A stretch of DNA of 64,000 nt. Origin: an uncultured Rhizobium sp. (GTDB taxonomy: Bacteria > Bacteroidota > Bacteroidia > NS11-12g > UBA955). The notes below the pieces were generated by a model. The model was not told the origin of the DNA and did no database searches. It saw nothing but the letters and a program-made list of their open reading frames with translations. The stretch covers positions 3,452-67,451 of the forward strand of contig CAZBMF010000001.1 in assembly GCA_964492925.1 (NCBI GenBank). Direction: 5' to 3'. This document shows, piece after piece, positions 1-64,000 of the stretch. The translations under genes were made by a program, and so were the position numbers. Positions within the stretch are counted from its first letter, which is position 1. Each line of letters starts with the position of its first letter.

Positions 1-27
1 TTTTCCATGTTATTGACTGGTTTTTAA

Positions 28-3000
28 TCAGTTAGATTTAGTTAAATTTAAGTAAACAGCTTCCTCATTTACATCTGTTTCGTGGGTTTTACACCCACTA
101 TCAAAGGCAATTTCGGTTGCAAGAACTTCACTGCAAATATACGCGTTAAATTCTTTTACGCTGATGTTAAGTTGTTCAGAGCCAGAATATTCAACTTTGA
201 TTTTGTCGGTTACTTCAAAACCTAAGTCTTTTCTTAAATTCTGAATTCTGTTTACCAATTCTCTGGCCATGCCTTCCTGCATCAAACTTTCTGTAATGGT
301 AATATCCAAAGCCACAGTGGTGTCGCCCTCCGATGTTACCAACCATCCCGGCATGTCTTGAGTCAAAATATCTACATCCACTGCATTTAATGTGAATGTT
401 TCATTGTTCAACAAAACATCAATTTTACCATTCACTTCAATCTCGCGAATTTGCTCTTGCGTGAAGGCTTCTATGATGGCCGACATTGCTTTCATGTGTG
501 GACCCAAGATTTTCCCCAGTGTTTTAAAATTAGGCTTTATCTTCTTAACCAGTAATGCGTTATCAGCGTCGATGTATTCAATTTCTTTCACATTTACTTC
601 ACTCTTGATCAAATCGGCAACATGGTCTATTTGAGACTTCATTTGCGGACTTAACGCCGGAATGAGCATTTTTTGCAGTGGTTGACGAACCTTGATTTTT
701 TCTTTCTTTCTGAGGGACAATACTAAGCTACAAACGGTTTGTGCTCTCTGCATTTGCATTTCAAGTTCAGTTTGAATGTAACTTGAATTTACAGCTGGCC
801 AATTGGTTAAATGGACTGATTTAGGAGCTTTGTTTTCAGCAATAATTGGCGCATTTAGGTTGCGGTATAACCAATCTGAGAAGAATGGGCTAATTGGCGA
901 CATCATTCTACAAACAGTGTCGAGGCAAGTGTATAAGGTTTCGTATGCCGCCTGTTTGTCGGCATTCATTTCACCTTTCCAAAATACCCTGCGAGATAAA
1001 CGAACGTACCAGTTGCTCAGTTGCTCACTAACGAATTCTTCAATGGCTCTTGCTGCTTTCGTAGGATCGTAATCGTCTAAGGCATCCGTAACTTCCAATA
1101 CCAATGAGTTGAGTTTACTTAAGATCCATCTGTCTAATTCTGAACGACTTTCAACTGGAGTTTGGTGATTTTCGCGGAAAATAAACTGATCAATATTTGC
1201 ATAAATCGCAAAGAAACTATAGGTATTGTAAAGTGTTCCCAAGAATTTCCTTTGAGATTCTACAACACCATCAGTGTCGAATTTCAAGTTATCCCAAGGT
1301 TGAGAATTGGTAGACATATACCAACGCAGTGCATCGGCTCCGTATTTCTCAACTGTTTCGAATGGATCAACGGCATTTCCTAAGCGTTTGCTCATTTTAT
1401 TGCCGTTTTTGTCTAACACCAATCCATTGGCAATCACATTTTTGAAGGCAACTTCATCAAACAACATTACACCAATGGCGTGAAGTGTAAAGAACCATCC
1501 GCGTGTTTGATCCACTCCTTCTGCAATGAAATCGGCAGGGAAATTCTTTTCAAAAATATCTTTGTTTTCAAATGGCCAATGCCATTGTGCATAAGGCATT
1601 GCTCCACTATCGAACCAAACGTCAATTAAATCTGTTTCACGGGTCATTGGTTTTCCTGAAGGACTCACCAAAGTAATACGGTCAACATACGGACGGTGCA
1701 AATCTAACGTTGCTTCATCTGGATTTTGATTGAGGTTTAATGTGGTATTTGCTTTTAAAATCTCAGATTTTAATTCTTCAATACTGCCAATACAAATTTC
1801 TTCAGAACCGTCTTCGGTTCTCCAAATTGGCAATGGGGTTCCCCAAAATCTTGAACGGCTCAAATTCCAATCCACTAAGTTCTCTAACCAGTTGCCAAAA
1901 CGGCCTTCACCGGTACTTTTTGGCTTCCAGTTGATGGTTTTATTGAGTTCAACCAAACGGTCTTTAACAGCGGTAGTTTTGATGAACCAACTTTCGAGAG
2001 GGTAGTATAAAATAGGCTTGTCGGTTCTCCAACAATGAGGGTAAGTATGTTCGTATTTTTCTACTTTGAACGCTTTATTTTCGGTTTTAAGTTTGATGGA
2101 AATTCTCTCATCAACGCTTAGATATTTATCGCGGCCTTGTTTTTTCGTTTCCTCAGCTTTTTCTTCTTCTGTGAGGTAGGCTTCTTTTACGAATTCATTT
2201 GCAAAATCGGTCACACACTCAAGGAAACGACCTTTTTTATCAACCAAAGTGAGGGCACCTATGCCATTTTCTTTGGCGGTTCTAAAGTCATCTGCACCAA
2301 AACTAGGGGCAATATGTACAATACCAGTACCATCTTCAGTGCTCACAAAATCTCCAATTACCACTTTAAATGCATCGCCGGAATCAGGTTGTGCATAGGG
2401 CAATAATTGTTCGTAACGTGCACCAGCAAGGTCTTTACCCAAGGTGGTTTTCAAAATTTTCCAAGGGATATTTTTTTGGCCGGTAGTATATCCCTCAAAA
2501 TCACCATTCTCATTTTCTGCTGAGAAGTATTTTCCTTTAAGGGCATCTGCAATTGTTACAACAATTGGCGCTCCGGTGTATTGGTTAAAAGTTTGAATAT
2601 CAACGTATTCTATTTTTTCACCAACAGCCAATGCAGTATTACTTGGTAAGGTCCACGGGGTGGTTGTCCAAGCCAAGAAGTATTCATTTTCCGTATTAAC
2701 CTTTTTGAATTGGGCCACAATGGTGGTATCTTTTACATTTTGGTAAGTACCGGGTTGGTTAAGTTCATGAGAACTCAAACCAGTTCCAGCCGCTGGTGAA
2801 AACGGTTGAATGGTATATCCTTTATACAAAAATCCTTTTTTGTGCAATTGTTGTAGCAAATGCCAAAGGGTTTCAATGTAGTTGTTTTCGTAGGTGATGT
2901 ATGGATCATTTAAGTCAACCCAAAATCCAATACGGTGTGTAAGTTCATCCCATTTATCTTTGAACATGAGAACGTCGGTTCTACATTCTTTGTTGTAGTC

Positions 3001-3339
3001 TTCGAGGGATATTTTGGTACCAATATCTTCTTTTCTGATGCCCAAACGTTTTTCCACTTGCAATTCAATAGGCAATCCATGGGTATCCCAACCAGCTTTT
3101 CTAGCAACTCTGTACCCTTGAAGGGTTTTGTAGCGACAAAAAATATCTTTCATGGCGCGTGCCATTACGTGGTGAATACCAGGCATACCGTTTGCGGAAG
3201 GAGGACCTTCGAAAAAGGTGAAAGGTTGATTTTCTGGGCGTTGGTCAACGCTTAATTGAAAGATATTGTGAGAATCCCAGAACTCAAGGATTTCTTTTTC
3301 AATCTCAGGCCAATTAAGGTTTTTAAGGGTTGAATACAT
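28..3339 (-). CDS. ileS: Isoleucine--tRNA ligase (long, type-2 IleRS)
   Basis: 1103 aa ORF. N-terminal class I aaRS HIGH-region context 'PPSANGMPGIHHVMARAMKD' and a KMSKR-like 'KMSKRLGN'. Length and domain order are typical of Bacteroidota IleRS. Confidence 0.95.
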   Translation of the reverse strand: MYSTLKNLNWPEIEKEILEFWDSHNIFQLSVDQRPENQPFTFFEGPPSANGMPGIHHVMARAMKDIFCRYKTLQGYRVARKAGWDTHGLPIELQVEKRLGIRKEDIGTKISLEDYNKECRTDVLMFKDKWDELTHRIGFWVDLNDPYITYENNYIETLWHLLQQLHKKGFLYKGYTIQPFSPAAGTGLSSHELNQPGTYQNVKDTTIVAQFKKVNTENEYFLAWTTTPWTLPSNTALAVGEKIEYVDIQTFNQYTGAPIVVTIADALKGKYFSAENENGDFEGYTTGQKNIPWKILKTTLGKDLAGARYEQLLPYAQPDSGDAFKVVIGDFVSTEDGTGIVHIAPSFGADDFRTAKENGIGALTLVDKKGRFLECVTDFANEFVKEAYLTEEEKAEETKKQGRDKYLSVDERISIKLKTENKAFKVEKYEHTYPHCWRTDKPILYYPLESWFIKTTAVKDRLVELNKTINWKPKSTGEGRFGNWLENLVDWNLSRSRFWGTPLPIWRTEDGSEEICIGSIEELKSEILKANTTLNLNQNPDEATLDLHRPYVDRITLVSPSGKPMTRETDLIDVWFDSGAMPYAQWHWPFENKDIFEKNFPADFIAEGVDQTRGWFFTLHAIGVMLFDEVAFKNVIANGLVLDKNGNKMSKRLGNAVDPFETVEKYGADALRWYMSTNSQPWDNLKFDTDGVVESQRKFLGTLYNTYSFFAIYANIDQFIFRENHQTPVESRSELDRWILSKLNSLVLEVTDALDDYDPTKAARAIEEFVSEQLSNWYVRLSRRVFWKGEMNADKQAAYETLYTCLDTVCRMMSPISPFFSDWLYRNLNAPIIAENKAPKSVHLTNWPAVNSSYIQTELEMQMQRAQTVCSLVLSLRKKEKIKVRQPLQKMLIPALSPQMKSQIDHVADLIKSEVNVKEIEYIDADNALLVKKIKPNFKTLGKILGPHMKAMSAIIEAFTQEQIREIEVNGKIDVLLNNETFTLNAVDVDILTQDMPGWLVTSEGDTTVALDITITESLMQEGMARELVNRIQNLRKDLGFEVTDKIKVEYSGSEQLNISVKEFNAYICSEVLATEIAFDSGCKTHETDVNEEAVYLNLTKSN

Positions 3340-3402
3340 GGATAAACTGAATTAAATGAATAAAGGTGCAAAAATAGGCGATTTTTACATGAGTAGCAAA
3401 AG

Positions 3403-3431
3403 AAAAGGGGTGCATTGTTTGCACCCCTTTA
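3403..3431 (-). terminator. Rho-independent terminator hairpin downstream of the 3457..4971 gene (may act in both directions)
   Basis: Inverted repeat aaggggtgca-ttgtt-tgcacccctt, followed on the minus strand by a T-rich run (cttttcttttgc). Confidence 0.5.
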
Positions 3432-3456
3432 ATAACAGTATATAAATACGTTAAGA

Positions 3457-4971
3457 TTATTCGATAATCAATTTTTTGGTTCCGGTACCATTGTCAAATT
3501 GCATTTGAACAACGTATAAACCAGTAGGCAAATTTAAGTTGTATACATTATGGTTTCCAGTAACAACTAATTTTTGAACCAATCTGCCGTTCATGTCGAA
3601 AATTTGAGCAGTTCTTAATTTGTTGTTTTCCCAGTTGTTGTGAATCACCAAATGATTTTTGGTTGGGTTAGGAGCAATGGTTACATTAGAACCTAAGTTT
3701 TTATCTTCAACACCAACACTTGCAACCAAACCTAAAGTAACTGCAATACGAGGAGCCAAGAAGTGCTGCAAAGTATCGATATGCAACAATGCACGGTTTT
3801 TGCTCATGTATGGGTTAGCAGCTTTTGCACCACCTAAAATTACAGGAACGTTATAGTATTGAGGAGGCAACATTTTAATTTTGTTTGTATCCCACCATTC
3901 GTAAGGACCAGATGCATTCAACATGCCAACAACAGGGTAAAGACCATCAATACCTTCGTTGAAAACATTTGCCGCACGGGTGTAATCGTCCATTACTTTT
4001 CCTTTGTAAGGAGCAGTGTTTCCTAAACGTTGGCAACGTGCCATAACATCATGACCACCAGAAACTTCAACAACTTGAAGGGTTGTTCCGGGTACGTTTA
4101 CCATACCTGTAGTATATGGAGCAAATGGATCATAAACAGAATGTGACCAGATCAATGGAATTTCACCAGCTTCCATCCAAGAACTATCTCCCAACGCACC
4201 ACCAATTGCAAAAGCAACTTGAGCATTCGAAGTGTGACCTGGAGTATTTGCCATGTTGAATCCAGGGTATCCACCGAAACCGAATCGGTTACCCCAAATT
4301 GTATCGTTTACAAATACAGCACCAGTAGCTGGATCTCTGAATTTTGCAATTTTGATTTCGCTTTGCTTATCGATTGATGCAAAAGCAGATGTAATATAAG
4401 AACCAGTTCCTTGACCACCAGCACAAATTTTGCTGGTGTCTACGTCAAAAGTATTGCCAAAAGAAGCTACATTAGATTTGAACCAACGGATACAAGAACC
4501 CAAATCTTGAACACCTTTGTATGCTGCGTTGATAATGGTAGATCTACGAACGTTTTCATCTTGGGATGTTGGATTCCAACCTTGTCTGTAAGTAATGCTT
4601 GCCACTACATAACCTTTTTGAGCAAATTGACGACACATTTCAACTGTTGCGCTGTCATCTTTTGCACCAACAGGTGAATTGTTGATGTAGCGAGGTAGGA
4701 AGCTACCGGTGTGTAAATAAATAATCAATGGACGATTTTTTGAACCATCGTTTGGAGCATAAATGTCCATTTTCAATGATTCAAGTTTGAATTGTGGACC
4801 CGGTTTGGTTGTGTCGATGTCACCATACAATACTGTATAGTTTTGAGCATAAGTGACATTCTGAGTTTCAGAGATTTGAGAACGATTTAGTACGTTGTCA
4901 ACAAATCTTGTTTGAGCGTTTGCACAAATCGCTGTTAACGTAAGTGATAACAGAAGTAATTGTTTTTTCAT
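3457..4971 (-). CDS. Secreted alpha/beta-hydrolase-like protein (putative esterase) with a T9SS C-terminal sorting domain
   Basis: N-terminal signal peptide (MKKQLLLLSLTLTAICANAQ). HGG-like 'IIYLHTGSF' oxyanion-type motif. C-terminal ~80 aa beta-sandwich tail (...IFDMNGRLVQKL...GLYVVQMQF...KKLIIE) typical of the type A Por/T9SS CTD. Confidence 0.6.
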   Translation of the reverse strand: MKKQLLLLSLTLTAICANAQTRFVDNVLNRSQISETQNVTYAQNYTVLYGDIDTTKPGPQFKLESLKMDIYAPNDGSKNRPLIIYLHTGSFLPRYINNSPVGAKDDSATVEMCRQFAQKGYVVASITYRQGWNPTSQDENVRRSTIINAAYKGVQDLGSCIRWFKSNVASFGNTFDVDTSKICAGGQGTGSYITSAFASIDKQSEIKIAKFRDPATGAVFVNDTIWGNRFGFGGYPGFNMANTPGHTSNAQVAFAIGGALGDSSWMEAGEIPLIWSHSVYDPFAPYTTGMVNVPGTTLQVVEVSGGHDVMARCQRLGNTAPYKGKVMDDYTRAANVFNEGIDGLYPVVGMLNASGPYEWWDTNKIKMLPPQYYNVPVILGGAKAANPYMSKNRALLHIDTLQHFLAPRIAVTLGLVASVGVEDKNLGSNVTIAPNPTKNHLVIHNNWENNKLRTAQIFDMNGRLVQKLVVTGNHNVYNLNLPTGLYVVQMQFDNGTGTKKLIIE

Positions 4972-5038
4972 ATAGATTAGTTTGATAATGTTTGTGTTAA
5001 ATTATAACAAATGTATTCTTTAAATTTTAAATATCAAG

Positions 5039-7909
5039 TTACTTTTTTAAGTTATTTTTAATGTCGGTGTAAGAAATATCAAATAAGAAACTTACATAGG
5101 CCATTCTTCCAATTCTAGGACCGCCATAAACTTGTAAAGCCATGTTATTGGTTAAGTTGGAAGCGCCTAGCTTGATTTGTGCATGATATTTTGGAAGTTC
5201 TTTAGACACCATTGCATCAATCATCCAATAGGTTGGCACATCTCCTGTAAATTGTGGAGATCCCTCGTAAACAAATCCTTCAATCCATTTGAAATTGATG
5301 TTAAACGATACATTTTTGATCTTTTTATACTCCAATTGTGAACCACCCAAACTAATGTTGAATTTGTTTTTTGGGGTGTTAAACGCAGGAATAATTGGGT
5401 CAGAATTGTCTTTTTTATTCAATTGGTTGAAAGAATAGTTGAATCCAAAGGTGTATTTTTCTTTGAAAAAATAGTTCATACCAATAGAAGCACCTACGGT
5501 GGTTACCGTTGTTTTGGCATTTGTGGCAATACGATATACTTGTCCCCCAACAATTTCATTTGTCAAAATGTTGTTGAATTTAGGGTCGAAACCAATTTTA
5601 TAGCCTATAAAGTCTTCATAATAAGAATAATACGTACTCAAATCAACATTAATTTTATTGTTAAACAGGAAGGATTTATAACCAAATTCAATACTCTTCA
5701 CCTTTTCGGGTCTAACCGGATCTACGCTGAAATAATTGAGTTTTTTGATATCTTTAATCGGATCTAAGAAGTAATCACTCAACGAAGAAAGCGTCACCAA
5801 GTTGCTGTAACCAGAGATATTACCCAAAAGAATCGCACGACCTACGTTGTAATACAAATATTGATCGGCGAGGGTTGGATTTCTCACACCGCTGGTTAAA
5901 GAAAGTCTGTAATATGTGGTTTTGTCTGGCGTATAAACTGCCGAGAAAGCAGGAGAGTATATAAAAGGGAAATTGATATTTTTGTCTACCCTCAACGTTG
6001 CATTTAGCTTCAATTTGTCTTGAAAAGATTTGTTTTCGTAACCGGTATAAGCACCTGCCTCACTATTTTGAATGACACGCCCGTTGGTATCCGAAAAAAT
6101 GGTACCTTGGGTATTGGGTCTGTACAATCGTCCGTTCATACCCATCACAAGAATATTTCTTTTGTTGATGTTGAAACGGTGTTCTGCTTGTGCATGAAAC
6201 AAAGCACTTTTATCAAAGAAACCACTCCCTCCTTCACCAAAACTCTTTCTGTTGGTGATATCGTTTTTCAGTGAATCAAACCTAGAGGTACCCACTTCAT
6301 ATCTATCGTAGGTAGCGGTATTGTGCGGTCTACCTTGGAAATTCGTCCATTTGTTGGCAATTTTTCTACATTCGTCTTGCCATTGTTTGATCAAATCTTT
6401 GTTGTTATTGATCACCATGTTTACACTATCGGCAAACAATTTTGGGTTTTGAAAAGGGAAAATAACAGGGTAACCAGCAAGTTTTTTCACTTTGTTGGCA
6501 TATAAAGTTTTCCAAGCACTTTGGTAATCACCACCCCACAAATCAGAAGCTTTTGATTTTTGTTGGAGGATAAGGGCTGTGAACACTGCATCATAAGTAT
6601 TGCCTGCATCTTCTTGAGTTGCGTAAATTCTTACAAATCCGTTTTTGTGCTTGAATTCAAATCGATTTTGCCAAAAACGAATATCGTTCAAGCTGTAACG
6701 GTTATCGCCTTGATAAACCGTTGTTCCCATCCCGAAATTGGTTTGGTAGATAAATTCCAACGATTTGTTTTTGAAAGGCTTTGCTGCCAAAGTAAACGAT
6801 GATTTTAAATTGTATGTATTGTAATCTACGATGTCTTTTTCCCAATAACCTTCGCGGTAAAATTGTCCCAATCCTGGGAAGTCAAACATTCCCGACAAAG
6901 AAGTTTTATTGTATTCACCAGGACCTGGGATTTCGTCGCCATAACGGTTTACGGCGTCATAACCGCCGGGGTTGCTAGCATTGTGCAGGGTTCCTTTAAC
7001 GGGGTCTTGGTTATTGGCCTCCCAATCGTAGGCTTTCATGTAATAAAAATTGGCTTTGATTGCAATTAAATCACGGCCTTTTTTGGATTTGAAAACATGG
7101 GCATAGCGCAAAGCATTCTCCATTAATTGTCGCTCGCCAACTTTAAATTTATAACTAAATCCAGGTGTTTTCCATGGATCTTTTGTGGTAATGCTGATTA
7201 CGCCGTTAAAGGCACCGGGACCATAAAATGCCGAACTAGCTCCCACAACAATTTCTTGGTTGTTTACATCAAGTTCAGATGCCCCCAGGAAATTGCCCAG
7301 TGAAAAATTGAGTCCCGGACTTTGGTTGTCAACCCCGTCAATGATTTGTAGGGTTCTTACTGGTGACGTAGAGTTAAAACCGCGTGTATTTACAATACGG
7401 AAGCCCAAACTTGCAGCGGTCACATCAACTCCTTTTAAATGCCCAAGGGCCTCATAAAAGTCGGAAGCTGGGGTCTCTTTGATACTTTGAGAGGTCATAC
7501 TTTCAACTGTAAGTGGTGATTCTTTGAGTTTTTCTTTGAGTCTATTTTGTTTGATATTGACTACATTGATTTTCTGAACATCGAGCGATAAATTGATGTT
7601 CCACGGATTTTCTCCGGTGTATATAATGTCGAAGGTTTCTCCTTGAACATTCACTGAAAATTTAGATTGATTGGCGGGCTTACCGGGAAGGGTAAATTCA
7701 CCGTATTCATTAGATTCTGCAACAACTTCACCGGAAGAAATTAATGTTGAAATGCCATTGTTTTCCAAAAAAATTCGTTCGCTTGCTATAATACTAGCTG
7801 AAATCCCTTTTTGGGTAGATTTATCAATTATTTTACCGGCAACTGAAGTTTGCGCAAATAAGGGTGAAAAACTAACTGAAATAAGAAGGAAAAGTAATCT
7901 TCTAATCAT
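5039..7909 (-). CDS. TonB-dependent-receptor-like outer-membrane beta-barrel protein with an N-terminal carboxypeptidase-regulatory-like domain
   Basis: Signal peptide starting at MIRRLLFLLISVSFSPLFAQT; this internal Met is preferred to the ORF-track start at 7984. Plug-domain-like segment 'QIIDGV...GASSAFYGPGAFNGVISITTKDP'. Long beta-rich C-terminus ending in an aromatic residue. Confidence 0.7.
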   Translation of the reverse strand: MIRRLLFLLISVSFSPLFAQTSVAGKIIDKSTQKGISASIIASERIFLENNGISTLISSGEVVAESNEYGEFTLPGKPANQSKFSVNVQGETFDIIYTGENPWNINLSLDVQKINVVNIKQNRLKEKLKESPLTVESMTSQSIKETPASDFYEALGHLKGVDVTAASLGFRIVNTRGFNSTSPVRTLQIIDGVDNQSPGLNFSLGNFLGASELDVNNQEIVVGASSAFYGPGAFNGVISITTKDPWKTPGFSYKFKVGERQLMENALRYAHVFKSKKGRDLIAIKANFYYMKAYDWEANNQDPVKGTLHNASNPGGYDAVNRYGDEIPGPGEYNKTSLSGMFDFPGLGQFYREGYWEKDIVDYNTYNLKSSFTLAAKPFKNKSLEFIYQTNFGMGTTVYQGDNRYSLNDIRFWQNRFEFKHKNGFVRIYATQEDAGNTYDAVFTALILQQKSKASDLWGGDYQSAWKTLYANKVKKLAGYPVIFPFQNPKLFADSVNMVINNNKDLIKQWQDECRKIANKWTNFQGRPHNTATYDRYEVGTSRFDSLKNDITNRKSFGEGGSGFFDKSALFHAQAEHRFNINKRNILVMGMNGRLYRPNTQGTIFSDTNGRVIQNSEAGAYTGYENKSFQDKLKLNATLRVDKNINFPFIYSPAFSAVYTPDKTTYYRLSLTSGVRNPTLADQYLYYNVGRAILLGNISGYSNLVTLSSLSDYFLDPIKDIKKLNYFSVDPVRPEKVKSIEFGYKSFLFNNKINVDLSTYYSYYEDFIGYKIGFDPKFNNILTNEIVGGQVYRIATNAKTTVTTVGASIGMNYFFKEKYTFGFNYSFNQLNKKDNSDPIIPAFNTPKNKFNISLGGSQLEYKKIKNVSFNINFKWIEGFVYEGSPQFTGDVPTYWMIDAMVSKELPKYHAQIKLGASNLTNNMALQVYGGPRIGRMAYVSFLFDISYTDIKNNLKK

Positions 7910-8036
7910 ATATAAATCAAGTGTTAATCGGCGCAAGATAGGGGATTTAAGATGAATATGAAACATCATTTGCGAAACTTGCAAAAATCTATTCTGATTT
8001 AAATCTTAAAAATGCGTAAACTTGCAGTGTAAAATA

Positions 8037-10082
8037 ATGGTGGAAAAAGATGTTCTTTTGAAAGCATGGGATTTGATGCAAACTGCCCGTGCAATGGCTG
8101 CAATTTATGAAGAAAACAGGCCTATTACAAAATATGTACATAGTACTTCAAAAGGACATGAGGCCATCCAAATTGCTGCCGGTTTTCATTTAAAACCGAT
8201 TGATTTTGTGTATCCATATTACCGCGATGAAAGCATGCTTTTATCGATGGGAATGAAGCCTAAAGAATTGATGTTGCAATTGTTGGCAAAGGCCGACGAT
8301 CCTTTTAGTGGTGGTAGAACTTACTATGCTCACCCATCCCTCAAAAGACCAGATATGCCCAAAATGCCGCATCAAAGCAGTGCAACAGGCATGCAGGCCA
8401 TTCCGGCAACAGGGGCTGCCCACGGCATCAAATACTTGGAAGAACAAAATTTAATTACAAGCGCTGAAAAACCAATTGTTTTGGTTTCTTTGGGGGACGG
8501 TTCCGTTACAGAAGGTGAAGTAGCAGAAGCCCTTCAAATGGCTGTTTTACACAAACTTCCTATTTTGTTCTTGATTCAAGACAACGATTGGGGAATTTCA
8601 GCAAGTGGCGATGAAATGCGTGCCATGGATGCATTTGAATACGCTTTAGGATTCAAGGGTTTACGCAGAATTAGAATCAATGGCTCAGATTTCGTGCAGT
8701 GCAACGACGAAATGAAACGCGCCATCGACTTTGTTCGAACAAACAGAGAACCAATGTTGGTTCATGCGAAAGTTCCTTTGTTAGGACATCATACAAGTGG
8801 AGTTAGAAGTGAGTGGTATCGCGATGATTTGGAGAAGCAAATGCGTCAAGATCCTTTGCCAAAATTGGAGCAATTGTTGTTGAGTTTAGCAGAAACTGCT
8901 GATGGGCTCGAGGAAATTACCATTAAAGCTAAAGCCCGCGTATTTGCTGATTTTGAAGAAGCTAAAGCCGCACCAGATCCAGATCCATCTACTTTGTTTG
9001 ATCATGTTGAAGCACCAACTTCAATAACCGAAGAAATTGGCCAACGTTCTCCTGAAGGAAGAGAACCCATTATGATGGTGGATGCTGCACTTTTTGCAGT
9101 AGAGGAAATATTGAAAAAACATCCTGAAGCTTTGTTATATGGACAAGATGTAGGGCATCGTTTGGGGGGGGTGTTTAGAGAAGCGGCAACATTGTCTGAC
9201 AAATACGGCAGAAAACGTATCTTTAATACTCCTATTCAAGAAGCCTATATTGTAGGTAGTACAGCCGGAATGAGCGCTGTTGGTTGTAAACCAATTGTGG
9301 AAATTCAATTTGCTGATTATATCTGGCCAGGTGTGAATCAATTGGTTACAGAATTGTCTAAAAGCTGTTACTTAAGTATGGGTAAATTTCCTGTTGCCAG
9401 CGTTATTAGGATTCCAACTGGTGCTTACGGTGGCGGAGGTCCATACCATTCAGGAACGGTTGAAAGTAGTTTGTTGCCAATTAAAGGGATAAAAATTGCT
9501 TATCCGAGTTCAGCTGCCGATATGAAAGGCTTGATGAAAGCGGCATTTTACGATCCAAACCCTGTGGTTATGTTTGAACATAAAGGTTTGTATTGGAGCA
9601 AAGTTCCGGGAACTGAAATGGCCAAAACACCTGAACCATCTGAAGATTATGTCATTCCGTTTGGTAAAGCACGCATGGTACTTGAATGTTCCGAAGAAGC
9701 TTTAAACAATGGTGAAACAGTGGGGGTTGTAACTTATGGCATGGGCGTGTATTGGGCATTGGCTGCAGCCAAAAAATTGCCCGGTAATGTTGAAATTTTA
9801 GATTTACGTACACTTGCCCCATACGATCAAGAAGCAGTGTATAGTTTGACAAAAAAACATGGTAAAGTATTGGTGCTCACAGAAGAAACCATTACCAATA
9901 GTTTTGCAGAGGCTTTGGCGGGTAGAATAAGCCGCGATTGCTTCAAATACCTTGATGCCCCGGTTCAAACCCTTGGTAGTAAAGATATTCCAGCCGTTCC
10001 ATTGAATATGGGAATGGAAGCCGTGATGCTGCCAAATGCCGACAAAACATACGAAGCTTTGAAAGATTTGCTTGAAAGTTAA
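8037..10082 (+). CDS. Thiamine-diphosphate-dependent 2-oxo-acid dehydrogenase E1 component, alpha and beta subunits fused
   Basis: 686 aa. N-terminal E1-alpha-like region with a TPP-binding 'GDGSVTEGE' context. C-terminal transketolase-like E1-beta region (IFNTPIQEAYIVGSTAGMS...). The ATG at 8037 is preferred to the upstream TTG at 8022. Confidence 0.85.
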   Translation: MVEKDVLLKAWDLMQTARAMAAIYEENRPITKYVHSTSKGHEAIQIAAGFHLKPIDFVYPYYRDESMLLSMGMKPKELMLQLLAKADDPFSGGRTYYAHPSLKRPDMPKMPHQSSATGMQAIPATGAAHGIKYLEEQNLITSAEKPIVLVSLGDGSVTEGEVAEALQMAVLHKLPILFLIQDNDWGISASGDEMRAMDAFEYALGFKGLRRIRINGSDFVQCNDEMKRAIDFVRTNREPMLVHAKVPLLGHHTSGVRSEWYRDDLEKQMRQDPLPKLEQLLLSLAETADGLEEITIKAKARVFADFEEAKAAPDPDPSTLFDHVEAPTSITEEIGQRSPEGREPIMMVDAALFAVEEILKKHPEALLYGQDVGHRLGGVFREAATLSDKYGRKRIFNTPIQEAYIVGSTAGMSAVGCKPIVEIQFADYIWPGVNQLVTELSKSCYLSMGKFPVASVIRIPTGAYGGGGPYHSGTVESSLLPIKGIKIAYPSSAADMKGLMKAAFYDPNPVVMFEHKGLYWSKVPGTEMAKTPEPSEDYVIPFGKARMVLECSEEALNNGETVGVVTYGMGVYWALAAAKKLPGNVEILDLRTLAPYDQEAVYSLTKKHGKVLVLTEETITNSFAEALAGRISRDCFKYLDAPVQTLGSKDIPAVPLNMGMEAVMLPNADKTYEALKDLLES

Positions 10083-10101
10083 TATTTGCAATTTCTGCAA
10101 A
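10083..10101. terminator. Possible bidirectional terminator hairpin between convergent genes
   Basis: Perfect 7-bp inverted repeat atttgca-atttc-tgcaaat followed by a T-rich tract. The stem is AT-rich, so stability is modest. Confidence 0.3.
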
Positions 10102-10132
10102 TAATTTTCACTTTTTCTTTTGCATTTTCCGC

Positions 10133-11518
10133 TTATAAAAAGCGTTTTACCAATTTCAAAGAAGCACTCGAATAGGGAGGGTATTTCTGTTTCAAATCAA
10201 ACCAAAAACTGGTTTTTAATACACTCTTTTTATGTGTAAAAGCATCAAATCCGTATTTGCCATGGTATGATCCTTGTCCGCTGTTACCTACACCACCAAA
10301 CGGCATTTCCGGGGTAACAAGGTGCATGAGGGTATTGTTGATACATCCCCCACCAAAAGAAATATTCTTTGTAATTCTTTCGCTCAGATTTTTGTTGGAG
10401 CTGAAAATATACAAGGCTAATGGGTTGGGATTTTTTTCAATGATTTGATAAATTTCTTCCTCATTTTGGAAAGAAATAATTGGCAAAATTGGACCAAAAA
10501 TTTCTTCTTTCATGATGGGATGTTCGAGGTTATTAATTTTTACCAAAGTAGGTTCAATATACAAGGTTTCTTTGCTGTGGTTTCCACCAACCAAAATCTC
10601 ACATCCTTCCAGTAATTGAATCAAACGGTTGAAATGGTGTTCATTCACAATTTTGGTATAGTCTTTCGATTCTTGAATATTTTTACCGTAGAATTCATGC
10701 ATGGCATGTTTTAAAGAATCAACGAGTTCACCGCTAAATTTTTCATACACCAAAATATAATCTGGGGCAACACAGGTTTGTCCGGCGTTAATGGTTTTGC
10801 CCATGAGAATTCTGTTTGCTGTTGTTTTTACGGGGGTTGATCCGTCTACAATGCATGGACTTTTACCTCCCAATTCTAAAATGGTAGGAATTAAGTATTT
10901 TGCTGCCTGCTGTGCTATAATGCGACCAACTGCTGTTGATCCAGTGAAGAAAATATGATTGGGTTTATAATGATCAATTGCGAGTGGCACAATTTCGGCG
11001 CCATTTCCTTCAATGATATCGATATAACTTTCAGAAAAAGTGGCCCGAATCATTTTTGTTAGAAGCACCGAGGTATGAGGTGTAAGTTCAGATGGTTTTA
11101 AAAGGACCGTATTACCTGCTGCAATTGCAGCCACCAAAGGAGCTATGAGCAATTGAAAAGGGTAATTCCACGGTGCAATGATGAGGCATTTGCCATACGG
11201 TTGTTGGATGATTCTGCTTTTTGAGGGAAATAAGGCCATTGGCGAAGATGGGCGTTGTGGCTTCATCCAATTGGCCAAATGCTTCAATGTGTGTTTGATT
11301 TCACTCAGAACAAAACCAATTTCTGTGGTGTATGTTTCGAATTCAGACTTCCCTAAATCTTTCTGAAGTGCTTCGATGATTTCTTCTTGGTAGGCTTCAA
11401 TGGCACCTTTGAGTATCAAAAGTTGTGATTTTCTAAACTCATAAGATAAAGTAATACCTTCTTGAAAGTGTTCTTTCTGCTGTTGACCCAAGTTGGTGAG
11501 GTAAGTGGCTGAATTCAT
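10133..11518 (-). CDS. NAD(P)-dependent aldehyde dehydrogenase (class-3-like family)
   Basis: 461 aa. Catalytic motifs 'ELGGKSP' (Glu) and 'GQTCVAPDY' (Cys). Confidence 0.9.
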   Translation of the reverse strand: MNSATYLTNLGQQQKEHFQEGITLSYEFRKSQLLILKGAIEAYQEEIIEALQKDLGKSEFETYTTEIGFVLSEIKHTLKHLANWMKPQRPSSPMALFPSKSRIIQQPYGKCLIIAPWNYPFQLLIAPLVAAIAAGNTVLLKPSELTPHTSVLLTKMIRATFSESYIDIIEGNGAEIVPLAIDHYKPNHIFFTGSTAVGRIIAQQAAKYLIPTILELGGKSPCIVDGSTPVKTTANRILMGKTINAGQTCVAPDYILVYEKFSGELVDSLKHAMHEFYGKNIQESKDYTKIVNEHHFNRLIQLLEGCEILVGGNHSKETLYIEPTLVKINNLEHPIMKEEIFGPILPIISFQNEEEIYQIIEKNPNPLALYIFSSNKNLSERITKNISFGGGCINNTLMHLVTPEMPFGGVGNSGQGSYHGKYGFDAFTHKKSVLKTSFWFDLKQKYPPYSSASLKLVKRFL

Positions 11519-11542
11519 GTTGGTTTGAATTGGAATTGTTTT

Positions 11543-12004
11543 TTAATAACAATTTAAAATTTGAAAAGATTTTTGATTGAACATAATCTGATCACCTTTT
11601 TGTTTCCCCACAATTTCATGTCCAAACGGAGAAGAAGAAGATATGGTTTTAATTTTTGTACCTTGAACTGTTATATCTCCAATTGCTGGTCCGAGAAATA
11701 CAAACAATTCAGTTGAATTTTGGGATAGATGTACCAGGGTGCCTAAAATAATGGTACCATGAAACTCATGGAAGTGTTCAATCATTTCTAATTGGTGATT
11801 GGTTTCTTCGAGTTGTGCCTCTGAACGTCGAATATCGGCCTGTATCATTTCGCGTTGCGTTTCATATTTGTCGCCAGCACTGCTTTTGGTTTCTTGTTGA
11901 ATCGCATAGCGCTCAGATTCAAGGCTTTCTGTCATATTTGCCTTGGTTTGGAGTATTTTATTTTTGATGGCCTGAATAACTTCTGGTTTGTTTGGCAGAT
12001 TCAT
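11543..12004 (-). CDS. GreA/GreB-family transcription elongation factor-like protein
   Basis: 153 aa. N-terminal coiled-coil-like charged region and C-terminal FKBP-like GreA domain motif '...[21 protein letters not shown]...'. Confidence 0.65.
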
Positions 12005-12100
12005 GATTCGAAGTTCGCAATTATTTCACAGTTTTTCATCCCCCGAAATAAAAAAAAGAAAGAGCGCGATTTAGGTTGTAAATTTGCAAAAAAATTGACT

Positions 12101-13315
12101 ATGTCTAAACAGAACACCATTGTTTTAAACACCATTGAAGAGGCCATTGAAGATATCAAAAATGGCAAAGTTGTGATCGTTGTTGACGATGAAGATCGTG
12201 AAAACGAGGGTGATTTTTTGACGGCAGCCCGAAACATGACTCCTGAATTGGTGAATTTTATGGCCAAAGAGGGTCGTGGACTGATTTGTGTTCCACTTAC
12301 TGAAGAGCGTTGTGAGGAGCTTGGATTGGATATGATGGTGGGTAAAAATACTGCCACACATGAAACGGCATTTACGGTGAGTGTTGATTTGTTGGGACAT
12401 GGCTGTACTACTGGGATTTCGGCGCACGATAGATCAAAAACCATCATGGCTTTAATTGATCCAAATGTGAATCCTGATGAGTTGGGTAAACCGGGACATA
12501 TCTTTCCTTTGAGGGCTAAAAAAGAGGGTGTTTTACGAAGAGCTGGGCATACTGAAGCGGCCATTGATTTGGCAAGAATGGCAGGATTTGAACCTGCTGG
12601 TTGTATTGTTGAAATTTTGAATGAAGATGGTACAATGGCAAGATTGCCTGATTTGGTTACTGTGGCAGAAAAATTCAACTTAAAAATTGTGAGTATTGAG
12701 CAATTGATTAAATACAGAATTGCCCATGAAAGCTTGATACGCAGAGAGATTTCGGTTCAAATGCCAACAAAATTTGGCGATTTTGACCTTGTTGCATACA
12801 AACAAAAAGACACAGATCAAGAACATTTGGTGCTCATGAAAGGTTCTTGGGATGAAAATGAACCAGTTTTGGTAAGGGTGCATAGCAGCTGCCTTACCGG
12901 CGATATTTTTGGTAGTTGCAGGTGCGATTGCGGAGAACAATTGCAAAAGGCCATGGAAAGAATTGAGGAAGAAGGAAAAGGAATCATTGTTTATATGAAT
13001 CAGGAGGGACGTGGCATCGGACTATTGAATAAGTTGAAGGCCTATAAGTTACAGGAGCAAGGGTTGGATACTGTTGAAGCGAATTTACAATTGGGATTCG
13101 GAATGGATGAGAGAGATTATGGCGTGGGTGCCCAAATTATCCGCGATATGGGTATTTCTAAAATTCGATTGATGAGCAACAATCCTAAAAAACGGACGGG
13201 TTTGATTGGATATGGATTGGAAATTGTGGAAAATGTACCATTGTTGGTTCAGCCTAATCCACACAATGCCAAATACTTGGACACCAAAAGGGCCAAAATG
13301 GGACATATAATTTAA
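12101..13315 (+). CDS. ribBA: Bifunctional 3,4-dihydroxy-2-butanone-4-phosphate synthase / GTP cyclohydrolase II
   Basis: Start re-set to the internal ATG (MSKQNTIVL...). DHBP synthase signature '[11 protein letters not shown]' and GTP cyclohydrolase II Zn-Cys cluster '[15 protein letters not shown]'. The 82-codon upstream extension in the ORF track overlaps the opposite-strand greA-like gene. Confidence 0.95.
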
Positions 13316-13326
13316 TTGAAAAACGC

Positions 13327-14172
13327 ATGATTACTGTAAAACCAGAAGAAACCCCGATACCGCAGCTCCATCAATTTTTGATTGGCAGTATTGGTCCTAG
13401 ACCCATTTGTTTTGCAAGCACAATAAGTGCCGATGGTAAGCCAAATTTGGCGCCATTTAGTTTTTTCAATGTGTTCAGTGCAAATCCTCCAATTGTGGTT
13501 TTTGCGCCCAATAACAGTGGAAGAGATGGAACACCAAAACACACCTATTTGAATGTGAAGGAAGTGTCTCAAGTGGTAATCAATGTGGTTTCTATGGACA
13601 TGCTCAATCAGATGAATTTGGCGGCTGCACCATGGGAATATGGTGTAAGCGAATTTGAAAAAGCTGGTTTTACACCTATAGATTCTGAAGTGGTGAAACC
13701 ATTTAGGGTGGTTGAAAGTCCGGTTCAAATGGAATGTGAGGTGATTGAAGTCAAAGAAATGGGCGTTGGTGGTGGTGCTGGCAATTTGGTGATTTGCAAA
13801 GTTTTACGTTTACACATTAACGAAAATGTGTTAAATACTGAGGGAAAAATTGACCAGCATAAAATGAAATTGGTTGGCCGATTGGGTGGAAGTTGGTATT
13901 GTAAAACCGATGAAATGAGTTTGTTTGAATTGTCGCAACCCATGCAAAAAACCATTGGTTACGATGCATTGCCGGCGGCTGTGAAAAGCAGCGAAGTACT
14001 TTCTGCCAATGATATTGGCAAAATGGGCTGTTTGTTAGAATGGCCAAGTGAAATGGACATAGAAGCAGCCATGGAGCAATATGGTCTTGGCGATGTGCAA
14101 GCCACCGCCAAGAAATTGATAGACCAAGGCAACGTCAAAGAAGCCTTGGCTTTGTTTATGTCTTTGAGTTAA
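13327..14172 (+). CDS. Flavin reductase-like (FMN-binding split-barrel) family protein
   Basis: 281 aa. N-terminal 'IGPRPICFASTISADGKPNLAPFSFF' typical of the flavin reductase-like domain. Confidence 0.75.
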   Translation: MITVKPEETPIPQLHQFLIGSIGPRPICFASTISADGKPNLAPFSFFNVFSANPPIVVFAPNNSGRDGTPKHTYLNVKEVSQVVINVVSMDMLNQMNLAAAPWEYGVSEFEKAGFTPIDSEVVKPFRVVESPVQMECEVIEVKEMGVGGGAGNLVICKVLRLHINENVLNTEGKIDQHKMKLVGRLGGSWYCKTDEMSLFELSQPMQKTIGYDALPAAVKSSEVLSANDIGKMGCLLEWPSEMDIEAAMEQYGLGDVQATAKKLIDQGNVKEALALFMSLS

Positions 14173-14615
14173 TTTAATAACTCTTTAACAAGTTGAGAAA
14201 TCAACTTTCCGTCGGCTTGTCCGCTTAATTCTTTCATTGCCAAAGGGATAATTTTACCCATATTGGCAGCGCCAGATAAACCCGAAGCGGTGATGATGGC
14301 TTGAACTTTTTCACGCACTTCAGATTCACTCATTTGAGCAGGAAGAAATTCTTCAATGATGGCCAATTCAGCAGATTCAACAGCTGCTAAGTCTTCGCGG
14401 CCTTGAGTTTTGTATATTTCTAAAGAATCTTTGCGTTGTTTAGCAAGTTTTTGAAGGGCTTTGATGCACATATCGTCGGTTACTTCTGTAACACCTTCAC
14501 CAGTTTGCAACAACAAAAAGGCACTTTTGATTCCGCGCAAGGCTCTGAGTCTGTCGGCTTCTTTCGCTTTCATGGCAGTAATAATGCCGGCATTCACTTG
14601 TTCAATTAGATTCAT
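14169..14615 (-). CDS. GatB/YqeY domain-containing protein
   Basis: About 148 aa from the internal Met (MNLIEQVNAGIITAMKAKE...). 'ALRGIKSA', 'IIEEFLP' and 'GKIIPLAMKELSGQADGKLISQLVKELL' match the YqeY family. Confidence 0.75.
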   Translation of the reverse strand: MNLIEQVNAGIITAMKAKEADRLRALRGIKSAFLLLQTGEGVTEVTDDMCIKALQKLAKQRKDSLEIYKTQGREDLAAVESAELAIIEEFLPAQMSESEVREKVQAIITASGLSGAANMGKIIPLAMKELSGQADGKLISQLVKELLN

Positions 14616-14669
14616 ATTGCAAAGATACAAAACAACTTTGTTTCCGTATCTTTGCACTTTTCAATTTTT

Positions 14670-16202
14670 ATGTCAACCGAAAGACCTGTTCGCGTACGTT
14701 TTGCTCCTAGTCCTACTGGACCTTTGCACATTGGTGGTGTTAGAACTGCACTTTACAATTATTTGTTAGCAAGAAAACATGGTGGAACCATGATTCTTCG
14801 TATTGAAGATACAGACCAAAATAGATTTGTTCCTGGTGCCGAAGAATATATCAGAGAAAGTTTAAAATGGGTGGGCATAGAAATTGATGAGGGACCAGAA
14901 CAAGGTGGTCCGCATGCTCCTTACAGACAGAGCGAGCGCAAACCTATGTACCGTCAATACGCAGAGCGTTTGATTGAAGAGGGATTGGCGTATTACGCAT
15001 TTGATACTGAGGAAGATCTTGAGCAAATGAGAAAGCGTTTGGAAGCTTCAAAGATGCAGCCAGCCTATGATGCTGTGAGCAGAATGGGCATGAAAAACTC
15101 TTTGACACTTTCTGCTGATGAGGTGAAAGAAAGATTGGATAGAGGCGATAATTATGTCATTCGTATCAAATTACCACGTAAAGAAGAGGTAAGGTTTCAT
15201 GATGTTATTCGGGGTTGGGTTTCTGTGAATACAAGTACCATGGACGATAAAGTATTGTTGAAGGGTGATGGCATGCCAACATACCATTTGGCGAATGTTG
15301 TTGATGATTATTTGATGGGCATTTCTCACGTAATTAGAGGCGAAGAATGGTTACCAAGTGCACCTTTACATGTGATGCTTTACCGTTATTTGGGATGGGA
15401 AGAAAACATGCCAAATTTTGCTCATTTGCCTTTGTTGTTAAAACCTGAAGGAAATGGAAAATTGAGCAAAAGAGATGGCGATAGATTGGGATTCCCTGTT
15501 TTTCCGATGGATTGGACAGACCCAAAAACTGGAGAAAAGAGTTCAGGGTATAAAGAATCTGGCTACTATCCTGAAGCGGTTGCCAACATGTTAGCCCTTT
15601 TAGGCTGGCATCCAAGCGACAACCAAGAAATATTTAGCATGGATGAACTCATTCAGGTATTTTCACTGGAAAGAGTGAGCAAGAGTGGCGCAAAATTCGA
15701 TGTTAACAAAGCTTTTTGGTTCAATCAACAGTATTTAAATCAAAAATCGGTTGGTGAAATTTACGAAAATATTTCAGGAATTTTTTCGCAGAAATACGGA
15801 AATGTGGAACGCAGTTATGCAGAAACCATCATTGCAATGATGCGTGAAAAATATCAATTTGACCGTGAAATTCCGGATGCGGCTTCTTATTTCTTTATTG
15901 AACCGAGTAGTTTTGATGAAGAAGTGATTCGCAAGAAATGGAAACCGGAAACCAATGGACTTTTATCAGAGTTAGGTCAATATTTTTCACAGCAAAATTG
16001 TCAAAATCCTACGGAATTTGAGTCCAGTTTCAAGCAATATTGCGAGAACAAAGGAATCAAAACTGGTGAGATTTTGCAGCCTTTGAGGGTTGCAGTATCT
16101 GGTGTTGCTATGGGTCCTCCAATTTTTGATATGTTGGCATTATTTGGCATTCAAAAGGTAATTAACCGATTGGAAGTTTGTGTTAATTCGATAAAACTTT
16201 AA
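14670..16202 (+). CDS. gltX: Glutamate--tRNA ligase
   Basis: Class I HIGH motif 'SPTGPLHIGG' and KMSKS-like 'KLSKRDG'. Start taken at MSTERP. Confidence 0.95.
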   Translation: MSTERPVRVRFAPSPTGPLHIGGVRTALYNYLLARKHGGTMILRIEDTDQNRFVPGAEEYIRESLKWVGIEIDEGPEQGGPHAPYRQSERKPMYRQYAERLIEEGLAYYAFDTEEDLEQMRKRLEASKMQPAYDAVSRMGMKNSLTLSADEVKERLDRGDNYVIRIKLPRKEEVRFHDVIRGWVSVNTSTMDDKVLLKGDGMPTYHLANVVDDYLMGISHVIRGEEWLPSAPLHVMLYRYLGWEENMPNFAHLPLLLKPEGNGKLSKRDGDRLGFPVFPMDWTDPKTGEKSSGYKESGYYPEAVANMLALLGWHPSDNQEIFSMDELIQVFSLERVSKSGAKFDVNKAFWFNQQYLNQKSVGEIYENISGIFSQKYGNVERSYAETIIAMMREKYQFDREIPDAASYFFIEPSSFDEEVIRKKWKPETNGLLSELGQYFSQQNCQNPTEFESSFKQYCENKGIKTGEILQPLRVAVSGVAMGPPIFDMLALFGIQKVINRLEVCVNSIKL

Positions 16203-16301
16203 CCCTCAAACATTAAATTTGAAGAAAAGGTTTCCTTTTGGAAAGAGGAATCCTTATTTTCGCCTTTTAAAAATTGTAAAATCTTAAAGAAAAATTATAC
16301 G

Positions 16302-19300
16302 ATGAATTCATTTTCTCGATTAAATGTAATCATTGGATGGCTAATGTTTGCCATCTCTTTGGTTGTTTACACACTCACATTAGAGCCTTCTGTTAGTTTA
16401 TGGGATTGTGGTGAGTTTGCTTCGGCTGCCTACAAATTGCAAGTGGTTCACCCTCCTGGGGCGCCATTGTTTTTGATGATTGGTAGAATTTTCTCGCTTT
16501 TTGCAAGCACTCCTGAAAATGTTGGTTTTTGGGTAAACATGCTTTCTGCGGTTTCATCTGCTGGTTGTGTTATGTTTACTTATTGGATCACCGTAATGTT
16601 TGCTCAAAAATTGGTTTCAGATGAAAACAAGAGCAAAACAATTTTGGTGGTTTCTGCTGGTATCGTTGCTGCTTTAACCAATACTTTCTTAGATTCTTTC
16701 TGGTTTAGTGCTGTAGAAGCGGAGGTGTACGCAATGAGTTCATTCTTTACATCCCTCACTTTCTGGGCATTATTAAGATGGTATACCAGTGATGATAGCA
16801 AGATTGTAGACCGATGGATAGTATTCATTGGTTTCATGATTGGTTTGGCATTGGGAACGCACATGTTGAACTTGCTTGTTATTCCAACAGTTTGCTTGGC
16901 ATATTACTTCAAGAAATACAATGTAACTCTTAAAGGAATTATCATGGCCTTAATTGGTAGCGGTGTAGCATTGGGTTTTGTAATGAAAATTGTTTACCCA
17001 GGTATTCCTTGGTTATTGGCGAATCTCGATAAAATGTTCGTGAATGGTTTCGGTATGCCTTTCTATAGTGGTGCAATTGTTGCAATCGCTTTAATTGTGG
17101 CTGCCATTGTTTATTTGCTTATGTGGTCTCACAAAAAAGCAAGTCACAATTGGAACGTTATCATTCTAAGTGCCGGTTTTATCATTTTTGGATATTCATC
17201 TTATGCTATGGTTGTTATCAGAAGTATGGCCAATCCGGCAATCGATATGAACAATCCTGAGGATCCATTTAAATTCTATGGTTATATCACACGTGAACAA
17301 TACGGTGATCGTCCTTTGTTATATGGTCCTTATTTTAATGCTCCTGCAACAGGACAGAAAGAAAAAGCACGTCGTTACTTCAAATCTAAAGAGAGATATG
17401 AAGAAGGAGATGAAAATATTGAAACATTGTTTGAACCATACGATATCGATGGCGATGGTAGAGCAGAGAATTTCAATACCATTTTCCCGCGTATGGGTTC
17501 TATGGAACAACGTCACTTCAGAGGTTATCGTGAATTAAGTGGAATGGATGATGTTCAAAACAGATTGGATGAACTTCAAAATTCAGGTAGACCTTTAACT
17601 GATCAAGAGAAAGCAGAAGTGCAAATGTTGGAATATACTGCACCTTCTTTTGGAAACAACATGAAATTCTTCTTTACCCATCAAATTCGTTATATGTATT
17701 TGAGATACTTTGCATGGAATTTTGTGGGAAGATTTAACGACCAACAAGCAGTTTCTGGAAACGGACAAATTGATGGAAACTGGTACTCTGGTATTCCTTT
17801 TGTTGACAATATCAACATTGGTCCTATGAAAGACATTCCTGATTACTACAAAGATCAAAAGGCTAAAAATGCCTATTTCTTCTTGCCTTTGATTTTGGGT
17901 ATTCTAGGTTTGGTTTTACAATATGGCAAAAAGAAGCATGACTTCTGGTTGGTCATGACCATGTTTATTTTTACAGGATTATTGATCATTGTTTATACAA
18001 ACCAACCTCCAACTGAACCACGTGAACGTGATTATGCAGTTGTTGGGTCATTCCAAATATTCTGTATTTGGATTGGATTGGGAGTAATTGCACTTGCTGA
18101 AGCGCTTCAAAAATACCTTAAAGGTGCTTCTGCTGTGGGTGCGGCTGCCTTGAGTATACTTCTTGTTCCTATCAACATGGGTTATCAAAACTGGGATGAC
18201 CATGATCGCTCTGGTCGTTATATCGGTATTGATATGGCTAAAAACTTTTTAGGTTCTCTTGAAAAGAATGCCGTGTTGTTCTGTAATGGTGACAATGATA
18301 CCTATCCATTATGGTACGCTCAAAATGTTGAGGGATACAGAACTGACGTTAGAATCATTAACCAATCTTTGTTGCCTACAGATTGGTATAGCATGATTTT
18401 AAAAGATACTGTTTATGAGTCAACCCCGCTTCCATTGTCATGGAAAAAAGAAGACCTTCAAACAGGATGTTTTGAATCTCCATATGGTATTCAAATCAAC
18501 AATGAAGAATATCCAATGCGCAGAGAATTGTCAACCATTATTAAAGAAATGCAAGATCAAAAAGCCAAGAATGGCGGTGAAACCAAAGGCATCAATTGGA
18601 ATGGAAGCAAATTCTTTGTGAAGGTAGACAAAAATGCTGTTCTTGCAAATGGGGTTGTTTCTCAATCTGAAGCGAATTTGATTGAAGATACAATCAACAT
18701 CGATATTGCCAGTGGCAGATTGTCTAAAGGTGATTTGGTTATGTATGATTTGATTGCAACTATGGCCAAAGAAGGCTGGAAACGTCCTATTTACTTCACT
18801 TCAGTATCTGGATATGATTTCGGTTTCTTGAACAATTATTTGCAATTGGAAGGATTGGTTTACCGTTTTGTACCAATTAAAGGTGGTGCAGACAGAGGCC
18901 AACCAAACAGGGTACAAGAATTCAAATTGTACAACAATTTGGTAAATCGTTACAAATACTATGGCATGAAAGATAAAAAGAACTTCTTCTTAGATGATAA
19001 AGCTTCTTATGTTCCAAATGATCTTCAGCAAATGACATTATTGTTGGCTAACTATTACATTGAGAAAATCAACAGTTTAGAGCAAATGGCCAATGGTATT
19101 AAAACAGGTAAGATGAACATGAATGGTCAAGAAGTTCCAATGGCATTGGTTACTTCTCCAGTGAAAGGATTTGCATCGGCTACAGATTATTACAATTTCT
19201 ACAAAGATTCTATTCCGAATTATAAGAAACGTGGTATTGAAGTATTGTCGCATATTTTGAAGGAAATTCCTCAATCAGTATTGCCAATGCGTCGTGAATA

Positions 19301-19562
19301 CAGAACAGAGTTCGGTGTTGCATTCTTGGCATTGGGTGATGAAAAATCAGCCAAGAAAATTATGGACGAAAGTGTGAAAGAGAATGTTCAATACGCTCGT
19401 TTCTATAAGAAATTACTTGATAAAAATGATAACAATCAAGTATTTGGTAGAGAATTGAACAACAGTCAGTATTTTATTAATCGCGCAATTGAAGCGGCAA
19501 CCCAAAAGAATAAAATGGATTGGGCGGCGGAATACAAGCGACAATCGGCTGGCTTATTTTAA
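16302..19562 (+). CDS. DUF2723-family large polytopic membrane protein (TMEM260-like putative GT-C glycosyl/mannosyltransferase) with a long extracytoplasmic C-terminal region
   Basis: 1086 aa. N-terminal motif 'TLEPSVSLWDCGEFASAAYKLQVVHPPGAPLF' is characteristic of DUF2723. About 11 predicted TM helices in the first 600 aa. Soluble C-terminal half. Confidence 0.7.
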   Translation: MNSFSRLNVIIGWLMFAISLVVYTLTLEPSVSLWDCGEFASAAYKLQVVHPPGAPLFLMIGRIFSLFASTPENVGFWVNMLSAVSSAGCVMFTYWITVMFAQKLVSDENKSKTILVVSAGIVAALTNTFLDSFWFSAVEAEVYAMSSFFTSLTFWALLRWYTSDDSKIVDRWIVFIGFMIGLALGTHMLNLLVIPTVCLAYYFKKYNVTLKGIIMALIGSGVALGFVMKIVYPGIPWLLANLDKMFVNGFGMPFYSGAIVAIALIVAAIVYLLMWSHKKASHNWNVIILSAGFIIFGYSSYAMVVIRSMANPAIDMNNPEDPFKFYGYITREQYGDRPLLYGPYFNAPATGQKEKARRYFKSKERYEEGDENIETLFEPYDIDGDGRAENFNTIFPRMGSMEQRHFRGYRELSGMDDVQNRLDELQNSGRPLTDQEKAEVQMLEYTAPSFGNNMKFFFTHQIRYMYLRYFAWNFVGRFNDQQAVSGNGQIDGNWYSGIPFVDNINIGPMKDIPDYYKDQKAKNAYFFLPLILGILGLVLQYGKKKHDFWLVMTMFIFTGLLIIVYTNQPPTEPRERDYAVVGSFQIFCIWIGLGVIALAEALQKYLKGASAVGAAALSILLVPINMGYQNWDDHDRSGRYIGIDMAKNFLGSLEKNAVLFCNGDNDTYPLWYAQNVEGYRTDVRIINQSLLPTDWYSMILKDTVYESTPLPLSWKKEDLQTGCFESPYGIQINNEEYPMRRELSTIIKEMQDQKAKNGGETKGINWNGSKFFVKVDKNAVLANGVVSQSEANLIEDTINIDIASGRLSKGDLVMYDLIATMAKEGWKRPIYFTSVSGYDFGFLNNYLQLEGLVYRFVPIKGGADRGQPNRVQEFKLYNNLVNRYKYYGMKDKKNFFLDDKASYVPNDLQQMTLLLANYYIEKINSLEQMANGIKTGKMNMNGQEVPMALVTSPVKGFASATDYYNFYKDSIPNYKKRGIEVLSHILKEIPQSVLPMRREYRTEFGVAFLALGDEKSAKKIMDESVKENVQYARFYKKLLDKNDNNQVFGRELNNSQYFINRAIEAATQKNKMDWAAEYKRQSAGLF

Positions 19563-19576
19563 AAAAGTTTTTTAAG

Positions 19577-19603
19577 TGTCCCGCCGAAAGGCGGGACTTT
19601 TTT
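19577..19603 (+). terminator. Rho-independent terminator
   Basis: gtcccgcc-gaaa-ggcgggac stem-loop followed by tttttt. Confidence 0.75.
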
Positions 19604-19604
19604 T

Positions 19605-20375
19605 ATGTTTAGAAGAGACAATACATTACAAAAAAAAGATTCTTTCGTTTACGGAGTTCATCCTGTAATTGAAGCGCTTGAATCAGGCAAAACTATAGAT
19701 AAAGTTTGGATTCAAGAGGGTGTTTTGCAAGGGCAGCTAAAAGATATCCTGATGATGTTGCGCGACAGAAATATTATATGGAAGCAAGTGCCAACACAAA
19801 AATTAAATTCTCTGGTTAGAGGAAATCATCAAGGTATAGTAGTTGCCATTTCGGCCGTTGATTTTGCCAAATTAGAAGATGTAATTGCCGATACATACGA
19901 AAAAGGTGAAGAACCATTTATTTTGGTTTTAGATGGAATTACGGATGTTAGGAATTTTGGTGCCATTGCAAGAACCGCTTCCTGTGCTGGGGTTCATGCT
20001 ATAGTTGTACCTGAAAAAGGGGGTGCTGCTATTGGTCCCGACGCCATTAAAACTTCTGCTGGTGCTTTGTTTAAAATTCCAGTTTGTAGAACCAATTCAA
20101 TGTACGGTACCATCAAATTGCTTAAAAACTCTGGGTTACACATCGTTGGAGCATCTGAAAAAGGAGCTACCAATTTGTTTGAATCAAAATTTGAAGGTCC
20201 TATGGCAGTGGTTATGGGAAGTGAAGAAACTGGTTTGAGTACTGATGTATGGAAATTGTGCGACCAATTGTGCAAAATTCCATTGATGCCAACAGGTGTT
20301 GATTCACTCAACGTTTCAGTAGCCTCTGGAATCTTCATTTATGAAGTTATCAGACAGCGTACAAAGAATTTGTAA
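19605..20375 (+). CDS. rlmB: 23S rRNA (guanosine-2'-O)-methyltransferase, SpoU/TrmH family (RlmB-like)
   Basis: 256 aa. SPOUT motifs 'VLDGITDVRNFGAIART', 'VVMGSEETGLS', 'LNVSVASGI'. Confidence 0.85.
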   Translation: MFRRDNTLQKKDSFVYGVHPVIEALESGKTIDKVWIQEGVLQGQLKDILMMLRDRNIIWKQVPTQKLNSLVRGNHQGIVVAISAVDFAKLEDVIADTYEKGEEPFILVLDGITDVRNFGAIARTASCAGVHAIVVPEKGGAAIGPDAIKTSAGALFKIPVCRTNSMYGTIKLLKNSGLHIVGASEKGATNLFESKFEGPMAVVMGSEETGLSTDVWKLCDQLCKIPLMPTGVDSLNVSVASGIFIYEVIRQRTKNL

Positions 20376-20411
20376 GATTTAGTCTTAAGTTATTGTATTT
20401 TTGCGACTTTT

Positions 20412-21542
20412 ATGTTGCATTCTATTCCCATGGTGGATCTTAAAGCCCAGTATCGTCGCTTAAAAGGCGAATTGGATGCTGCTGTTTTAGATGCTATGGC
20501 GAATGCAGATTACATTCAAGGAAATGCGGTTAAATTGTTTGAAAAAGAACTGGCAGAAACCTTAAATGTAAAGCATGTTATTTCTTGTGCGAACGGCACC
20601 GACGCCCTTCAAATTGCCTTTATGGCATTAAATTTACCAAAGGGGTCGGAAGTGATTATCCCAGCATTTGCCTATGCTGCATTAGCTGAAGTATTGCATT
20701 TGTTAAATTTGGTGCCAGTGTATGTGGATGTAGATTCTGAGGGATATTTGATGCGCGTAGATCATTTAGAATCCCTAATTACTCCCAAAACGAAAGCCAT
20801 TGCTCCAGTTCATCTCTTTGGGGAGTGCGTGAATATGATGCCCCTCTTGAATTTGGCAGAAAAACATCAATTATTTGTGGTTGAGGATACCGCTCAAGCT
20901 ATTGGTGCTATGTATTGTGGAGACGGGGTGTTTGGATTTGCTGGAACATTGGGTCATATAGGAACAACTTCTTTTTTCCCGAGTAAAAATTTGGGATGTT
21001 TTGGAGATGGTGGTGCTATTTTCACCAACAGTGATGATTTGGCAGTAAAAATGCGAATGATTGCAAATCATGGCCAATCTCAAAAATACATTCATGATGT
21101 GGTGGGGTTAAATTCTCGTTTAGATACCCTTCAAGCGAGTGTTTTAAGGGTAAAATTAAATCATTTGAAAACATTTACTGAGGCTAGGCAAAAAATAGCA
21201 CAACGATATATGGATGCTTTTGCAGATCTCCAAGGAGTTTTTGTCCCTCAAAAAACACAATATGCAACACATGTATACCACCAGTTTACCATTAAATTGG
21301 AGTCGGAAACTTTGCGCGATGGTTTAAAATCATACTTAAATGGAGAAGGAATCTCTACAATGGTATATTATTTGCTACCATTACATAAGCAAAAGGCATA
21401 CTCTACCCAAGATGTATTACCTTTGTCGGAGGATTTGTGTAAGCGGGTTTTAAGTTTGCCAATTTGTCCGGAATTAACATTAGAAAATCAAGAATTAATC
21501 ATTCAAAAAGTAAAATATTTTATTCAAAACAATAACAAATAA
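20412..21542 (+). CDS. DegT/DnrJ/EryC1/StrS-family PLP-dependent sugar aminotransferase
   Basis: 376 aa. 'CANGTDAL' and the PLP-lysine context 'TTSFFPSKNLGCFGDGGAIFTN' (Lys present). Confidence 0.85.
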   Translation: MLHSIPMVDLKAQYRRLKGELDAAVLDAMANADYIQGNAVKLFEKELAETLNVKHVISCANGTDALQIAFMALNLPKGSEVIIPAFAYAALAEVLHLLNLVPVYVDVDSEGYLMRVDHLESLITPKTKAIAPVHLFGECVNMMPLLNLAEKHQLFVVEDTAQAIGAMYCGDGVFGFAGTLGHIGTTSFFPSKNLGCFGDGGAIFTNSDDLAVKMRMIANHGQSQKYIHDVVGLNSRLDTLQASVLRVKLNHLKTFTEARQKIAQRYMDAFADLQGVFVPQKTQYATHVYHQFTIKLESETLRDGLKSYLNGEGISTMVYYLLPLHKQKAYSTQDVLPLSEDLCKRVLSLPICPELTLENQELIIQKVKYFIQNNNK

Positions 21543-21545
21543 ATA

Positions 21546-22853
21546 ATGAAAATAGCTGTAGTTGGAACTGGTTACGTAGGTTTGGTAAGTGGAACATGTT
21601 TCGCTGAAACTGGTAATGATGTAATTTGTGTAGACATTGATCAAAGCAAAGTTGATCGGTTGAGCAATGGTCAAATTACCATTTTTGAACCAGGTCTAGA
21701 GGTATTGTTTAAACGTAATTTAAAAGAAGGGCGTTTGAAATTTACAACCAATTTGGAAGAGGCAATTAAAGATAGCTTGGTTATCTTTTTGGCCTTACCA
21801 ACACCTCCAGGTGAGGATGGATCAGCCGATTTGCGCTATGTTTTAGGTGTGGCTGATCATTTGGGTAAAATCATGACAGGTTACAAGGTTATTGTAGATA
21901 AAAGCACAGTGCCTGTTGGAACTGCCGACAAAGTGCATGCTGCAATTGCGGCGAACTATAAAGGTGAATTTGACGTTGTTTCAAACCCTGAATTTTTGCG
22001 TGAAGGGGTTGCTGTAGACGATTTCATGAAACCTGATAGGGTTGTCATTGGAGCGGCTTCTGCTAGAGCGTTTGAAGTGATGGATGAGCTTTATGCTCCT
22101 TATGTGCGTCAAGGCAATCCTGTGATGCACATGGATACCCGCAGTGCTGAGTTAACAAAATATGCTGCAAACAGCTTCTTGGCAACAAAAATTTCATTCA
22201 TGAATGAAATTGCACGGTTGTGTGAATTGTTGGGTGCCGATGTTGACATGGTGAGAAAAGGTGTAGGTAGCGATGACAGAATTGGAAAAAGATTTTTATT
22301 CCCAGGAATTGGATATGGTGGAAGTTGTTTCCCGAAGGATGTGAAAGCGCTGGTGCATAGTGCGTCGGAGGTGAATTATGATTTCAAAATTTTGAAAGCC
22401 GTTGAAGATGTGAATGCAGATCAAAAGAAAGCTTTGTTGCCTAAAATTGATCAACATTTTGGTAGCATTGCCGGTAAAAAAGTAGCATTATGGGGATTGG
22501 CTTTTAAACCTAACACCGATGATATTCGTGAAGCTCCAGCTTTGGAAATGATTGATGCCATCATGGAAAGAGGTGCCACTGTTTCTTGCTATGATCCAGA
22601 AGCAATGCCAAATGTGAAGCAAATTCTTGGCGATAAAGTGGCATTTTGTGAAACCAGTTACGCCGCTTTAGAAGGTGCTGATTTCTTAATTATTGCCACA
22701 GAATGGCCAGAATTTAGAACCCCTGATTTCGATAAAATTGCTGGCTTATTGAGTGAAAAGGTTATCTTTGACGGAAGAAACTTATTTGACCTTGAGGTAG
22801 TTCGTAAACATGGGTTTACTTACTATAGCATTGGTAGACAAGATATTAAATGA
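21546..22853 (+). CDS. ugd: UDP-glucose 6-dehydrogenase
   Basis: Rossmann '[16 protein letters not shown]' and catalytic Cys context '[11 protein letters not shown]'. Confidence 0.9.
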
Positions 22854-23833
22854 AAAGAGAACGCGTTTTAATCACTGGTGCAGCTGGTTTTTTAGGAAGC
22901 CATCTTTGCGATAGATTTATCAAAGAAGGTTATCATGTTATTGGGATGGACAATCTCATAACAGGTGATTTAAGAAATATTGAACACTTATTTCAATTGG
23001 AACAATTTGAATTTTACAACCACGACGTTAGTAAATACGTTCACGTTCCAGGTGAAATTAAATATATTCTGCATTTTGCCTCACCGGCAAGTCCTATTGA
23101 TTACCTGAAAATTCCGATTCAAACTTTGAAAGTGGGTTCTTTGGGTACTCACAATCTTTTGGGTTTGGCGATGGCTAAAAAGGCAAGAATTTTGGTTGCA
23201 AGTACCAGCGAAGTTTATGGAGATCCAACCGTACATCCTCAAACCGAAGATTATTGGGGAAATGTAAATCCTGTTGGTCCTCGCGGCGTTTATGATGAAG
23301 CCAAAAGATTTCAAGAAGCCATCACTATGGCTTACCATACATACCATGGTTTAGAAACTAGAATCGTACGTATTTTCAACACTTATGGACCTAGAATGCG
23401 TCTGAATGATGGTAGGGTTTTGCCAGCTTTCATGGGGCAAGCTTTAAGGGGAGAAGATCTCACTGTATTTGGTGATGGTAGTCAAACCAGAAGTTTTTGT
23501 TATGTAGATGATTTGGTTGAGGGTATTTATCGTTTGTTGATGAGTGATTGTGCTGATCCAGTGAACGTAGGTAATCCTTCGGAAATTACCATTGCACAAT
23601 TTGCTGAAGAAATCATCAAATTGACTGGGACAGATCAAAAGGTTATTTATCATCCATTACCAACGGACGATCCAAAACAACGTCAACCGAATATTACCAA
23701 AGCAAGAGAGATTTTGGGATGGGAACCTAAAGTTGAAAGAGCGGAGGGTTTGAAAATAACTTGGGATTATTTTAAATCATTGCCAACAGAAAGACTTTAC
23801 GAGGATTCACATCATAGAGAATTTAAATCATAA
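22850..23833 (+). CDS. UDP-glucuronate decarboxylase (UDP-xylose synthase), extended SDR
   Basis: '[16 protein letters not shown]', '[10 protein letters not shown]', the 'YDEAKR' YxxxK motif and 'IFNTYGPRM' are typical of UXS/ArnA-decarboxylase-like enzymes. 4-nt overlap with ugd. Confidence 0.85.
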
Positions 23834-23837
23834 ATAA

Positions 23838-23864
23838 AAAAAGGCTGAAAAGCCTTTTTTTATT
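23838..23864 (+). terminator. Rho-independent terminator
   Basis: aaaaaggct-gaaa-agccttttttt hairpin plus a U-tract directly after the UXS stop. Confidence 0.65.
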
Positions 23865-23917
23865 TTCTTTACTTTTTCATAACAATATTTCTTTAGAATA
23901 GACGTTTATAAAAATTC

Positions 23918-26746
23918 ATGATTAGAAAATTACCCTTAATTTTCATTTTACTATTTTTTTCGGTTTGTACATCTTATGCTCAATCGAGAAAAATTACAGG
24001 AACCGTTATTGATTCATTTAATAACCGCTTACTTGAAAATGCTGTTGTAATGGCTATCAATCCTCAAGATAGTCTGTTGATTCAATACACACGGTCTAAG
24101 TCCAACGGTACATTTGAGTTGAATAACATCCAAATTGATTCGGTAAAAATTCATATTTCGTATCCTGGTTATGCTGATTTTATTGAACCCGCGAATTTGA
24201 AAGGTACCGACAAAGATTTGGGGATGGTGAATTTTATTCAGTTGACCCAACTTATTGATGCTGTTTTAATTCGAGCACAAGGGGGTAAAATGAAGTTCAA
24301 AGGTGACACTTTGGTCTATTTGGCAGATAGTTTTAAAACCAAAGCAAATGCCAACGTAGAAGATTTATTAAAGAAATTGCCAGGCTTACAAGTAAACCGT
24401 AATGGGGAAATTACTGCGCAAGGGAAAAAAGTGGAACGTGTGCTGGTTGATGGTGAGGAGTTTTTTGGGGATGATCCAAGTGTTGCTACAAAGAATCTCG
24501 ATGCAAAATCTGTGAAAGAGGTTACAGTTTACGATGCTCAATCTGAAGAAGCCAAGCGAACAGGAGATAACAACGCCGAAAAAGTTAAAACGCTGGATAT
24601 TAAACTTAAGGATGACGCGAAGAAGGGATATTTTGGCAAGTTTACAGTAGCCAATAGCGTTAATTTGTTGAATCAAGATTCAAGAAATTTATATGAACAA
24701 AGGGCTTTGTTCAGTAGCTTTAAGGATAAAAGGAAGTTTAGTTTGTTTGGACTACGTGGAAACACAGAAAATGTTGGAATGAGTTGGTCTGAAACCAATC
24801 AATTTGGAGAAGGTTCAAATTCATATTTTTCTGATGGTACATTTTATTCATCCTATTCAAGTGATGATATGGGATATCAAGAGAACTCTGGACTACCCCA
24901 ATCAATTAACCTTGGTACATTGTATTCAAATCAATGGAATAAACATAAATTGAATCTGAATGCTACATACAAGGAATTGGATTTGTATAATTTAAGCACA
25001 AGCAAAAAAATCCAGTTACTTGAAAATAAAGAGTTGTGGAATTATCAAATAAATACCGATACGAATAAAAGATATCAATATCGTGCATCCGCAAAATGGG
25101 AGTTTCAAATGGATTCCATGAATCAACTTATTCTGAATGCTCAAGGTACTTTAGGTGGAAGTCGGCAATTTTCTTTGAATCAAAATAATTCAAGGATCAA
25201 TCTCGATACGTTAAACAAACAGTTTCGTGACGGGCTTGATTCAAATTTAAGTTACAATGTGAATTTGGATTTAAAATACAGTCATAAATTCATGAAAGCA
25301 GGTAGAAACTTTACTGTTACATCCGCTTATTCAAACAATAAAACAGTTGGAAACAATGCTATTATTTCAAACAATTATTTGAAAAATCCTATTGGATTTA
25401 ACGAGTTTAACCTTGACCAATTACGTTCAAATAATAGCCGTTCGGTCATTTATTCATCAACATTGAATTTTGTAGAACCCATCAATAAGAATTTTGATAT
25501 TTTAAGTGGGGTAGAGTACTCTAATTCCCAACAATGGAATACGTTAAATGTATTTAATAGGGAAGGCGTAATTTCAAAAATAGATTCATTGGGAAATGAA
25601 TATATGTTAGGCCAATCCAAATTTAATGGAAGTTTAGGATTGCAATTTCACAGAAAAAAATTCAATCTTAGTGTTGGTTTAAAACCTCAAATTTCAACCA
25701 TTCTTCAAAGTGAGAACATCAAAAACTTGCAACTAGATAAAACCTATAAGGCAATTCTACCCAACATGAAATTTGGATGGGGATTTTCTAAACTGGGTTA
25801 TATATCGTTGAATTATAATGCAAGGGTAGTGCTGCCAACTGCAACGCAACTTCAACCGATTTTTAACAATTCAAATCCTCTGTATGTTAATTTAGGAAAT
25901 GCGGCATTGGGACAAAGTGTTTCTCACAATTTCCAAATGATGTACAGAGATGGAAATTTACTCAAGCAAACTTGGTACTATTTGAGTGGGAATTATTCCT
26001 TTTTTGCAACAAACTTTATTAATGCAACCGAAATTGATAGCCTTGGGAGAACCATTTCTAAAACGGAAATGGGGGCTAACAATTCAAATATGAGTTTTTA
26101 CGGAAATATCAGTAAGGGAATTAAAGGTACTCCAATTGAATGTTCATTGGGATTAAACTATTACAGGAATAACTCCCAAATCCTTCAAAATGGAAATCTT
26201 GGAGAGAATTTAAGCAGCAGCATTAACATCAGTTCAAGTGTTTATTTAGATCTTGGGGATGTATTCAACGCGGATATTGATTACGATTTAAATTACAATC
26301 AAAATAGCAGCTCTTTTTATAAAAATTTCACCAATAATAACTGGGTACAAAGTTTGAGTGTTGGTTTCAATTTGGGGCCAATTAACAAAACAACCTTTTC
26401 TGCAAAACAAGAAAAGGATGAGAACAACGGTTGGTCGTTGTCGGTTGATTATGAAGCCAATTTTAGGCAACAAACCACAATTTATAGTGTGCCAAACAAC
26501 AAACTCATCAATGGTTCTTTGAGCTATACACATAAAAAGAAGCGCGAATATATTTTTAGTCTAAAAGTCAATGATTTGTTGAATCAGAATATTAATTACA
26601 GCAGATATGTTGTAGGAAATCAAATCTATGAGAATACAAATACCATTTTCAAGCGTTATTTTTTATTAGAATTTGTATACAAATTCAAGAACAAACCTAA
26701 ATCTAGCAATGCCAATGACAACAATGATCTTTCAACCGATAAATAA
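23918..26746 (+). CDS. Outer-membrane beta-barrel protein with an N-terminal carboxypeptidase-regulatory-like domain (TonB-dependent-receptor-like)
   Basis: 942 aa. Signal peptide. 'ITGTVIDSFNNRLLENAVV' CarbopepD_reg-like beta-sandwich. Plug-like 'DAVLIRAQGGKMKFKGDTLVY...VKEVTVYD'. Asn/Ser/Tyr-rich beta-strand body. Confidence 0.7.
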   Translation: MIRKLPLIFILLFFSVCTSYAQSRKITGTVIDSFNNRLLENAVVMAINPQDSLLIQYTRSKSNGTFELNNIQIDSVKIHISYPGYADFIEPANLKGTDKDLGMVNFIQLTQLIDAVLIRAQGGKMKFKGDTLVYLADSFKTKANANVEDLLKKLPGLQVNRNGEITAQGKKVERVLVDGEEFFGDDPSVATKNLDAKSVKEVTVYDAQSEEAKRTGDNNAEKVKTLDIKLKDDAKKGYFGKFTVANSVNLLNQDSRNLYEQRALFSSFKDKRKFSLFGLRGNTENVGMSWSETNQFGEGSNSYFSDGTFYSSYSSDDMGYQENSGLPQSINLGTLYSNQWNKHKLNLNATYKELDLYNLSTSKKIQLLENKELWNYQINTDTNKRYQYRASAKWEFQMDSMNQLILNAQGTLGGSRQFSLNQNNSRINLDTLNKQFRDGLDSNLSYNVNLDLKYSHKFMKAGRNFTVTSAYSNNKTVGNNAIISNNYLKNPIGFNEFNLDQLRSNNSRSVIYSSTLNFVEPINKNFDILSGVEYSNSQQWNTLNVFNREGVISKIDSLGNEYMLGQSKFNGSLGLQFHRKKFNLSVGLKPQISTILQSENIKNLQLDKTYKAILPNMKFGWGFSKLGYISLNYNARVVLPTATQLQPIFNNSNPLYVNLGNAALGQSVSHNFQMMYRDGNLLKQTWYYLSGNYSFFATNFINATEIDSLGRTISKTEMGANNSNMSFYGNISKGIKGTPIECSLGLNYYRNNSQILQNGNLGENLSSSINISSSVYLDLGDVFNADIDYDLNYNQNSSSFYKNFTNNNWVQSLSVGFNLGPINKTTFSAKQEKDENNGWSLSVDYEANFRQQTTIYSVPNNKLINGSLSYTHKKKREYIFSLKVNDLLNQNINYSRYVVGNQIYENTNTIFKRYFLLEFVYKFKNKPKSSNANDNNDLSTDK

Positions 26747-26750
26747 GAAA

Positions 26751-27488
26751 ATGAGATTGTTTTTGATGATTTTGTTTGTAGCGGTAATGCCGCAGTGTTT
26801 AGTAGCCCAGTTTCATGATTCATTTACCATTCATTACACAAAAAAGACCAATTTGCATAAACAGTTGGGAAATGATGCTTGGACTGAACAAATCAAAAAG
26901 AATATTCCAAAATTTGTGAATGATCATTTTATTTTAACATATAAAAATGGAATTTCATTTTATAAAGGAATTGAAAATCCGGAGGATGAAAATTCTAAAA
27001 TTCCAGAATGGATTCATAGCGGAGTTGCGGGGTTTGAAATAATTCAATTTAAAGATTCATTTAAATCTAGGAAGGAATATTTAGAAATGAGATTTCAAAT
27101 AATTGATACATTATTCAATTTAAATTGGAAAATATTTCCAAATGAACGCAGAACTATCGCTGGATTTAGTTGTAGGAAAGCGGTGGCAAAATTTAATGAT
27201 TCAATTCTAATTTATGCTTTTTATGCCGAAGAATTAATGGGCTCAGTTGGTCCAGAATTGATTCATGGTTTGCCTGGAGCCATTTTAGGAATGGGAATTC
27301 CCCAGTATAATTTGACATGGTTTGCCGATAAAGTTGAATTCCATGCAAAGCAATTCCAGTCTGCATTGGTCCCTAAGAAAAAAGAAAAAAAATACTCTTT
27401 GAGTTCTTACAGAGATGAATTTAAAGGACTTTGGGGAGGTCGCTGGGATAAGCGTGCCGAGGGAGAATACTGGAAACGATTCTTTTAA
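26751..27488 (+). CDS. GLPGLI-family protein (Bacteroidota-specific, unknown function)
   Basis: Signal peptide MRLFLMILFVAVMPQCLVAQF. Motif 'IHGLPGAILGMGIP' matches the family-defining GLPGLI motif. The internal start at 26751 removes the 75-nt overlap with the upstream OMP. Confidence 0.55.
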   Translation: MRLFLMILFVAVMPQCLVAQFHDSFTIHYTKKTNLHKQLGNDAWTEQIKKNIPKFVNDHFILTYKNGISFYKGIENPEDENSKIPEWIHSGVAGFEIIQFKDSFKSRKEYLEMRFQIIDTLFNLNWKIFPNERRTIAGFSCRKAVAKFNDSILIYAFYAEELMGSVGPELIHGLPGAILGMGIPQYNLTWFADKVEFHAKQFQSALVPKKKEKKYSLSSYRDEFKGLWGGRWDKRAEGEYWKRFF

Positions 27489-28219
27489 GAAAGTAAGCCC
27501 AATTTTGAGTTATTCACAAAAATCAAATTCACAATAAACAATTGCTTATTTTTTGATTCTTGTTGGGTATAAATGTTGTAAAGCGTAAAATTATGTTTTC
27601 TTAAAAAGTCAATAATGTTTTCAATTAACGCTTGATCCATCATTTTCTCTATCAGGTTAGATTCAATCATAATTAACTGAATATTGTCTTGCAAATAGTT
27701 AGAAGATATTCCTTCTAATACTTCTTGCTCAAATCCCTCAACATCAATTTTTAATAAATCAACCGATTTTATCTGATGATCTTTAGTATAATTATGAAGA
27801 GTTTGAATTGGTACCTCTATTTGATCTACAATATTTTTACTATAGTTAGGGTTTGTGATATTATTAGGGTTTTTAAAAGAAGTTGCTCCACTGTTTACGT
27901 GTCGATTTAATTTCAATACACCCTCTTTATTTCCAACACCAATATTGTTTAATTTAAGGTTTTTTATGTGATTACAATTTTTTTGCAATTTGTCAAAAAC
28001 GCTAGGATTGGGTTCAAATGCGTGTATGCTAGATTCAGGAAATATGGAATTGAAAATTTTAACGGTATTCCCAACATTTGCTCCAACATCGAAAATGGTA
28101 TGAACATTTATATTTAAGTTTTTAACAATATATTTTAAATCGGATATTTCATTTTTAAATAATTTACGATTTAAATTGTTAATTCGAAATAAGATTGCAT
28201 TAAAGATTTTTATAAGCAT
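27485..28219 (-). CDS. FkbM-family SAM-dependent methyltransferase
   Basis: 244 aa. 'IFDVGANVGNTVKIF...IHAFEPNPSVFDKLQKN' is the FkbM-domain signature. Confidence 0.8.
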   Translation of the reverse strand: MLIKIFNAILFRINNLNRKLFKNEISDLKYIVKNLNINVHTIFDVGANVGNTVKIFNSIFPESSIHAFEPNPSVFDKLQKNCNHIKNLKLNNIGVGNKEGVLKLNRHVNSGATSFKNPNNITNPNYSKNIVDQIEVPIQTLHNYTKDHQIKSVDLLKIDVEGFEQEVLEGISSNYLQDNIQLIMIESNLIEKMMDQALIENIIDFLRKHNFTLYNIYTQQESKNKQLFIVNLIFVNNSKLGLLS

Positions 28220-28240
28220 GCCGCAAATGTAGGATTTTTT

Positions 28241-29278
28241 TTAAGATTTCAATGCCAATTGACCACAGGCTGCGTCGATATCTTTACCGCGGCTTCTGCG
28301 AACATTCACAATGAAATTTCGGGCTAATAAACCTTCAGCAAATTCATCTAATCTACTTGTTGGTTTATAATCAGCCAAAGAAATAGGATTATATTCTATA
28401 AGGTTGATTTTAGAAGGGAATTTTCTCGCGAATAAAGCCAATTCCTTTTCTTCTTCTAAACCGTCGTTAACTCCTGCAATCACTGTGTATTCAAGTGTTG
28501 GTCGGTTTCCTGTTTTTTCACACCAATAGCCAAGGGCTTCTGCCAATAATTCTAAATTATTCGTTTCATTAATTGGCATTATGGCACTTCTTTTTTCGTT
28601 GTTTGCGGAATGTAAACTCAAAGCAAGATGGGTTCTCACACCGTCATCTGCAAGTTTCTTAATCATTTTAGCAATTCCTGCTGTTGATAACGTTAATCTT
28701 GATGGACTCATGCCGAGTCCGTCAGGACTTGTAATGATAGAAACACTTCTAAGTACATTTGCATAGTTGAGTAATGGTTCACCCATACCCATATAAACAA
28801 TATTATCTAATTTTTTACCGTGGTGTTTTTCTGCCAATTCATTGATTAAAATTACCTGGTCAAAAATTTCAGCTGCGGTTAAATTACGTTCTCTTTTTAG
28901 GTATCCAGTAGCACAAAATTTACAATCTAAACTACAGCCAACTTGGCTACTCACACAAGCCGTGGTTCTGGCTCTAGATGGAATCAATACACCTTCAATT
29001 TTATTATTATCATGGAGATTAAAAACCACTTTAATGGTTCCATCCGAAGAATATTGAGAAGTTACAATTTCAGAAACATGGAAGGTGAAATTTTCAGAAA
29101 GTAATTGTCTGAGGTCTTTCGACAAATTGGTCATTTCTTCAAAACTTCGTGCCCCTTTTTGCCAAAGCCATTGCCAAATTTGTTTGGCACGAAACGATGG
29201 TTGGCCCAATTCTTTTAATGTGGTTTCCAGCTCTTTAATATCAAAATCGCGGATGTCTTTCATGGTGCCAATGCTCAT
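28241..29278 (-). CDS. rlmN: 23S rRNA/tRNA adenine-C2 methyltransferase, radical SAM
   Basis: 'SSQVGCSLDCKFCATG' CxxxCxxC radical-SAM cluster and the C-terminal 'DIDAACGQL' catalytic Cys. Confidence 0.95.
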   Translation of the reverse strand: MSIGTMKDIRDFDIKELETTLKELGQPSFRAKQIWQWLWQKGARSFEEMTNLSKDLRQLLSENFTFHVSEIVTSQYSSDGTIKVVFNLHDNNKIEGVLIPSRARTTACVSSQVGCSLDCKFCATGYLKRERNLTAAEIFDQVILINELAEKHHGKKLDNIVYMGMGEPLLNYANVLRSVSIITSPDGLGMSPSRLTLSTAGIAKMIKKLADDGVRTHLALSLHSANNEKRSAIMPINETNNLELLAEALGYWCEKTGNRPTLEYTVIAGVNDGLEEEKELALFARKFPSKINLIEYNPISLADYKPTSRLDEFAEGLLARNFIVNVRRSRGKDIDAACGQLALKS

Positions 29279-29309
29279 TATAGTTGGAAGTCGATGTCCC
29301 TCAAAAAAA

Positions 29310-30620
29310 TTATTTTTTTCTGTAGAACAAGCTAATTGGAATTCCTTTTAATGGGAATTCTTCGCGCATTTTATTTTCAATAAAGCGTGTGTAACTTTCG
29401 GCTACGTATTGCGGCAAATTACAGAAAAGTGCAAAGGCCATTCTTTTACTTGGCAATTGTGTAACGTATTTAATTTTCACAAACTTTCCTTTTCTACTTG
29501 GTGGAGGAGTATTTTCCATAATTGGCAACAAGTAATCGTTTAGTTTACGAGTCGGAATTTTTTGTGTAAGGTTATCATAAACACCAAGAATTGTTTCCAT
29601 GGTTTGGAACAAACGTTGCTTGGTTAAGGCGGATATGAAAAGGATAGGAACATCCACGAAAGGAGCAATTTGATTGTGAATGTGAGCGGTGTATTCAAGG
29701 TGGGTATTGGTTTCTTTTTCTACCAAATCCCATTTATTCACCAAAATTACAACCCCTTTTCCAAGTCTGTGGGCCATCCAAAATAAATTTTGGTCTTGAG
29801 ATTCTAATCCTTGAGTAGCATCGATAACTAAAACCACCACATCAGCATTTTCAAGTGCTCGCAATGAACGCATAACAGAGTAAAATTCAATATTTTCATT
29901 CACTTTGCTTTTTCTGCGAATACCTGCAGTGTCCACCAAAATCACTTCTTTTCCGTAGGCTTTATATACTGTATCGAGAGAATCTCTAGTTGTACCAGCG
30001 ATATCTGTTACAATGTTGCGATCTTCACCCATCAATGAATTGATAAGGCTACTTTTACCTACATTCGGTCGGCCTACAATTGCAATTCTTGGCAAATCAA
30101 GAACATGGTCATCAAGTGGTTGTTCGTCTTTTAAATACTCAACAACAGCATCTAATAACTCACCGGTACCAGACCCATTTGCAGATGAAATTTCATAAAG
30201 GGTATCAAAACCGAGTGTGTAGAATGTAGAAGTTTCCAATCTCAGCTTGTCGTTATCTACTTTATTTACACAAAGAAGGACTGGTTTTTTAGAACGGCGC
30301 AAGATTTTGGCAAATTCCTCATCAAGCGGGTTTACATCAGTTTGAACATCTACCACAAATACAATAACAGATGCTTCTTCAATTGCAATATGCACTTGAT
30401 CTCGAATTGCTGCTTCAAAAACGTCGGAAGATTGTGGCACAAAACCACCGGTATCAATTACTGTAAATTCAATTCCATTCCAATCGCTTCTGCCATAGTG
30501 ACGGTCACGAGTAACACCGCTAAAATCGTCAACAATGGCTTTTCTTTCGCCAGTAAGTCGATTAAACAAGGTACTTTTTCCAACATTCGGACGTCCAACA
30601 ATGGCAACAATTCTACTCAT
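29310..30620 (-). CDS. der: Ribosome biogenesis GTPase Der (EngA), tandem GTPase domains
   Basis: Two G-domains, each with 'GRPNVGKS' P-loops and 'DTAG/DTGG' motifs. C-terminal KH-like domain. Confidence 0.95.
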   Translation of the reverse strand: MSRIVAIVGRPNVGKSTLFNRLTGERKAIVDDFSGVTRDRHYGRSDWNGIEFTVIDTGGFVPQSSDVFEAAIRDQVHIAIEEASVIVFVVDVQTDVNPLDEEFAKILRRSKKPVLLCVNKVDNDKLRLETSTFYTLGFDTLYEISSANGSGTGELLDAVVEYLKDEQPLDDHVLDLPRIAIVGRPNVGKSSLINSLMGEDRNIVTDIAGTTRDSLDTVYKAYGKEVILVDTAGIRRKSKVNENIEFYSVMRSLRALENADVVVLVIDATQGLESQDQNLFWMAHRLGKGVVILVNKWDLVEKETNTHLEYTAHIHNQIAPFVDVPILFISALTKQRLFQTMETILGVYDNLTQKIPTRKLNDYLLPIMENTPPPSRKGKFVKIKYVTQLPSKRMAFALFCNLPQYVAESYTRFIENKMREEFPLKGIPISLFYRKK

Positions 30621-30897
30621 AACTGCAAAGATAAGGCAATCAACTGAGTTTTAAGGAAGATATCGAAGAGAAGCAGTCAAAACCCGATTAAATATTTGCA
30701 AAATTGAAAAAATTGTTAGTTTTTGAGGGATGGAAAATCGTTTAAACAACCAATATTAGATTTTATTAGTATTTTTAAGTCTCTAATATGTCTAAACATA
30801 AGGTCAGTGGCTGAATTGCGGTAAAATCGGTGGCATGAAATTTGTATTTTTGCGTGGTACTTAATGAATTTAGTATCAATTTTCAATAATTGGGCAT

Positions 30898-30912
30898 TGA
30901 ATTAAATTCAAA
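30898..30912. promoter_or_regulatory. Perfect 15-bp palindrome TTGAATTAAATTCAA in the 408-bp leader upstream of wza (candidate operator)
   Basis: Read directly in the sequence. Lies about 115 bp upstream of the wza GTG start. AT-rich, so chance occurrence is plausible. Confidence 0.2.
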
Positions 30913-31028
30913 ACTTTAACTATTAATTGGTTACAAAAACTTTTATGTAGCTGAAGTGGCGAAGCTTTGAATAAAAATATACATTATGCCACTATATTTA
31001 ACAGAAAAAGTAGTTAATTTGTTTAGAA

Positions 31029-31805
31029 GTGAAGATTTTCAATAAGATAATTGGATATATACTGGTAATAACTTTGATTGCTTCATGCGGTGGCAGCAAA
31101 GATTTGGTGTATTTGAAAGGAATTTCCGATACATTGGCCATTGATTCCGTTTTTACCAAACCTTTAACCATTAAATCTGGTGATCAACTATCGATATCGT
31201 TGTCGAGTTTAAATTCAGAAGCCGATGCCATTATCAATCAATCCAATTCAGGAGGAGGAGCATCAAATTCTGTAGGGGGTTCTGGAGCAAATGTGGTGGG
31301 TTATTTTGTGAGCGAAAATGGAACAATTAACATGCCCAGATTGGGGTCTATTTATGTTGAGGGTAAAACGCACAACGAGTTGAAAGACATGTTGCAAGTG
31401 ATGTTGGAACCTTATACCAAAAACCCAATTGTAAATGTAAGGTTGCTCAATTATCAAATTACCGTTTTGGGTGAGGTTGCTAGGCCTGGACAAATTACCA
31501 TTACAACACCTCAAGCCGATATTTTACAAGTGATGGGTTTGGCAGGTGATATTACACCCTATGGCAGAAGAGACAATATATTGTTGATTCGTAAAGATGG
31601 CAACAACAGAGTTGTTAAACGTTTAAATTTAACAGATCCTAATTTGTTTAAGAGTGCCTATTTTCAACTTCAACCTGGAGATTTTGTTTATGTTGAACCA
31701 AATAAAACAAAGTTGAATTCCACAAGTTTGGGTTTCCAAATATGGCCATTGGTAACGAGTGGTTTATCATTGATGGTTGTGATATTTTCAGTTTTAATGA
31801 GATAA
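31029..31805 (+). CDS. wza: Outer-membrane polysaccharide export lipoprotein (Wza/BexD family)
   Basis: GTG start. Lipoprotein signal 'LVITLIASCGG'. The PES motif region 'GDQLSISL' and 'YFVSENGTINMPRLGSIYVEGKTHNELKDML' are typical of Poly_export and SLBB domains. Confidence 0.85.
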   Translation: MKIFNKIIGYILVITLIASCGGSKDLVYLKGISDTLAIDSVFTKPLTIKSGDQLSISLSSLNSEADAIINQSNSGGGASNSVGGSGANVVGYFVSENGTINMPRLGSIYVEGKTHNELKDMLQVMLEPYTKNPIVNVRLLNYQITVLGEVARPGQITITTPQADILQVMGLAGDITPYGRRDNILLIRKDGNNRVVKRLNLTDPNLFKSAYFQLQPGDFVYVEPNKTKLNSTSLGFQIWPLVTSGLSLMVVIFSVLMR

Positions 31806-31808
31806 AGA

Positions 31809-34190
31809 ATGGATTCAAAAGAAAAACACATTGGTACTAAAAATGATCCATTTGATCTTATCAAACGGATCATTTTTGCTTATTGGCCTGTATATTTAAT
31901 TTCTATATTATTGTCATTGTTTATTGCCAAAAACATTATAAAATATACATCTCCAAATTTTGAAATTTATGCGAAGGTTTTAATCAAAGATGAAGAAGGA
32001 AATTCAGCGGGTAAAGATATTCTTAAAGAAATGGATATGTTTTCAAAACAAAAATCCATTGATAATGAAATTGAAATTATTGGTTCTAGGTTGATTGCGA
32101 AGCAAGTAGCATTAAATATAAAATCATACGTAAAAATCTTTGGAAAGGGTAAAGTGCAAACATTGTTACAGGATTTGAAATTTCCTGTAAAGTTTGAAGC
32201 TTTGCTCATAGACTCAATGCCCACTTCTAGGGAAATGGAAATGAAAATAATTAAGGGTAAAAACCCAAAAATTGTGATTGATGGAAAAACCTACAGACCA
32301 ATCAATCAGATTATTTCCATTCGTAAATTTCAATTTTTAATGAAAGTTGATTCGGCAGCGTTAAACAAACTGCAATTTGAGAATTACATGTTGCAATTTA
32401 ACTCATTAGAAAGTGAAATTAACTCATTGTTGGCTTCATTGATAGTTGCATCAACTGGTCGTAAAACTACCATTATGGGTTTGCGATTCAAATCTGAAAA
32501 CATTTCATTGGGTCGTGATATTCTAAATGAATTTATTAGGGTTTATACATCCAAAGCAGTAGACGAAAAGAGGGAAATTGCGCAATATACGTTGAACTTT
32601 ATCAATGATCGATTAAAACTCCTAAGTGATGAATTGGCGAGTGTAGAAAAGAATATTGAAAATTTCAAAGAAGAAACCGGTTTGATGAATATATCTACTC
32701 AAGCCGAGAATTATCTGCAAGTTGTGAGAGCCACAGATGTTGAAATTTCAAAAGCAAAAATCCAACTATCAATTCTCGACAATATTGAAACCTACATACA
32801 AGGCAAAGGAAATAATCCAGGTGCAGCGCCTTCATTAATGGGATTTGAAGAACCTTTGTTGGTTTCTTTGTTAAGTAATTTGTATGATTTAGAGTTTGAA
32901 TTAAACAAATCGGGCAAAGTGTCTGGGTATAGAGATGAAAAATACACAGCCATTATTGACGAAATAAGCAATTTAAAGAAAAGTATTCGCGAAAATATTG
33001 AGAGCACAAGAAAGAATTTACATACCAAAATCAAACAACTGAATCTTGAAATAGATAAAAATAAATTTCAATTTAAAGGTTTGCCAAAAAACGAAAGAAT
33101 ATTGGTGGACATAAGTAGACAGCAAAATGTTAAAAACGAAATTTACACTTATTTGTTGGAAAAACGAGAAGAATCAGCAATTTCTTATGCGTCTACAGTT
33201 TCAGATATCAGGGTCATTGAATGGGCTTATGGAGGCACTTTAATCTCTCCTAAATCGAACCTAATCTACGGTCAATGGTTTACCTATGGTTTGTTTATAC
33301 CTTTATTGTTTTTTGCCTTTAGAATATTGTTGAATCCTAAGGTTTTGGTAAAAAAAGATATAACAGATTTCACCAAAGTTCCAATTGTAGCGGAATTAAT
33401 ATTTGATAAAGAAAGGCGAAAATTTGTAATTGGAGCGAAAGATCGAAGTTTTTTAAGTGAAACTTTACGCAGTATTCGAACTAAATTATCATACTTTAAA
33501 TTTGAAACAGAAACCAAAGTCATCATGGTAACTTCGTCGATTCCGAATGAAGGAAAAAGTTTCTTAACCCTAAATTTGGGATTGTCGTATAGTTTATCTG
33601 GGAAAAAAGTACTCTTAATTGGTGCTGATTTGAGGAAGCCGGTTTTACACAAGGCATTTGAAATTTCTGGTAGTAAGGGATTGTCAAATTTCTTGGCAAA
33701 TTCATTGAGCTTAAAAGATGTAATCTTCCAGACTAAATTTGAAAATGTTTCTATTATTCCAAGTGGTCCCGTCCCTCCAAATCCTTCCGAACTAATTGAT
33801 GGTGAAATATTTGATCATCTTCTAGAGGAATTAAAAAAAGATTATGATGTAATTATCATCGATACGCCACCATTGGGTTTGGTTACAGACGCACTCATCA
33901 TAGCACCCAAAACAGATATTCAAATATTTATGGTAAGGCAAGATGTAACGCCAAAAGAAGCAATTGCCAATATTATCGACAAGCATACGAGTCACGATAA
34001 TTTTAAGCAGCCAATGATCATTTTCAATGGAATTAAGCCTAAAGGAATTTGGACAGGTAAGAAATACGGTTCTTCATACTATGGTTATGGCTATGGGTAT
34101 GGATACGGGTATGGGGCTTATGGTTATTATGGTTCAAGAAATAAAACTGGATATGCTTTTGTTTTGAAAAACTTATTCCGAAGAAAATGA
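31809..34190 (+). CDS. wzc: Polysaccharide co-polymerase / BY-tyrosine autokinase (Wzc/GumC-like) with a C-terminal Tyr-Gly cluster
   Basis: 793 aa. N-terminal Wzz-like domain with two TM segments. Walker A 'SSIPNEGKSFLTLNLG', A' 'LLIGADLRKP' and Walker B 'DVIIIDTPP'. C-terminal 'YYGYGYGYGYGYGAYGYYG' tyrosine cluster. Confidence 0.85.
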   Translation: MDSKEKHIGTKNDPFDLIKRIIFAYWPVYLISILLSLFIAKNIIKYTSPNFEIYAKVLIKDEEGNSAGKDILKEMDMFSKQKSIDNEIEIIGSRLIAKQVALNIKSYVKIFGKGKVQTLLQDLKFPVKFEALLIDSMPTSREMEMKIIKGKNPKIVIDGKTYRPINQIISIRKFQFLMKVDSAALNKLQFENYMLQFNSLESEINSLLASLIVASTGRKTTIMGLRFKSENISLGRDILNEFIRVYTSKAVDEKREIAQYTLNFINDRLKLLSDELASVEKNIENFKEETGLMNISTQAENYLQVVRATDVEISKAKIQLSILDNIETYIQGKGNNPGAAPSLMGFEEPLLVSLLSNLYDLEFELNKSGKVSGYRDEKYTAIIDEISNLKKSIRENIESTRKNLHTKIKQLNLEIDKNKFQFKGLPKNERILVDISRQQNVKNEIYTYLLEKREESAISYASTVSDIRVIEWAYGGTLISPKSNLIYGQWFTYGLFIPLLFFAFRILLNPKVLVKKDITDFTKVPIVAELIFDKERRKFVIGAKDRSFLSETLRSIRTKLSYFKFETETKVIMVTSSIPNEGKSFLTLNLGLSYSLSGKKVLLIGADLRKPVLHKAFEISGSKGLSNFLANSLSLKDVIFQTKFENVSIIPSGPVPPNPSELIDGEIFDHLLEELKKDYDVIIIDTPPLGLVTDALIIAPKTDIQIFMVRQDVTPKEAIANIIDKHTSHDNFKQPMIIFNGIKPKGIWTGKKYGSSYYGYGYGYGYGYGAYGYYGSRNKTGYAFVLKNLFRRK
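34081..34137 (+). repeat. Short tandem (tat/tac-ggN)n hexanucleotide repeat encoding the Wzc Tyr-Gly tail
   Basis: tat ggt tat ggc tat ggg tat gga tac ggg tat ggg ... is an imperfect 6-bp microsatellite inside the coding sequence. Confidence 0.5.
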
Positions 34191-35446
34191 TTCAATCTTT
34201 TATAAACAGAAGTTTTACACAACTTCTAACACTTTTTCTGCTTTTTAGCTTGGTACTGTTCAAATTGTCTGGAGTAATCATGTATATTGATTCTTACGGA
34301 TACATTGAAAATCATATCATAAGGTCAGCTGTTTATCCGCTTTTTTTGGATTTTTTGAGCTTTGATCAATCACATACAATTGTGGTTTTCATTCAAATGT
34401 TCCTTACGGCTTTTTCCCTATCGTATTTTGCCAAATTGAACAAGTTTATATTTGAAAATGTATGGATTTACTGTGCATATATGGTTTTTGGATTTATTAT
34501 CATTGGTAATTTTTCAAATGCTGTAATATCTGAAGCACTCGCGATTCCCTTTTTCATCTTTTTCCTTTCAAAATTTATTTTAATCTTGAAAAGTGAGTAT
34601 ACCACCAAAACGTATATTGAAACGATTTTGTGGCTTACTGTAATTATTTCAATAAGAAATCAATTTGTGTTTTTACTGCCTGTTTTCGCTTTGGCGCTTC
34701 TCATTATTAAGCCTAAACCAGCAAAGAAAATTTATTTTGTAGGATTGTTGATCCCTATTTTACTCAATACCATTGTTGATAGAACATACCATCAATTTAA
34801 GCATAATCACTTTATAGCAACACCCTATACTGGTATGCAAATTTTACCTTCGGTATTATTTAATGCAAATCTGTCTGATTCTGTAATATTTACAGATAAA
34901 AATGAGAGAAAAGACTTTGTTTACTTGAAACAACAATTACTGGATAAGTATATTGATCACCAAAAAATGGATACAATATTGGGAAATAGTCCTCAATATC
35001 TGTTCACAGTTTTTTTCGATGTAATTGCGCACCGTACAATTAAACCATATTATTTGGATCAACTCAAACATTTAAATCAATACGACCAATATGTTACAAT
35101 GGATGAAAAAGGGAAACATATGTATTTCTTATTATTCAAGAAAAATTTAAAGTCTAACGTATTGTTCTATTTTAACCTAATTAGATTGAATGGTTATAAC
35201 AACTGGTTGATTTTTATCATTTTTGTTTTCGTGATTTTATTTACTTTATTTCATTATTTGAAATTTGGCAAATGGGAATTTCTTTTGATATTTATTTCAT
35301 TAACTGCATTACTAATGAATCAATCTTTAGTGACATTAGTGAACATCATTGGATATCGATACGTGGTTTATAATTACATTTTCATTTTTTACGTAATGTT
35401 ACATATTCTCAATCAATCAACTTTAAATCTTAAATCTCAAAATTAA
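34187..35446 (+). CDS. Polytopic integral membrane protein of unknown function (possible GT-C-type glycosyltransferase or ligase/polymerase-like)
   Basis: 419 aa, about 10-12 hydrophobic helices, Phe/Ile-rich. Acidic 'YIDSYGY' segment in the first predicted loop. No motif I can assign confidently. Confidence 0.4.
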   Translation: MIQSFINRSFTQLLTLFLLFSLVLFKLSGVIMYIDSYGYIENHIIRSAVYPLFLDFLSFDQSHTIVVFIQMFLTAFSLSYFAKLNKFIFENVWIYCAYMVFGFIIIGNFSNAVISEALAIPFFIFFLSKFILILKSEYTTKTYIETILWLTVIISIRNQFVFLLPVFALALLIIKPKPAKKIYFVGLLIPILLNTIVDRTYHQFKHNHFIATPYTGMQILPSVLFNANLSDSVIFTDKNERKDFVYLKQQLLDKYIDHQKMDTILGNSPQYLFTVFFDVIAHRTIKPYYLDQLKHLNQYDQYVTMDEKGKHMYFLLFKKNLKSNVLFYFNLIRLNGYNNWLIFIIFVFVILFTLFHYLKFGKWEFLLIFISLTALLMNQSLVTLVNIIGYRYVVYNYIFIFYVMLHILNQSTLNLKSQN

Positions 35447-36216
35447 TGAAGGTAGTACTTTTAGCCGGTGGATTAGGTACCCGATTATCGGAAGAAACAG
35501 ACACAAAGCCAAAACCCATGGTAGAAATTGGTGGGAAACCCATTTTATGGCATATCATGAAAATCTATAGCCAATATGGATTTAATGAATTTATTGTATG
35601 TTTGGGATATAAGGGTTATGTAATAAAAGAGTATTTTGCTAATTACTTTAGACATCAGTCCGATATTACCATTGATTTAAAAAACAATACCACTGAAATT
35701 CATAACTCGCAGGCCGAACCTTGGAAGATTTCATTGATTGATACCGGTATTGCAACAATGACGGGTGGTAGAATTAAAAGAATTCAAAAATATATTGGAA
35801 ATGAACCCTTTTTATTGACCTATGGTGATGGAGTTTCAGATATCAATATTCAAGAATTAATTGACTTTCATCAACAAAGTAATCACCTATTAACGGTTTC
35901 ATCGATACAGCCTACAGGTCGCTTTGGTGCTTTGGAAATTGATGAAAATCAAATGGTTAAAAAATTCGTCGAAAAACCTAAGGGTGATGGCGCTTGGATA
36001 AATGCTGGTTTTTTTGTTTGTGAACCGGGAATCTTTGATTTTATTGGTGGTGATGATACAATTTTTGAAAAAGAACCACTCGAAAAAATTGCTGAGTTAA
36101 ATCAATTAAAAGCGTTCAAACATGAAGGTTTCTGGAAGCCTATGGATAGTATGCGCGATAAATATGAACTTGAAAGTTTATGGCAATCAAATAAAGCTCC
36201 ATGGAAAACTTGGTAA
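35446..36216 (+). CDS. rfbF: Glucose-1-phosphate cytidylyltransferase
   Basis: 'LAGGLGTRLSEETDTKPKPMVEIGGKPILWHIMKIYSQYGFNEFIVCLGYKG' is near-canonical RfbF/DdhA. Confidence 0.9.
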   Translation: MKVVLLAGGLGTRLSEETDTKPKPMVEIGGKPILWHIMKIYSQYGFNEFIVCLGYKGYVIKEYFANYFRHQSDITIDLKNNTTEIHNSQAEPWKISLIDTGIATMTGGRIKRIQKYIGNEPFLLTYGDGVSDINIQELIDFHQQSNHLLTVSSIQPTGRFGALEIDENQMVKKFVEKPKGDGAWINAGFFVCEPGIFDFIGGDDTIFEKEPLEKIAELNQLKAFKHEGFWKPMDSMRDKYELESLWQSNKAPWKTW

Positions 36217-37277
36217 ATCAAACAATTTTAAATCAATTTACAAATAAAAAAATAGTCATAACCGGACATACGGGATTTAAAGGTGCTTGGCTAGCACAAT
36301 TGTTATTAAATGTTACACAAAACATTAAAGGAATTGCATTAAAACCCAATACTTCTCCTAATTTATTTGATTCCCTCAATTTAGAAAAGAAACTTGATAG
36401 CGTATTTGCCGATATCAATGATTTTGAAAATCTTGAAAAACAAATTTTATCATTTGAGCCAGATTATATTTTTCATTTAGCAGCCCAACCGCTTGTGAGG
36501 TATTCATATGTGCATACTTTAGAAACCTATAAAACCAATGTAATTGGAACCGCCAATATTCTCGAGTCTTGTAAGAAATTGACAAATCCTTGTGTGGTAG
36601 TTTGTATTACAACTGATAAAGTGTACCACAATAAAGAAGAGCATTATGCCTACAGTGAAGGTGATCATTTGGGGGGACATGATCCATATTCTTCAAGTAA
36701 AGCGGCGGCAGAATTAATAATTGATAGCTATAGAAAATCGTTTTTTTCTGAAGGACATATACAAGTGGCAAGTGCCAGAGCGGGAAATGTTATTGGAGGC
36801 GGTGATTGGTCTGATGATAGATTGGTGCCCGATATTGTAAAATCGATACAGAAAAATTCCAAAATTATTTTAAGAAATCCTTCATCTGTTCGTCCTTGGC
36901 AACATGTTTTAGATCCACTATTTGGATATTTAATATTGGCTGCAAAAATGAACTTAAATCCTCACCAATTTACAGAGGCATGGAATTTTGGTCCTAATAA
37001 TGGCGAAGAAAAAACAGTTTCTGAAGTTGTTAATATATTTTATGAAACTTATGGATTAGAGCCTGAGGTAAATGTGCAAAATTTAAACGAACCTCACGAG
37101 GCTAACTTATTGATGTTGAATATCAATAAGGCAAAATCAATATTGGGTTGGCAACCAACTTGGAATACTACACGAGCAATCAAAGAAACAGCGTTTTGGT
37201 ATAAATCTTTAAACCTGAACAATGCTGAGTTTTTGGTAAACAAACAAATAAAGACTTTTCTTTCTAATGAACTTTGA
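36201..37277 (+). CDS. rfbG: CDP-glucose 4,6-dehydratase
   Basis: '[12 protein letters not shown]' and the 'YSSSKAAAE' YxxxK motif. Gene order follows rfbF. Confidence 0.9.
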
Positions 37278-38577
37278 TTATAAAAACATTCAATCTGATG
37301 ATTTAAAACAAAAATTATCAGAAATTATCTCTCAAAACATTCATCAATCTATTATTCCAGGGCAGCATTATATACCTGTTACTGGAAAAGTATTAGATGT
37401 AGATGATATCTTACACGGTGTAGATGCAACATTAGATGCTTGGTTAACTACAGGAAGATACGCAAAGGATTTTGAAAAAGATTTCGCAGCCTATTTTGGT
37501 AGTAAAGCATCTGTGCTTGTAAATTCAGGATCCTCGGCAAATCTCGTTGCTTTTTACGCTTTAACAAGTCCTAAATTGGGCGAAAGAGCCATTAAACCAG
37601 GCGATGAAGTTATTACTGTTGCTGCAGGATTTCCAACCACAATCAATCCGATGATACAATTTGGTTGTGTGCCTGTTTTTCTCGACATAGATATCCCTGC
37701 TTATAATATTGATGTTACTCATCTAGAGAAAGCTATTTCCCCAAAAACAAAAGCAATTATGATTGCTCATTCTTTAGGTAATCCATTTAATCTTGAAGCC
37801 GTAAAAGCGATTGCTGATAAATATAATTTATGGTTAATTGAAGATGATTGCGACTCATTGGGAGCTACCTATAATGGTCAAAAAACTGGAACCTTTGGTG
37901 ATCTTGCAACTGTTTCATTTTACCCAGCGCATCATATCACGATGGGTGAGGGAGGTGCAGTTTTGGTTAACAATATAAAATTATTGAGACCAGCATGGAG
38001 TTTTAGAGATTGGGGTAGAGATTGTTACTGTGAACCTGGTAAAGACAATACTTGCGGAAGGAGATTTGATTGGCAGTTAGGACAATTACCATGTGGATAT
38101 GACCATAAATACACGTATAGTCATATTGGTTTTAACTTAAAGGTAACTGATACACAAGCTGCAATTGGTTTGAATCAACTGAGGAAGGCCGATCAATTTG
38201 TTGCAAAGCGTCGTGAAAATCATAAAATGTTATATGATTTAATGAAACCTTTGGAAGACTATTTTATTTTACCTGAGGCAACACCAAATTCTAATCCATC
38301 ATGGTTTGGTTTTATGCTAACAGTGAGGGAAGGTTCAAATATTGATCGCAATGAATTGGTAAAATATTTAGAAGAACATAAAATTGGTACCAGATTGTTT
38401 TTTGGAGGAAATATGTTAAAACAGCCGGCCTATGAGCATATTAATCATAGGGTTGTAGGAAGTTTAACAAATTGCGACGTGGTAATGAACCATTCATTCT
38501 GGTTGGGTGTATGGCCTGGATTAAATCAAGAACATTTTGAATATATTGTAAAAACAATAAAAGAGTTTATTGGATGA
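37267..38577 (+). CDS. rfbH: CDP-4-keto-6-deoxy-D-glucose 3-dehydrase (E1, RfbH/DdhC), PMP-dependent with a [2Fe-2S] motif
   Basis: DegT-fold. His replaces the usual PLP-Lys ('[15 protein letters not shown]'). Cys motif C-X-C-X7-C ('[11 protein letters not shown]') matches E1 of the 3,6-dideoxyhexose pathway. Confidence 0.9.
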
Positions 38578-39110
38578 ATAATGCACTCGAGCAAATAACC
38601 GAAGGTTTATACAAAATTAATCATCGATTTGCTGAAGATAACAGAGGAAATTTCACAAAAATTTTTCAGTTTTCTAATTTGCCTATTGAGGATTCATCTG
38701 TTTCATTTGTTGAGAGTTATATAACAGAATCTCATGCCAATGTTATTAGAGGGATGCATTTTCAAACACCTCCATTTGATCATTGGAAATTGGTGACAGT
38801 TTTAAATGGGACTATTGTTGATGTAGTTTTAGATTTGAGAAAAGGAGATGGATTTGGGAAATATTATTCATTTCAATTAGATGAAAATAGTAAATTTTCT
38901 TTATTGATCGCTCCTGGATTTGCCCATGGATTTAAATCAATGGAAGATCATACCAAATTGATATATCATGTATCTTCAGAATATTCGGCACAACATGATT
39001 TTGGTATCCGTTATAATAGTTTTGGTTTTGATTGGAACTGTGAAAACCCGATAATGTCGGAGCGAGATAATAACTTTATACCATTTTCACAATATTTGTC
39101 ACCATTTTGA
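38574..39110 (+). CDS. RmlC-like cupin sugar-nucleotide 3,5- or 5-epimerase (AscE/RmlC family)
   Basis: 178 aa. '[31 protein letters not shown]' and '[12 protein letters not shown]' resemble the dTDP-4-dehydrorhamnose 3,5-epimerase fold. Confidence 0.75.
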
Positions 39111-39943
39111 AAAAAGTACTTATAACTGGCGCAACAGGATTTATTGGGTCAAATTTATTATCGAAGTTACAAGATGAAATAGACATCAGTGTTCTAGCAT
39201 TAAAGAGAAGTAGCTCTTCCGGACCAGTATTCCAATTAAATAAAGAACCAGAATGGTTGAGTTCTGAATTGGAAAATGTGCAATCAGAATCGCTTAAATC
39301 AGTTGAAATATTAGTCCATCTTGCTGCACATTCTGCCAATACTCCATACGATAACTTAGAAAATTGTATCAAGTATAATTATGAAAATCCTATTCTGTTA
39401 TTTCAAAAAGCATACGAAAATGGCATTAAAAGGTTCATCGTAACAGGTACTTGTTTTGAGTATGGTGAGTCTTGTAATCATTATGATTATTTACCTACAG
39501 ATGCTCCTTTGATTCCAAATAATTCATATGCGCAATCTAAAACAATGTTTTTTAATTGGTTAAAGGATTGGTGTGTAGGCAAAGAAATTCAAATAGTATA
39601 TCTACGTTTATTTCAAGTTTTTGGACCTGGTGAACAAAGCTCAAGGTTATGGCCTATGATTATCGATTCTGCTCAACAAAATAAAGACATTATTTTATCG
39701 CCTGGTGAACAGATTAGGGATTTTATTCATGTAAATGATGTAGTTTCAAAAATATTGGATAAGATAAAGGAAGAAAAAGTAAGTTGGGGTCTTTTATCAG
39801 AAAATGTAGGCACCGGACATGGAATTACGGTTCGTGAATTTGTTGAAAGATGGTATAATTCACTAGATGGAAAAGGAAAATTAAAATTCGGCGAATTGCC
39901 TTATAAGCCTGGTGAATATATGAGAATTGTTGCAAAACTTTGA
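39107..39943 (+). CDS. NAD-dependent epimerase/dehydratase-family SDR (putative CDP-4-keto-3,6-dideoxyhexose 4-reductase)
   Basis: 'ITGATGFIGSNLLSKL' Rossmann and the 'YAQSK' YxxxK motif. Position directly after the E1 and epimerase genes. Confidence 0.7.
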   Translation: MKKVLITGATGFIGSNLLSKLQDEIDISVLALKRSSSSGPVFQLNKEPEWLSSELENVQSESLKSVEILVHLAAHSANTPYDNLENCIKYNYENPILLFQKAYENGIKRFIVTGTCFEYGESCNHYDYLPTDAPLIPNNSYAQSKTMFFNWLKDWCVGKEIQIVYLRLFQVFGPGEQSSRLWPMIIDSAQQNKDIILSPGEQIRDFIHVNDVVSKILDKIKEEKVSWGLLSENVGTGHGITVREFVERWYNSLDGKGKLKFGELPYKPGEYMRIVAKL

Positions 39944-39980
39944 TCTATTATATGAGTATTAAATTTAGAAGTATTATTTT

Positions 39981-40907
39981 TTGATGAATTTAGTTACTGT
40001 TTGTTTACCAGTTTTTGAGCGATATGATTTTTTTGAGAACGCTGTTAATTCAGTTTTAAATCAAACAGTTGGTTGCCAAATATTGGTTTGCGATAATGCA
40101 TCTAGTCATAATTTATTTCAGCAATATTGTGTAGAAAAAAATATTAGATACCATAGAAATGAAACAAATATTGGGTTATTTAATAATTGGAACCGTTGTG
40201 CAGAACTTTGTGATACAGAATATTTTGTGCTTTTATCTGACGATGATTTCCTTGAACCTGATTTTATTGAATCTTTCTATAAAAATTTGAAAACTTTTTC
40301 AAATTTGGATATTTATTATTCAAATTTTAAAATTTATGAGTTTTCAACTGGTGAATATTCTCATCATGATCATCGTATTCCATTCGGATATTTTGAAAAT
40401 ACAAAGGAAATACTAAAATATGGTTTAGAATTTGGGTTGTCATTTCCAGTTTTTGCGAGTGTAATCAGAAAAAGTATTTTTAGTGGCTTTGAAAACAATT
40501 TCCATACCAGTGCAGATTGGTTGTGGATGTATTCACATACCAGAACATTAAAAGTTTATGGAAATTCAGAATTTAAAATAAATAGAGGTAGCCATACCTC
40601 AAACGATTCTAAAAATTCAGAGACCGCAATAAGGTGCATTTTTGCAATTTCTTTCATCTATGGAAAATACTTAAATAAAGAATTGAAAAATGAAGGAATA
40701 AAATTTAGATTTTTATCTTTTGTTCGATCTCTTGCCTGTGTGGTTGATCTTTACGCATACAATGATATTGATTTGATAAATAAAATATTGTATAATGAGC
40801 ATAATAAATACAATTCTATTGTGATTAAATATAATTGCATTAAATTTTTGCCTAAAATTATTTTGAAAATCGCATATAAGTTTTATTTTAAAAAATACTA
40901 TGGATAA
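39981..40907 (+). CDS. Glycosyltransferase family 2
   Basis: 'VTVCLPVFERYDFFENAVNSVLNQT...ILVCDNAS' and the DxD-like 'LLSDDDF'. Confidence 0.8.
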   Translation: MMNLVTVCLPVFERYDFFENAVNSVLNQTVGCQILVCDNASSHNLFQQYCVEKNIRYHRNETNIGLFNNWNRCAELCDTEYFVLLSDDDFLEPDFIESFYKNLKTFSNLDIYYSNFKIYEFSTGEYSHHDHRIPFGYFENTKEILKYGLEFGLSFPVFASVIRKSIFSGFENNFHTSADWLWMYSHTRTLKVYGNSEFKINRGSHTSNDSKNSETAIRCIFAISFIYGKYLNKELKNEGIKFRFLSFVRSLACVVDLYAYNDIDLINKILYNEHNKYNSIVIKYNCIKFLPKIILKIAYKFYFKKYYG

Positions 40908-42204
40908 AAATACCATATTTAAAAATCAAGTAATATGGTCTTTGGTTATCAGGGGAGGCGGTATATTCATAACATTAATACAAGTTCCATTGTTGCTTGG
41001 AATTTTAGAACAAGAAAAATATGGAGTTTGGTTAACACTTCTTAATGTGGTTAATTGGGTGACTGTTTTTGATTTAGGCATAACAAATGGACTTAGAAAT
41101 AAATTATCGGAGTTGTTTGTGCAGCAAAAATTTGATGATACAAGAAAATATATTTTCAATGTATTTTTATTTTTAACCATATTTTTTGTATCGATTTATG
41201 CCGTTTTTTTTCTCTTTCAAAATCATTTAAATTATCAAAAGCTTTTCAATACTAAAACAATTGAAAATGATGAATTATCATTAATTTTCAACTTGGTATT
41301 TTCAGGTATAATTTTTAGATACATCATTCAAACGCCTATAGTATTAGAAACAGCAAGAGGTTTTACTCATATTTCTAATGGTTTACTTTTATTCGGCAAT
41401 TCATTAAGCTTAATTTCAATTTTTATATTGAGTGTAGTAAACAAAAGTTACTTAAATTTAACATCTGTTGGAATCATTTCAATTTGGATACCCAATTTGG
41501 TGTATGTTGGATATTTTGTGTGGTTTATTTTTAAGGATAATGGGTTTTTTATGCCCAAGATTAGTGAGATAAATATCCTTTCAATTCGTCCTTTAATGAA
41601 AATAAGTTTTCATTTTTTTCTCATTCAAATTACTGCCCTTATCATATTTGCAAGTTTACCCTTTCTACTTACCCAATTGTTAAACCCAAATAGCGCAACT
41701 GAGTATAATTTAGCCAACAGCATTTTTAACATTCCTTTACTCATTATGGGTGTTTTGTGCAATCCAATTACACCATTGGTTACTCAGGCATATGTTCAGA
41801 AAGATAAAGTATGGTTGGTTTCCATTTTAAAGAAGTTTTACATCTATACAGCAGTGTTGTTGTTGGTCATATGGATGTTGTATGCCTTTTCAAATAGAAT
41901 TTATTACTTGTGGATTGGTAACAAGGTTACCATCAACAATTATTTGGTGTTGTGGATTGCCATATACACGAGCATTAATATCATCTTACAACCTTTTTCA
42001 AATATTTACAATGGAATTGGCAAATTGGATGTAATTGCATACCTGTCGCCAGTTGGTGTGATTCTTTTTTTGACCACTTCGATATATTTTACTCAACAAT
42101 TGCAAAATCCTACAGGTGTAGTTATAGGTTTAATTTCCTCATCACTCATAGGATTGATTTATATACCATATAAAGTGTTTTTTGAAATCAAAAATTTAGA
42201 TTGA
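40900..42204 (+). CDS. wzx: Oligosaccharide flippase (Wzx, MOP superfamily)
   Basis: 434 aa, about 12 TM helices. N-terminal 'VIWSLVIRGGGIFITLIQVPLLLGILEQEKYGVWLTLLNVVNWVTVFDLGITNGLRNK' is typical of Wzx/RfbX. Confidence 0.75.
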   Translation: MDKNTIFKNQVIWSLVIRGGGIFITLIQVPLLLGILEQEKYGVWLTLLNVVNWVTVFDLGITNGLRNKLSELFVQQKFDDTRKYIFNVFLFLTIFFVSIYAVFFLFQNHLNYQKLFNTKTIENDELSLIFNLVFSGIIFRYIIQTPIVLETARGFTHISNGLLLFGNSLSLISIFILSVVNKSYLNLTSVGIISIWIPNLVYVGYFVWFIFKDNGFFMPKISEINILSIRPLMKISFHFFLIQITALIIFASLPFLLTQLLNPNSATEYNLANSIFNIPLLIMGVLCNPITPLVTQAYVQKDKVWLVSILKKFYIYTAVLLLVIWMLYAFSNRIYYLWIGNKVTINNYLVLWIAIYTSINIILQPFSNIYNGIGKLDVIAYLSPVGVILFLTTSIYFTQQLQNPTGVVIGLISSSLIGLIYIPYKVFFEIKNLD

Positions 42205-43598
42205 CCTCCGAAATTAACATACTTTATATTGTAGCTTGGATTTCTGTTTTCATTCAAGTTTTAACACTTATAGTGCAATTTGCAAAATATGGTTACAAAT
42301 CATTGTTACATCCTGCTTTTTGGTTTGTTACTGTTTGGATAGGAAGTTTTCTTTCGTTTATTCTTTATTTAGATCTTGGATTCACATTCATTATTTTTTA
42401 TCCTGATGATGTATTAGAATTGATGGTATATGTAGATTTCACCTCAATCTGCGTTTTATTATTTGGTTGGTTAAAATCAAGTAAGGTAAAGGAAGTACCA
42501 ATGAAGTTTAATTTTAAAATAGATGAACGCTTGTTAAAATATTTGAGCATCATCTTATTTTCGGTTGTACTTGTCAATTGGTATAAATCGGGTTCTGATA
42601 TTGTAAGTAATCGTATGGCCGGAAGTGCGGAAATGTTGAAGAATCAGAAAATGGTGTCACAAATTGGGGTGGCAACCTTGTTATTCAACATTGCGAAATC
42701 TGCAAATTTGGTGTTACTAACATTCACTTCGTATAAGATAACCTTAGCGGTTATCAATAACACACTGAAGAATATAAAGTTCTATTATTACTTACCTACT
42801 TTAACCATGATTCTTGGTACAGTAATTTCCGGGGGAAGAGCTGGTGTTATTTATGCATTGATTTATTTTTCTACTGGGCTATTTATTGCTTTAGCCACAA
42901 TGCTAAGTGGTCAGTTGAAACTATTAAAAAAAATGAGTGGTGTTATGTTAATGGCAGTTGTTGGGTTTTCACTCTATTCTACATTAATCAACCAATTAAG
43001 AGCAGAAAGTACAGACTATGATCCTTCATATGAGAAATGGAAAGAATACCCAGCTTTAATTCCTATTTCTGGTATTGTTCAGTATTTAACTGATCATTAT
43101 CCCGGGTATCAATTGAGAAAAGAAGATAGTGTAACACCAGAACTGGAAATGGGAGAAAAAACATTCTCCTTTATTTTATTTTATAATATTCCATTTATTT
43201 CTCAGTTGTTTAATGCACCTGTAGGTCTAGCAAGTTATTATGGATTTAAATTACCGGAGGCCGTGGAACTAGGTGCTCGTGGTTTGGAATGGGAAAATAC
43301 CACCGCTACCATATTTCTAAATGTATATGATGATTTTGGCTATTATGGAACCTTCGTTGCTATTTTTATCTTCTGTTTTCTTACAGAATTGGTGTTTGTG
43401 AGGTTTGTACTGGCTGAAAACGATCATTATCTGTTGTCAATGTTTCCATTTGCCATATTTTTATATTTATGGACACAATCAATTTTCTCGCATCATACAA
43501 CCGGTAGTTGGATGGGAACACTTTTTTATCAATATTTGATCTTGGATATTTTGAATTACTTTTTTACACCTAAAATTCTAACCACAAAAATAGAATGA
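42201..43598 (+). CDS. Polytopic membrane protein, putative O-unit polymerase (Wzy-like)
   Basis: 465 aa, at least 10 hydrophobic helices with a larger loop region. No recognisable family signature; Wzy proteins are notoriously divergent. Sits next to wzx. Confidence 0.45.
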   Translation: MTSEINILYIVAWISVFIQVLTLIVQFAKYGYKSLLHPAFWFVTVWIGSFLSFILYLDLGFTFIIFYPDDVLELMVYVDFTSICVLLFGWLKSSKVKEVPMKFNFKIDERLLKYLSIILFSVVLVNWYKSGSDIVSNRMAGSAEMLKNQKMVSQIGVATLLFNIAKSANLVLLTFTSYKITLAVINNTLKNIKFYYYLPTLTMILGTVISGGRAGVIYALIYFSTGLFIALATMLSGQLKLLKKMSGVMLMAVVGFSLYSTLINQLRAESTDYDPSYEKWKEYPALIPISGIVQYLTDHYPGYQLRKEDSVTPELEMGEKTFSFILFYNIPFISQLFNAPVGLASYYGFKLPEAVELGARGLEWENTTATIFLNVYDDFGYYGTFVAIFIFCFLTELVFVRFVLAENDHYLLSMFPFAIFLYLWTQSIFSHHTTGSWMGTLFYQYLILDILNYFFTPKILTTKIE

Positions 43599-44857
43599 AG
43601 ATTTTGTGGTTTACAAATACGCCTTGTGGTGCATCAGAATATTTAGGTTTAAGTCAATCTAGTGGTGGTTGGTTGGTTTCTTTAGAGAAATTGGTTGGAG
43701 ATGATTGCGAATTGCACATTGCATTTTATCATCATCAAAATATAAGTCCTTTCAAAATCAATCAAACAACCTATCATCCAATTTATATTCACGAAAATAT
43801 TTTCCAAAAAATTAAAAAATTATGGAAGAAAGATTTTTTAAATGCAAAGAATATTGATGCTATTAAAAGTATTGCAATTAAATTAGATCCAGATATTATT
43901 CATATTCATGGTACTGAGAATGATTTTTTAAAAATATTGGATTTCACAACTGTACCCGTAATTGTATCTATACAAGGTATTGTTTCATCTGTTTTTCATT
44001 TTTTTACATCAGGTTTTTCAAAAGAAATACTTTGTACAGTAAAAAATAAAAATTTACTATATCACATTTTTGGAATTGGATTGTTTGAAAAAATGATGAT
44101 AGATTTAAAAGAAAGAATGTGGATAGAAGAAAAGTATCTGGGAAAAGTAAAATACTTTTTTGGTAGAACTGATTGGGATAAAAGTCTCACCAGAGTATTT
44201 GCGCCAAACTCACATTATTTTGTTTTAAATGAAGCACTTAGAGAAAGTTTTTATACAGCATCCATTAAACAATCATATCAAACTTCAAACAAAATAAAGT
44301 TGTTTTCAATTTGTTCTAATGCCCCCAACAAAGGATTTGACGTCATTCTGAATTCGATTATTTTTTTGAAAAAATTAAATATTCCGTTTGATTGGGTTGT
44401 TGCTGGAATGAACAATTCAGATGAAATAGTAAACCTGTCGTTGAAAAAATTTGAATATTCAAAAATTCCAGCCGAATTACAATTAATTGGTCATTGTGAT
44501 GAATCAAAACTTACATCTTATTTATTAGATTCTGATATTTTTATTTGTCCTTCCTATATAGAAAATAGCCCTAATAGTTTAAGTGAAGCAATGATGATTG
44601 GTTTGCCATGTGTGGCTTCGAATGTAGGTGGAATTCCCTCTTTGATTGAACATCAAAAATCGGGATTGTTATTCAATTCCGGAGACCATTTGATGTTAGT
44701 TGCCAATATTTTGGAACTAATAAAAAATGAATCTATGAGACGTGAGTTCGGCCAGAATGCACGAAAAAAAGCATTAGAATTCCATGAAAAAAGCAACATT
44801 AAGCAGCAATTGTTAACCGCTTATGAATTTCTAATTTCAAATGAACATGGTAAATAG
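43595..44857 (+). CDS. Glycosyltransferase family 4 (GT-B)
   Basis: C-terminal 'FICPSYIENSPNSLSEAMMIGLPCVASNVGGIPSLIEHQKSGLLF' (EX7E region). Confidence 0.85.
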   Translation: MKILWFTNTPCGASEYLGLSQSSGGWLVSLEKLVGDDCELHIAFYHHQNISPFKINQTTYHPIYIHENIFQKIKKLWKKDFLNAKNIDAIKSIAIKLDPDIIHIHGTENDFLKILDFTTVPVIVSIQGIVSSVFHFFTSGFSKEILCTVKNKNLLYHIFGIGLFEKMMIDLKERMWIEEKYLGKVKYFFGRTDWDKSLTRVFAPNSHYFVLNEALRESFYTASIKQSYQTSNKIKLFSICSNAPNKGFDVILNSIIFLKKLNIPFDWVVAGMNNSDEIVNLSLKKFEYSKIPAELQLIGHCDESKLTSYLLDSDIFICPSYIENSPNSLSEAMMIGLPCVASNVGGIPSLIEHQKSGLLFNSGDHLMLVANILELIKNESMRREFGQNARKKALEFHEKSNIKQQLLTAYEFLISNEHGK

Positions 44858-45437
44858 AATTTTAAATAGGATAGATTTGATTTTGAATGAATTATTCATG
44901 AAAATATATACCATTTTTGTATACATTGAATGTAAATTAAAAAATATTGAGATTGAAAACAATAATAAATTCTACGGTCGTTTAAAAATTTTCAAATCAA
45001 ATAACTCTATGATATCCATAGGACATTTTAATGTATTTCGTTCAGGCAAGTTTTCGAATTTAATTGGCGTTAATCGACCCTGTATAATATCCACTTTATC
45101 TGAAAATGCAAACTTGAAAATTGGAAATAATTCTGGTTTCAGTGGTACTGTAATCAATTGTTTTTTGGAAATTAAAATAGGTAACAATGTAATGGTAGGG
45201 GCCAATACGTTAATCATGGATGGCGATTGGCATCAGGAAGATAATAGATCTGGAGTGGCTAATCCAATTATTATTGGAAACAATGTTTGGATTGGTGAAG
45301 GGGTCAAAATATTAAAAGGCGTGACAATTGGTGAAAATTCGGTTATTGGGGCAGGAAGTATTGTTACAAGAAATATTCCAAGCAATGTTTTTGCAGCAGG
45401 TAATCCTTGTAAAGTGATTAGAAATTTAAATGATTAA
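44841..45437 (+). CDS. Left-handed beta-helix (hexapeptide-repeat) O-acetyltransferase, WcaF/WbbJ-like
   Basis: Hexapeptide repeats 'IGNNVMVGANTLI...IIGNNVWIGEGVKILKGVTIGENSVIGAGSIV' and a C-terminal 'AAGNPCKVIR'. Confidence 0.8.
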   Translation: MNMVNRILNRIDLILNELFMKIYTIFVYIECKLKNIEIENNNKFYGRLKIFKSNNSMISIGHFNVFRSGKFSNLIGVNRPCIISTLSENANLKIGNNSGFSGTVINCFLEIKIGNNVMVGANTLIMDGDWHQEDNRSGVANPIIIGNNVWIGEGVKILKGVTIGENSVIGAGSIVTRNIPSNVFAAGNPCKVIRNLND

Positions 45438-46635
45438 AAAGAACATATTGTTTTTGCATGAAGGTACATTTCCGGAAGGATTTGCAATGGCATTTAGGTT
45501 GAAAATGTACTTTAAAATGTTGGATGATAATTTGTTTAATTACAAAATTATAGTGCCGCGAAAATCAACAATCGCTTCTATTGAAAACAATGATTCACAT
45601 ATAGATTATTTGTGGAAAGAGGTGGTTCCTCAAAATAAATTTCTCAGAAAGTTTTTATATATAATTCAAGACTTTAAATGGACCATTCAATTATTTAAAA
45701 ATAGGAAGAATATAGATGTGATATTTGTAGCGGCTATGTCTATTTTCCCTCTATTTTTAATTACCTTAATTTCTAAAATTTTGGGAAAGAAAGTGATATT
45801 GGAATTGAATGAATATCCTTATTCAAGTCAAGGTGGTAACGCTTTAGATGATTTAGAAATTTATAAAAAATATAGAAGATTTATCACAGAGAAATTTATT
45901 TATAAAAATATTTATGGTGTGGTCTCTATTTCTCCCAAACTTAGTGAATATATCATAAAAATTAATAATCAATTAAAAGTGGTTGAAATACCAGTTTTAT
46001 GTGACGTTGATTATTTTAAAAATATAGAATCACTTAGTCCTACAGAAAAGAAGGTACCAACCCACAAATTTACTGTTCATGCGAGTAATTTGAGTGAATA
46101 TAAGGATGGTTTTAGTACAAATTTAAAGGCCATTGGAGAATATAATCAATCGGTTCAGGAAATTGAAAATAAAATCCATTTAATCATCACCTTGAATGGC
46201 ATTCCTCATTTATTGGAATCTAGTTTAAGACCTATTATTGATCATTATCAGTTAAATGATTATTTACATTTTGTAGGATATTTAGATGAAAGTGAACTTT
46301 ATAATTTGTATAAAAACGCTGAATTTTTAATCATTAATAAACCCGATAATCTTCAAAATACTTATAATTTTCCAACCAAATTATCGGAATATTTATACTT
46401 TGGGAAAATACTGTTGGTTTCTACAAATCATGCTATGGATCAGTATTTAGAGAAAAATGTTCATTGTAAGAAGTTTGAATCGAACAATTTCGAAGAATTA
46501 ACATCGTTCATCCAGGAAACAATGAGTTTGATAAACAATTTTTCCTATCGAGAAGCTTCTCAGCGATTGGTTGAAAACGAATTTGATTACAAATCAAACG
46601 CCAATGAATTTAATCAATATTTTACACAAATTTGA
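45430..46635 (+). CDS. Putative glycosyltransferase (divergent GT4-like)
   Basis: 401 aa. C-terminal 'FLIINKPDNLQNTYNFPTKLSEYLYFGKILLV' resembles the GT4 EX7E motif. Otherwise weak. Confidence 0.45.
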   Translation: MIKKNILFLHEGTFPEGFAMAFRLKMYFKMLDDNLFNYKIIVPRKSTIASIENNDSHIDYLWKEVVPQNKFLRKFLYIIQDFKWTIQLFKNRKNIDVIFVAAMSIFPLFLITLISKILGKKVILELNEYPYSSQGGNALDDLEIYKKYRRFITEKFIYKNIYGVVSISPKLSEYIIKINNQLKVVEIPVLCDVDYFKNIESLSPTEKKVPTHKFTVHASNLSEYKDGFSTNLKAIGEYNQSVQEIENKIHLIITLNGIPHLLESSLRPIIDHYQLNDYLHFVGYLDESELYNLYKNAEFLIINKPDNLQNTYNFPTKLSEYLYFGKILLVSTNHAMDQYLEKNVHCKKFESNNFEELTSFIQETMSLINNFSYREASQRLVENEFDYKSNANEFNQYFTQI

Positions 46636-47738
46636 AAAATACAATTCTTAATTTTATTAAAAATCTAGGTCCTAACATTCAAACACCTATGGTGATTTTT
46701 GAATCGGATGATTGGGGATCTTTTAGAATACCAAATAATGAAGTTTATGCCGCTTTAGAATCCAAAGGAATTAAATTAAAATTCCCTGGTTCTGATCAAT
46801 ACAATTTGTATGATAACTTAGAGTCAACTTCTGATTTGGAAAACTTATTTGAAGTATTAAGTTCTTTTAAGGATGTACATGGGAATACTGCAAAATTTAC
46901 CCCCTTGGCATTGGTAGCAAATCCTAATTTCAATAAAATTTCTAATTCTGGATTTTCAGAATATCATTACATGAATTTACAAGATTCATACAATTATTAT
47001 CAAAAAGGTGATGTATTAAACTTGTTTAAGATTGGAATAAAAGAAGGGTTATTTATACCACAATTTCACGGACGTGAACATTTGAACGTAGCAGTTTGGT
47101 TAAGGGCATTGAATCAAAACATTGGAGATTCTAGAGTTGCCTTTGAGCATGAAGTTTGGGGTCACATTAACACTCATCCTAGAAATATATTTTATCAAGC
47201 TGCTTTTGATTTAGAATATTTAGATGATGTAGACTCACAGAAAGAGATTATCCAAGATGGATTAACATTGTTTGAAAGTACTTTTGGATATCGGGCGCAA
47301 TATTTTGTCCCTCCAAATGGACCAATGAACAATGCATTGTTGCCGGTCTTGAAAAATTGTGGCATAGATTTGGTATCATCCGATACTGTGCAAGTTGAAG
47401 TTCTCGGAAATGGACGAACAAAAAAACACTTCCGATATATGGGGATGAAAAATAAATATGCTCAAACTTTCATCAAAAGAAATTGCTTTTTCGAACCAGC
47501 TGGGAACGATAAAGATTGGATTGATAGTTGTTTGAGGGATATTGAATTGGCATTTAAAAATGGTAAACCAGCTGTAATTAGTACGCATAGAGTGAATTAT
47601 GTTGGTGATAGAAGCCTCACAAATAGAGTTCAAGGATTAAAACAATTGACCGCTCTAATTCAGAAAATGTTAATTAAATGGCCGAATCTTGAATTTGGCA
47701 CAACGCCCATTTTACTTGATAAATTCCGTAAGAATTGA
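46632..47738 (+). CDS. Uncharacterised conserved protein, paralog A (CE4/NodB-like motifs?)
   Basis: 368 aa. Shares 'ESDDWGS', 'ANPNF.KI..SGF.EY.Y', 'PQFHGREH.NV..W', 'GKPA.I..HRVN.VG' and 'KWP..EF' with the next ORF. Confidence 0.5.
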   Translation: MKNTILNFIKNLGPNIQTPMVIFESDDWGSFRIPNNEVYAALESKGIKLKFPGSDQYNLYDNLESTSDLENLFEVLSSFKDVHGNTAKFTPLALVANPNFNKISNSGFSEYHYMNLQDSYNYYQKGDVLNLFKIGIKEGLFIPQFHGREHLNVAVWLRALNQNIGDSRVAFEHEVWGHINTHPRNIFYQAAFDLEYLDDVDSQKEIIQDGLTLFESTFGYRAQYFVPPNGPMNNALLPVLKNCGIDLVSSDTVQVEVLGNGRTKKHFRYMGMKNKYAQTFIKRNCFFEPAGNDKDWIDSCLRDIELAFKNGKPAVISTHRVNYVGDRSLTNRVQGLKQLTALIQKMLIKWPNLEFGTTPILLDKFRKN

Positions 47739-48847
47739 AATTTATAGACCAAATAAAGCATCATTCAGTTTCGATTCCAGGTTTTCGGACGAAAAAGAAA
47801 TTGGTTGTTATTGAGTCAGACGACTGGGGGTCACAAAGAATACCGAGTAAACAAGTTAGGGATAAATTAATCCAAAATAATTTACTAGACGTTAGAAATA
47901 AGATAAATTTCTTAGACACATTAGAATCTAAAGAAGATTTAATTTCACTCTACGATTGTTTGTTAAAATTCAAGGATAAAAATGGCAATCATCCCATTAT
48001 TACAGCAAATTTTTTGACGGCGAATCCAGATTTTGATAAAATTAAATCCTCTGGATTTACTGAATATTATTACGAAACAATTGATAAAACTTATGCAAAA
48101 AACACGGCAGAAGATTTAAATATGTTGGAGGTGATAAAAGATGGAATGTTGCAAAATATTTTCAGGCCGCAGTTTCATGGAAGAGAACATGTAAATGTTA
48201 ACTTATGGATGAAGCAGTTGAGAAATCAAAATTCCGTATCATCGAAATCATTTGATTCTAGTGTTTATTGCTTAGATGATACTAGTATAAGCAAGAGGTC
48301 AAATTTAATGGCATCTTTTGACTATCAAACAGTTGAAGAAATCGAGGAAATTAACAACATTTTTGTTGACGGATTTCAGCATTTCGAACAATTATTTGGC
48401 TTCAAATCGAAATCTTTTATTGCCCCGTGCTATGTTTGGGGAGAACAACTTGAGAAAACGGCTTTTGATAAAGGGATAAAATTATTTCAAGGTATTTACA
48501 ATCAATATATACCCAATCCACAAGGTGATAAATATCGTTTAAATTGGCATTTTAACGGCGCGCAAAACAAAAATGGCCAATTTTATTTTGTTAGAAATGC
48601 GTTTATGGAATTGTTTGAAAACGATAAAATAGACCATGTAGAGGCTTGCTTAAAACGAATGGAAATAGCATTCACCTGGGGGAAACCTGCCATAATTGGC
48701 ATGCATAGGGTGAATTTTGTGGGTGGTTTGGAAATAAAAAATCGCCAGAATACACAAACCAAACTTGAAGAATTATTTAAAAAAATGTTAAAAAAATGGC
48801 CGGATATTGAATTTATTTCAACCGATCAATTAATCAATTATATTTAA
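47735..48847 (+). CDS. Uncharacterised conserved protein, paralog B of 46632..47738
   Basis: 370 aa. About 30% identity to the upstream ORF and the same motif set. Tandem duplication with a 4-nt overlap. Confidence 0.5.
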   Translation: MKFIDQIKHHSVSIPGFRTKKKLVVIESDDWGSQRIPSKQVRDKLIQNNLLDVRNKINFLDTLESKEDLISLYDCLLKFKDKNGNHPIITANFLTANPDFDKIKSSGFTEYYYETIDKTYAKNTAEDLNMLEVIKDGMLQNIFRPQFHGREHVNVNLWMKQLRNQNSVSSKSFDSSVYCLDDTSISKRSNLMASFDYQTVEEIEEINNIFVDGFQHFEQLFGFKSKSFIAPCYVWGEQLEKTAFDKGIKLFQGIYNQYIPNPQGDKYRLNWHFNGAQNKNGQFYFVRNAFMELFENDKIDHVEACLKRMEIAFTWGKPAIIGMHRVNFVGGLEIKNRQNTQTKLEELFKKMLKKWPDIEFISTDQLINYI

Positions 48848-49965
48848 TGGCATTCGAAAACAAACACATTATTGACTTACAACCTTACAAAGTTGCCAGC
48901 CATAAAATTTGGGAAGTAGATCCAAACGACAGAAACACGGTATTGAAATTAGACTGGAATGAGGCTACAATACCACCGAGTCCGTTGGTGAAATCTAGAA
49001 TCATGGAACTTGTAAGTGAATCTTCTTTTTATCAGTTTTATCCTTCAACTCATAGTGAAACTCTTCTTGCGAAACTTTGTGATTATGCTGGAGTTATGTC
49101 TGATAATCTTCAGTATTTCCCTAGTTCTGATAGCTTACATGAATACATTGCAACTGTTTTTTTAAGTGAAAAGGATACAGTACTCATGTTGGGACCTACC
49201 TATGATAATTTCAGGTTAACTTGTGAATCACATGGTGCGAAATCTTGTTATTTTAATTATGGCGATAATTTTGAATTAAATGAAGGCTTATTTGAGTCTG
49301 AAATTTCAAAATTGAATCCTAAATTGGTGTATATCTGTAATCCGAATAATCCAACCGGCAATTTAATTTCTGAATCTTATATAGAACATTTATTGAGATT
49401 ATTTCCCAATTCATTGTTTCTGATTGATGAGGCGTATACAGAATTTAGTGGGCATTCTGTTAAAGATTTGGTGGTTCAATATGATAACATATTAATCACC
49501 AGAACTTTGTCAAAGGCGTTTGCTTTGGCAAATTTTAGAATTGGCTACTTAATTGCTCCAGCTGAAATCATTAAAAACATATCCAAGATAAGAAATCCCA
49601 AAAACTTTACAACATTTTCACAAGAAGCAACAATTGCTGCGCTTTCAGATGTACAATACATGCGTGATTATGTGGAAAATGTAAAATTGGCAAAAGGGAA
49701 ATTTATTGACTTTCTCAGGGAAAATTATCAGCAAATTCAGCCGTATGATGGATTTGGAAATTTTATATTAATTAAATTTCCTAATGATAATTTGAAGGGG
49801 GCATTTCTGAACCACATGGAAAATAATAATATTTTTCTAAGAAATTTAACTCATAGTTCACTGTTGAATAATTGTTTGAGGATTACAATTGGTACAATTG
49901 AACAAATGCAAATTGTACAAAATAGAATAGCAGAATTTTGGTCAACTTTTCAAACAAAGATTTAA
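48847..49965 (+). CDS. HisC/CobD-family PLP-dependent enzyme (class I/II aminotransferase fold; aminotransferase or phospho-amino-acid decarboxylase)
   Basis: 372 aa. 'VYICNPNNPTGN', 'LIDEAYTEF' and 'ITRTLSKAFALANFRIGY' (PLP-Lys in the SKAF context) are typical of the histidinol-phosphate aminotransferase / threonine-phosphate decarboxylase family. Confidence 0.8.
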   Translation: MAFENKHIIDLQPYKVASHKIWEVDPNDRNTVLKLDWNEATIPPSPLVKSRIMELVSESSFYQFYPSTHSETLLAKLCDYAGVMSDNLQYFPSSDSLHEYIATVFLSEKDTVLMLGPTYDNFRLTCESHGAKSCYFNYGDNFELNEGLFESEISKLNPKLVYICNPNNPTGNLISESYIEHLLRLFPNSLFLIDEAYTEFSGHSVKDLVVQYDNILITRTLSKAFALANFRIGYLIAPAEIIKNISKIRNPKNFTTFSQEATIAALSDVQYMRDYVENVKLAKGKFIDFLRENYQQIQPYDGFGNFILIKFPNDNLKGAFLNHMENNNIFLRNLTHSSLLNNCLRITIGTIEQMQIVQNRIAEFWSTFQTKI

Positions 49966-50624
49966 TTTTATTCGATTTCTGTGAGACGTTGGTAGATTTC
50001 CAAACTGCCGACGCTTACGTTGATTTTGTGAGAAAGAACATTGATTCTCCCAGAATGCAATTTTTGGAATTCACACTGAAATTATTCAAAAAAATTAAAA
50101 TTATTTCCCTCTGTTACAAATTTTTCCCTAATAAATCAATTGAAAAGAGATTGAAATTGTATCAATTGAAAGGATTAAACGAAATTATTTTAAAAGATTT
50201 AGCTGGTTTATTTTATTCTTTAGAAGTAAAACCAAATTTAATACCAGAAACCCTTGAATTAATGAATGACTGTATAAAAAAGAACTGTGAAGTAGTTCTA
50301 ATTTCAGGGGGATATTCAATATATCTGCAACATTTTTGTAATGAATATCATATTAAAAAATTATACTCTACTGATGTAGCCTTTAGTGAAAATAAATGTA
50401 GTGGTAAAATATTGGGTTTAGATTGTTTGTTTGAGAATAAAGTAACTTTGATTGAAAATGGAGGATTAAACCTTAGTGACTATGAAACAAAAGTCGTGTT
50501 TACCGACAGTTCATCAGATCTTCCTTTACTTAATTGGGCCGATAAAGGTTTCGTTATTTCTAAAAATATTCCACAATCTTGGGCTACAGAGTTAAATTTT
50601 GAACAAATAATCTGGAGAAAATGA
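49938..50624 (+). CDS. HAD-superfamily hydrolase (putative phosphatase)
   Basis: TTG start. N-terminal motif I 'LILFDFCETLVDF'. Later 'VVLISGGY' (motif II-like) and 'VFTDSSSDLPLL' (motif IV-like). Confidence 0.55.
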   Translation: MVNFSNKDLILFDFCETLVDFQTADAYVDFVRKNIDSPRMQFLEFTLKLFKKIKIISLCYKFFPNKSIEKRLKLYQLKGLNEIILKDLAGLFYSLEVKPNLIPETLELMNDCIKKNCEVVLISGGYSIYLQHFCNEYHIKKLYSTDVAFSENKCSGKILGLDCLFENKVTLIENGGLNLSDYETKVVFTDSSSDLPLLNWADKGFVISKNIPQSWATELNFEQIIWRK

Positions 50625-51559
50625 AACAAATATTTAGAGAATTAAAGTATAAAGGTATTTTTGGTTTTTACTTGTATATATTCATTGTTAAAGTATATAA
50701 AATTTGTGTCAATTATTCTATTTCCGATCGAAAGTATATCAGTCGTAAATTTAAATTTTATCATGGTTACGATTTAAATTGGAATAAACTTGAAACACTC
50801 AATGAAAAAATGCAGTGGTTTAAAATTTACGATCGTAATGAGCGTTATGTAGCTTTGTCTGATAAATTTAAGGCGCGTGATTTTTTTAAAAATAAATTTG
50901 GCGAAGAATATTTAGTGCCTTTGGTGTTAGAAACACAATGCGTTGAAGATTTGAATTTTGATAATTTTCCAGATTATCCGGTAGTTGTTAAAGCCAATCA
51001 CGATTCTGGTAATTATCGCATTGTTAGAGATAAAAATGAAATTGATTTTAGAAAACTTCAAGTTGATGCCAAAGCTTGGTTGAAATTCAATTATTATTGG
51101 GAAGATCGTGAATGGCCTTACAAGCATATTGAACCAAGAATTGTGGTTGAAAAAATGCTTCAAACCAATGAAGGTAAAATCCCAAACGACTATAAATTGA
51201 ATTGTTTTAATGGAAAAGTGGAATTTGTGTATGTATCTGTAGATCGTGAAGGTATTAATAAGAGAAATATTTACAGCAGGGATTGGGAGCCATTATATTT
51301 TACTTGGAATAAAAAATATTACGATCACAGCAATCTAAGAGGACCTGAAATTAAAGCGCCATCTACTTTTGCGAAAATGATTGAATTTGCTGAAATCATT
51401 GCCAAGGATTACCAATATGTGCGGGTGGATTTTTATGATGTAGATGGACACTTATATTTCGGTGAAATTACGCAATACCATGGCGGTGGATTTGATCAAA
51501 TGTTGCCCAAAGAATGGGATTATAAATTTGGTAATATGATATCAATAAATGCCGATTAA
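50621..51559 (+). CDS. TupA-like ATP-grasp amidoligase family protein
   Basis: 312 aa. 'LNEKMQWFKIYDRN', 'EEYLVPLV', 'WEDREWPYKHIEPRIVVEKML', 'NDYKLNCFNGKVEFVYV' and 'VRVDFYDVDGHLYFGEITQYHGGGF' match the family signature as I recall it (ATPgrasp_TupA). Confidence 0.65.
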   Translation: MKQIFRELKYKGIFGFYLYIFIVKVYKICVNYSISDRKYISRKFKFYHGYDLNWNKLETLNEKMQWFKIYDRNERYVALSDKFKARDFFKNKFGEEYLVPLVLETQCVEDLNFDNFPDYPVVVKANHDSGNYRIVRDKNEIDFRKLQVDAKAWLKFNYYWEDREWPYKHIEPRIVVEKMLQTNEGKIPNDYKLNCFNGKVEFVYVSVDREGINKRNIYSRDWEPLYFTWNKKYYDHSNLRGPEIKAPSTFAKMIEFAEIIAKDYQYVRVDFYDVDGHLYFGEITQYHGGGFDQMLPKEWDYKFGNMISINAD

Positions 51560-52424
51560 TTCAGCTAATTCCCCTTTAATTAGCGTATTAATGCCAATTT
51601 ATAATGGAGTTGATACTGTTAAATTTGCTGTTTATTCACTGCAGCTTCAAACATATAAAAATTGGGAATTAATTGTTGTAAATGATGGTTCAACCGATGG
51701 GACCTTTGAATATTTAAATCAATTGGTGTTAATCGATAAGAGGTTCAAAGTCATACACTTATATAAAAACAAGGGCAGAGGATTTGCTAGAAATGTATGT
51801 TTAGACAATGCACATGGAGAATACATTGCATTTCTGGATGCCGATGATATTTACTTACCCAATAAATTGGAAAAGCAAGTTTCTTTTCTAATAAATAACC
51901 CTCAAATTACTTTGGTAGGTTGTGGAGTTGGAATAATGGATGTACAAGATAAAATCAAGTATGTTAGAGGTAACCTAGGGGGTGTTTTTCTGCATCAAGA
52001 TCATCAAAATTTGAACTTTGTTGCCCCAAGTGTTATGTTTAGAAGAGCAGACTTAAATGGGTTAAAATATCATCCAAAGTTAGATGTTATGGAGGATGTT
52101 GACTTTTTTAATAGATTGTTGTTGAATAAGAAATATTCTAACATACAAGACATTATTTACTTATACGCTGAAATTGGATTAATTTCAAATTCGAAATTTT
52201 TAAAGTACTCATGGCATACCATAAAGTATTATTTATTTTTTGTAGGTCAAAAAATAACGTTGATAGGTTCGCTTGTGAAATCTATTTTTAATTTTTTCAG
52301 CAAATGTATTTTAATTCAATTCGTTGGTGTTGATTTTTTTCTTAAAAAGAGAAGCAGAATGATTGATGAGGAGTCACAATTATTGTTAGAAAATTATTTA
52401 TCAGAAATTAGAAATAAAAGTTGA
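51549..52424 (+). CDS. Glycosyltransferase family 2
   Basis: 'LISVLMPIYNGVDTVKFAVYSLQLQTYKNWELIVVNDGSTDGT' and the DxD 'FLDADDIY'. Confidence 0.85.
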   Translation: MPINSANSPLISVLMPIYNGVDTVKFAVYSLQLQTYKNWELIVVNDGSTDGTFEYLNQLVLIDKRFKVIHLYKNKGRGFARNVCLDNAHGEYIAFLDADDIYLPNKLEKQVSFLINNPQITLVGCGVGIMDVQDKIKYVRGNLGGVFLHQDHQNLNFVAPSVMFRRADLNGLKYHPKLDVMEDVDFFNRLLLNKKYSNIQDIIYLYAEIGLISNSKFLKYSWHTIKYYLFFVGQKITLIGSLVKSIFNFFSKCILIQFVGVDFFLKKRSRMIDEESQLLLENYLSEIRNKS

Positions 52425-53491
52425 AAGTAGTATTTGTAACCACATCATTTTTAGTAGGAGGATTAGAGCGTTCTAGTGCGAATATTGCTAATTTTTTGTG
52501 CAATCAACCTGATGTGGAATTGGTTGTAATAACTCAGTATAAATTTAAACATTTCTACCATTTGGATGAACGAATTCGGATCGTAGAACCTGAATTTAAA
52601 AAAGATGGTATTTCTAAGTTATTGTATTACTTAAAAATAGTGTTCTTTTTTAGAAAATACTTGAAAATTGAAAAACCTGATGTTGTTCTCAGCTTTGGTG
52701 AGTATTGCAATTTTCAGGTTTTATTGGCTGGATTGAATCTCAATATTCCCATTGTTATTTCTGATAGGGCAAGTCCAATTTTGGAAATTGCTTTTCCAAC
52801 CAACGTATTTCGAAAACTAACCTATCCTTGGGCATCTGGTTTTATTGCCCAAACCGATAGAATGAAACAATCGTTGAAATTGAAATTTGGAATCAAAAGT
52901 CCTATTCAGGTTATTCAAAATGCATTACGATCAGTACAGTTGTATCCAGAAATTAATCGAAGAAATCAAATTATTGCAGTTGGTAGAATCCATCCAATTA
53001 AGCAGTTCGATAAATTAATTGAAGCTTTTGAAAATGCTCAAACCAAAGATTGGGAGTTACTCATTATTGGTGATGGAGTAGATCGAGAAAAAATTCTGAA
53101 CTTGATTGAAAAAAGTCCCAAACGAGCTTATATCAAATTTGAATCTAAAACATTAGAAATTGACAAACGATTTGCAGAGTCTAAAATATTTGTTTTAACA
53201 TCGCAAAGTGAAGGATTTCCAAATTCATTGTGTGAAGCCATGGCAGCGGGACTTGTTTGTGTGAGTTTAGATATTGTAGCTGGTCCTCGTGAAATTATTC
53301 AAGACGGAATAAATGGAATATTGGTTCCGGAAAAGGACTTCAAAGAGTTAACCCAAAAAATTTCTCAAATTATAGAGGATGAATCAAGCTTTGAGCACTT
53401 GGGGACAAACGCATTAAAATTGGCAAATGAACTGTCAATTTCTAAAATTGGAAACCAATATTATGAATTTTTAAAAAGTCAAATCAAATAA
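52421..53491 (+). CDS. Glycosyltransferase family 4
   Basis: 'FVLTSQSEGFPNSLCEAMAAGLVCVSLDIVAGPREIIQDGINGILV' EX7E region. Confidence 0.85.
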   Translation: MKVVFVTTSFLVGGLERSSANIANFLCNQPDVELVVITQYKFKHFYHLDERIRIVEPEFKKDGISKLLYYLKIVFFFRKYLKIEKPDVVLSFGEYCNFQVLLAGLNLNIPIVISDRASPILEIAFPTNVFRKLTYPWASGFIAQTDRMKQSLKLKFGIKSPIQVIQNALRSVQLYPEINRRNQIIAVGRIHPIKQFDKLIEAFENAQTKDWELLIIGDGVDREKILNLIEKSPKRAYIKFESKTLEIDKRFAESKIFVLTSQSEGFPNSLCEAMAAGLVCVSLDIVAGPREIIQDGINGILVPEKDFKELTQKISQIIEDESSFEHLGTNALKLANELSISKIGNQYYEFLKSQIK

Positions 53492-53495
53492 ACAC

Positions 53496-54677
53496 ATGAA
53501 AAATCTCAGCATACTCATTATATCGGTGTTTGGTAAGGTTAGGGAAGAGAGTAACGATAGGGTGAATAATTTGTATGATTTTTCTCCTTTTAAAACTAAA
53601 AAAATTGTAACCACTAATTTTAGTCATCACAACAAAGCCAAAAGGGTTGGTGAAGATATTCGAAATGTAGACTACATAAATGTCCCTCAATATTCAAAAA
53701 ACTTGAGTTTAAAACGGATATTTAGTCATTGGGTTTTTGCGATAAAGCTATATTTTTATTTAAGAAAACTAACCGATAAACCAGATATCATTTATTGTGT
53801 TTTGCCTACTCCTAGCTCAGGATACATTGCGGGTTTATATGCCAAGAAACACAACATTACGTTTGTTACAGATGTAATTGATGTGTGGCCTGATGGATTA
53901 TTTCCCATAAATTCAACCTTTAAAAAACTGCAGTTTTTGTTTAAACCTTGGGAATTGTTATCGGCTAAGGTCTATAGAATGTCTGACTTTATATGTGCTG
54001 CAAATCGAAGTTATGCTAAAATTGCCCGACAATATGTAGGGAATATTCCTGTGAAACATTTTTATCTTGGCACAAGTTTTGATGAAGATGAAAATAAAAC
54101 CACCCAGTTAACGAAAATTACAAAGCCCGATGGAGAAATTTGGATTGCTTATGGTGGAAATTTAGGGCATTTATATGATTTTGATTTGATGATTGATGGA
54201 ATAGTGGAAGCTGCAAAAATGACACAAAAGAAATTGCGATTTCTGTTGGTTGGAGGAGGTGTTTTAGAAAATGATCTAAGACAAAAACTGGCGTTAGTTA
54301 GTCATATCGAATACACAGTAACCGGGAATGTTGGTTATAATGAATTTATGGATTACATGCGAAGCAGCGATATCTGTTTGAATATTTTTAAATCAAATGC
54401 ATTAATTTCAATGAGTTACAAGCTCTATGATTATTTTGCTGCAAAAGCATTTGTTATCAATAATTTAATTGGCGATGCCGATGAAATTATTGATGAGTTT
54501 GAAGTTGGATATACCGTAAATCAATCAAATTTTAGTTCTAAACTTGCTCATGCAATTGAACAATTACCGGAATTTGAGAAACACAAACAAGAAAAATTTA
54601 AAAAAGTGTACGACTTATTAGATCGTAAGAAAATTATACAATCAATCTACCAATTTATACAAAATGAAAACCGTTAA
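53496..54677 (+). CDS. Glycosyltransferase family 4 (WbuB-like)
   Basis: 'ISMSYKLYDYFAAKAFVINNLIGDADEII' EX7E-like region and an N-terminal GT-B Rossmann half. Confidence 0.7.
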   Translation: MKNLSILIISVFGKVREESNDRVNNLYDFSPFKTKKIVTTNFSHHNKAKRVGEDIRNVDYINVPQYSKNLSLKRIFSHWVFAIKLYFYLRKLTDKPDIIYCVLPTPSSGYIAGLYAKKHNITFVTDVIDVWPDGLFPINSTFKKLQFLFKPWELLSAKVYRMSDFICAANRSYAKIARQYVGNIPVKHFYLGTSFDEDENKTTQLTKITKPDGEIWIAYGGNLGHLYDFDLMIDGIVEAAKMTQKKLRFLLVGGGVLENDLRQKLALVSHIEYTVTGNVGYNEFMDYMRSSDICLNIFKSNALISMSYKLYDYFAAKAFVINNLIGDADEIIDEFEVGYTVNQSNFSSKLAHAIEQLPEFEKHKQEKFKKVYDLLDRKKIIQSIYQFIQNENR

Positions 54678-55302
54678 ATTTGACTCTCAAAAACTTAACT
54701 TTAAAGCTAAATTCGAACAATTTTTGAATTTGGGATTACTCGAAAATTTAAATCTTGAAATTGAGGTTTTAAAACGTGAAAATGATCAAAAAACTCCAAT
54801 CCATAAGGTTTATTATGAGTGGGCTAGAACAGAAGAATTCCAGGCTTTATATTTGGAATTATTAAGAGATTACGTGAAGCCTCTTTATGGTGGTGAACAA
54901 ATTGTGTTTCAAAAAATTCCAACATTTAGGGTGGCATTCCCTCATAATATTGCCGTTGGTGAGTTTCACAAAGACAAAGCCTACAGAGACTTATCATGGG
55001 CAGAACAAGTAAAAGAAGACAATTTTTATTTGCCGTTTACAGACGCATTTGATACCAACACTATATGGGTAGAATCTGAAGAAGATAAAGGCGATTTTGC
55101 TCCAATGAATTGTGAGTATGGATGCACCATTCAATGGGATGGAAGCAATTTAATGCACGGTAACAAAATCAATGAAACAGGAAAAGCGCGCGTTAGCGTT
55201 GATTTTAGGGTTATCAAAATGTCGAATTATGTGCCAAGCACCAAAGGTTCTATCAACATGAATGTTGGTTTTGCAATTGGTGGATACTACGATGTCATCT
55301 AA
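54664..55302 (+). CDS. Hypothetical protein (possible cupin / Fe(II)-2OG-oxygenase-like HxD...H triad)
   Basis: 212 aa. 'GEFHKDKAY' (H-x-D) and a downstream 'SNLMHGN'. No secure family assignment. Confidence 0.35.
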
Positions 55303-55918
55303 TTCTGTCTCAAAAATTTTGTACTTGTTTATCAAATCATTCTTTGATTTTGTTTTTGCTTTTATTCTTTTTACGTTCTCCATTCCAATTTGGTTGTGGT
55401 TGTTGATTAAGTTTAAATTTGACTTAAAAAAAATTATTTTTCTTCAACCAAGACCAGGTAAAAATGGGAAAATATTCAATCTTATAAAGTTTAAAACTAT
55501 GACCGATGAAAAAGATGAAAACGGTAAACTTTTGCCGGATAGATTGAGGTTGACATCCTTTGGAAGGTTTCTTCGTGCTTCTTCGTTTGATGAATTACCA
55601 CAAATGATCAATGTTATGATGGGTGATATGAGTTTAATAGGTCCGAGGCCGCTTTTGGTATCATATTTGCCTTTGTATAATGAACGACAAATGAGAAGAC
55701 ATGAGGTGAAACCGGGTATTACAGGATGGGCCCAAATAAATGGAAGAAATGAACTTTCTTGGACCGATAAATTCGAACAAGATGTATTTTACGTTGAAAA
55801 TATATCGTTAAAATTAGATTTGAAAATATTTTGGGGAACAATTTTAAACGTTGTCTCTCGTCAAGGTATCAGTGGAGAAGGAACTGAAACAATGACACCA
55901 TTTACAGGAAATAATTGA
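55292..55918 (+). CDS. Undecaprenyl-phosphate sugar phosphotransferase, small monotopic PglC/WecP-like initiating transferase
   Basis: N-terminal re-entrant helix '[31 protein letters not shown]'. '[17 protein letters not shown]', '[21 protein letters not shown]' and '[13 protein letters not shown]' are canonical Bac_transf motifs. Confidence 0.85.
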
Positions 55919-56568
55919 TCATGATGAAACCAATTTTAATTTATGGCGCTGGGGGTTTTGGTAAAGAAGTTGCTTGCTTAATCAATGAAATTAATGAAAT
56001 TGAACCCACATGGGAAATTTTAGGTTATATCGACGATGGAGTTAATCCGGGTACCGAAATTAAATATGGCAGTGTTTTGGGGGGATTGGATTATTTGAAT
56101 CAACAACCTTCCGAAATTGCTGTCGTTTTTTCAATTGCCAATGCCATTATTTTGGAAAAAGTTGTCTCTAAAATTACCAATCCGTTGGTCTATTTTCCCA
56201 ATATTATATCGCCAGGGGTAAAGTTTTATGACACTCCTTCCTTTCAACTTGGACGCGGAAATGTAATTTCAAATGGTTGCAGATTTAGTTGTGACGTGAA
56301 AATTGGCGATTTCAACCTCTTCAATGGCTTTGTGGCATTAGGTCATGATGTTCATGTTGGAAGTTTCAATATTTTTAGTCCCTCTGCTAGATTGTCTGGT
56401 TCAGTATTTGTGGGGGACAAAAACTTCTTCGGGGTGAATTCTATTGTACTGCAAGGTATTAAAATTGGCAATCATACAAAGATTGGTGTAATGAGTGTAC
56501 TGATGAAAGATACAAAAGATGGATATTTGTATTTCGGAAATCCAGCACGAAAATTAACAGAACAATGA
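55915..56568 (+). CDS. NeuD/PglD/WlbB-family sugar N- or O-acyltransferase (LbH)
   Basis: '[17 protein letters not shown]' N-terminal Rossmann-like domain followed by hexapeptide repeats ('VGSFNIF...[28 protein letters not shown]'). Confidence 0.8.
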
Positions 56569-57632
56569 GTTTTTTAAACATTTCAAATGTTAAAATTGCA
56601 GGAATTGCCTCCTGTGTCCCTCAAGAAAAAATTGAGAATTTAAATGCTGCAATTTTTGATTCACCAGAGGAAGCGCAGCGATTTGTAGATACAACAGGCA
56701 TTAAAAAACGACGTGTAGTTGGCAATCAGCGAATTTGTACATCTGATTTGTGTGTTCAAGCGGCAGAAAAATTGTTGTTGGAATTAAATTGGTCAAAGGA
56801 GGAAGTTGATTGTTTAATTTTTGTAACGCAAACACCGGATTATATTTTACCAGCCACTTCGTGCATCATTCAAAACAGGTTGGGATTGTCTAAAGATTGT
56901 TATTCTTTGGATATATCTTTGGGTTGCAGTGGATGGGTTTATGGATTATCGGTTATTGCATCTTTGATGCAAAGTGGCATGTTTAAAAAGGGTTTATTGC
57001 TTGTTGGCGATACAACCACGGTTACCAAATCGGCCAAAGATAAAAGTACCTTTCCGCTATTTGGGGATGCTGGTACTTGCACATCGTTGGAATTCCAACA
57101 AGGTGCTGCGAATATGTATTTTCATTTCGGTACCGATGGGTCTGGTTTTGAATCTATTATGATCAAAGATGGTGGATTTAGACATCCATTTTCGGAAGAG
57201 TCATTAAAAGAGAAAGAATTTCCTAATGGAATCATTAGAAATGACTTACAAAGTATATTGAATGGTGCAAATGTATTTACTTTTGGCATTGGAAGGGCAC
57301 CAAAATCTGTTAAAGCATTGTTGGAAAAGTTTGATTTAGAGCTAGAAAACGTTGATTACGGATTGTTTCATCAGGCAAACATGATGATGAATGAAAAAAT
57401 TCGAAATAAACTTGGCTTGAGCCCAGAAAAAGTACCTTATTCAATTGATGAATTTGGGAACACATCTTCGGCTTCAATTCCGTTAACCATGAACTATAAA
57501 TTGTCTGAAAATTTGAAAAACAGCAAAAATAAATTCATTGCGTGTGGTTTTGGTGTGGGATTGTCGTGGGGAAGTGTTTATTTTGAAACAGATAAAATTA
57601 TTTGTCCTGAAATTCAGGAATATAAAAATTAA
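56565..57632 (+). CDS. 3-oxoacyl-ACP synthase III (KAS III / FabH-like), copy 1
   Basis: Catalytic triad contexts 'GCSGWVYGL' (Cys), 'HQANMMMNE' (His) and 'FGNTSSASIPL' (Asn). Confidence 0.85.
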   Translation: MSFLNISNVKIAGIASCVPQEKIENLNAAIFDSPEEAQRFVDTTGIKKRRVVGNQRICTSDLCVQAAEKLLLELNWSKEEVDCLIFVTQTPDYILPATSCIIQNRLGLSKDCYSLDISLGCSGWVYGLSVIASLMQSGMFKKGLLLVGDTTTVTKSAKDKSTFPLFGDAGTCTSLEFQQGAANMYFHFGTDGSGFESIMIKDGGFRHPFSEESLKEKEFPNGIIRNDLQSILNGANVFTFGIGRAPKSVKALLEKFDLELENVDYGLFHQANMMMNEKIRNKLGLSPEKVPYSIDEFGNTSSASIPLTMNYKLSENLKNSKNKFIACGFGVGLSWGSVYFETDKIICPEIQEYKN

Positions 57633-57636
57633 AAAA

Positions 57637-57864
57637 ATGGAACAAAACTTTATTAAACTTTTTGCAGAAACTTTAGAAATTGAAGATAGAGAAATTTCTT
57701 TAAACGATACATTTAGAGATTACCCTGAGTGGGATTCATTGGCATTACTTTCGGTAATTGCCATGATAGATGATGAATATGATGTGATCATCGAAGGCAA
57801 TGATTTTGCTGAATTAAAAACAATTGGCGATTTGATTGAAGCCATTCAAAAAGCAAAAGAATAA
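57637..57864 (+). CDS. Acyl carrier protein (dedicated, locus-associated)
   Basis: 75 aa, acidic. Phosphopantetheine-attachment context 'YPEWDSLALLSVI' (DSL). Confidence 0.8.
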   Translation: MEQNFIKLFAETLEIEDREISLNDTFRDYPEWDSLALLSVIAMIDDEYDVIIEGNDFAELKTIGDLIEAIQKAKE

Positions 57865-57865
57865 T

Positions 57866-58924
57866 TTGGCAATATTAAAATTTAACGGTGTTGGAATAAC
57901 GGCAATGGCTGGTGCTGTTCCGAAGAACATTGTTAAAAATTTGGAATATACCACCTTTTTCAACGAGCAAGATGTTCAAGAAATCGTTGAAAAAACAGGA
58001 ATATTTGAAAGGAGATTTGCTCCTGAAGGAATGTGTGCAAGCGATTTGTGCTTTGCAGCGGCAGAACAGTTAATCTCAGACAATAAGATTGACAAATCTG
58101 AAATAGATTTGCTCATTTTTATCTCTCAGACGGCTGATTTTAGGATGCCGGCAACTGCTATACTTTTACAAGATAGGTTGGGACTGTCGAAATCCACAAT
58201 GGCTTTTGATATAAGTTTGGGCTGTTCAGCGTTTGTTTATGGTTTGTCGGTGGTTTATTCTTTGATGGAAAGGAGTGGTTTCCGAAAAGCTTTAATTTTA
58301 GACGGTGAAACACGTTCAAGAATTTACCATCCTAAAGATCGAAAGACGGCTTTTTTATTTGGGGATGCTGGAGTTGCAGCTTTAGTAGAAAGGGATGAGA
58401 AATTTGGAGATAGCTTTTTCTCTTTGGGAAGCGACGGTTCCAAATCTCAACTAATTTCGATGAAAGCGGGAGGCTATCGATATCCGAGTAGCGTTGAAAC
58501 TTTAACGGAAAAGGTGATTGATGAGTTTGGCAATATATCAACTGATGAACATGGAAGAATGGATGGTGGAGAGGTGTTTAATTTTGTTTTGAAGGAAATT
58601 CCAAGCCATGTAAAAGAATTACTGTTGGAATCGAAAATGAGTCAAGATAGCATTGACTTTTTTGTATTTCATCAAGCCAATTTGTTTATGAATGGTTATT
58701 TGCAAAAAAAGTTCAAAATTGAAGATTCGAAATTTCCATTATCAATAAGCAAGTTTGGAAATACTTCTTCCGTATCTATACCCTTGACCATTGTAAGTGA
58801 GTTAAAAAACAAATTATCGGGTCACAATCAATTGTTGTTATGCGGATTTGGAGTGGGTATGAGTTGGGCAAGTTGTGTCATAAACACGAATGAAATTAGA
58901 ATATCTCAATTATTAGAAATATGA
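57866..58924 (+). CDS. 3-oxoacyl-ACP synthase III (KAS III / FabH-like), copy 2
   Basis: 'GCSAFVYGL', 'HQANLFMNG' and 'FGNTSSVSIPL'. Start is uncertain: TTG at 57866 directly after the ACP stop, or TTG at 57836 overlapping the ACP. Confidence 0.8.
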   Translation: MAILKFNGVGITAMAGAVPKNIVKNLEYTTFFNEQDVQEIVEKTGIFERRFAPEGMCASDLCFAAAEQLISDNKIDKSEIDLLIFISQTADFRMPATAILLQDRLGLSKSTMAFDISLGCSAFVYGLSVVYSLMERSGFRKALILDGETRSRIYHPKDRKTAFLFGDAGVAALVERDEKFGDSFFSLGSDGSKSQLISMKAGGYRYPSSVETLTEKVIDEFGNISTDEHGRMDGGEVFNFVLKEIPSHVKELLLESKMSQDSIDFFVFHQANLFMNGYLQKKFKIEDSKFPLSISKFGNTSSVSIPLTIVSELKNKLSGHNQLLLCGFGVGMSWASCVINTNEIRISQLLEI

Positions 58925-59688
58925 GTCATCCATTTGATTTAACAGGTAAAAGAATATTGGTTACAGGCGCTTCATCGGGAATTGGAAGGGCCGTTGCAAT
59001 TGAATGCAGCAAAATGGGTGCTGAGATGATTTTGCTTGGTCGAAATGAAGAAAGATTACAGGAAACATTATCACAATTGACTCAAGTTAGCGGAAATCAT
59101 CATTTTTTTTCGATGGATTTATCTGGAGAATTGAATTTTGAACTTTTACAAAATTTAATTGATACAACTGGTAAACTTGATGGATTGGTAAATTGTGCTG
59201 GTATTACTTCAACATTACCAATCAAAAGCATTACAAAGAAAAGGCTCACGGAAATTTTTGAAATCAATGTATTCGGTGCTATTGAAGTTTCTAGGTGGTT
59301 TACAAAAAAATCGGTTGTTAATGAGGGTGGTGGTTCCATTATTTTCATGACTTCTATCATGGCAAATGTTGGTGAAGTAGGTAAAACTTTGTATTCAATG
59401 TCTAAAGGGGCATTGTTGTCAGGAATGAGGTCGATGTCATTGGAGCTGGCGCCAAAAAAAATTAGGGTAAATGCAATTTCACCGGGTGTAGTTTATACAC
59501 CAATGGTTGAAAATGGTGTGTATGCACAAGACCCTAAATTATTTGAAAATGTATTGATGAAACATCCATTAGGCATAGGTGAAGTAAATGATGTTGCGAA
59601 TGCAGTTGTTTATTTTATGAGTGATGCATCAAAATGGGTTACAGGCACCAATTTTATCATTGATGGTGGCTATACTGCCGGTAAATAG
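58921..59688 (+). CDS. SDR-family 3-oxoacyl-ACP reductase (FabG-like)
   Basis: 'VTGASSGIGRAVA', 'NCAG' and 'YSMSKGAL' (YxxxK). Confidence 0.85.
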   Translation: MSHPFDLTGKRILVTGASSGIGRAVAIECSKMGAEMILLGRNEERLQETLSQLTQVSGNHHFFSMDLSGELNFELLQNLIDTTGKLDGLVNCAGITSTLPIKSITKKRLTEIFEINVFGAIEVSRWFTKKSVVNEGGGSIIFMTSIMANVGEVGKTLYSMSKGALLSGMRSMSLELAPKKIRVNAISPGVVYTPMVENGVYAQDPKLFENVLMKHPLGIGEVNDVANAVVYFMSDASKWVTGTNFIIDGGYTAGK

Positions 59689-59940
59689 GCAATTTGTTAT
59701 AAAATGTTATACGTTTAACACATCTTTTGAACATTATTCCTCGTTAATATTAAAAACCGAGAATTAACTTTGTGTTCACAAACAAAATGATGTCATTCAC
59801 TAAAGAAAGTACAAAATTAAAGTTTGGCAAGGTTATTGTTTCATTGAACACAAATATGAAAATCTTAAACTTAATCAGCAATTTGAATTCGCAACTAAAT
59901 ATGGCGAAAATGGAATTGATTGATTTCTTCAATTATACTT

Positions 59941-61146
59941 ATGGCACTCAAGAATCTTCTCAAAAATAAATTAAACTTAAAATCAATTGAATTAGAATCT
60001 GAAGTTGGTAATGCTACTTCAGAGAGAATTTGGCTATCATCTCCGCACATGAGTGGCGATGAACAGAAATACATTTCTGAAGCATTTGCAACCAATTGGA
60101 TAGCCCCTTTAGGATCTAATGTTGATGGTTTTGAAAATGACGTTTGTGAATATACTGGAGCAAAGCATGCTGCTGCATTGTCGTCAGGTACAGCTGCCAT
60201 TCATTTGGCTTTAAAATTGTGTGGTGTAGGTCAAGACGATTACGTAATTTGTCAAAGTTTTACTTTTGTAGCTACTGCAAATGCAATTTTGTATGAAAAG
60301 GCTATCCCAATTTTTGTAGATTCTGAATCTGATACTTGGGGAATGGATCCCAAATTAATGGAAAAAGCCATTTTACATTGTATCTCTTTGGAGAAAAAGC
60401 CAAAAGCAATCATTCCCGTTCATTTATATGGTATGCCTGTAAAAATGGATGAAATCATGGAAATCGCGAACAAATACAAAATCCCCGTAATTGAGGATGC
60501 GGCCGAAGCTTTGGGCTCTACAATTAATGGTAAAAAGTGTGGAACTTTCGGCGATTATGGTGTTATTTCATTCAATGGAAATAAAATCATCACCACTTCA
60601 GGTGGAGGTATGTTATTGTCGGATTCAAAAACAAGAATTGAAAAGGCCAGATTTTTAGCCACTCAAGCAAGAGATATTGCTCCACATTATCAACATAGTG
60701 AAATGGGTTTCAATTACCGTATGAGTAATGTATTGGCTGGTATTGGTCGTGGACAAATGGAAGTAATTGATCAAAGGGTTCAACAGAGAAGGGCCAACTT
60801 TGAATTTTACAAAGAGGCTTTTTCGGAAATTCCTGGAATTTCATTTCTTGAAGAACTATGTGATTATAAGAGTAATAGATGGTTAACCATCATACTTGTA
60901 GATCCAAAGTTAACAGGTGGTATAACAAGTGAAAACTTAAGGTTGGCATTAGACGCTGAAAATATTGAATCACGTCCTTTGTGGAAACCAATGCATATGC
61001 AACCTTTGTTTGAAAAACATCCTTATTTTGGGAATGGTGTAGCTATGAAATTGTTTAAAACTGGACTTTGTTTGCCTAGTGGGAGTAATTTAAGTAAAGC
61101 AAACTTGGAAAGAGTTGTAAATGTAATCAAAGCACAACTTAAATAA
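59941..61146 (+). CDS. DegT-family PLP-dependent aminotransferase, PglE/WecE-like (nucleotide-4-keto-6-deoxy-sugar 4-aminotransferase)
   Basis: 'RIWLSSPHMSGDEQKYISEAFATNWIAPLG' is the classic N-terminus. PLP-Lys context 'VISFNGNKIITTSGGGMLLS'. The ATG at 59941 is preferred to the TTG at 59920. Confidence 0.85.
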   Translation: MALKNLLKNKLNLKSIELESEVGNATSERIWLSSPHMSGDEQKYISEAFATNWIAPLGSNVDGFENDVCEYTGAKHAAALSSGTAAIHLALKLCGVGQDDYVICQSFTFVATANAILYEKAIPIFVDSESDTWGMDPKLMEKAILHCISLEKKPKAIIPVHLYGMPVKMDEIMEIANKYKIPVIEDAAEALGSTINGKKCGTFGDYGVISFNGNKIITTSGGGMLLSDSKTRIEKARFLATQARDIAPHYQHSEMGFNYRMSNVLAGIGRGQMEVIDQRVQQRRANFEFYKEAFSEIPGISFLEELCDYKSNRWLTIILVDPKLTGGITSENLRLALDAENIESRPLWKPMHMQPLFEKHPYFGNGVAMKLFKTGLCLPSGSNLSKANLERVVNVIKAQLK

Positions 61147-61205
61147 TTTTATTTTCTAACAAAACCAATGTAGATTTGTGATTCCTAATTTTAGGAATGT
61201 AATCA

Positions 61206-62636
61206 ATGTCAATTAATAAAACTGCAATTGTAATAGGTGCTGGTCCGGCAGGTTTAACCGCTGCATATGAACTAGCAAAAAAAGGTGCAAAGGTTACTGT
61301 TATAGAGTCTACGGGGTCTGTTGGCGGGATGGCAAAGAGTTTTGAACTTTTTGGCCAAATTGTGGATTGTGGTCCACATCGATTTTTTTCAAGCGACAAG
61401 ATTGTGAATGATTTGTTTCATGAAATCGTTCAGGATGATTATACATTAGTAAACAGACTTACAAGGATATATTATAAAAATAAATTTTTTGATTATCCTT
61501 TGAAGTTGGGCAATGTACTCAAGAATTTAACACCAATTGAAATTATAGGAATCCTTTGGAGTTATGCAGTACAACGGGTATTTGGCAAAAAGAAATTAGA
61601 AACATTTGAAGACTGGGTTACTGATAAATTCGGAAAACGATTGTTTCAAATGTTTTTTAAAACTTACTCTGAGAAATTATGGGGAATTAGATGTGATCAA
61701 ATTGACTCTGATTGGGCCGCACAACGTATCAAGAAACTATCGTTATATGAAGCAGTGAAAGCTGCAATTTTTGGCAATAAAGGCAATAAACATAAAACAT
61801 TAGTTGATCAGTTTGCTTATCCTAAAAATGGAACAGGTGAAGTTTATGAAAAAATGGCTTCAGCCATCGTGAAAATGGGCGGCAACATTATTTACAATAC
61901 CAAAATTGCTTCGATAAATGTAGATAATCAAAAGAATATCACATCAGTTGTTGATGCAAATGGACAAGAATATTTGGCTGATCACTATATTTCAACTATG
62001 CCTTTAACCCTTTTGCTACAAGGAATGTCGGTCATTGATCAGAAGGTATTAGAAACATCTAAAAAGTTATATTTTAGAAATACAACTTTGGTTTACTTAG
62101 AAATTGATTCAGATAAATTATTCCCTGATAATTGGATTTATGTGCATTCTCCAGAGGTAAAACATGGTCGTATAACCAATTTTAGAAACTGGTGTCCAAC
62201 GATTAACAAAGATAAAAACACCACAATTTTATGTTTGGAGTTTTGGAGTTTTGATCATGAAGAACTTTGGGGATATTCAGACGATCAATTAACTGAATTG
62301 GCATCAAAGGAAATACGAACATTGAACTTAATTAACCGTGATGCTGAAATTTTAAATACTGCAGTGGTTAGAATTCCAAAATGTTATCCAGTTTATGAAA
62401 CAGGATATATGGATAATTTACAACCTGTAATTGATTATTTGAAGGAATTCAACAACTTACATCCAATTGGAAGGTATGGTTCGTTTAAATACAACAACCA
62501 AGACCATTCTATTTTGATGGGAATTTTAATAGCCAGACAACTTGAAACTGGAAGAGATCAAAAATTGTGGGATATCAATACAGATTCTGATTACCAAGAA
62601 GAAACTGAGATAAACCTAACTGGTTACAACGTGTAA
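61206..62636 (+). CDS. FAD/NAD(P)-binding oxidoreductase (amine-oxidase / protoporphyrinogen-oxidase-like fold)
   Basis: 'IVIGAGPAGLTAAYELAKKGAKVTVIESTGSVGG' dinucleotide-binding motif. 476 aa. Confidence 0.65.
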   Translation: MSINKTAIVIGAGPAGLTAAYELAKKGAKVTVIESTGSVGGMAKSFELFGQIVDCGPHRFFSSDKIVNDLFHEIVQDDYTLVNRLTRIYYKNKFFDYPLKLGNVLKNLTPIEIIGILWSYAVQRVFGKKKLETFEDWVTDKFGKRLFQMFFKTYSEKLWGIRCDQIDSDWAAQRIKKLSLYEAVKAAIFGNKGNKHKTLVDQFAYPKNGTGEVYEKMASAIVKMGGNIIYNTKIASINVDNQKNITSVVDANGQEYLADHYISTMPLTLLLQGMSVIDQKVLETSKKLYFRNTTLVYLEIDSDKLFPDNWIYVHSPEVKHGRITNFRNWCPTINKDKNTTILCLEFWSFDHEELWGYSDDQLTELASKEIRTLNLINRDAEILNTAVVRIPKCYPVYETGYMDNLQPVIDYLKEFNNLHPIGRYGSFKYNNQDHSILMGILIARQLETGRDQKLWDINTDSDYQEETEINLTGYNV

Positions 62637-62664
62637 ATATTGGTATAAATCTTTTAAAAAAATA

Positions 62665-62697
62665 AAGCCCTCGATTTCGAGGGCTTTATTTTTTTAT
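62665..62697 (+). terminator. Rho-independent terminator
   Basis: aaagccctcg-attt-cgagggcttt stem-loop followed by atttttttt. Confidence 0.7.
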
Positions 62698-62731
62698 GCA
62701 TCAATCTAAATTTGGTTAACTTTGCTCTGAT

Positions 62732-63235
62732 ATGCAAATTTCAATAATTGCGGCAATTGGTGAAAAAAATGAGTTAGGGGCTAACAATGATTTACTTTGG
62801 CACTTACCCATTGATTTTAAATGGTTTATACAAAACACGAAGGGAAAACCTGTTCTAATGGGCAGAAAAACCATGGAGAGTTTGGGTAAGCCTCTTAAAA
62901 ATAGAATGAACATTGTTTTAAGCAGATCAGAAAATCCATTAGAAGATGGCTTTCACTTGGTTCATACAATTGATGAGGCATTTAAGTTGGTGGATTCATC
63001 ACAAAATACCGAGCTGATGATCATTGGAGGAGCTCAAATTTATGAACAAACCATTTCATTTTGTGACAGATTGTTTTTAACGCATGTGAAAGCGGAATTT
63101 GAAAATGCCGATACATTTTTTCCGAAAATAGATATGAATCATTGGAATTGTATTTTCACTGAAGAACACAAAGCAGATGAACAACATGCCTTTGATTATA
63201 TTTTTTGCATCTATGAAAAAACATCAAAAAATTGA
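62732..63235 (+). CDS. folA: Dihydrofolate reductase
   Basis: 'ISIIAAIGEKNELGANNDLLWHLPIDFKWF...PVLMGRKTMESLGKPLKNRMNIVLSR' canonical DHFR. Confidence 0.9.
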   Translation: MQISIIAAIGEKNELGANNDLLWHLPIDFKWFIQNTKGKPVLMGRKTMESLGKPLKNRMNIVLSRSENPLEDGFHLVHTIDEAFKLVDSSQNTELMIIGGAQIYEQTISFCDRLFLTHVKAEFENADTFFPKIDMNHWNCIFTEEHKADEQHAFDYIFCIYEKTSKN

Positions 63236-64000
63236 AATTTAATAAGTTAATATTAATTATTTTCATTTTTTATTCATTTTTCACTTCAAATTTGAGGGGT
63301 CAAGTCATTGTTCCTCAAAAAAATAATTCAGATTCAATTAGTACCCTCATCATAGATGGTTTGAAACGAACCAAATCAATTACAATTTTTAGGGAGTTAA
63401 ATTATGAACCCAACAAAAAATTATTTGTCAATGATTCATTGCTAAATAGATGGGAACTGCGTTTGAGTTCGTTAAATTTATTTACTGATGTGGAATTTAT
63501 TCGAAACAATGATACGCTTAAAATTACGGTGATAGAGGAGTTCTACTATTGGTTAAATCCAGTTGGCGGATTTGCCGATAGAAATTTCCACAATTGGTTG
63601 TTAAATCCGAAGGCCAATCGGCTGTATTTTGGTGGAGATTTCCTGTTTTATAATTTATTTGGTTTAAATCATACCTGTACATTAACATTTGTTGGTGGTT
63701 TTAACCAACAAATTGGGTTAGGGTATGAATGGCCCAATTCAAAATTTGGTGATGGATGGATGGGGAAGGCAAAATTTTTATATTCCCGTAACCACGAAGT
63801 GTGGCTTAAAACGGAGAACAATCAAGTTGTTTTTTATCAGATTGAACCTTTGTATGCACAACAACTTACGAGTGGTAGTTTAAAATTGAGTAAAAAATTA
63901 TCGTATGAAAATAGTGTTGAAATTGGTAATACTATAGATTTTTATAGAATTGATCCTTCTGTATTTTACCAAAATCCAGATTATTTGGGTGGCGATAATG
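63232..64000 (+). CDS. Partial (5' part only) secreted/outer-membrane protein with a POTRA-like N-terminal domain (Omp85/TpsB-like?)
   Basis: Open frame from a TTG overlapping the folA stop and running to the window end; absent from the ORF track because it has no stop. Signal-like 'KFNKLILIIFIFYSFFTSNLRGQ'. 'IIDGLKRTKSITIFREL...KITVIEEF' resembles a POTRA domain. Confidence 0.35.
   Translation, partial: MKFNKLILIIFIFYSFFTSNLRGQVIVPQKNNSDSISTLIIDGLKRTKSITIFRELNYEPNKKLFVNDSLLNRWELRLSSLNLFTDVEFIRNNDTLKITVIEEFYYWLNPVGGFADRNFHNWLLNPKANRLYFGGDFLFYNLFGLNHTCTLTFVGGFNQQIGLGYEWPNSKFGDGWMGKAKFLYSRNHEVWLKTENNQVVFYQIEPLYAQQLTSGSLKLSKKLSYENSVEIGNTIDFYRIDPSVFYQNPDYLGGDN

Follow-up and report, generated by a model that had tools for sequence, protein, structure and literature searches.

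Which activity can be assigned to two adjacent, related genes that lie in a bacterial surface-polysaccharide operon and whose products reach no Pfam or NCBIfam model? The window, that is, the whole stretch of 64,000 nucleotides analysed here, carries an operon that encodes Wza, Wzc, a flippase, a multi-TM Wzy candidate and an initiating transferase together with seven glycosyltransferase genes. The two genes, par1 and par2, are followed in this operon by an amide-forming cassette:

46632..47738, + strand: par1, A-type member (368 aa) of a NodB/GH57-fold family; ORF with a TTG start, 100% match to database cluster P0001
47735..48847, + strand: par2, B-type member (370 aa) of the same family; ORF with a TTG start, 100% match to cluster P0121
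47735..47738, + strand: 4-nt TTGA overlap read in the sequence, combining the TTG start of par2 and the TGA stop of par1
48847..51559, + strand: amide-forming cassette of a class I/II (HisC-like) aminotransferase, a HAD hydrolase and a TupA-like ATP-grasp (Pfam; best PDB matches HisC)

Two adjacent genes of these sizes sharing 4 nt had been described in an earlier note made from the sequence, and the ORFs and the TTGA junction bear this out. Both TTG starts are backed by the same gene calls (368 and 370 aa) in public assemblies and by homologs whose alignments begin at residue 1, and the opposite strand of the pair contains no ORF of at least 100 aa. A second TTGA junction (46632-46635) joins par1 to the upstream GT4-like gene, and par2 is joined to the next gene by TAATG (48845-48849). 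Sequence comparison indicates a paralogy far beyond chance (BLASTP E = 1e-65 over 358 aa), as first proposed, with an identity of 35% instead of about 30%.

The two proteins belong to a large family without a characterised member. It comprises 2,111 clusters at 50% identity, with more than 4,700 and more than 5,700 matches at 90% clustering, mainly in Bacteroidota and Chlorobi-type genomes. The earlier note could not place the family, and in agreement with this no Pfam or NCBIfam model reached its threshold. Profile searches against PDB sequences gave no real match, and a literature search on the gene module found nothing. Below threshold, par1 scored 15.7 bits against Polysacc_deac_1 (PF01522; E 0.015, cutoff 23.1, residues 202-247 only) and 19.8 bits against GH57 (PF03065; cutoff 21.2, residues 201-280 only); par2 matched neither in Pfam. 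Among 74 family members, the sub-threshold Pfam matches recur to three families only: GH57 (33/74, best E 1e-5), Polysacc_deac_1 (15/74, best E 8.5e-4) and DUF2334 (10/74). These three families form one Pfam clan. In the database, a few members come with a precomputed PF03065 match. With hhalign, the family profile aligned to single ArnD with a probability of 0.24%, and the 535-sequence family profile aligned to a 116-sequence ArnD profile with a probability of 0.16%. With these PF01522 scores and hhalign probabilities of about 0.2%, the two proteins are not CE4 members by sequence; by Pfam, GH57 membership is likewise not reached by par1 and finds no match in par2.

Structure prediction was more informative. 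The AF2 models have mean pLDDT values of 96.1 (par1) and 95.6 (par2) and a pTM of 0.93 each, and both show a distorted (beta/alpha)7-8 barrel of the NodB/CE4 type. Foldseek matched them with a probability of 1.0 to NodB proteins: 3QBU (HP0310), 3RXZ, 8T0J (ArnD), 1Z7A, 3S6O, PuuE, BA3943, Vibrio COD, and NDST1. The best matches of par1 include 3QBU, 5WU7, 3RXZ and, in fifth place, 8T0J, which ranks first for par2. The likeness is at the superfamily level only (TM 0.4-0.6, rmsd 5-10 A, 8-13% identity), and GH57 glycosidases match about as well as CE4 at the fold level. The CE4-like character first suggested from motifs thus holds for the modeled fold; it does not extend to the sequence, GH57 is a comparable match and the MT3 arginine is absent (see below). 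Neither protein has a TM segment or a signal peptide (maximum KD19 0.94 in par1 and 0.73 in par2), and KD19 exceeds 1.6 in only 1 of 535 family members.

Four motifs are present in both proteins, ESDDWGS, PQFHGREH, HRVNYVG and KWPNLEF in par1 (residues 24-30, 143-150, 319-325 and 349-355) and their equivalents in par2 (residues 27-33, 145-152, 324-330 and 354-360). All four had been picked out before, with the first two placed about 110 aa apart; the spacing is about 119 aa. The main sites, and the loop that best distinguishes the two proteins, are as follows:

46701..46718, + strand: par1 E24-S-D26-D27-W-G29, MT1-like, C-terminal end of strand beta1 (DSSP strand 20-28); invariant in the 74-sequence alignment, 98-100% in both subfamilies
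47067..47081, + strand: par1 H146-G-R-E149-H150, MT2-like His-x3-His, end of strand beta3 (strand 144-147) and next loop; H146 and H150 100% in A and B
47295..47333, + strand: par1 residues 222-234, loop after beta4, MT3-equivalent, F-V-P-P-x-G in A and F-I-A-P-C-Y in B; main A/B discriminator (specific positions 222, 226, 227 and 230-234), in the region covered by the sub-threshold PF01522 and GH57 matches (201-280)
47586..47597, + strand: par1 H319-R320-V-N322, MT5-like His, end of strand beta7 (strand 314-319, H319 being its last residue); H319 and R320 100%, N322 >99%
47813..47830, + strand: par2 E27-S-D29-D30-W-G32, MT1-like; invariant alignment columns, strand 22-31
48176..48190, + strand: par2 H148-G-R-E151-H152, MT2-like; invariant, strand 143-149
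48704..48715, + strand: par2 H324-R325-V-N327, MT5-like; invariant, strand 319-324

Among 216 A-type and 314 B-type sequences, E24, S25, D26, D27, W28, G29, H146, E149, H150, H319, R320, and N322 are 96-100% conserved, with D26, D27, H146, H150, and H319 at 100% in each subfamily. Judged from these alignments, the motifs are family-wide invariants and no chance likeness. Several acidic residues are invariant in the 74-sequence alignment, among them E24, D61, D68, E149, and E288. In NodB proteins, motifs MT1, MT2 and MT5 are placed at the C-terminal ends of barrel strands (PMC10967932). Similarly, the strand assignment of the model puts D26/D27, H146/H150 and H319 at the C-terminal ends of beta1, beta3 and beta7. 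The Asp-Asp, the His-x3-His and the late His singled out in the earlier note are hence the very residues that are invariant and located at strand ends.

The closest structural relatives are the NodB1.2 subclass and ArnD as defined in a recent review (PMC10967932). The NodB1.2 proteins (HP0310/HpPgdA 3QBU, Mycobacterium smegmatis 3RXZ, PA1517 1Z7A, and BpCE4 3S6O) are the best matches, with E values of 4e-7 to 1e-4 and target-normalised TM scores of 0.5-0.6; their functions are mostly unproven (PMC10967932). Like them, par1 and par2 retain no more of each motif than its one key residue, lack a Ser/Thr before the second MT2 His and have an MT3 marked by Pro or Gly (PMC10967932). They differ from them by the absence of a detectable sequence relationship (8-13% identity), a length greater by about 70-80 residues, an MT1-MT2 segment of about 119 residues with its own invariants (D61, D68, T90, N97, and P98), the E-S-D-D-W-G context of MT1 and the conserved A/B gene pair. 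ArnD, the undecaprenyl-phosphate-L-Ara4FN deformylase, is a NodB-fold enzyme that strips an N-acyl group off a polyprenyl-linked sugar before flipping (PMC12690121, PMC10967932). It passes PF01522 (precomputed), whereas par1 and par2 fail; the E. coli enzyme starts with D-V-D where they have D-D; and it is membrane-associated (PMC10967932), whereas par1 and par2 show no sign of a membrane element.

Canonical CE4 enzymes (PF01522; peptidoglycan and chitin deacetylases, acetylxylan esterases) share the barrel fold with par1 and par2. In both groups beta1 ends in two consecutive Asp, a pair of His comes behind beta3, a Pro is kept behind beta4 and a His closes a late strand. In the NodB domain, the two MT1 Asp provide the catalytic base and a metal ligand; MT2, with its two metal-binding His, reads H-[ST]-x2-H (H-[TS]-x3-H in NodB2); MT3 is R-P-P-Y-G, in which the Arg pairs with the catalytic Asp and the conserved Pro can be hydroxylated; and an MT4 Asp makes a relay with the catalytic MT5 His (PMC10967932). 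In par1 and par2, by contrast, MT2 is H-x3-H, with Gly in place of the Ser/Thr that follows the first His. The MT3 Pro is kept (P228, 89% in A and 78% in B), and the position of the canonical Arg is occupied by Val in A and Ile in B. One of the invariant residues R32, R283 or R320 might stand in for this Arg, by analogy with NodB2 and Agd3 (PMC10967932). The family alignment shows no conserved Asp after beta5, and no MT4 Asp is assignable; invariant E288, located after beta6, is a candidate for this function. Par1 and par2 also differ from CE4 enzymes, which are secreted, by their predicted cytoplasmic location and their much larger MT1-MT2 insert.

The two genes represent two branches of the family. 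One NJ branch separates the 37 upstream (A) from the 37 downstream (B) copies cleanly (74/74), and the A-versus-B HMM score difference is +142 for par1 and -115 for par2, with bimodal scores across the family. On this phylogenetic evidence, A and B are ancient paralogs. The pair is conserved across phyla and is no simple duplication at the window locus. Apart from N92, W176 and Q189, A/B-specific positions are limited to loops 222-234 and 249-256. These are predicted active-site loops, and the catalytic residues are constant across A and B. This pattern fits the earlier suggestion of two substrate specificities.

We consider it about an even chance (0.5) that par1 and par2 are cytoplasmic metal hydrolases that differ in specificity, are probably de-N-acetylases and act on the lipid-linked repeat unit. 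Each would most likely be an active divalent-metal-dependent enzyme of the cytoplasm, with the metal held by a predicted Asp-His-His triad (D27, H146, and H150), a neighboring carboxylate, D26 or E24, as putative general base and H319 as putative general acid. Each would hydrolytically remove an N-acyl group, most likely N-acetyl, or an O-acetyl group from a sugar. Given the lack of export signals and the place of both genes in a Wzx/Wzy-type operon, it is most likely that they work on the undecaprenyl-diphosphate-linked repeat unit, or else on a nucleotide sugar. This working model resembles ArnD and not the secreted polymer deacetylases. Rather than being redundant, A and B would most likely each target a residue or position of its own.

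The pair is a lead for glycan biochemistry and not a new kind of system. The family stands in the core of many surface-polysaccharide loci, yet neither Pfam nor NCBIfam models it; building such a model, divided into two subfamilies, would be justified and would replace annotation that now alternates between "hypothetical protein" and "polysaccharide (de)acetylase". How charged and how immunogenic a capsule or an O-antigen is depends on its free amino groups and amide decorations. Should A and B de-N-acetylate the repeat unit, the origin of such groups in these bacteria would be explained, and glycan engineering would gain two new specificities. With its sharp division into A and B, which diverge in two active-site loops, the family is also a ready system for studying specificity in the NodB fold.

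Other readings of the pair have to be weighed against this one. Instead of deacetylases, A and B could be glycoside hydrolases or transglycosylases of a GH57-like kind, trimming or remodeling the glycan, for instance beside the polymerase. GH57 is the commonest sub-threshold Pfam match, par1 comes close to its cutoff, some members have the precomputed PF03065 match, Foldseek ranks GH57 structures (1K1X, 5WU7, and 3P0B), which belong to this 7-stranded barrel superfamily too, among its top matches, and several acids are invariant. These structures are, however, much larger proteins with extra domains, matched over only a part, and their target-normalised TM scores are 0.26-0.36 against 0.51-0.60 for NodB1.2-type proteins. 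The catalytic nucleophile of GH57 is a Glu located after beta4, with an Asp as acid/base. In the corresponding loop, 222-234, no acidic residue is conserved, the mapping being inferred and not residue-aligned, and the invariant residues follow the metal-site signature of NodB (DD, HxxxH and H) instead of showing the GH57 acid. We therefore regard a GH57-like activity as quite improbable. Catalytically dead paralogs with a structural or regulatory role are brought to mind by the CE4 pseudoenzyme BA3943 (6HM9, 7BKF) among the structural matches and by the missing MT3 Arg. Conservation of the candidate catalytic and metal residues at 96-100% in hundreds of sequences of both subfamilies would not be expected of a dead enzyme, and makes it very hard to believe that one or both copies are pseudoenzymes. 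The same retention of all catalytic residues on both sides of an ancient split would suit A and B as subunits of one hetero-oligomeric enzyme, made 1:1 through translational coupling. In favor of such an enzyme, A is directly followed by B in 41 of 79 sequences (78 reference loci and the window), always in this order, with the TTGA overlap in the window and gaps mostly of -17 to +10 nt in the other loci. Against it, about 17 loci have A and B 0.5-8 kb apart, and A occurs without B within full 10-kb flanks in L026 (weak second match only), L038, L051, and L077. Conversely, L086 and L088 have a lone B immediately behind EpsG, and L087 combines a B-like gene with B. On balance, a single hetero-oligomeric enzyme is unlikely.

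The genomic neighborhood raises a further alternative to the two-specificity hydrolase model. Family genes usually have a Wzy-like polymerase on one side and an amide-forming cassette on the other. Immediately behind B come either PGA_cap-AsnB-RimK-like ATP-grasp genes or the aminotransferase-HAD-TupA ATP-grasp trio, the latter in the window and in L033, L071, L085, and L086. Of the 40 loci with 6 kb or more of flanking sequence on each side, 30 encode an ATP-grasp or AsnB-type enzyme, a count made from family-bearing loci only. Rather than being general HexNAc deacetylases, par1 and par2 could then be tied to these cassettes, exposing an amine for acylation or hydrolysing and editing the amide or acyl intermediate of the ATP-grasp/AsnB enzymes. 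A quarter of the loci lack such enzymes, and we know of no NodB-like enzyme in the Campylobacter jejuni pathway, both of which count against this idea. Moreover, the window cassette has the same enzyme classes as Cj1437/Cj1435/Cj1438C, and ligases of the Cj1438C type use serinol phosphate and a uronic acid, so that no sugar amine is needed (PMC11800397). Such a dedicated function appears doubtful. A broader proposal, which we hold only tentatively and with a low probability, is that the family represents a new carbohydrate-esterase-type family in which A and B are dedicated parts of a supermodule, Wzy-like polymerase-A-B-amide-forming cassette, widespread in Bacteroidota and Chlorobi-type genomes. 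A and B would remove N-acyl groups from two defined positions of the lipid-linked repeat unit, in concert with ATP-grasp/AsnB enzymes that amidate or amino-acylate that repeat unit, to give charged or zwitterionic surface glycans.

The pair consists of two same-strand ORFs, par1 (upstream) and par2 (downstream), with the following features:

46632..47738, + strand: par1, ORF of 368 aa, TTG start
47735..48847, + strand: par2, ORF of 370 aa, TTG start
47735–47738, + strand: TTGA, overlap of the par2 start and the par1 stop, read directly from the sequence
46632–46635, + strand: junction of the upstream GT4-like gene and par1, also TTGA, read directly from the sequence

The same direct reading shows that par2 is coupled to the downstream gene by TAATG. 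No ORF of at least 100 aa appears on the opposite strand at par1/par2 in the ORF listing. The two proteins align by BLASTP with 35% identity over 358 aa (E = 1e-65), and this, with the 4-nt TTGA overlap, confirms the tandem paralog pair recognized in an earlier note, which had put the identity lower, at about 30%. The four motifs reported there are all present, in par1 as ESDDWGS (residues 24–30), PQFHGREH (143–150), HRVNYVG (319–325), and KWPNLEF (349–355), and at equivalent positions in par2; the first two are separated by ~119 aa in par1, not by ~110. Both TTG starts match public-assembly gene calls for identical proteins, which were found in metagenome assemblies only, and homologs align from residue 1. 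TTG starts and 1–4-nt start/stop overlaps occur in many listed genes of the operon between 26673 and 59920; since the ORF lister takes the first start codon, part of this pattern may be an artefact.

Neither protein reaches threshold with any Pfam or NCBIfam model, in line with the previous statement that the family could not be placed, and NCBIfam returned no match whatever. Sub-threshold Pfam matches of par1 are to GH57 (E 5e-4, residues 201–280) and Polysacc_deac_1 (E 0.015, residues 202–247); par2 has no Pfam match, not even sub-threshold. The family is nevertheless large, with >4,700 matches to par1 and >5,700 to par2 at E <= 1e-3 in a set of 5.8 billion sequences. An exhaustive profile search covering 1.84 billion representatives yielded 2,111 clusters at 50% identity, 1,005 of them at E <= 1e-30. 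Among its best 150 close matches listed, none bridges to a named family. Members are mostly unnamed, a few being called "polysaccharide (de)acetylase" by NCBI or UniRef. Where a source is named, it mostly belongs to the Bacteroidota (among others Flavobacterium, Cyclobacterium, Chitinophagaceae, Bacteroidales, Rikenellaceae, and Paludibacter), with Chlorobiaceae and one Calditrichota genome also represented. Carriers of such loci include isolates of Flavobacterium, Cyclobacterium, and Carboxylicivirga. When 74 diverse members were scanned singly against Pfam, 33 matched GH57, 15 Polysacc_deac_1, and 10 DUF2334, with no other recurrent match. These three models belong to one Pfam clan of glycoside hydrolase/deacetylase barrels. 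PDB sequence searches with par1, par2, and the family profile gave no genuine match; the only nominally significant ones, to designer PPR repeat proteins, are spurious sums of weak repeat matches. Comparison with Escherichia coli ArnD by hhalign, using a single sequence or a 116-sequence profile, gave a probability of ~0.2% and no residue-level mapping. A literature search for the gene module found no paper. By sequence criteria, the family falls outside CE4. Its superfamily is known, but the family itself is new and has no model; it offers a useful comparative-genomic handle and no surprise in kind.

AlphaFold2 models built from 74-sequence alignments have pLDDT values of 96.1 (par1) and 95.6 (par2) and a pTM of 0.93 for both, with an identical order of secondary-structure elements. 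Foldseek searches of the PDB assign both models to the NodB/CE4 and GH57 superfamily with a probability of 1.0, at 8–13% identity and TM scores of 0.26–0.6. The top matches are HP0310 (3QBU), GH57 5WU7, 3RXZ, and ArnD (8T0J) for par1, and ArnD (8T0J), GH57 1K1X and 3P0B, then 1Z7A, 3RXZ, and others for par2. Further matches include PuuE, BA3943, a Vibrio chitooligosaccharide deacetylase, and human NDST1. Normalized to the target, TM scores are 0.51–0.60 against NodB1.2-type proteins and 0.26–0.36 against the GH57 enzymes, which are larger. NodB1.2 is a heterogeneous subclass (3RXZ, 3QBU, 1Z7A, and 3S6O) of mostly unknown function, beside which ArnD has been placed (PMC10967932). The NodB fold proposed in the earlier note is therefore recovered by AlphaFold2 and Foldseek with a probability of 1.0, but in structure GH57 lies just as close.

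Across 216 A-type and 314 B-type sequences, the two subfamilies to which par1 and par2 respectively belong, residues E24, S25, D26, D27, W28, G29, R32, D61, D68, T90, N97, P98, H146, E149, H150, W156, R283, N284, E288, H319, R320, and N322 (par1 numbering) are 96–100% conserved in both. According to the DSSP string of the model, conserved residues fall at the C-terminal ends of strands or just past them. For the par1 model:

beta1, residues 20–28: conserved E24 to G29
beta2, residues 89–98: conserved T90, N97, and P98
beta3, residues 144–147: conserved H146, then E149 and H150
beta4, residues 224–225: conserved P228
beta6, residues 279–281: conserved R283, N284, and E288
beta7, residues 314–319: conserved H319, then R320 and N322

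In the models, these strand ends correspond to the active-site face of such barrels, and the strand topology suggests that the conserved residues cluster in space. The motif order is that of NodB: tandem Asp (MT1), two His (MT2), Pro (MT3), and His (MT5), MT1 to MT5 being the NodB/CE4 active-site motifs (PMC10967932). Unlike canonical CE4 enzymes, the family has H-x3-H without Ser/Thr, Val or Ile at the position of the MT3 Arg, no clear MT4 Asp, and ~119 residues, including family-specific invariant ones, between MT1 and MT2. The CE4-like reading of the pair thus holds for the fold (Foldseek) and the catalytic pattern (conserved residues), but not for CE4 membership by sequence.

The distribution of the two subfamilies was analyzed in 79 related reference-genome loci (L numbers below designate such loci) and the window, 80 sequences in all, of which 63 carry at least two family copies on the same strand. 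Careful ORF extraction recovered full-length family genes from 79 sequences (the window and 78 reference loci), of which 41 hold an adjacent A-B pair, with gaps mostly of −17 to +10 nt. One neighbour-joining branch parts all 37 upstream from all 37 downstream copies, and HMMs trained on the upstream and downstream sets split 535 sequences bimodally; par1 is therefore of type A and par2 of type B. As this single branch divides upstream from downstream copies across phyla, a recent local duplication is rejected. Rather than a simple duplication at this locus, par1 and par2 represent an ancient conserved A/B pair, whose duplication is older than the spread of the family. A and B are separate but within 10 kb in ~17 loci, and a 250-aa screen found A only, with full flanks, in L026, L038, L051, and L077; L026 gave a weak second family match in a separate screen. 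A B-side survey started from four B-type proteins (L085, L086, L087, and L088) revealed an A-B pair in L085, a divergent B-like gene paired with B in L087, and a solo B directly after EpsG in L086 and L088. Pairing is common without being obligatory. Its separability argues against an obligate heterodimer and favours two separable activities. Positions discriminating A from B lie nearly all in two loops of the active-site face:

222–234, loop after beta4: A-x-x-F-V-P-P-x-G-P-x-N-N in A, S-x-x-F-I-A-P-C-Y-x-W in B
249–256, loop after beta5: Q252-G253 in B, E256 in A
Other discriminating positions: N92 in B, W176 and Q189 in A

Constant predicted catalytic residues beside diverged putative substrate loops are the pattern usually seen where enzymes differ in specificity.

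With a maximum KD19 of 0.94 for par1 and 0.73 for par2, both proteins lack hydrophobic segments and are therefore predicted to be cytoplasmic. A secreted deacetylase acting on the polymer, of the PgaB, IcaB, or PelA type, is rejected, since par1 and par2 lack a signal peptide or transmembrane segment and a single family member out of 535 exceeds a KD19 of 1.6. The operon (31029 to ~61146) is a Wzx/Wzy-type heteropolysaccharide locus encoding Wza and Wzc for export and chain length, a 12-TM flippase, a 9-TM Wzy candidate, a hexapeptide acyltransferase, an initiating Bac_transf protein, an N-acyl-sugar module, and seven glycosyltransferases, the upstream GT4-like one included (GT2 at 39981 and 51549; GT4 at 43595, 45430, 52421, and 53496). 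Its other relevant features are:

34187–35446: multi-TM protein, ~11 hydrophobic segments, no Pfam match
35446–39943: nucleotide-sugar genes in a row (NTP-transferase, 4,6-dehydratase-type SDR, 436-aa DegT-family protein, RmlC-like epimerase, SDR reductase)
42201–43598: multi-TM protein, ~9 hydrophobic segments, no Pfam match
48847–51559: HisC-like class I/II aminotransferase, HAD hydrolase, and TupA-like ATP-grasp, directly after par2
55915–56568: PglD-like acyltransferase
56565–57632 and 57836–58924: FabH-like genes, with an ACP-like ORF between
57538–57864: small ACP-like ORF, EWDSLALL phosphopantetheine-site motif, probable true start at an internal Met near 57640
58921–59688: ketoreductase-type SDR, after the second FabH-like gene
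59920–61146: DegT aminotransferase, after the ketoreductase-type SDR

The 35446–39943 row resembles a route to a deoxy or dideoxy (amino) hexose nucleotide, and the 55915–61146 set an N-(hydroxy)acyl amino sugar module. The Wzy polymerase is probably one of the two multi-TM proteins, neither of which falls into a cluster with the EpsG-like proteins flanking the pair in other loci. The FabH/PP-binding/FabH/KR order is also present in L087. At the left border, on the minus strand, lie genes for an FkbM-type methyltransferase (27485–28219), RlmN (28241–29278), and the GTPase Der/EngA (29310–30620), and GC falls from ~0.38–0.42 to ~0.28–0.35 inside the polysaccharide locus.

We propose that par1 and par2 would each be a cytoplasmic metal hydrolase of the NodB type, with the metal held by D27, H146, and H150, D26 (or E24) as the base, and H319 as the acid. 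This logic is well established in other systems, where GlcN-type residues of glycoconjugates generally arise by de-N-acetylation after HexNAc transfer, as with LpxC, PIG-L, PgaB, and NDST. The pair would remove N-acetyl from a repeat-unit sugar while the unit is lipid-linked, O-acetyl or another N-acyl group being less likely, and A would act at one position and B at another. ArnD performs such a removal on lipid-linked Und-P-Ara4FN (PMC10967932, PMC12690121). We estimate the probability that par1 and par2 are active NodB-type hydrolases at about 0.7. The complete scheme, with cytoplasmic deacylases acting at two positions of a lipid-linked repeat unit, has roughly even odds, and our confidence in any particular substrate for A or B is low.

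Obligate linkage to any window neighbour is rejected by counts over 79 A-selected loci: 14 carry the hexapeptide acetyltransferase, 12 the GT4-like gene, and two or three the aminotransferase/HAD/ATP-grasp trio. Neighbour clustering reveals a recurrent order of GT4, EpsG-like polymerase, A, B, amide-forming cassette, and GT4. EpsG-like genes occur in 50 loci, directly upstream of a family gene in 38. One type of cassette encodes PGA_cap, an AsnB-like amidotransferase, and a RimK-like ATP-grasp; the other, an aminotransferase, a HAD protein, and a TupA-like ATP-grasp (window, L033, L071, L085, and L086). Of the 40 loci flanked by 6 kb or more in both directions, 31 carry EpsG and 30 at least one amide-forming enzyme, pointing to a tentative link with the family. 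Outside the window, the block EpsG-like polymerase, A, B, PGA_cap (CapA-like), AsnB-like amidotransferase, RimK-like ATP-grasp, and GT4 recurs in L001, L041 (8696–16474), L059, L031, and many more loci. The trio following par2 comprises the same three enzyme classes as Campylobacter jejuni Cj1437, which converts DHAP to serinol-P, the phosphatase Cj1435, and Cj1438C, responsible for ATP-dependent glucuronate amidation (PMC11800397). By analogy, these shared classes suggest that a serinol- or ethanolamine-type uronamide may be present on the window glycan. The annotated window genes include none identified as encoding a UDP-glucose dehydrogenase.

In L088, a canonical PF01522/DUF3473 polysaccharide deacetylase gene (12914–13113) adjoins an ATP-grasp gene, and a solo B-type gene lies in the same locus; members of the new family can therefore share one locus with classical enzymes of the CE4 type. 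L071, L078, L050, and L016 have Bacteroidota-style content in MAGs labelled Rhizobium, Bifidobacterium, Dojkabacteria, or Proteobacteria, probably reflecting mis-binning or mislabelling. Homologs of the Der and RlmN of the window, at 75–79% identity, are likewise located upstream of the locus in L071 and L076 (labelled Chitinophaga pinensis).

Follow-up and report, generated by a model that had tools for sequence, protein, structure and literature searches.

A putative cassette for serinol amidation of a uronic acid in a surface polysaccharide locus, homologous to the glucuronamide enzymes of Campylobacter jejuni

The cassette and its neighbouring genes

The window analysed here is a stretch of 64,000 nucleotides (GCA_964492925.1, CAZBMF010000001.1:3452-67451). 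It contains three consecutive genes, which code for a HisC-like PLP enzyme of the Cj1437 type (48847..49965, 372 aa, ATG start), a HAD-IB phosphatase of the Cj1435 type (49938..50624, 228 aa, TTG start) and a stand-alone TupA-like ATP-grasp amidoligase (50621..51559, 312 aa, ATG start). The coordinates given for these overlapping genes in the first-pass annotation were reproduced exactly by ORF listing, all of them on the plus strand, and the domains assigned there to their products (PLP, HAD and TupA-like ATP-grasp) were upheld by Pfam and NCBIfam. The junctions were read directly: the ATG of the PLP gene shares one base with the TAA of the preceding gene (TAATG), the PLP gene runs 28 nt into the HAD gene, and the HAD gene 4 nt into the ATP-grasp gene (ATGA). 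The HAD gene, placed between the other two and overlapping both, makes the trio a single block. Chance open reading frames of 228-372 aa are improbable in this DNA, whose local G+C content is about 31%, the Pfam and NCBIfam scores of the three proteins are far beyond chance, and identical cassette genes are carried by 19 independently assembled metagenome contigs. A promoter and terminator scan between positions 44000 and 56000 gave a site count not above that of shuffled sequence, which fits a single long array of co-directional genes.

The cassette lies within a Bacteroidota polysaccharide locus that includes wza, wzc, wzx, glycosyltransferase genes and a gene for an initiating transferase (Bac_transf), and which is, judging from its gene content, a surface polysaccharide locus of the Wzx/Wzy type. 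Two paralogous genes precede the cassette on the plus strand (46632-47738 and 47735-48847), and their products, assigned to no Pfam family, are CE4/GH57-like barrel proteins according to AF2 and Foldseek. These proteins are 33% identical to each other, with invariant ESDDWG, PQFHGREH and HR.N motifs, and show weak Pfam matches to GH57 and polysaccharide deacetylase; the top Foldseek matches of the AF2 model (pLDDT 91.7) are ArnD and polysaccharide deacetylases. A barrel gene of this kind adjoins the cassette in loci of Flavobacterium, Chitinophaga and Carboxylicivirga, but it is missing from those of Bacteroidales, Elusimicrobia and C. jejuni, and in Brumimicrobium it is present without the cassette. 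The pair is an accessory neighbour of the cassette and not a core part of it.

On the other side, a GT2 glycosyltransferase gene (51549..52424, plus strand; Pfam Glycos_transf_2, E 8e-33) shares 11 nt with the ligase gene. The similarity of its product to the N-terminal GT2 domain of Cj1438 (32% over 103 aa) is generic. In the window and its closest relatives (L005-L007) a GT2 gene comes after that of the ligase, and weak GT2-like matches (27-28% identity) are found in this position in L024 and L026, whereas most of the remaining cassette loci are without one. More speculatively, the GT2 enzyme of the window is possibly the transferase acting next to the amidated residue.

Similarity of the three proteins to characterised enzymes

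The product of the first gene matches Pfam Aminotran_1_2 (E 1.1e-47, 163.5 bits) and keeps the catalytic Lys and the phosphate-binding Arg residues. BLASTP comparisons gave 44% identity with Cj1437 over the full length (363 aa, 266 bits, E 3e-91), 27% over 200 aa with Cj1436 (59 bits) and 31% over 298 aa with E. coli HisC (133 bits; 29-31% identity overall). The best NCBIfam model is hisC TIGR01141, where the 250.0 bits obtained are below the equivalog cutoff of 276.55; Cj1437 itself reaches a near-equal 246.8 bits with this model, also under the cutoff. The comparison with CobD models, proposed in the first-pass annotation, gave a weak match (TIGR01140, 130.3 bits against a cutoff of 290.55). 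The solved CobD structure 3fkd matched with E 2.8e-14, and all solved HisC and CobD structures gave 120 bits or less, the closest ones being HisC enzymes. No his genes were found near the PLP gene, whose neighbours are glycosyltransferase and polysaccharide genes, and a cob gene context is absent around it. The enzyme shares with HisC and CobD the fold type and the PLP- and phosphate-binding residues, but differs from them in falling under both equivalog cutoffs and in its gene context. On the scores with Cj1436 and the CobD model, identity as a decarboxylase of the CobD/Cj1436 type was rejected, and on the hisC score and the gene context the protein is not a member of the HisC equivalog. The first-pass annotation had considered that it might turn out to be a genuine HisC, and its greater proximity to Cj1437 likewise speaks against this.

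Two features of the sequence are relevant to the substrate. The Asp of a PTYDNF motif is invariant across the Cj1437-like clade, Cj1437 included, and absent in E. coli HisC. Besides, all the HisC active-site residues that could be mapped, using the list of residues that we take to form the active site of the E. coli enzyme, are conserved in this clade, so that histidinol phosphate or another keto-phosphate substrate would also be compatible with the sequence. The enzyme is predicted to be a Cj1437-type transaminase that converts dihydroxyacetone phosphate (DHAP) and L-glutamate into (S)-serinol phosphate. The full-length match to Cj1437, set against weak matches to Cj1436 and CobD, makes serinol the most likely amine. 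Among the amines listed in the first-pass annotation (ethanolamine, serinol, aminopropanol or similar) serinol is thus the one that is favoured, and ethanolamine and aminopropanol are less so.

The second protein belongs to the HAD-IB group (TIGR01488, 65.3 bits against a cutoff of 45) and matches Pfam HAD PF12710 (E 1.1e-16, 62.2 bits against 27). It is 26-27% identical to Cj1435 over the full length (BLASTP, E 4e-19 and 7e-20). Its motif I, F-D-F-C-E-T-L, contains the nucleophile Asp and a Cys at the Asp+2 position, and this unusual D-F-C-x-T form is common to the protein, to Cj1435 and to all the HAD proteins of the cassette; motifs II and IV are SGGY and DSxSDLP, respectively. By analogy with Cj1435, of which it is a homologue, it is predicted to dephosphorylate the serinol phosphate amide after ligation. 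Matches to histidinol-phosphatase and SerB models are weak.

These matches raise the question of whether the same pathway might work with a different amine, made as histidinol phosphate from imidazole acetol phosphate or as phosphoserine from 3-phosphohydroxypyruvate, so that the amide in the glycan would be that of histidinol, serine or another compound. Related to this, the retention of all mapped substrate-binding and catalytic residues of HisC and the rank of hisC as best NCBIfam model are in its favour, but the DHAP transaminase Cj1437 behaves identically on that model (PMC11800397), shares the PTYDNF Asp that E. coli HisC is missing, and is clearly closer in identity. The weak phosphatase matches point in the same direction as the mapped residues, but the histidinol-phosphatase models reach 30-39 bits against cutoffs of 280-400. 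Even with the assortment of amino acids that TupA-like ligases are believed to attach (PMC13419641), an amine other than serinol appears quite unlikely.

The third protein covers positions 1-240 of the 241 of the Pfam ATPgrasp_TupA profile (PF14305) with E 6.8e-48 and 163.7 bits against a cutoff of 25, which places it in the family; the reading of the first-pass annotation depended on such a match. It is 32% identical to the C-terminal domain of Cj1438 (Cj1438C) over 285 aa (BLASTP, E 3e-35). Its AF2 model (pLDDT 91.9) retrieved from the PDB by Foldseek D-Ala-D-Ala ligase, RimK, LysX, synapsin and biotin carboxylase, all of them ATP-grasp enzymes. The protein is closer, at 41-46% identity, to Bacteroidota TupA-like proteins without PLP or HAD neighbours, and in a neighbour-joining tree of 86 ATP-grasp domains, built without bootstrap support, it did not group with Cj1438C. 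As the ligase branches apart, it is the genomic context, and not orthology between the ligases, that points to its amine. Following the C. jejuni precedent, the protein is predicted to use ATP to join serinol phosphate to a uronic acid at the C6 carboxylate.

Conserved linkage, proposed pathway and acceptor

In the same tree, the 23 assessable loci of the clade that contains the window all have a PLP gene (Cj1437- or Cj1436-like) and a Cj1435-like gene beside the ligase gene, whereas outside this clade, C. jejuni apart, PLP and HAD genes were found beside the ligase gene in none of 61 loci. The in-clade loci come from Flavobacterium, Chitinophaga, Carboxylicivirga, Prevotellaceae, Alistipes, Paludibacteraceae and other Bacteroidales, as well as from Elusimicrobiaceae and Gastranaerophilales, and the trio is kept as a block across phyla in polysaccharide loci that otherwise differ. 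One strain that carries the cassette is Carboxylicivirga sp. N1Y90. The cassette is therefore widespread in Bacteroidota, as a common mobile block and not a rare one. Two in-clade loci, L012 and L018, have no Cj1437-like gene; its place is taken in the first by a gene sharing 55% identity with Cj1436 (E 2e-154) and in the second by one classed as Cj1436-like by tblastn score. They are predicted, from these similarities, to hold an ethanolamine version of the cassette, and this exchange, which mirrors the two amines of C. jejuni, is an argument that the choice of amine lies with the PLP gene. In a metagenome-assembled genome (L045), transaminase and phosphatase are fused in one ORF of 909 aa next to the ligase gene. 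The presence of the genes, their homologies and their conserved linkage are thus directly observed.

This linkage bears on a further explanation, namely that the PLP and HAD genes are ordinary histidine biosynthesis genes located here by chance, the ATP-grasp enzyme acting alone with a common amino acid. Although the NCBIfam search ranks hisC first and no solved structures are closer than those of HisC enzymes, this explanation is hard to reconcile with a score under the hisC equivalog cutoff, with the absence of further his genes nearby, with the conservation of the block across phyla inside the clade but not outside it, with the replacement of the PLP gene by a Cj1436-like decarboxylase gene in two loci and with the PLP-HAD fusion beside the ligase. 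Chance association is consequently considered highly improbable.

Taken together, the trio probably constitutes a self-contained cassette that makes the serinol (2-amino-1,3-propanediol) amide of a uronic acid of the surface polysaccharide, most likely GlcA. Its substrates, order of steps and acceptor sugar are proposed from the characterised C. jejuni enzymes. First, the PLP transaminase (48847-49965) would convert dihydroxyacetone phosphate and glutamate into (S)-serinol phosphate. The ATP-grasp ligase (50621-51559) would then activate with ATP the C6 carboxylate of a uronic acid previously transferred to the growing glycan, presumably on the undecaprenyl-diphosphate-linked repeat unit at the cytoplasmic face of the membrane, and couple serinol phosphate to it. 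Finally, the HAD phosphatase (49938-50624) would remove the phosphate to leave a neutral serinol amide, and the next glycosyltransferase could extend the amidated residue. The timing of amidation is extrapolated, because the ligase stands alone, unlike the GT2 fusion of C. jejuni, and belongs to a Wzx/Wzy-type and not a Kps-type locus. As the locus has no Cj1436 paralogue, a single amine is expected.

The amidation of GlcA with an amino alcohol proposed in the first-pass annotation was right in outline, all three proteins being homologous to the C. jejuni glucuronamide enzymes, but its order of steps, with dephosphorylation before ligation, has to be reversed: it is with (S)-serinol phosphate or ethanolamine phosphate that the C. 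jejuni ATP-grasp domain amidates chain-borne GlcA, and the phosphate is taken off by Cj1435 only after that step (PMC11800397, PMC11800379, PMC13276843).

With regard to the acceptor, the window holds a possible source of the UDP-GlcA that a pathway of the C. jejuni type uses. This is ugd (21546..22853, plus strand), coding for a UDP-glucose 6-dehydrogenase that scores 553 bits with NCBIfam TuaD, under the equivalog cutoff of 700, 463 bits with the NDP-sugar dehydrogenase model TIGR03026 (cutoff 190) and only 193 bits with the UDP-ManNAc dehydrogenase model. About 8 kb, with unrelated genes including rlmN and der, separate the gene from the capsule locus downstream of it, and it overlaps by 4 nt uxs (UDP-glucuronate decarboxylase / UDP-xylose synthase). 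The supply of UDP-GlcA attributed to it in the first-pass annotation is therefore feasible, but ugd is outside the capsule locus, coupled to uxs, and not dedicated to that locus. Given this position, that no GlcA transferase can be named at the locus, that the ligase is unfused to GT2, unlike in C. jejuni, and that its identity to Cj1438C is just 32%, on a separate branch, serinol phosphate might be attached to GalA, to a 2-acetamido uronic acid or to UDP-GlcA before transfer, instead of to lipid-linked GlcA. Such an acceptor is judged unlikely: chain-borne GlcA residues are the substrate of the two ligases that have been characterised, Cj1438C and HS19.11C (PMC11800397, PMC13276843), and neither a UDP-GlcA 4-epimerase nor a UDP-HexNAc 6-dehydrogenase was found in the window. 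Besides, in L045 an orthologue of the window uxs (53% identity) directly follows the ligase gene and one of ugd (59% identity) starts about 1 kb after it, downstream of the cassette; an ugd orthologue is also close to the cassette in L026. GlcA carried by the lipid-linked glycan thus stays the likely acceptor.

Comparison with known systems

Uronic acid amides with 2-amino-1,3-propanediol occur in enterobacterial O antigens, such as those of E. coli O143 and Shigella boydii type 8, and would be the same kind of decoration as the predicted product of the cassette; an E. coli O-antigen review does not mention this amide.

Within the TupA-like family, to which TupA of the Bacillus halodurans teichuronopeptide presumably belongs as a member of PF14305, in line with the name of the model, the window ligase is typical in its full-length profile match, its ATP-grasp fold and its position in a polysaccharide locus. 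What sets its subclade apart is a constant link to dedicated amine-making and dephosphorylating genes. Its relatives in marine Flavobacteriaceae and Firmicutes are without PLP and HAD genes and presumably use ready-made amino acids. For the family, in which WemR of Proteus mirabilis is a named member, the predicted function is the attachment of amino acids to uronic acids (Iyer et al. 2009, as cited in PMC13419641).

The closest parallel is C. jejuni. Cj1437 is a DHAP transaminase that produces (S)-serinol phosphate (PMC11800397), Cj1436 of the HS:2 strain forms ethanolamine phosphate from L-serine phosphate, and the equivalent glucuronamide enzymes in HS:19 are HS19.10, HS19.11C and HS19.09 (PMC11800397, PMC11800379, PMC13276843). 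As in HS:2, the three enzyme types are clustered in a surface polysaccharide locus (44% identity for the PLP enzyme, 32% for the ligase and 27% for the phosphatase), the variant of HAD motif I is identical, and related Bacteroidota loci show a counterpart of the choice between ethanolamine and serinol. On the other hand, the C. jejuni ligase is the C-terminal domain of a GT2 fusion in a locus of the Kps ABC-transporter type, an architecture that the characterised examples have and the chemistry does not need, whereas in the window a stand-alone protein of 312 aa is encoded in a Wzx/Wzy-type locus with an initiating Bac_transf enzyme. The gene order also differs (PLP, HAD, ligase in the window; ligase, PLP, PLP, HAD in C. 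jejuni), and C. jejuni has both Cj1436 and Cj1437, the window being without a Cj1436 paralogue. A literature search for a characterised glucuronamide pathway in Bacteroidota found the C. jejuni work alone, in agreement with the first-pass annotation, which knew of none. The locus described here extends a known pathway to a new carrier, and the pathway as such is not new.

Coordinates and families of the three genes

The module consists of three co-directional and overlapping open reading frames, whose positions in the ORF listing are exactly those proposed in the first-pass annotation: a gene for a HisC-like PLP enzyme of 372 aa (48847-49965), a gene for an HAD phosphatase of 228 aa with a TTG start (49938-50624) and a gene for an ATP-grasp ligase of 312 aa (50621-51559). 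The junctions, read from the sequence, are in this order TAATG, a 28-nt overlap and ATGA. Identical genes are borne by 19 metagenome contigs, and no promoter or terminator signals above the shuffled background were found between the module and its neighbours.

The PLP enzyme belongs to the Pfam family Aminotran_1_2 (E 1.1e-47). Its nearest NCBIfam model is hisC, with 250 bits against an equivalog cutoff of 276.55, and CobD reaches 130 bits, far under its cutoff of 290.55; the earlier label of HisC/CobD-fold enzyme holds as a domain assignment, and the protein falls below both cutoffs. The HAD protein matches PF12710 (62.2 bits; cutoff 27) and is assigned by NCBIfam to the HAD-IB subfamily. In the case of the ATP-grasp protein, the ATPgrasp_TupA profile match that had been anticipated is significant and full-length (163.7 bits; cutoff 25). 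The structural matches of its AlphaFold2 model (pLDDT 91.9) are ATP-grasp enzymes, among them D-Ala-D-Ala ligases, RimK and LysX; a search of PDB sequences with this protein gave no match at E up to 1, and no TupA-like structure was found in the PDB.

Relationship with the Campylobacter jejuni enzymes and the predicted amine

In C. jejuni, Cj1437 transaminates DHAP to (S)-serinol phosphate and Cj1436 decarboxylates L-serine phosphate to ethanolamine phosphate. [quoted passage not shown] The first-pass annotation had placed the phosphatase before the ligase, and this has to be reversed, the established order in C. jejuni being ligase first and phosphatase last.

For the comparison, the sequences of Cj1438C and Cj1435 were taken from the supplement of PMC12409886, and those of Cj1437, Cj1436 and Cj1435 from a C. 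jejuni contig (L013). With Cj1437, the PLP enzyme shares 44% identity across an alignment of 363 residues (266 bits, E 3e-91); the alignment with Cj1436 extends to just 200 residues at 27% identity (59 bits), and that with E. coli HisC to 298 residues at 31% (133 bits). With the hisC model, Cj1437 itself reaches 246.8 bits, a score hardly different from that of the window protein. The alignment of the HAD protein with Cj1435 covers the full length (26-27% identity, E about 1e-19), and the two have in common the motif I F-D-F-C-E-T, in which Cys takes the place of the second Asp (general acid/base) that is usual in HAD phosphatases; D-F-C-x-T is kept in all the HAD proteins of the cassette, from Cj1435 to those of Bacteroidota. 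Between the ATP-grasp protein and Cj1438C, identity amounts to 32% in 285 aligned residues (E 3e-35).

All the mapped residues of the HisC active site, which we take to be Y20, Y55, D85, Y110, N157, D184, Y187, K214, R222, R322 and R335 (E. coli numbering), are conserved in the whole Cj1437-like clade, Cj1437 included. The sole clade-specific difference found is an invariant Asp beside Y110, in the motif PTYDNF. This mapping did not separate Cj1437-like proteins from HisC and, since these residues are the same in HisC, the substrate choice of the PLP enzyme rests on the overall similarity to Cj1437 and on the gene context. Ethanolamine, serinol, aminopropanol or a similar amine had been proposed originally; from the identity with Cj1437, the prediction can be narrowed to serinol. 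On these sequence comparisons, the module is predicted to be a Bacteroidota counterpart of the serinol glucuronamide pathway of C. jejuni.

Distribution and variants of the cassette

At least 120 ligase homologues have 50% identity or more (all of the best 120 matches), and they come from Bacteroidota wherever the source is named. The PLP and HAD genes lie directly upstream of the ligase gene in the four homologues sampled (77%, 58%, 54% and 52% identity), while the other genes differ among these four loci. A wider survey was carried out by scanning one genome per species with an alignment of the ligase, followed by tblastn with the window proteins against all 93 loci. Eighty-six ligase domains were placed in a neighbour-joining tree, which carries no bootstrap support and is to be read as grouping only; in this tree the window protein falls in a clade of 24 members, and Cj1438C forms a long branch of its own. 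A Cj1435-like gene together with a Cj1437-like or Cj1436-like gene is found beside the ligase gene in all 23 assessable members; the remaining one (L024) was left out because its locus is cut by the contig end. Members of the clade come from Flavobacterium, Chitinophaga, Carboxylicivirga (L096), Prevotellaceae, Alistipes, Paludibacteraceae and other Bacteroidales, as well as one Elusimicrobiaceae MAG and one Gastranaerophilales MAG. By tblastn, the PLP/HAD genes of the cassette were found in none of the 61 loci out of the clade (marine Flavobacteriaceae, Firmicutes, Erwinia and others).

The cassette is common in Bacteroidota and not an unusual feature there. No published description of it outside Campylobacter was found in the literature searched, and searches for serinol or aminopropanediol amides outside that genus gave nothing usable. 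Taken as a whole, the earlier reading was right in outline, but it is revised here as to the breadth of the amine, the order of the steps and how common the cassette is.

Winogradskyella, Maribacter, Tenacibaculum, Lacinutrix and others (L031-L060) also have TupA-like ligases, with 37-46% identity to that of the window. No PLP/HAD neighbours were found at these ligases, whose amine substrates are presumably common amino acids.

Two kinds of variants occur inside the clade. Two loci, L012 and L018, have no Cj1437-like gene: the cassette of L012 (5151-7945) carries a PLP gene of the Cj1436 type (55% identity to Cj1436, E 2e-154) and that of L018 (4139-6930) a Cj1436-like one, classed by its tblastn score. 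These loci are predicted to be an ethanolamine version of the cassette, nested among loci of the serinol type. The second variant is found in the Gastranaerophilales MAG (L045, CALUPO010000003.1, 3188-10048), where transaminase (341-671) and phosphatase (691-879; Pfam positions) are fused in a single ORF of 909 aa, whose uncharacterised N-terminal domain of about 300 aa precedes the Cj1437-like and Cj1435-like parts. This ORF is followed by the ligase gene and then by orthologues of the uxs (53% identity) and ugd (59%) genes of the window. It looks like a natural fusion, an assembly error being also possible. This fusion and the exchange of the PLP gene in L012 and L018 support a functional link between the genes of the cassette.

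Directly upstream of the module there are two paralogous genes without a Pfam family (46632-47738 and 47735-48847; 33% mutual identity). Their family counts more than 5,700 proteins, which bear no functional name other than "hypothetical", and the motifs ESDDWG and PQFHGREH are invariant. A profile search of this family against PDB sequences gave no match, so it is placed by fold search only: the AlphaFold2 model (pLDDT 91.7) is similar (TM-scores of 0.4-0.6) to ArnD, to polysaccharide and peptidoglycan deacetylases and to GH57 enzymes, the best matches of the barrel being ArnD and polysaccharide deacetylases. The invariant D29, D30, H148, H152, H324 and R325 would fit a metal-dependent deacetylase-like site. 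This CE4/GH57-like gene adjoins the cassette in the Flavobacterium, Chitinophaga and Carboxylicivirga loci; among the loci compared, it is absent from the cassettes of Bacteroidales, Elusimicrobia, Gastranaerophilales and C. jejuni, and in Brumimicrobium mesophilum it is present without the cassette. Due to these absences and to the cassette-free occurrence, its candidacy as a fourth core member was rejected. In Flavobacteriia, Chitinophagia and Marinilabiliales, the adjoining genes could still form a four-part unit, in which the CE4/GH57-like protein and the cassette build an undescribed decoration (one possible form would couple de-N-acetylation of a neighbouring residue to serinol amidation, giving a zwitterionic motif), or the HisC-like enzyme could supply an amine other than serinol; we consider this quite improbable. 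The CE4/GH57-like gene is treated here as an accessory neighbour of the cassette.

Polysaccharide locus, acceptor sugar and comparison with C. jejuni

A polysaccharide locus of the Wzx/Wzy type spans from 31029 to about 61150. It contains, in order, wza and wzc, a CDP-dideoxyhexose-like set, a GT2, a MATE-like flippase and further glycosyltransferases; an acetyltransferase, the two paralogues without Pfam family, the three-gene module, a GT2 and two GT4; and a 2OG-Fe(II) oxygenase-like gene, a Bac_transf initiating transferase and a PglD-like/KAS III/KAS III/ketoreductase/DegT block. The GT2 that follows the ligase gene (51549-52424) was considered as counterpart of the ligase-fused GT2 domain of C. 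jejuni and rejected as unsupported, since the likeness is a generic one of GT2 N-termini and adjacency to the ligase is not conserved.

Other parts of the region deserve a short description. The genes at 35446-39943 encode a nucleotidyltransferase, a 4,6-dehydratase-like SDR, a DegT/RfbH-like protein of 436 aa, a 3,5-epimerase-like protein and a second SDR, which suggest a pathway for a CDP-linked dideoxyhexose. The 212-aa protein encoded at 54664-55302 has a weak match (41 bits; cutoff 150) to TIGR04324, the "sporadic carbohydrate cluster 2OG-Fe(II) oxygenase" family, and a 212-aa gene, compared by position and length, occupies the same place, directly upstream of the initiating transferase, in two related loci (L005 and L008). 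The stretch 55262-61146 comprises Bac_transf, a PglD-like acetyltransferase, KAS III, a short gap, KAS III, a ketoreductase and a DegT aminotransferase; the gap has the size of an ACP gene, and an ACP is annotated at that place in L005 and L008. This block has the look of a cassette whose product would be an N-acylated amino sugar priming the repeat unit, and parts of it are also present in the related loci whose sequence reaches there (L005, L008, L012 and L095). Upstream of the sugar-nucleotide genes, a protein of 1086 aa (16302-19562) contains a TMEM260-like protein O-mannosyltransferase domain (E 3.7e-67).

As for the acceptor, model scores identify the product of 21546-22853 as a UDP-glucose 6-dehydrogenase (TuaD 553 bits, NDP-sugar dehydrogenase 463, UDP-ManNAc dehydrogenase only 193), and therefore UDP-GlcA is made in this organism, as the first-pass annotation had proposed for this ugd. 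A DegT-type sugar aminotransferase gene (20412-21542) comes directly before it, and the UDP-glucuronate decarboxylase gene uxs (22850-23833; match to human UXS1, E 4e-105) overlaps it by 4 nt. Both genes constitute a UDP-xylose branch, and xylose is probably a constituent of the glycan or of another product. The pair is located upstream of wza, at a distance of about 8 kb, and the genes in between include rlmN, der and those for an outer-membrane beta-barrel protein, a GLPGLI protein and an FkbM methyltransferase; ugd is not dedicated to the polysaccharide locus. Neither a UDP-GlcA 4-epimerase nor a HexNAc 6-dehydrogenase was seen in the window, and the acceptor is most likely GlcA. By extrapolation, amidation would take place in the cytoplasm, on the lipid-linked repeat unit of the Wzx/Wzy pathway.

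If the prediction is true, the neutralisation of a uronic acid in surface glycans by serinol or ethanolamine occurs in many uncultured Bacteroidota and in some cultured ones; among the related carriers are gut Alistipes, Prevotellaceae and other Bacteroidales, as well as freshwater Flavobacterium. A TupA-like ligase gene beside Cj1437-like or Cj1436-like and Cj1435-like genes could then serve as a simple genomic marker for the occurrence of the amide and for the type of amine in it. The chemistry would be that worked out in C. jejuni, with no new mechanism revealed. Compared with that system, the locus of the window is of the Wzx/Wzy type and its ligase is a stand-alone protein, whereas the ligase of C. 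jejuni is part of a fusion protein; stand-alone ligases may suit chemoenzymatic glycan synthesis better than the C. jejuni fusion proteins.

Follow-up and report, generated by a model that had tools for sequence, protein, structure and literature searches.

Which acyl group might be made, and onto which sugar might it be placed, by a surface-polysaccharide locus that encodes its own acyl carrier protein (ACP), two beta-ketoacyl-ACP synthases III (KAS III) and a ketoreductase (KR) among amino-sugar genes? A sequence-only reading had proposed that condensation and ketoreduction, never followed by dehydration, yield a short hydroxyacyl-ACP from which the 4-amino group of a bacillosamine-type sugar is acylated. 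We followed this up in the window, the whole 64-kb stretch of DNA analysed, with Pfam and NCBIfam profile searches for domain assignment, comparison with solved structures and a census of related loci. As far as sequence goes, the proposal was supported; the choice between a C6 and a C4 chain leaned on analogy of gene content.

A seven-gene cluster in a polysaccharide locus

In the list of open reading frames (ORFs) of the window, seven genes lay on the + strand between 55.3 and 61.1 kb, mostly with overlapping stop and start codons:

55292..55918 (ORF open from 55262), + strand: PglC-type monotopic phosphoglycosyltransferase (Bac_transf, E 1e-56)
55921..56568 (ORF open from TTG 55915), + strand: PglD/NeuD-family left-handed beta-helix N-acyltransferase (PglD_N and Hexapep)
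56565..57632, + strand: KAS III-1 (cluster c7), 355 aa (ACP_syn_III and ACP_syn_III_C)
57637..57864, + strand: dedicated ACP, 75 aa (PP-binding, E 5e-11)
57836..58924, + strand: KAS III-2 (cluster c2), 362 aa from a TTG start (ACP_syn_III and ACP_syn_III_C)
58921..59688, + strand: SDR ketoreductase, 255 aa, FabG-like but not FabG (adh_short_C2, E 2e-53; KR-domain match)
59941..61146 (ORF open from 59920), + strand: PglE-type PLP aminotransferase (DegT_DnrJ_EryC1, E 2e-96)

The contiguous block from acyltransferase to reductase was thus as first read. The span given for it, 55915–61146, does not include the PglC gene, whose start lies near 55292. From the PglC gene through the KR gene the packing was operon-like, with stop/start overlaps or gaps of at most 4 nt. 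Gene callers run on identical metagenome contigs placed the starts of the acyltransferase, ACP and PglE genes at 55921, 57637 and 59941. KAS III-2 must start at or near TTG 57836 rather than ATG 57905, since the alignment of NCBIfam NF006829 (beta-ketoacyl-ACP synthase III) begins at residue 18 of the 362-aa form, upstream of that ATG. As claimed, dehydratase and enoyl reductase genes were absent: neither a hotdog dehydratase nor a FabI/FabK-type reductase was found among ORFs of at least 60 aa between 50 and 64 kb.

The cluster occupies the sugar-tailoring end of a locus for a surface polysaccharide of the Wzx/Wzy type. Wza and Wzc genes were located at 31–34 kb, and the polysaccharide locus ended before folA at 62.7 kb. 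Metagenome contigs are the sole record of the source organism, an uncultured Bacteroidota-like bacterium.

Condensing enzymes, carrier protein and sugar enzymes

Both KAS III retained the complete Cys-His-Asn triad that had been noted for them (C121/H269/N299 in KAS III-1, C130/H279/N309 in KAS III-2), in an alignment that included an E. coli FabH sequence and whose columns were anchored on the motifs of that sequence. The two shared 41% identity. The ACP carried a DSL motif with Ser34 as the phosphopantetheine attachment site, and the reductase a TGASSGIG motif and the catalytic pair Y158-x3-K162. The sequence-only reading had allowed for ordinary housekeeping copies. Every one of these proteins scored below the curated equivalog cut-offs: KAS III-1 reached 225.6 (cut-off 249) and 190 (cut-off 292) on FabH models, KAS III-2 248.4 bits (cut-off 249) and 217.6 (cut-off 292), the ACP 30–42 bits on AcpP models (cut-offs 66–84) and the reductase 162 on FabG models (cut-off 222). 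The nearest PDB entries of KAS III-1 were 4efi and 3gwa, not E. coli FabH. The KAS, ACP and KR are non-housekeeping proteins.

The acyltransferase matched PglD_N (38 bits) and Hexapep (35 bits) and scored 142 bits on TIGR03570 (NeuD/PglB/VioB), under the cut-off of 160.8. Among solved structures the best match was 4m9c (E 3e-23), which we take to be A. baumannii WeeI, followed by PerB, VioB, LpxA and PglD; nucleotide-linked 4-amino-4,6-dideoxyhexoses are the substrates of the transferase's nearest relatives of known structure. With C. jejuni PglD, WeeI and PglB-ATD (4m98) it has in common the PglD_N domain, the left-handed beta-helix and the catalytic histidine, which is the invariant His142 of a GHD motif (numbering of the 215-aa product from 55921).

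The flanking sugar enzymes proved to be true relatives of the PglE and PglC types named at the outset, and clear homologues of the C. jejuni PglF-PglE-PglD-PglC pathway to undecaprenyl-PP-diNAcBac. The PglE homologue matched C. jejuni PglE best (1o61/4ztc, E 1e-105), and is predicted to be the source of UDP-4-amino-4,6-dideoxy-GlcNAc (UDP-QuiNAc4N). The PglC homologue matched N,N'-diacetylbacillosaminyl-1-phosphate transferase best (8e37/8g1n, E 9e-65).

Related cassettes in other genomes

The census, anchored on acyltransferase homologues of 50–84% identity, comprised 80 species genomes from Flavobacteriales, Chitinophagales, Cytophagales, Bacteroidales, Chlorobiaceae and other taxa. An ACP, KAS or KR gene adjoined the acyltransferase gene in all 80 loci. 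About 22 loci had two KAS, in the order acyltransferase-KAS[c7]-ACP-KAS[c2]-KR, and 20 had one, in the order acyltransferase-ACP-KAS[c2]-KR; the remainder were mostly variants in which an AMP-dependent adenylating enzyme appeared as a replacement or an addition. In loci of types A and B the KR gene came after the KAS gene; Flavobacterium paronense and Ferruginibacter paludis are among the type-A organisms. A PglC homologue lay immediately upstream of the acyltransferase in most loci, and PglE homologues (56–88% identity) lay downstream of the cassette in many, with a PglF-like gene (about 640 aa) coming next in some. The triad was conserved across the cassette KAS, with Cys and His in 108 of 108 and Asn in 107, the exception being an ORF cut by a contig end.

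KAS[c2], the cluster of KAS III-2, was common to one-KAS and two-KAS cassettes, and KAS[c7] was the extra condensing enzyme of the latter. The assignment of initiator and elongator is not clean, because a few loci (L017, L018, L025, L061 and L072) had a c7-like enzyme and no other KAS. The acyltransferases of two-KAS loci were monophyletic (23/23) and formed an exclusive clade across phyla, which suggests a transferase fitted to the acyl product and a cassette that travels as a unit. The constant linkage of acyltransferase and cassette, the discrete cassette types and this exclusive clade are what is new here.

The proposed N-acyl sugar and its alternatives

Taken as a whole, the following eight-step scheme is the likelier account of the locus: the initiating sugar would be a 4-N-(hydroxyacyl) 2-acetamido-4-amino-2,4,6-trideoxy-D-glucose (bacillosamine/QuiNAc4N). 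Its core, in which a short hydroxyacyl chain is assembled on the ACP and then joined to N4 of QuiNAc4N, is highly probable; that the chain is specifically the C6 3,5-dihydroxyhexanoyl group is favoured by a narrower margin, by analogy of gene content. A UDP-GlcNAc 4,6-dehydratase encoded elsewhere (a PglF-type enzyme was absent from the entire 64-kb window) and the PglE homologue would supply UDP-QuiNAc4N (step 1). Housekeeping AcpS and FabD would convert the dedicated ACP to its holo, malonate-loaded form (step 2), an assumption made because the locus encodes neither FabD nor a phosphopantetheinyl transferase. KAS III-2, the proposed initiator, would condense acetyl-CoA with malonyl-ACP to acetoacetyl-ACP (step 3), which the SDR would reduce to 3-hydroxybutanoyl-ACP (step 4). 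KAS III-1 would then condense this chain with a second malonyl-ACP in the proposed C4-to-C6 extension (step 5), and the same SDR, proposed to act on both the 3-oxo-C4 and the 3-oxo-C6 intermediate, would form 3,5-dihydroxyhexanoyl-ACP (step 6). The PglD-like acyltransferase is predicted to take the acyl group directly off the ACP and attach it to the 4-amino group of UDP-QuiNAc4N (step 7), and the PglC homologue to load the finished N-acyl-bacillosamine-1-phosphate onto undecaprenyl phosphate (step 8).

Classic KAS III enzymes use acyl-CoA primers and normally catalyse only the first condensation, and the elongation of a 3-hydroxyacyl-ACP by a KAS III is an assumption of the scheme. FabG products have the (3R) sense. 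The dihydroxyhexanoyl group was (3S,5S) in three of three known cases (PMC12024518). On this reading both centres have the same sense, as one reductase acting twice would be expected to give, and a sense opposite to that of FabG would explain why a dedicated reductase is needed and how the chain escapes dehydration by FabZ.

The interpretation is not new: the cassette is a further example of the gene set for which Cisar et al. (2019; PMC6519341) proposed, as a hypothesis, the same roles in Flavobacterium psychrophilum (wfpB-G/pglE). Strains with such gene content carry 3,5-dihydroxyhexanoyl-QuiNAc4N as the O-antigen reducing-end sugar, and strains without those genes are antigenically different (PMC6519341). 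In a 2026 preprint, the roles of these genes are still "attributed", without enzymology. The R1-group locus (wfpB-wfpG and pglE/pglF) shares PglC, two KAS III, ACP, FabG-like reductase, PglD homologue and PglE with the cluster described here, and its ACP (76 aa) and PglD homologue (about 216 aa; PMC6519341) are close in size to ours (75 and 215 aa). The predicted logic is alike in both: a type-II-FAS-like route to 3,5-dihydroxyhexanoyl on a dedicated ACP, transferred to UDP-QuiNAc4N as the initiating sugar. The KAS (333 and 350 aa, 33% identical to each other) and KR (242 aa) of F. psychrophilum differ from those here (355, 362 and 255 aa; 41%). Its gene names run KAS, ACP, KAS, KR, acyltransferase, with the acyltransferase last (wfpG) and not first as here. 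The likeness is one of gene content; F. psychrophilum was absent among the top matches in homologue searches. Its locus contains pglF and rml/fnl genes, whereas the remainder of the locus here includes a CDP-glucose-derived 3,6-dideoxyhexose-type pathway.

The best-surviving alternative, though an improbable one, is that the product stops at C4. The second KAS would then be redundant, select another primer (e.g. propionyl- or another acyl-CoA) or act as a malonyl-ACP primer/decarboxylase. Confinement to the first condensation is the normal KAS III role, some cassettes have a KAS[c7]-type enzyme and no other KAS, and among the N-acyl groups of 4-amino sugars none is nearly as common as 3-hydroxybutanoyl (PMC12024518). 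Yet the complete one-KAS cassette of 20 loci should be enough for C4, a different acyl product is suggested by the exclusive acyltransferase clade of two-KAS cassettes, both KAS here keep the full decarboxylative-condensation triad, and the sole chemically characterised organism with two KAS, ACP and KR makes the C6 dihydroxy chain.

Slightly less probable still is another short polyketide-like N-acyl group: 3-oxo-5-hydroxy- or 5-oxo-3-hydroxy-hexanoyl, a chain of at least C8 from an iterative KAS, or one modified by neighbouring gene products. A single KR would have to serve two keto groups, and a 2OG-oxygenase-like ORF (54664–55302) and an FAD amine-oxidase-like gene (61206–62636) flank the cassette. 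In Imperialibacter, type-A loci have an additional KR and an additional acyltransferase, which shows that the chemistry can vary. Nevertheless, F. psychrophilum makes the fully reduced 3,5-diol with a single KR, and both flanking genes lie outside the conserved cassette, since among census relatives the oxygenase-like ORF had a counterpart only in the closest one (L007) and the FAD gene only in L007, L008 and, weakly, L019.

It is quite unlikely that the transferase is an ordinary acetyl-CoA-dependent PglD making diNAcBac, with the ACP, KAS and KR given over to some other purpose, for instance a lipid, another sugar or O-acylation. In favour of this, the solved structures nearest to it belong to acetyl-CoA-dependent N-acetyltransferases, and it is of the size of PglD/WeeI, with no extra ACP-docking domain. 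Against it, the match to C. jejuni PglD was weak (E about 1e-6), the TIGR03570 score fell below the cut-off, and the operon holds no other acyltransferase to unload the ACP. Whereas acetyl-CoA is the donor in the C. jejuni pathway, the transferase here is genetically locked to the cassette; functional unrelatedness is hard to explain given 80/80 adjacency and an acyltransferase phylogeny that tracks cassette type. Chance presence of housekeeping fatty-acid genes is effectively refuted: although the families are those of FabH, AcpP and FabG, all members fell under the curated cut-offs, E. coli FabH was a distant match (E about 1e-28, vs 1e-67 for the FabH-like 4efi), fabD, fabF and fabZ were absent near the cassette, the genes are packed between PglC/PglD-like and PglE genes, and the cassette recurs in polysaccharide loci across many taxa.

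The proposed N-acylation has parallels elsewhere. LpxA and LpxD are likewise hexapeptide-repeat enzymes that move a 3-hydroxyacyl chain directly from ACP to a UDP-amino sugar, but they differ in terminal-domain organisation and use C10–C16 chains from housekeeping FAS, with no dedicated ACP. LpxA was the second-best family match of our transferase (C-terminal half, E about 1e-11); this similarity did not extend beyond the repeats and may be a generic one. Among acyl-CoA-dependent sugar N-(3-hydroxybutanoyl)transferases, FdhC of Acinetobacter, a GNAT-fold enzyme, uses 3-hydroxybutanoyl-CoA from general metabolism without an ACP/KAS cassette, and its outcome is of the kind proposed here, with a nucleotide-linked amino-dideoxy sugar bearing a short 3-hydroxyacyl group in amide linkage.

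Gene content of the cassette

The window carries a further, metagenomic example of a known, biochemically uncharacterised cassette for sugar N-acylation. The sequence-only reading had placed a hydroxyacyl N-acylation cassette at 55915–61146, consisting of a contiguous acyltransferase, KAS III, ACP with a DSL site, second KAS III and FabG-like reductase, with PglC- and PglE-type genes at its flanks. This gene content was confirmed by the ORF listing and profile searches. The placement of the block held, while the PglC gene had been left out of the span and start codons were slightly refined:

55262–55918, + strand: PglC-type phosphoglycosyltransferase, single Bac_transf domain, ~200 aa (start at 55292 in the gene calls of identical metagenome contigs)
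55915/55921–56568, + strand: PglD_N plus hexapeptide acyltransferase (Pfam profiles)
56565–57632, + strand: KAS III-1 (ACP_syn_III and ACP_syn_III_C)
57637–57864, + strand: ACP, 75 aa (PP-binding; DSL with Ser34)
57836–58924, + strand: KAS III-2 (ACP_syn_III and ACP_syn_III_C)
58921–59688, + strand: SDR ketoreductase (TGASSGIG; Y158-x3-K162)
59941–61146, + strand: DegT/PglE-type aminotransferase, after a 250-bp gap

All genes were encoded on the + strand and most of their stop and start codons overlapped. Within the block, the one larger intergenic stretch (59689–59940, ~250 bp) lay between the reductase and PglE genes; some gene callers placed a 60-aa ORF there (59787–59969). Scans of 54.5–63.4 kb yielded 28 promoter-like sites (36 expected) and 7 terminator-like sites (4.4 expected), none of them above chance, and no convincing promoter or terminator in the reductase–PglE gap.

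The KAS III domains of both synthases scored above the Pfam cut-offs, and the two proteins shared 41% identity. As proposed, both kept a complete Cys-His-Asn triad in the alignment (KAS III-1: C121/H269/N299, KAS III-2: C130/H279/N309), the triad columns being anchored on motifs of an E. coli FabH sequence. The acyltransferase matched PglD_N (38.3 bits, cut-off 23.4) and Hexapep (35.4 bits, cut-off 27). Its His142, within a GHD motif, was invariant among 19 homologues and aligned under the 'aHD' His of 4m9c. Since its score on the NeuD/PglB/VioB model TIGR03570 (142.3 bits) did not reach the cut-off of 160.8, we regard it as a divergent subclade of that family. The ACP had a PP-binding score of 43.1 bits (cut-off 20.8). 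Neither a dehydratase nor an enoyl reductase appeared among the ORFs of 60 aa or more between 50 and 64 kb, again in agreement with the earlier claim.

The ACP had also been taken to be dedicated, and the scores of the synthases, ACP and reductase set all of them apart from housekeeping copies. Both KAS III fell below the FabH models TIGR00747 (KAS III-1: 190.1, KAS III-2: 217.6, cut-off 292.1) and NF006829 (225.6 and 248.4, cut-off 249). The ACP reached 30–42 bits on the AcpP equivalog models, against cut-offs of 66–84, and is thus a specialised ACP; the reductase likewise scored under the FabG cut-offs. The nearest solved structures of the synthases were the FabH-like 3-oxoacyl-ACP synthase entries 4efi and 3gwa (E 1e-60 to 1e-67), with E. 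coli FabH a distant match (E ~1e-28 to 1e-33). Because a PDB search with the reductase returned no match at E 1e-35 or better, no stereochemistry was inferred for it from a close structure.

Predicted acceptor and comparison with Flavobacterium psychrophilum

The best solved relative of the aminotransferase was C. jejuni PglE (1o61/4ztc, E 1e-105, residues 29–396); its nearest NCBIfam model was TIGR04181 (LegC family, 402 bits, cut-off 420). The phosphoglycosyltransferase was closest to the diNAcBac-1-phosphate transferase PglC (8e37, E 9e-65, full length). For the acyltransferase, the best structural relatives were 4m9c (E 3e-23), followed by perosamine N-acetyltransferase and VioB, all N-acetyltransferases for nucleotide-linked 4-amino-4,6-dideoxyhexoses. 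These nearest solved relatives support UDP-QuiNAc4N (the nucleotide-linked form of 2-acetamido-4-amino-2,4,6-trideoxyglucose, a bacillosamine-type sugar) as the predicted acceptor and point to the acylated sugar as the putative initiating residue. A PglF-type UDP-GlcNAc 4,6-dehydratase was absent from the 64-kb window in tblastn searches with three PglF-like queries of ~640 aa (from the related loci L029, L064 and L010), which matched only the CDP-glucose 4,6-dehydratase (23–27% identity). A PglF-like gene lay within 9 kb in only 14 of 80 related loci (the best 80 of 463 relatives), so a distant location is common and a nearby copy is not strictly defining.

In F. psychrophilum, the same gene set has been assigned to making and transferring the 3,5-dihydroxyhexanoyl group of QuiNAc4NR (Cisar et al. 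2019, PMC6519341). There, wfpB encodes a PglC homologue, wfpC and wfpE two KAS III (333 and 350 aa, 33% mutual identity), wfpD a 76-aa ACP, wfpF a 242-aa FabG-like reductase and wfpG a 216-aa PglD homologue, and pglE and pglF complete the set; a type-II-FAS-like route with transfer from the ACP was explicitly invoked, and strains that have other genes in place of this set are antigenically different (PMC6519341). Like the R1-group genes wfpC–G (Table S1 gene list), the window holds two distinct KAS III, a stand-alone ACP, a 3-ketoacyl reductase and a PglD-like acyltransferase in one contiguous block, embedded with PglC-type and PglE genes in a polysaccharide locus. Unlike in the wfp set, pglF has no copy in the 64-kb window. 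Since F. psychrophilum proteins were not among the best 120 homologues of the acyltransferase or KAS III-1, nor among the best 80 of the 463 loci, the predicted membership in a wfpC–G-type cassette was judged by gene content and context only.

A 2026 preprint goes no further than citing the wfp roles as the earlier authors' attributions; it also describes additional ACP/KAS gene sets from other serotypes. The enzymology had been called essentially uncharacterised, in keeping with our literature searches, which found none for the roles of wfp-type cassettes. For a characterised ACP-dependent PglD-like enzyme, or an ACP/KAS cassette for 3-hydroxybutanoyl sugars, they turned up the 2019 F. psychrophilum paper alone. 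As far as sequence evidence reaches, the interpretation in the sequence-only reading is supported and sound, and it restates a published hypothesis.

Related cassettes and a possible route

The acyltransferase was aligned with diverse homologues, and a scan of species-representative genomes gave 463 relatives, the best 80 of which (50–84% identity) were kept. In all of these 80 loci, the acyltransferase gene adjoined ACP, KAS or reductase genes as far as the contig extended. The 108 cassette KAS were clustered by sequence, with KAS III-1 of the window representing cluster c7 and KAS III-2 cluster c2. The catalytic Cys and His were kept in all 108, the Asn in 107.

Three main architectures were found among the best 80 of 463. 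Type A, the arrangement of the window (acyltransferase–KAS[c7]–ACP–KAS[c2]–reductase), occurred in ~22 loci, with hosts including Flavobacterium paronense, F. aciduliphilum, Ferruginibacter paludis, Imperialibacter, Chlorobiaceae and Bacteroidales MAGs. Type B (20 loci) was limited to acyltransferase–ACP–KAS[c2]–reductase. Type C (17 loci) combined acyltransferase–KAS[c1] with an AMP-dependent adenylating enzyme, a GNAT-like ORF (both recognised by sequence, without profile search) and reductase–reductase–ACP. In further types, an adenylating enzyme adjoined the ACP. The 23 type-A acyltransferases, including that of the window, formed an exclusive clade in a neighbour-joining tree, with hosts from several orders and a second phylum.

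The c1 variant cassette was located ~700–6000 bp downstream of the acyltransferase match at loci L020, L021, L026, L033, L039, L041–L043 and L051–L054. Its KAS III was divergent, with Arg at the FabH Phe87 position, and was followed by a ~525-aa adenylating enzyme (TSGSTGxPKG), a ~278-aa GNAT-like ORF, two SDRs and an ACP. This variant presumably builds a different N-acyl group. In four Imperialibacter loci (L058, L059, L068 and L073; 9–15 kb), type A was extended to acyltransferase–KAS–ACP–KAS–reductase–reductase–acyltransferase, the additional genes encoding a second reductase and a second, distant PglD-like acyltransferase (32–33% identity). The closest relative in the genome collection, L007 (CAZYBT010000001.1), shared 78–93% identity with the window throughout the cassette and the flanking sequence. 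Its record carries the label 'uncultured Rhizobium sp.', probably through a MAG binning or taxonomy error; L008, with the same arrangement, is labelled Bacteroidetes, and the related loci were mostly from Bacteroidota.

Taken together, the adjacency in the census, the acyltransferase clade and the kept KAS triads indicate that the acyltransferase clade is functionally tied to an ACP-borne acyl donor and matched to a particular acyl-building module, and that the cassette travels as a unit.

In type B, KAS[c2], reductase and ACP form a complete minimal module; type A has KAS[c7] in addition. Read most simply, the two-KAS cassette would follow a six-step route to 3,5-dihydroxyhexanoyl-QuiNAc4N. 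KAS III-2 would initiate by condensing acetyl-CoA with malonyl-ACP, and the reductase would convert the product to 3-hydroxybutanoyl-ACP. KAS III-1 would then extend this with a second malonyl-ACP, and the same reductase would yield 3,5-dihydroxyhexanoyl-ACP. The PglD-like enzyme would move the dihydroxyhexanoyl group to N4 of UDP-QuiNAc4N, after which PglC would start the repeat unit. The ACP would be loaded by the housekeeping enzymes FabD and AcpS.

F. psychrophilum, Litorimonas taeanensis and V. cholerae O100 all carry the (3S,5S) form of the dihydroxyhexanoyl group (PMC12024518). By CIP rules, both centres would have the same spatial sense, opposite to that set by FabG (3R), which fits one dedicated reductase acting twice. 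FabG forms the (3R) product, and FabZ and FabA act on (3R)-hydroxyacyl-ACP, which would explain the survival of the hydroxyls. Four points weaken the route. KAS III enzymes are mostly primed with CoA esters, a habit from which elongation by KAS III-1 would depart, and a c7-like KAS was the sole KAS in a handful of loci. The loading step of the ACP is an assumption, and the acyltransferase had no obvious ACP-docking domain.

In F. psychrophilum and V. cholerae O100, the N-acyl groups of bacillosamine-type sugars determine the serotype and act as vaccine epitopes, and we know of no characterised enzyme for making the 3,5-dihydroxyhexanoyl group or for transferring it. The window itself leaves this picture unchanged; what adds to it is the census. 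New are a PglD-like clade invariably linked to an ACP (in the best 80 of 463 relatives), a widespread cassette with discrete one-KAS, two-KAS and adenylation-type architectures, and an acyltransferase phylogeny that follows architecture. A candidate, testable rule for chain length is that one KAS gives C4 and two KAS give C6. As a broader reading, which we hold tentatively and just short of probable, the cassettes may constitute a modular ACP-dependent system for varying the 4-N-acyl group on the initiating bacillosamine of surface polysaccharides in Bacteroidota, Chlorobiaceae and others. Within this reading, the acyltransferase would belong to a large, unrecognised PglD-like clade taking the acyl group directly from a dedicated ACP, not from acyl-CoA. 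The interchangeable modules would be one KAS, two KAS, or KAS with an adenylating enzyme, GNAT and two reductases, and the window would represent the two-KAS (C6 diol) module, with a reductase of S rather than FabG-type R specificity. Cultured sources of the cassette include Flavobacterium paronense, F. aciduliphilum, Ferruginibacter paludis, Cecembia lonarensis and Bacteroides luti.

Surrounding polysaccharide locus

The cassette closes a ~30-kb polysaccharide locus with a G+C content lower than that of the upstream flank. Besides glycosyltransferases, a MatE-like flippase and an O-acetyltransferase, the locus encoded:

31.0–34.2 kb: Wza and Wzc
35446–39943, + strand: CDP-glucose pathway, five genes

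The five genes encoded a glucose-1-phosphate cytidylyltransferase (TIGR02623, 426 bits), a CDP-glucose 4,6-dehydratase (TIGR02622, 455 bits), an RfbH-type 3-dehydrase (NF011936, 701 bits), an RmlC-like epimerase and a short reductase/epimerase. The block looks like a CDP-3,6-dideoxyhexose pathway of the ascarylose/paratose/tyvelose type; it held no recognisable separate E3 (RfbI/AscD) reductase. At 48847–51559 (+ strand), a HisC-like class I/II aminotransferase, a HAD-family hydrolase and a TupA-like ATP-grasp enzyme in a row suggest a second, amino-acid-type glycan decoration.

Two neighbours of the cassette were considered as members and rejected, being kept only in the closest relatives. 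A 212-aa ORF directly upstream of the PglC gene and overlapping it (54664–55302, + strand) had no Pfam match and a weak score on TIGR04324, 'sporadic carbohydrate cluster 2OG-Fe(II) oxygenase' (41 bits, cut-off 150); among the best 80 of 463 relatives it was kept only in L007 (93%). Between PglE and folA (61206–62636, + strand) lay an FAD amine-oxidase-like oxidoreductase gene (NF005548, 556 bits, cut-off 389; model product name 'hypothetical protein'). Its position was kept in the closest relatives L007 and L008 (83–89% identity), with a weak 33% match after PglE in L019; the gene's place may be in the conserved flank, outside the cassette.

A second sugar-nucleotide set lay outside the main locus, with unrelated genes in between (20412–23833, + strand), and comprised a DegT-family aminotransferase, a UDP-glucose/GDP-mannose dehydrogenase and a 327-aa NAD-dependent epimerase/dehydratase. 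For the acyltransferase translated from its TTG start, an exact-match look-up gave no entry. An identical reductase protein of the cassette, in the same gene arrangement, was present on contigs of several metagenome assemblies.
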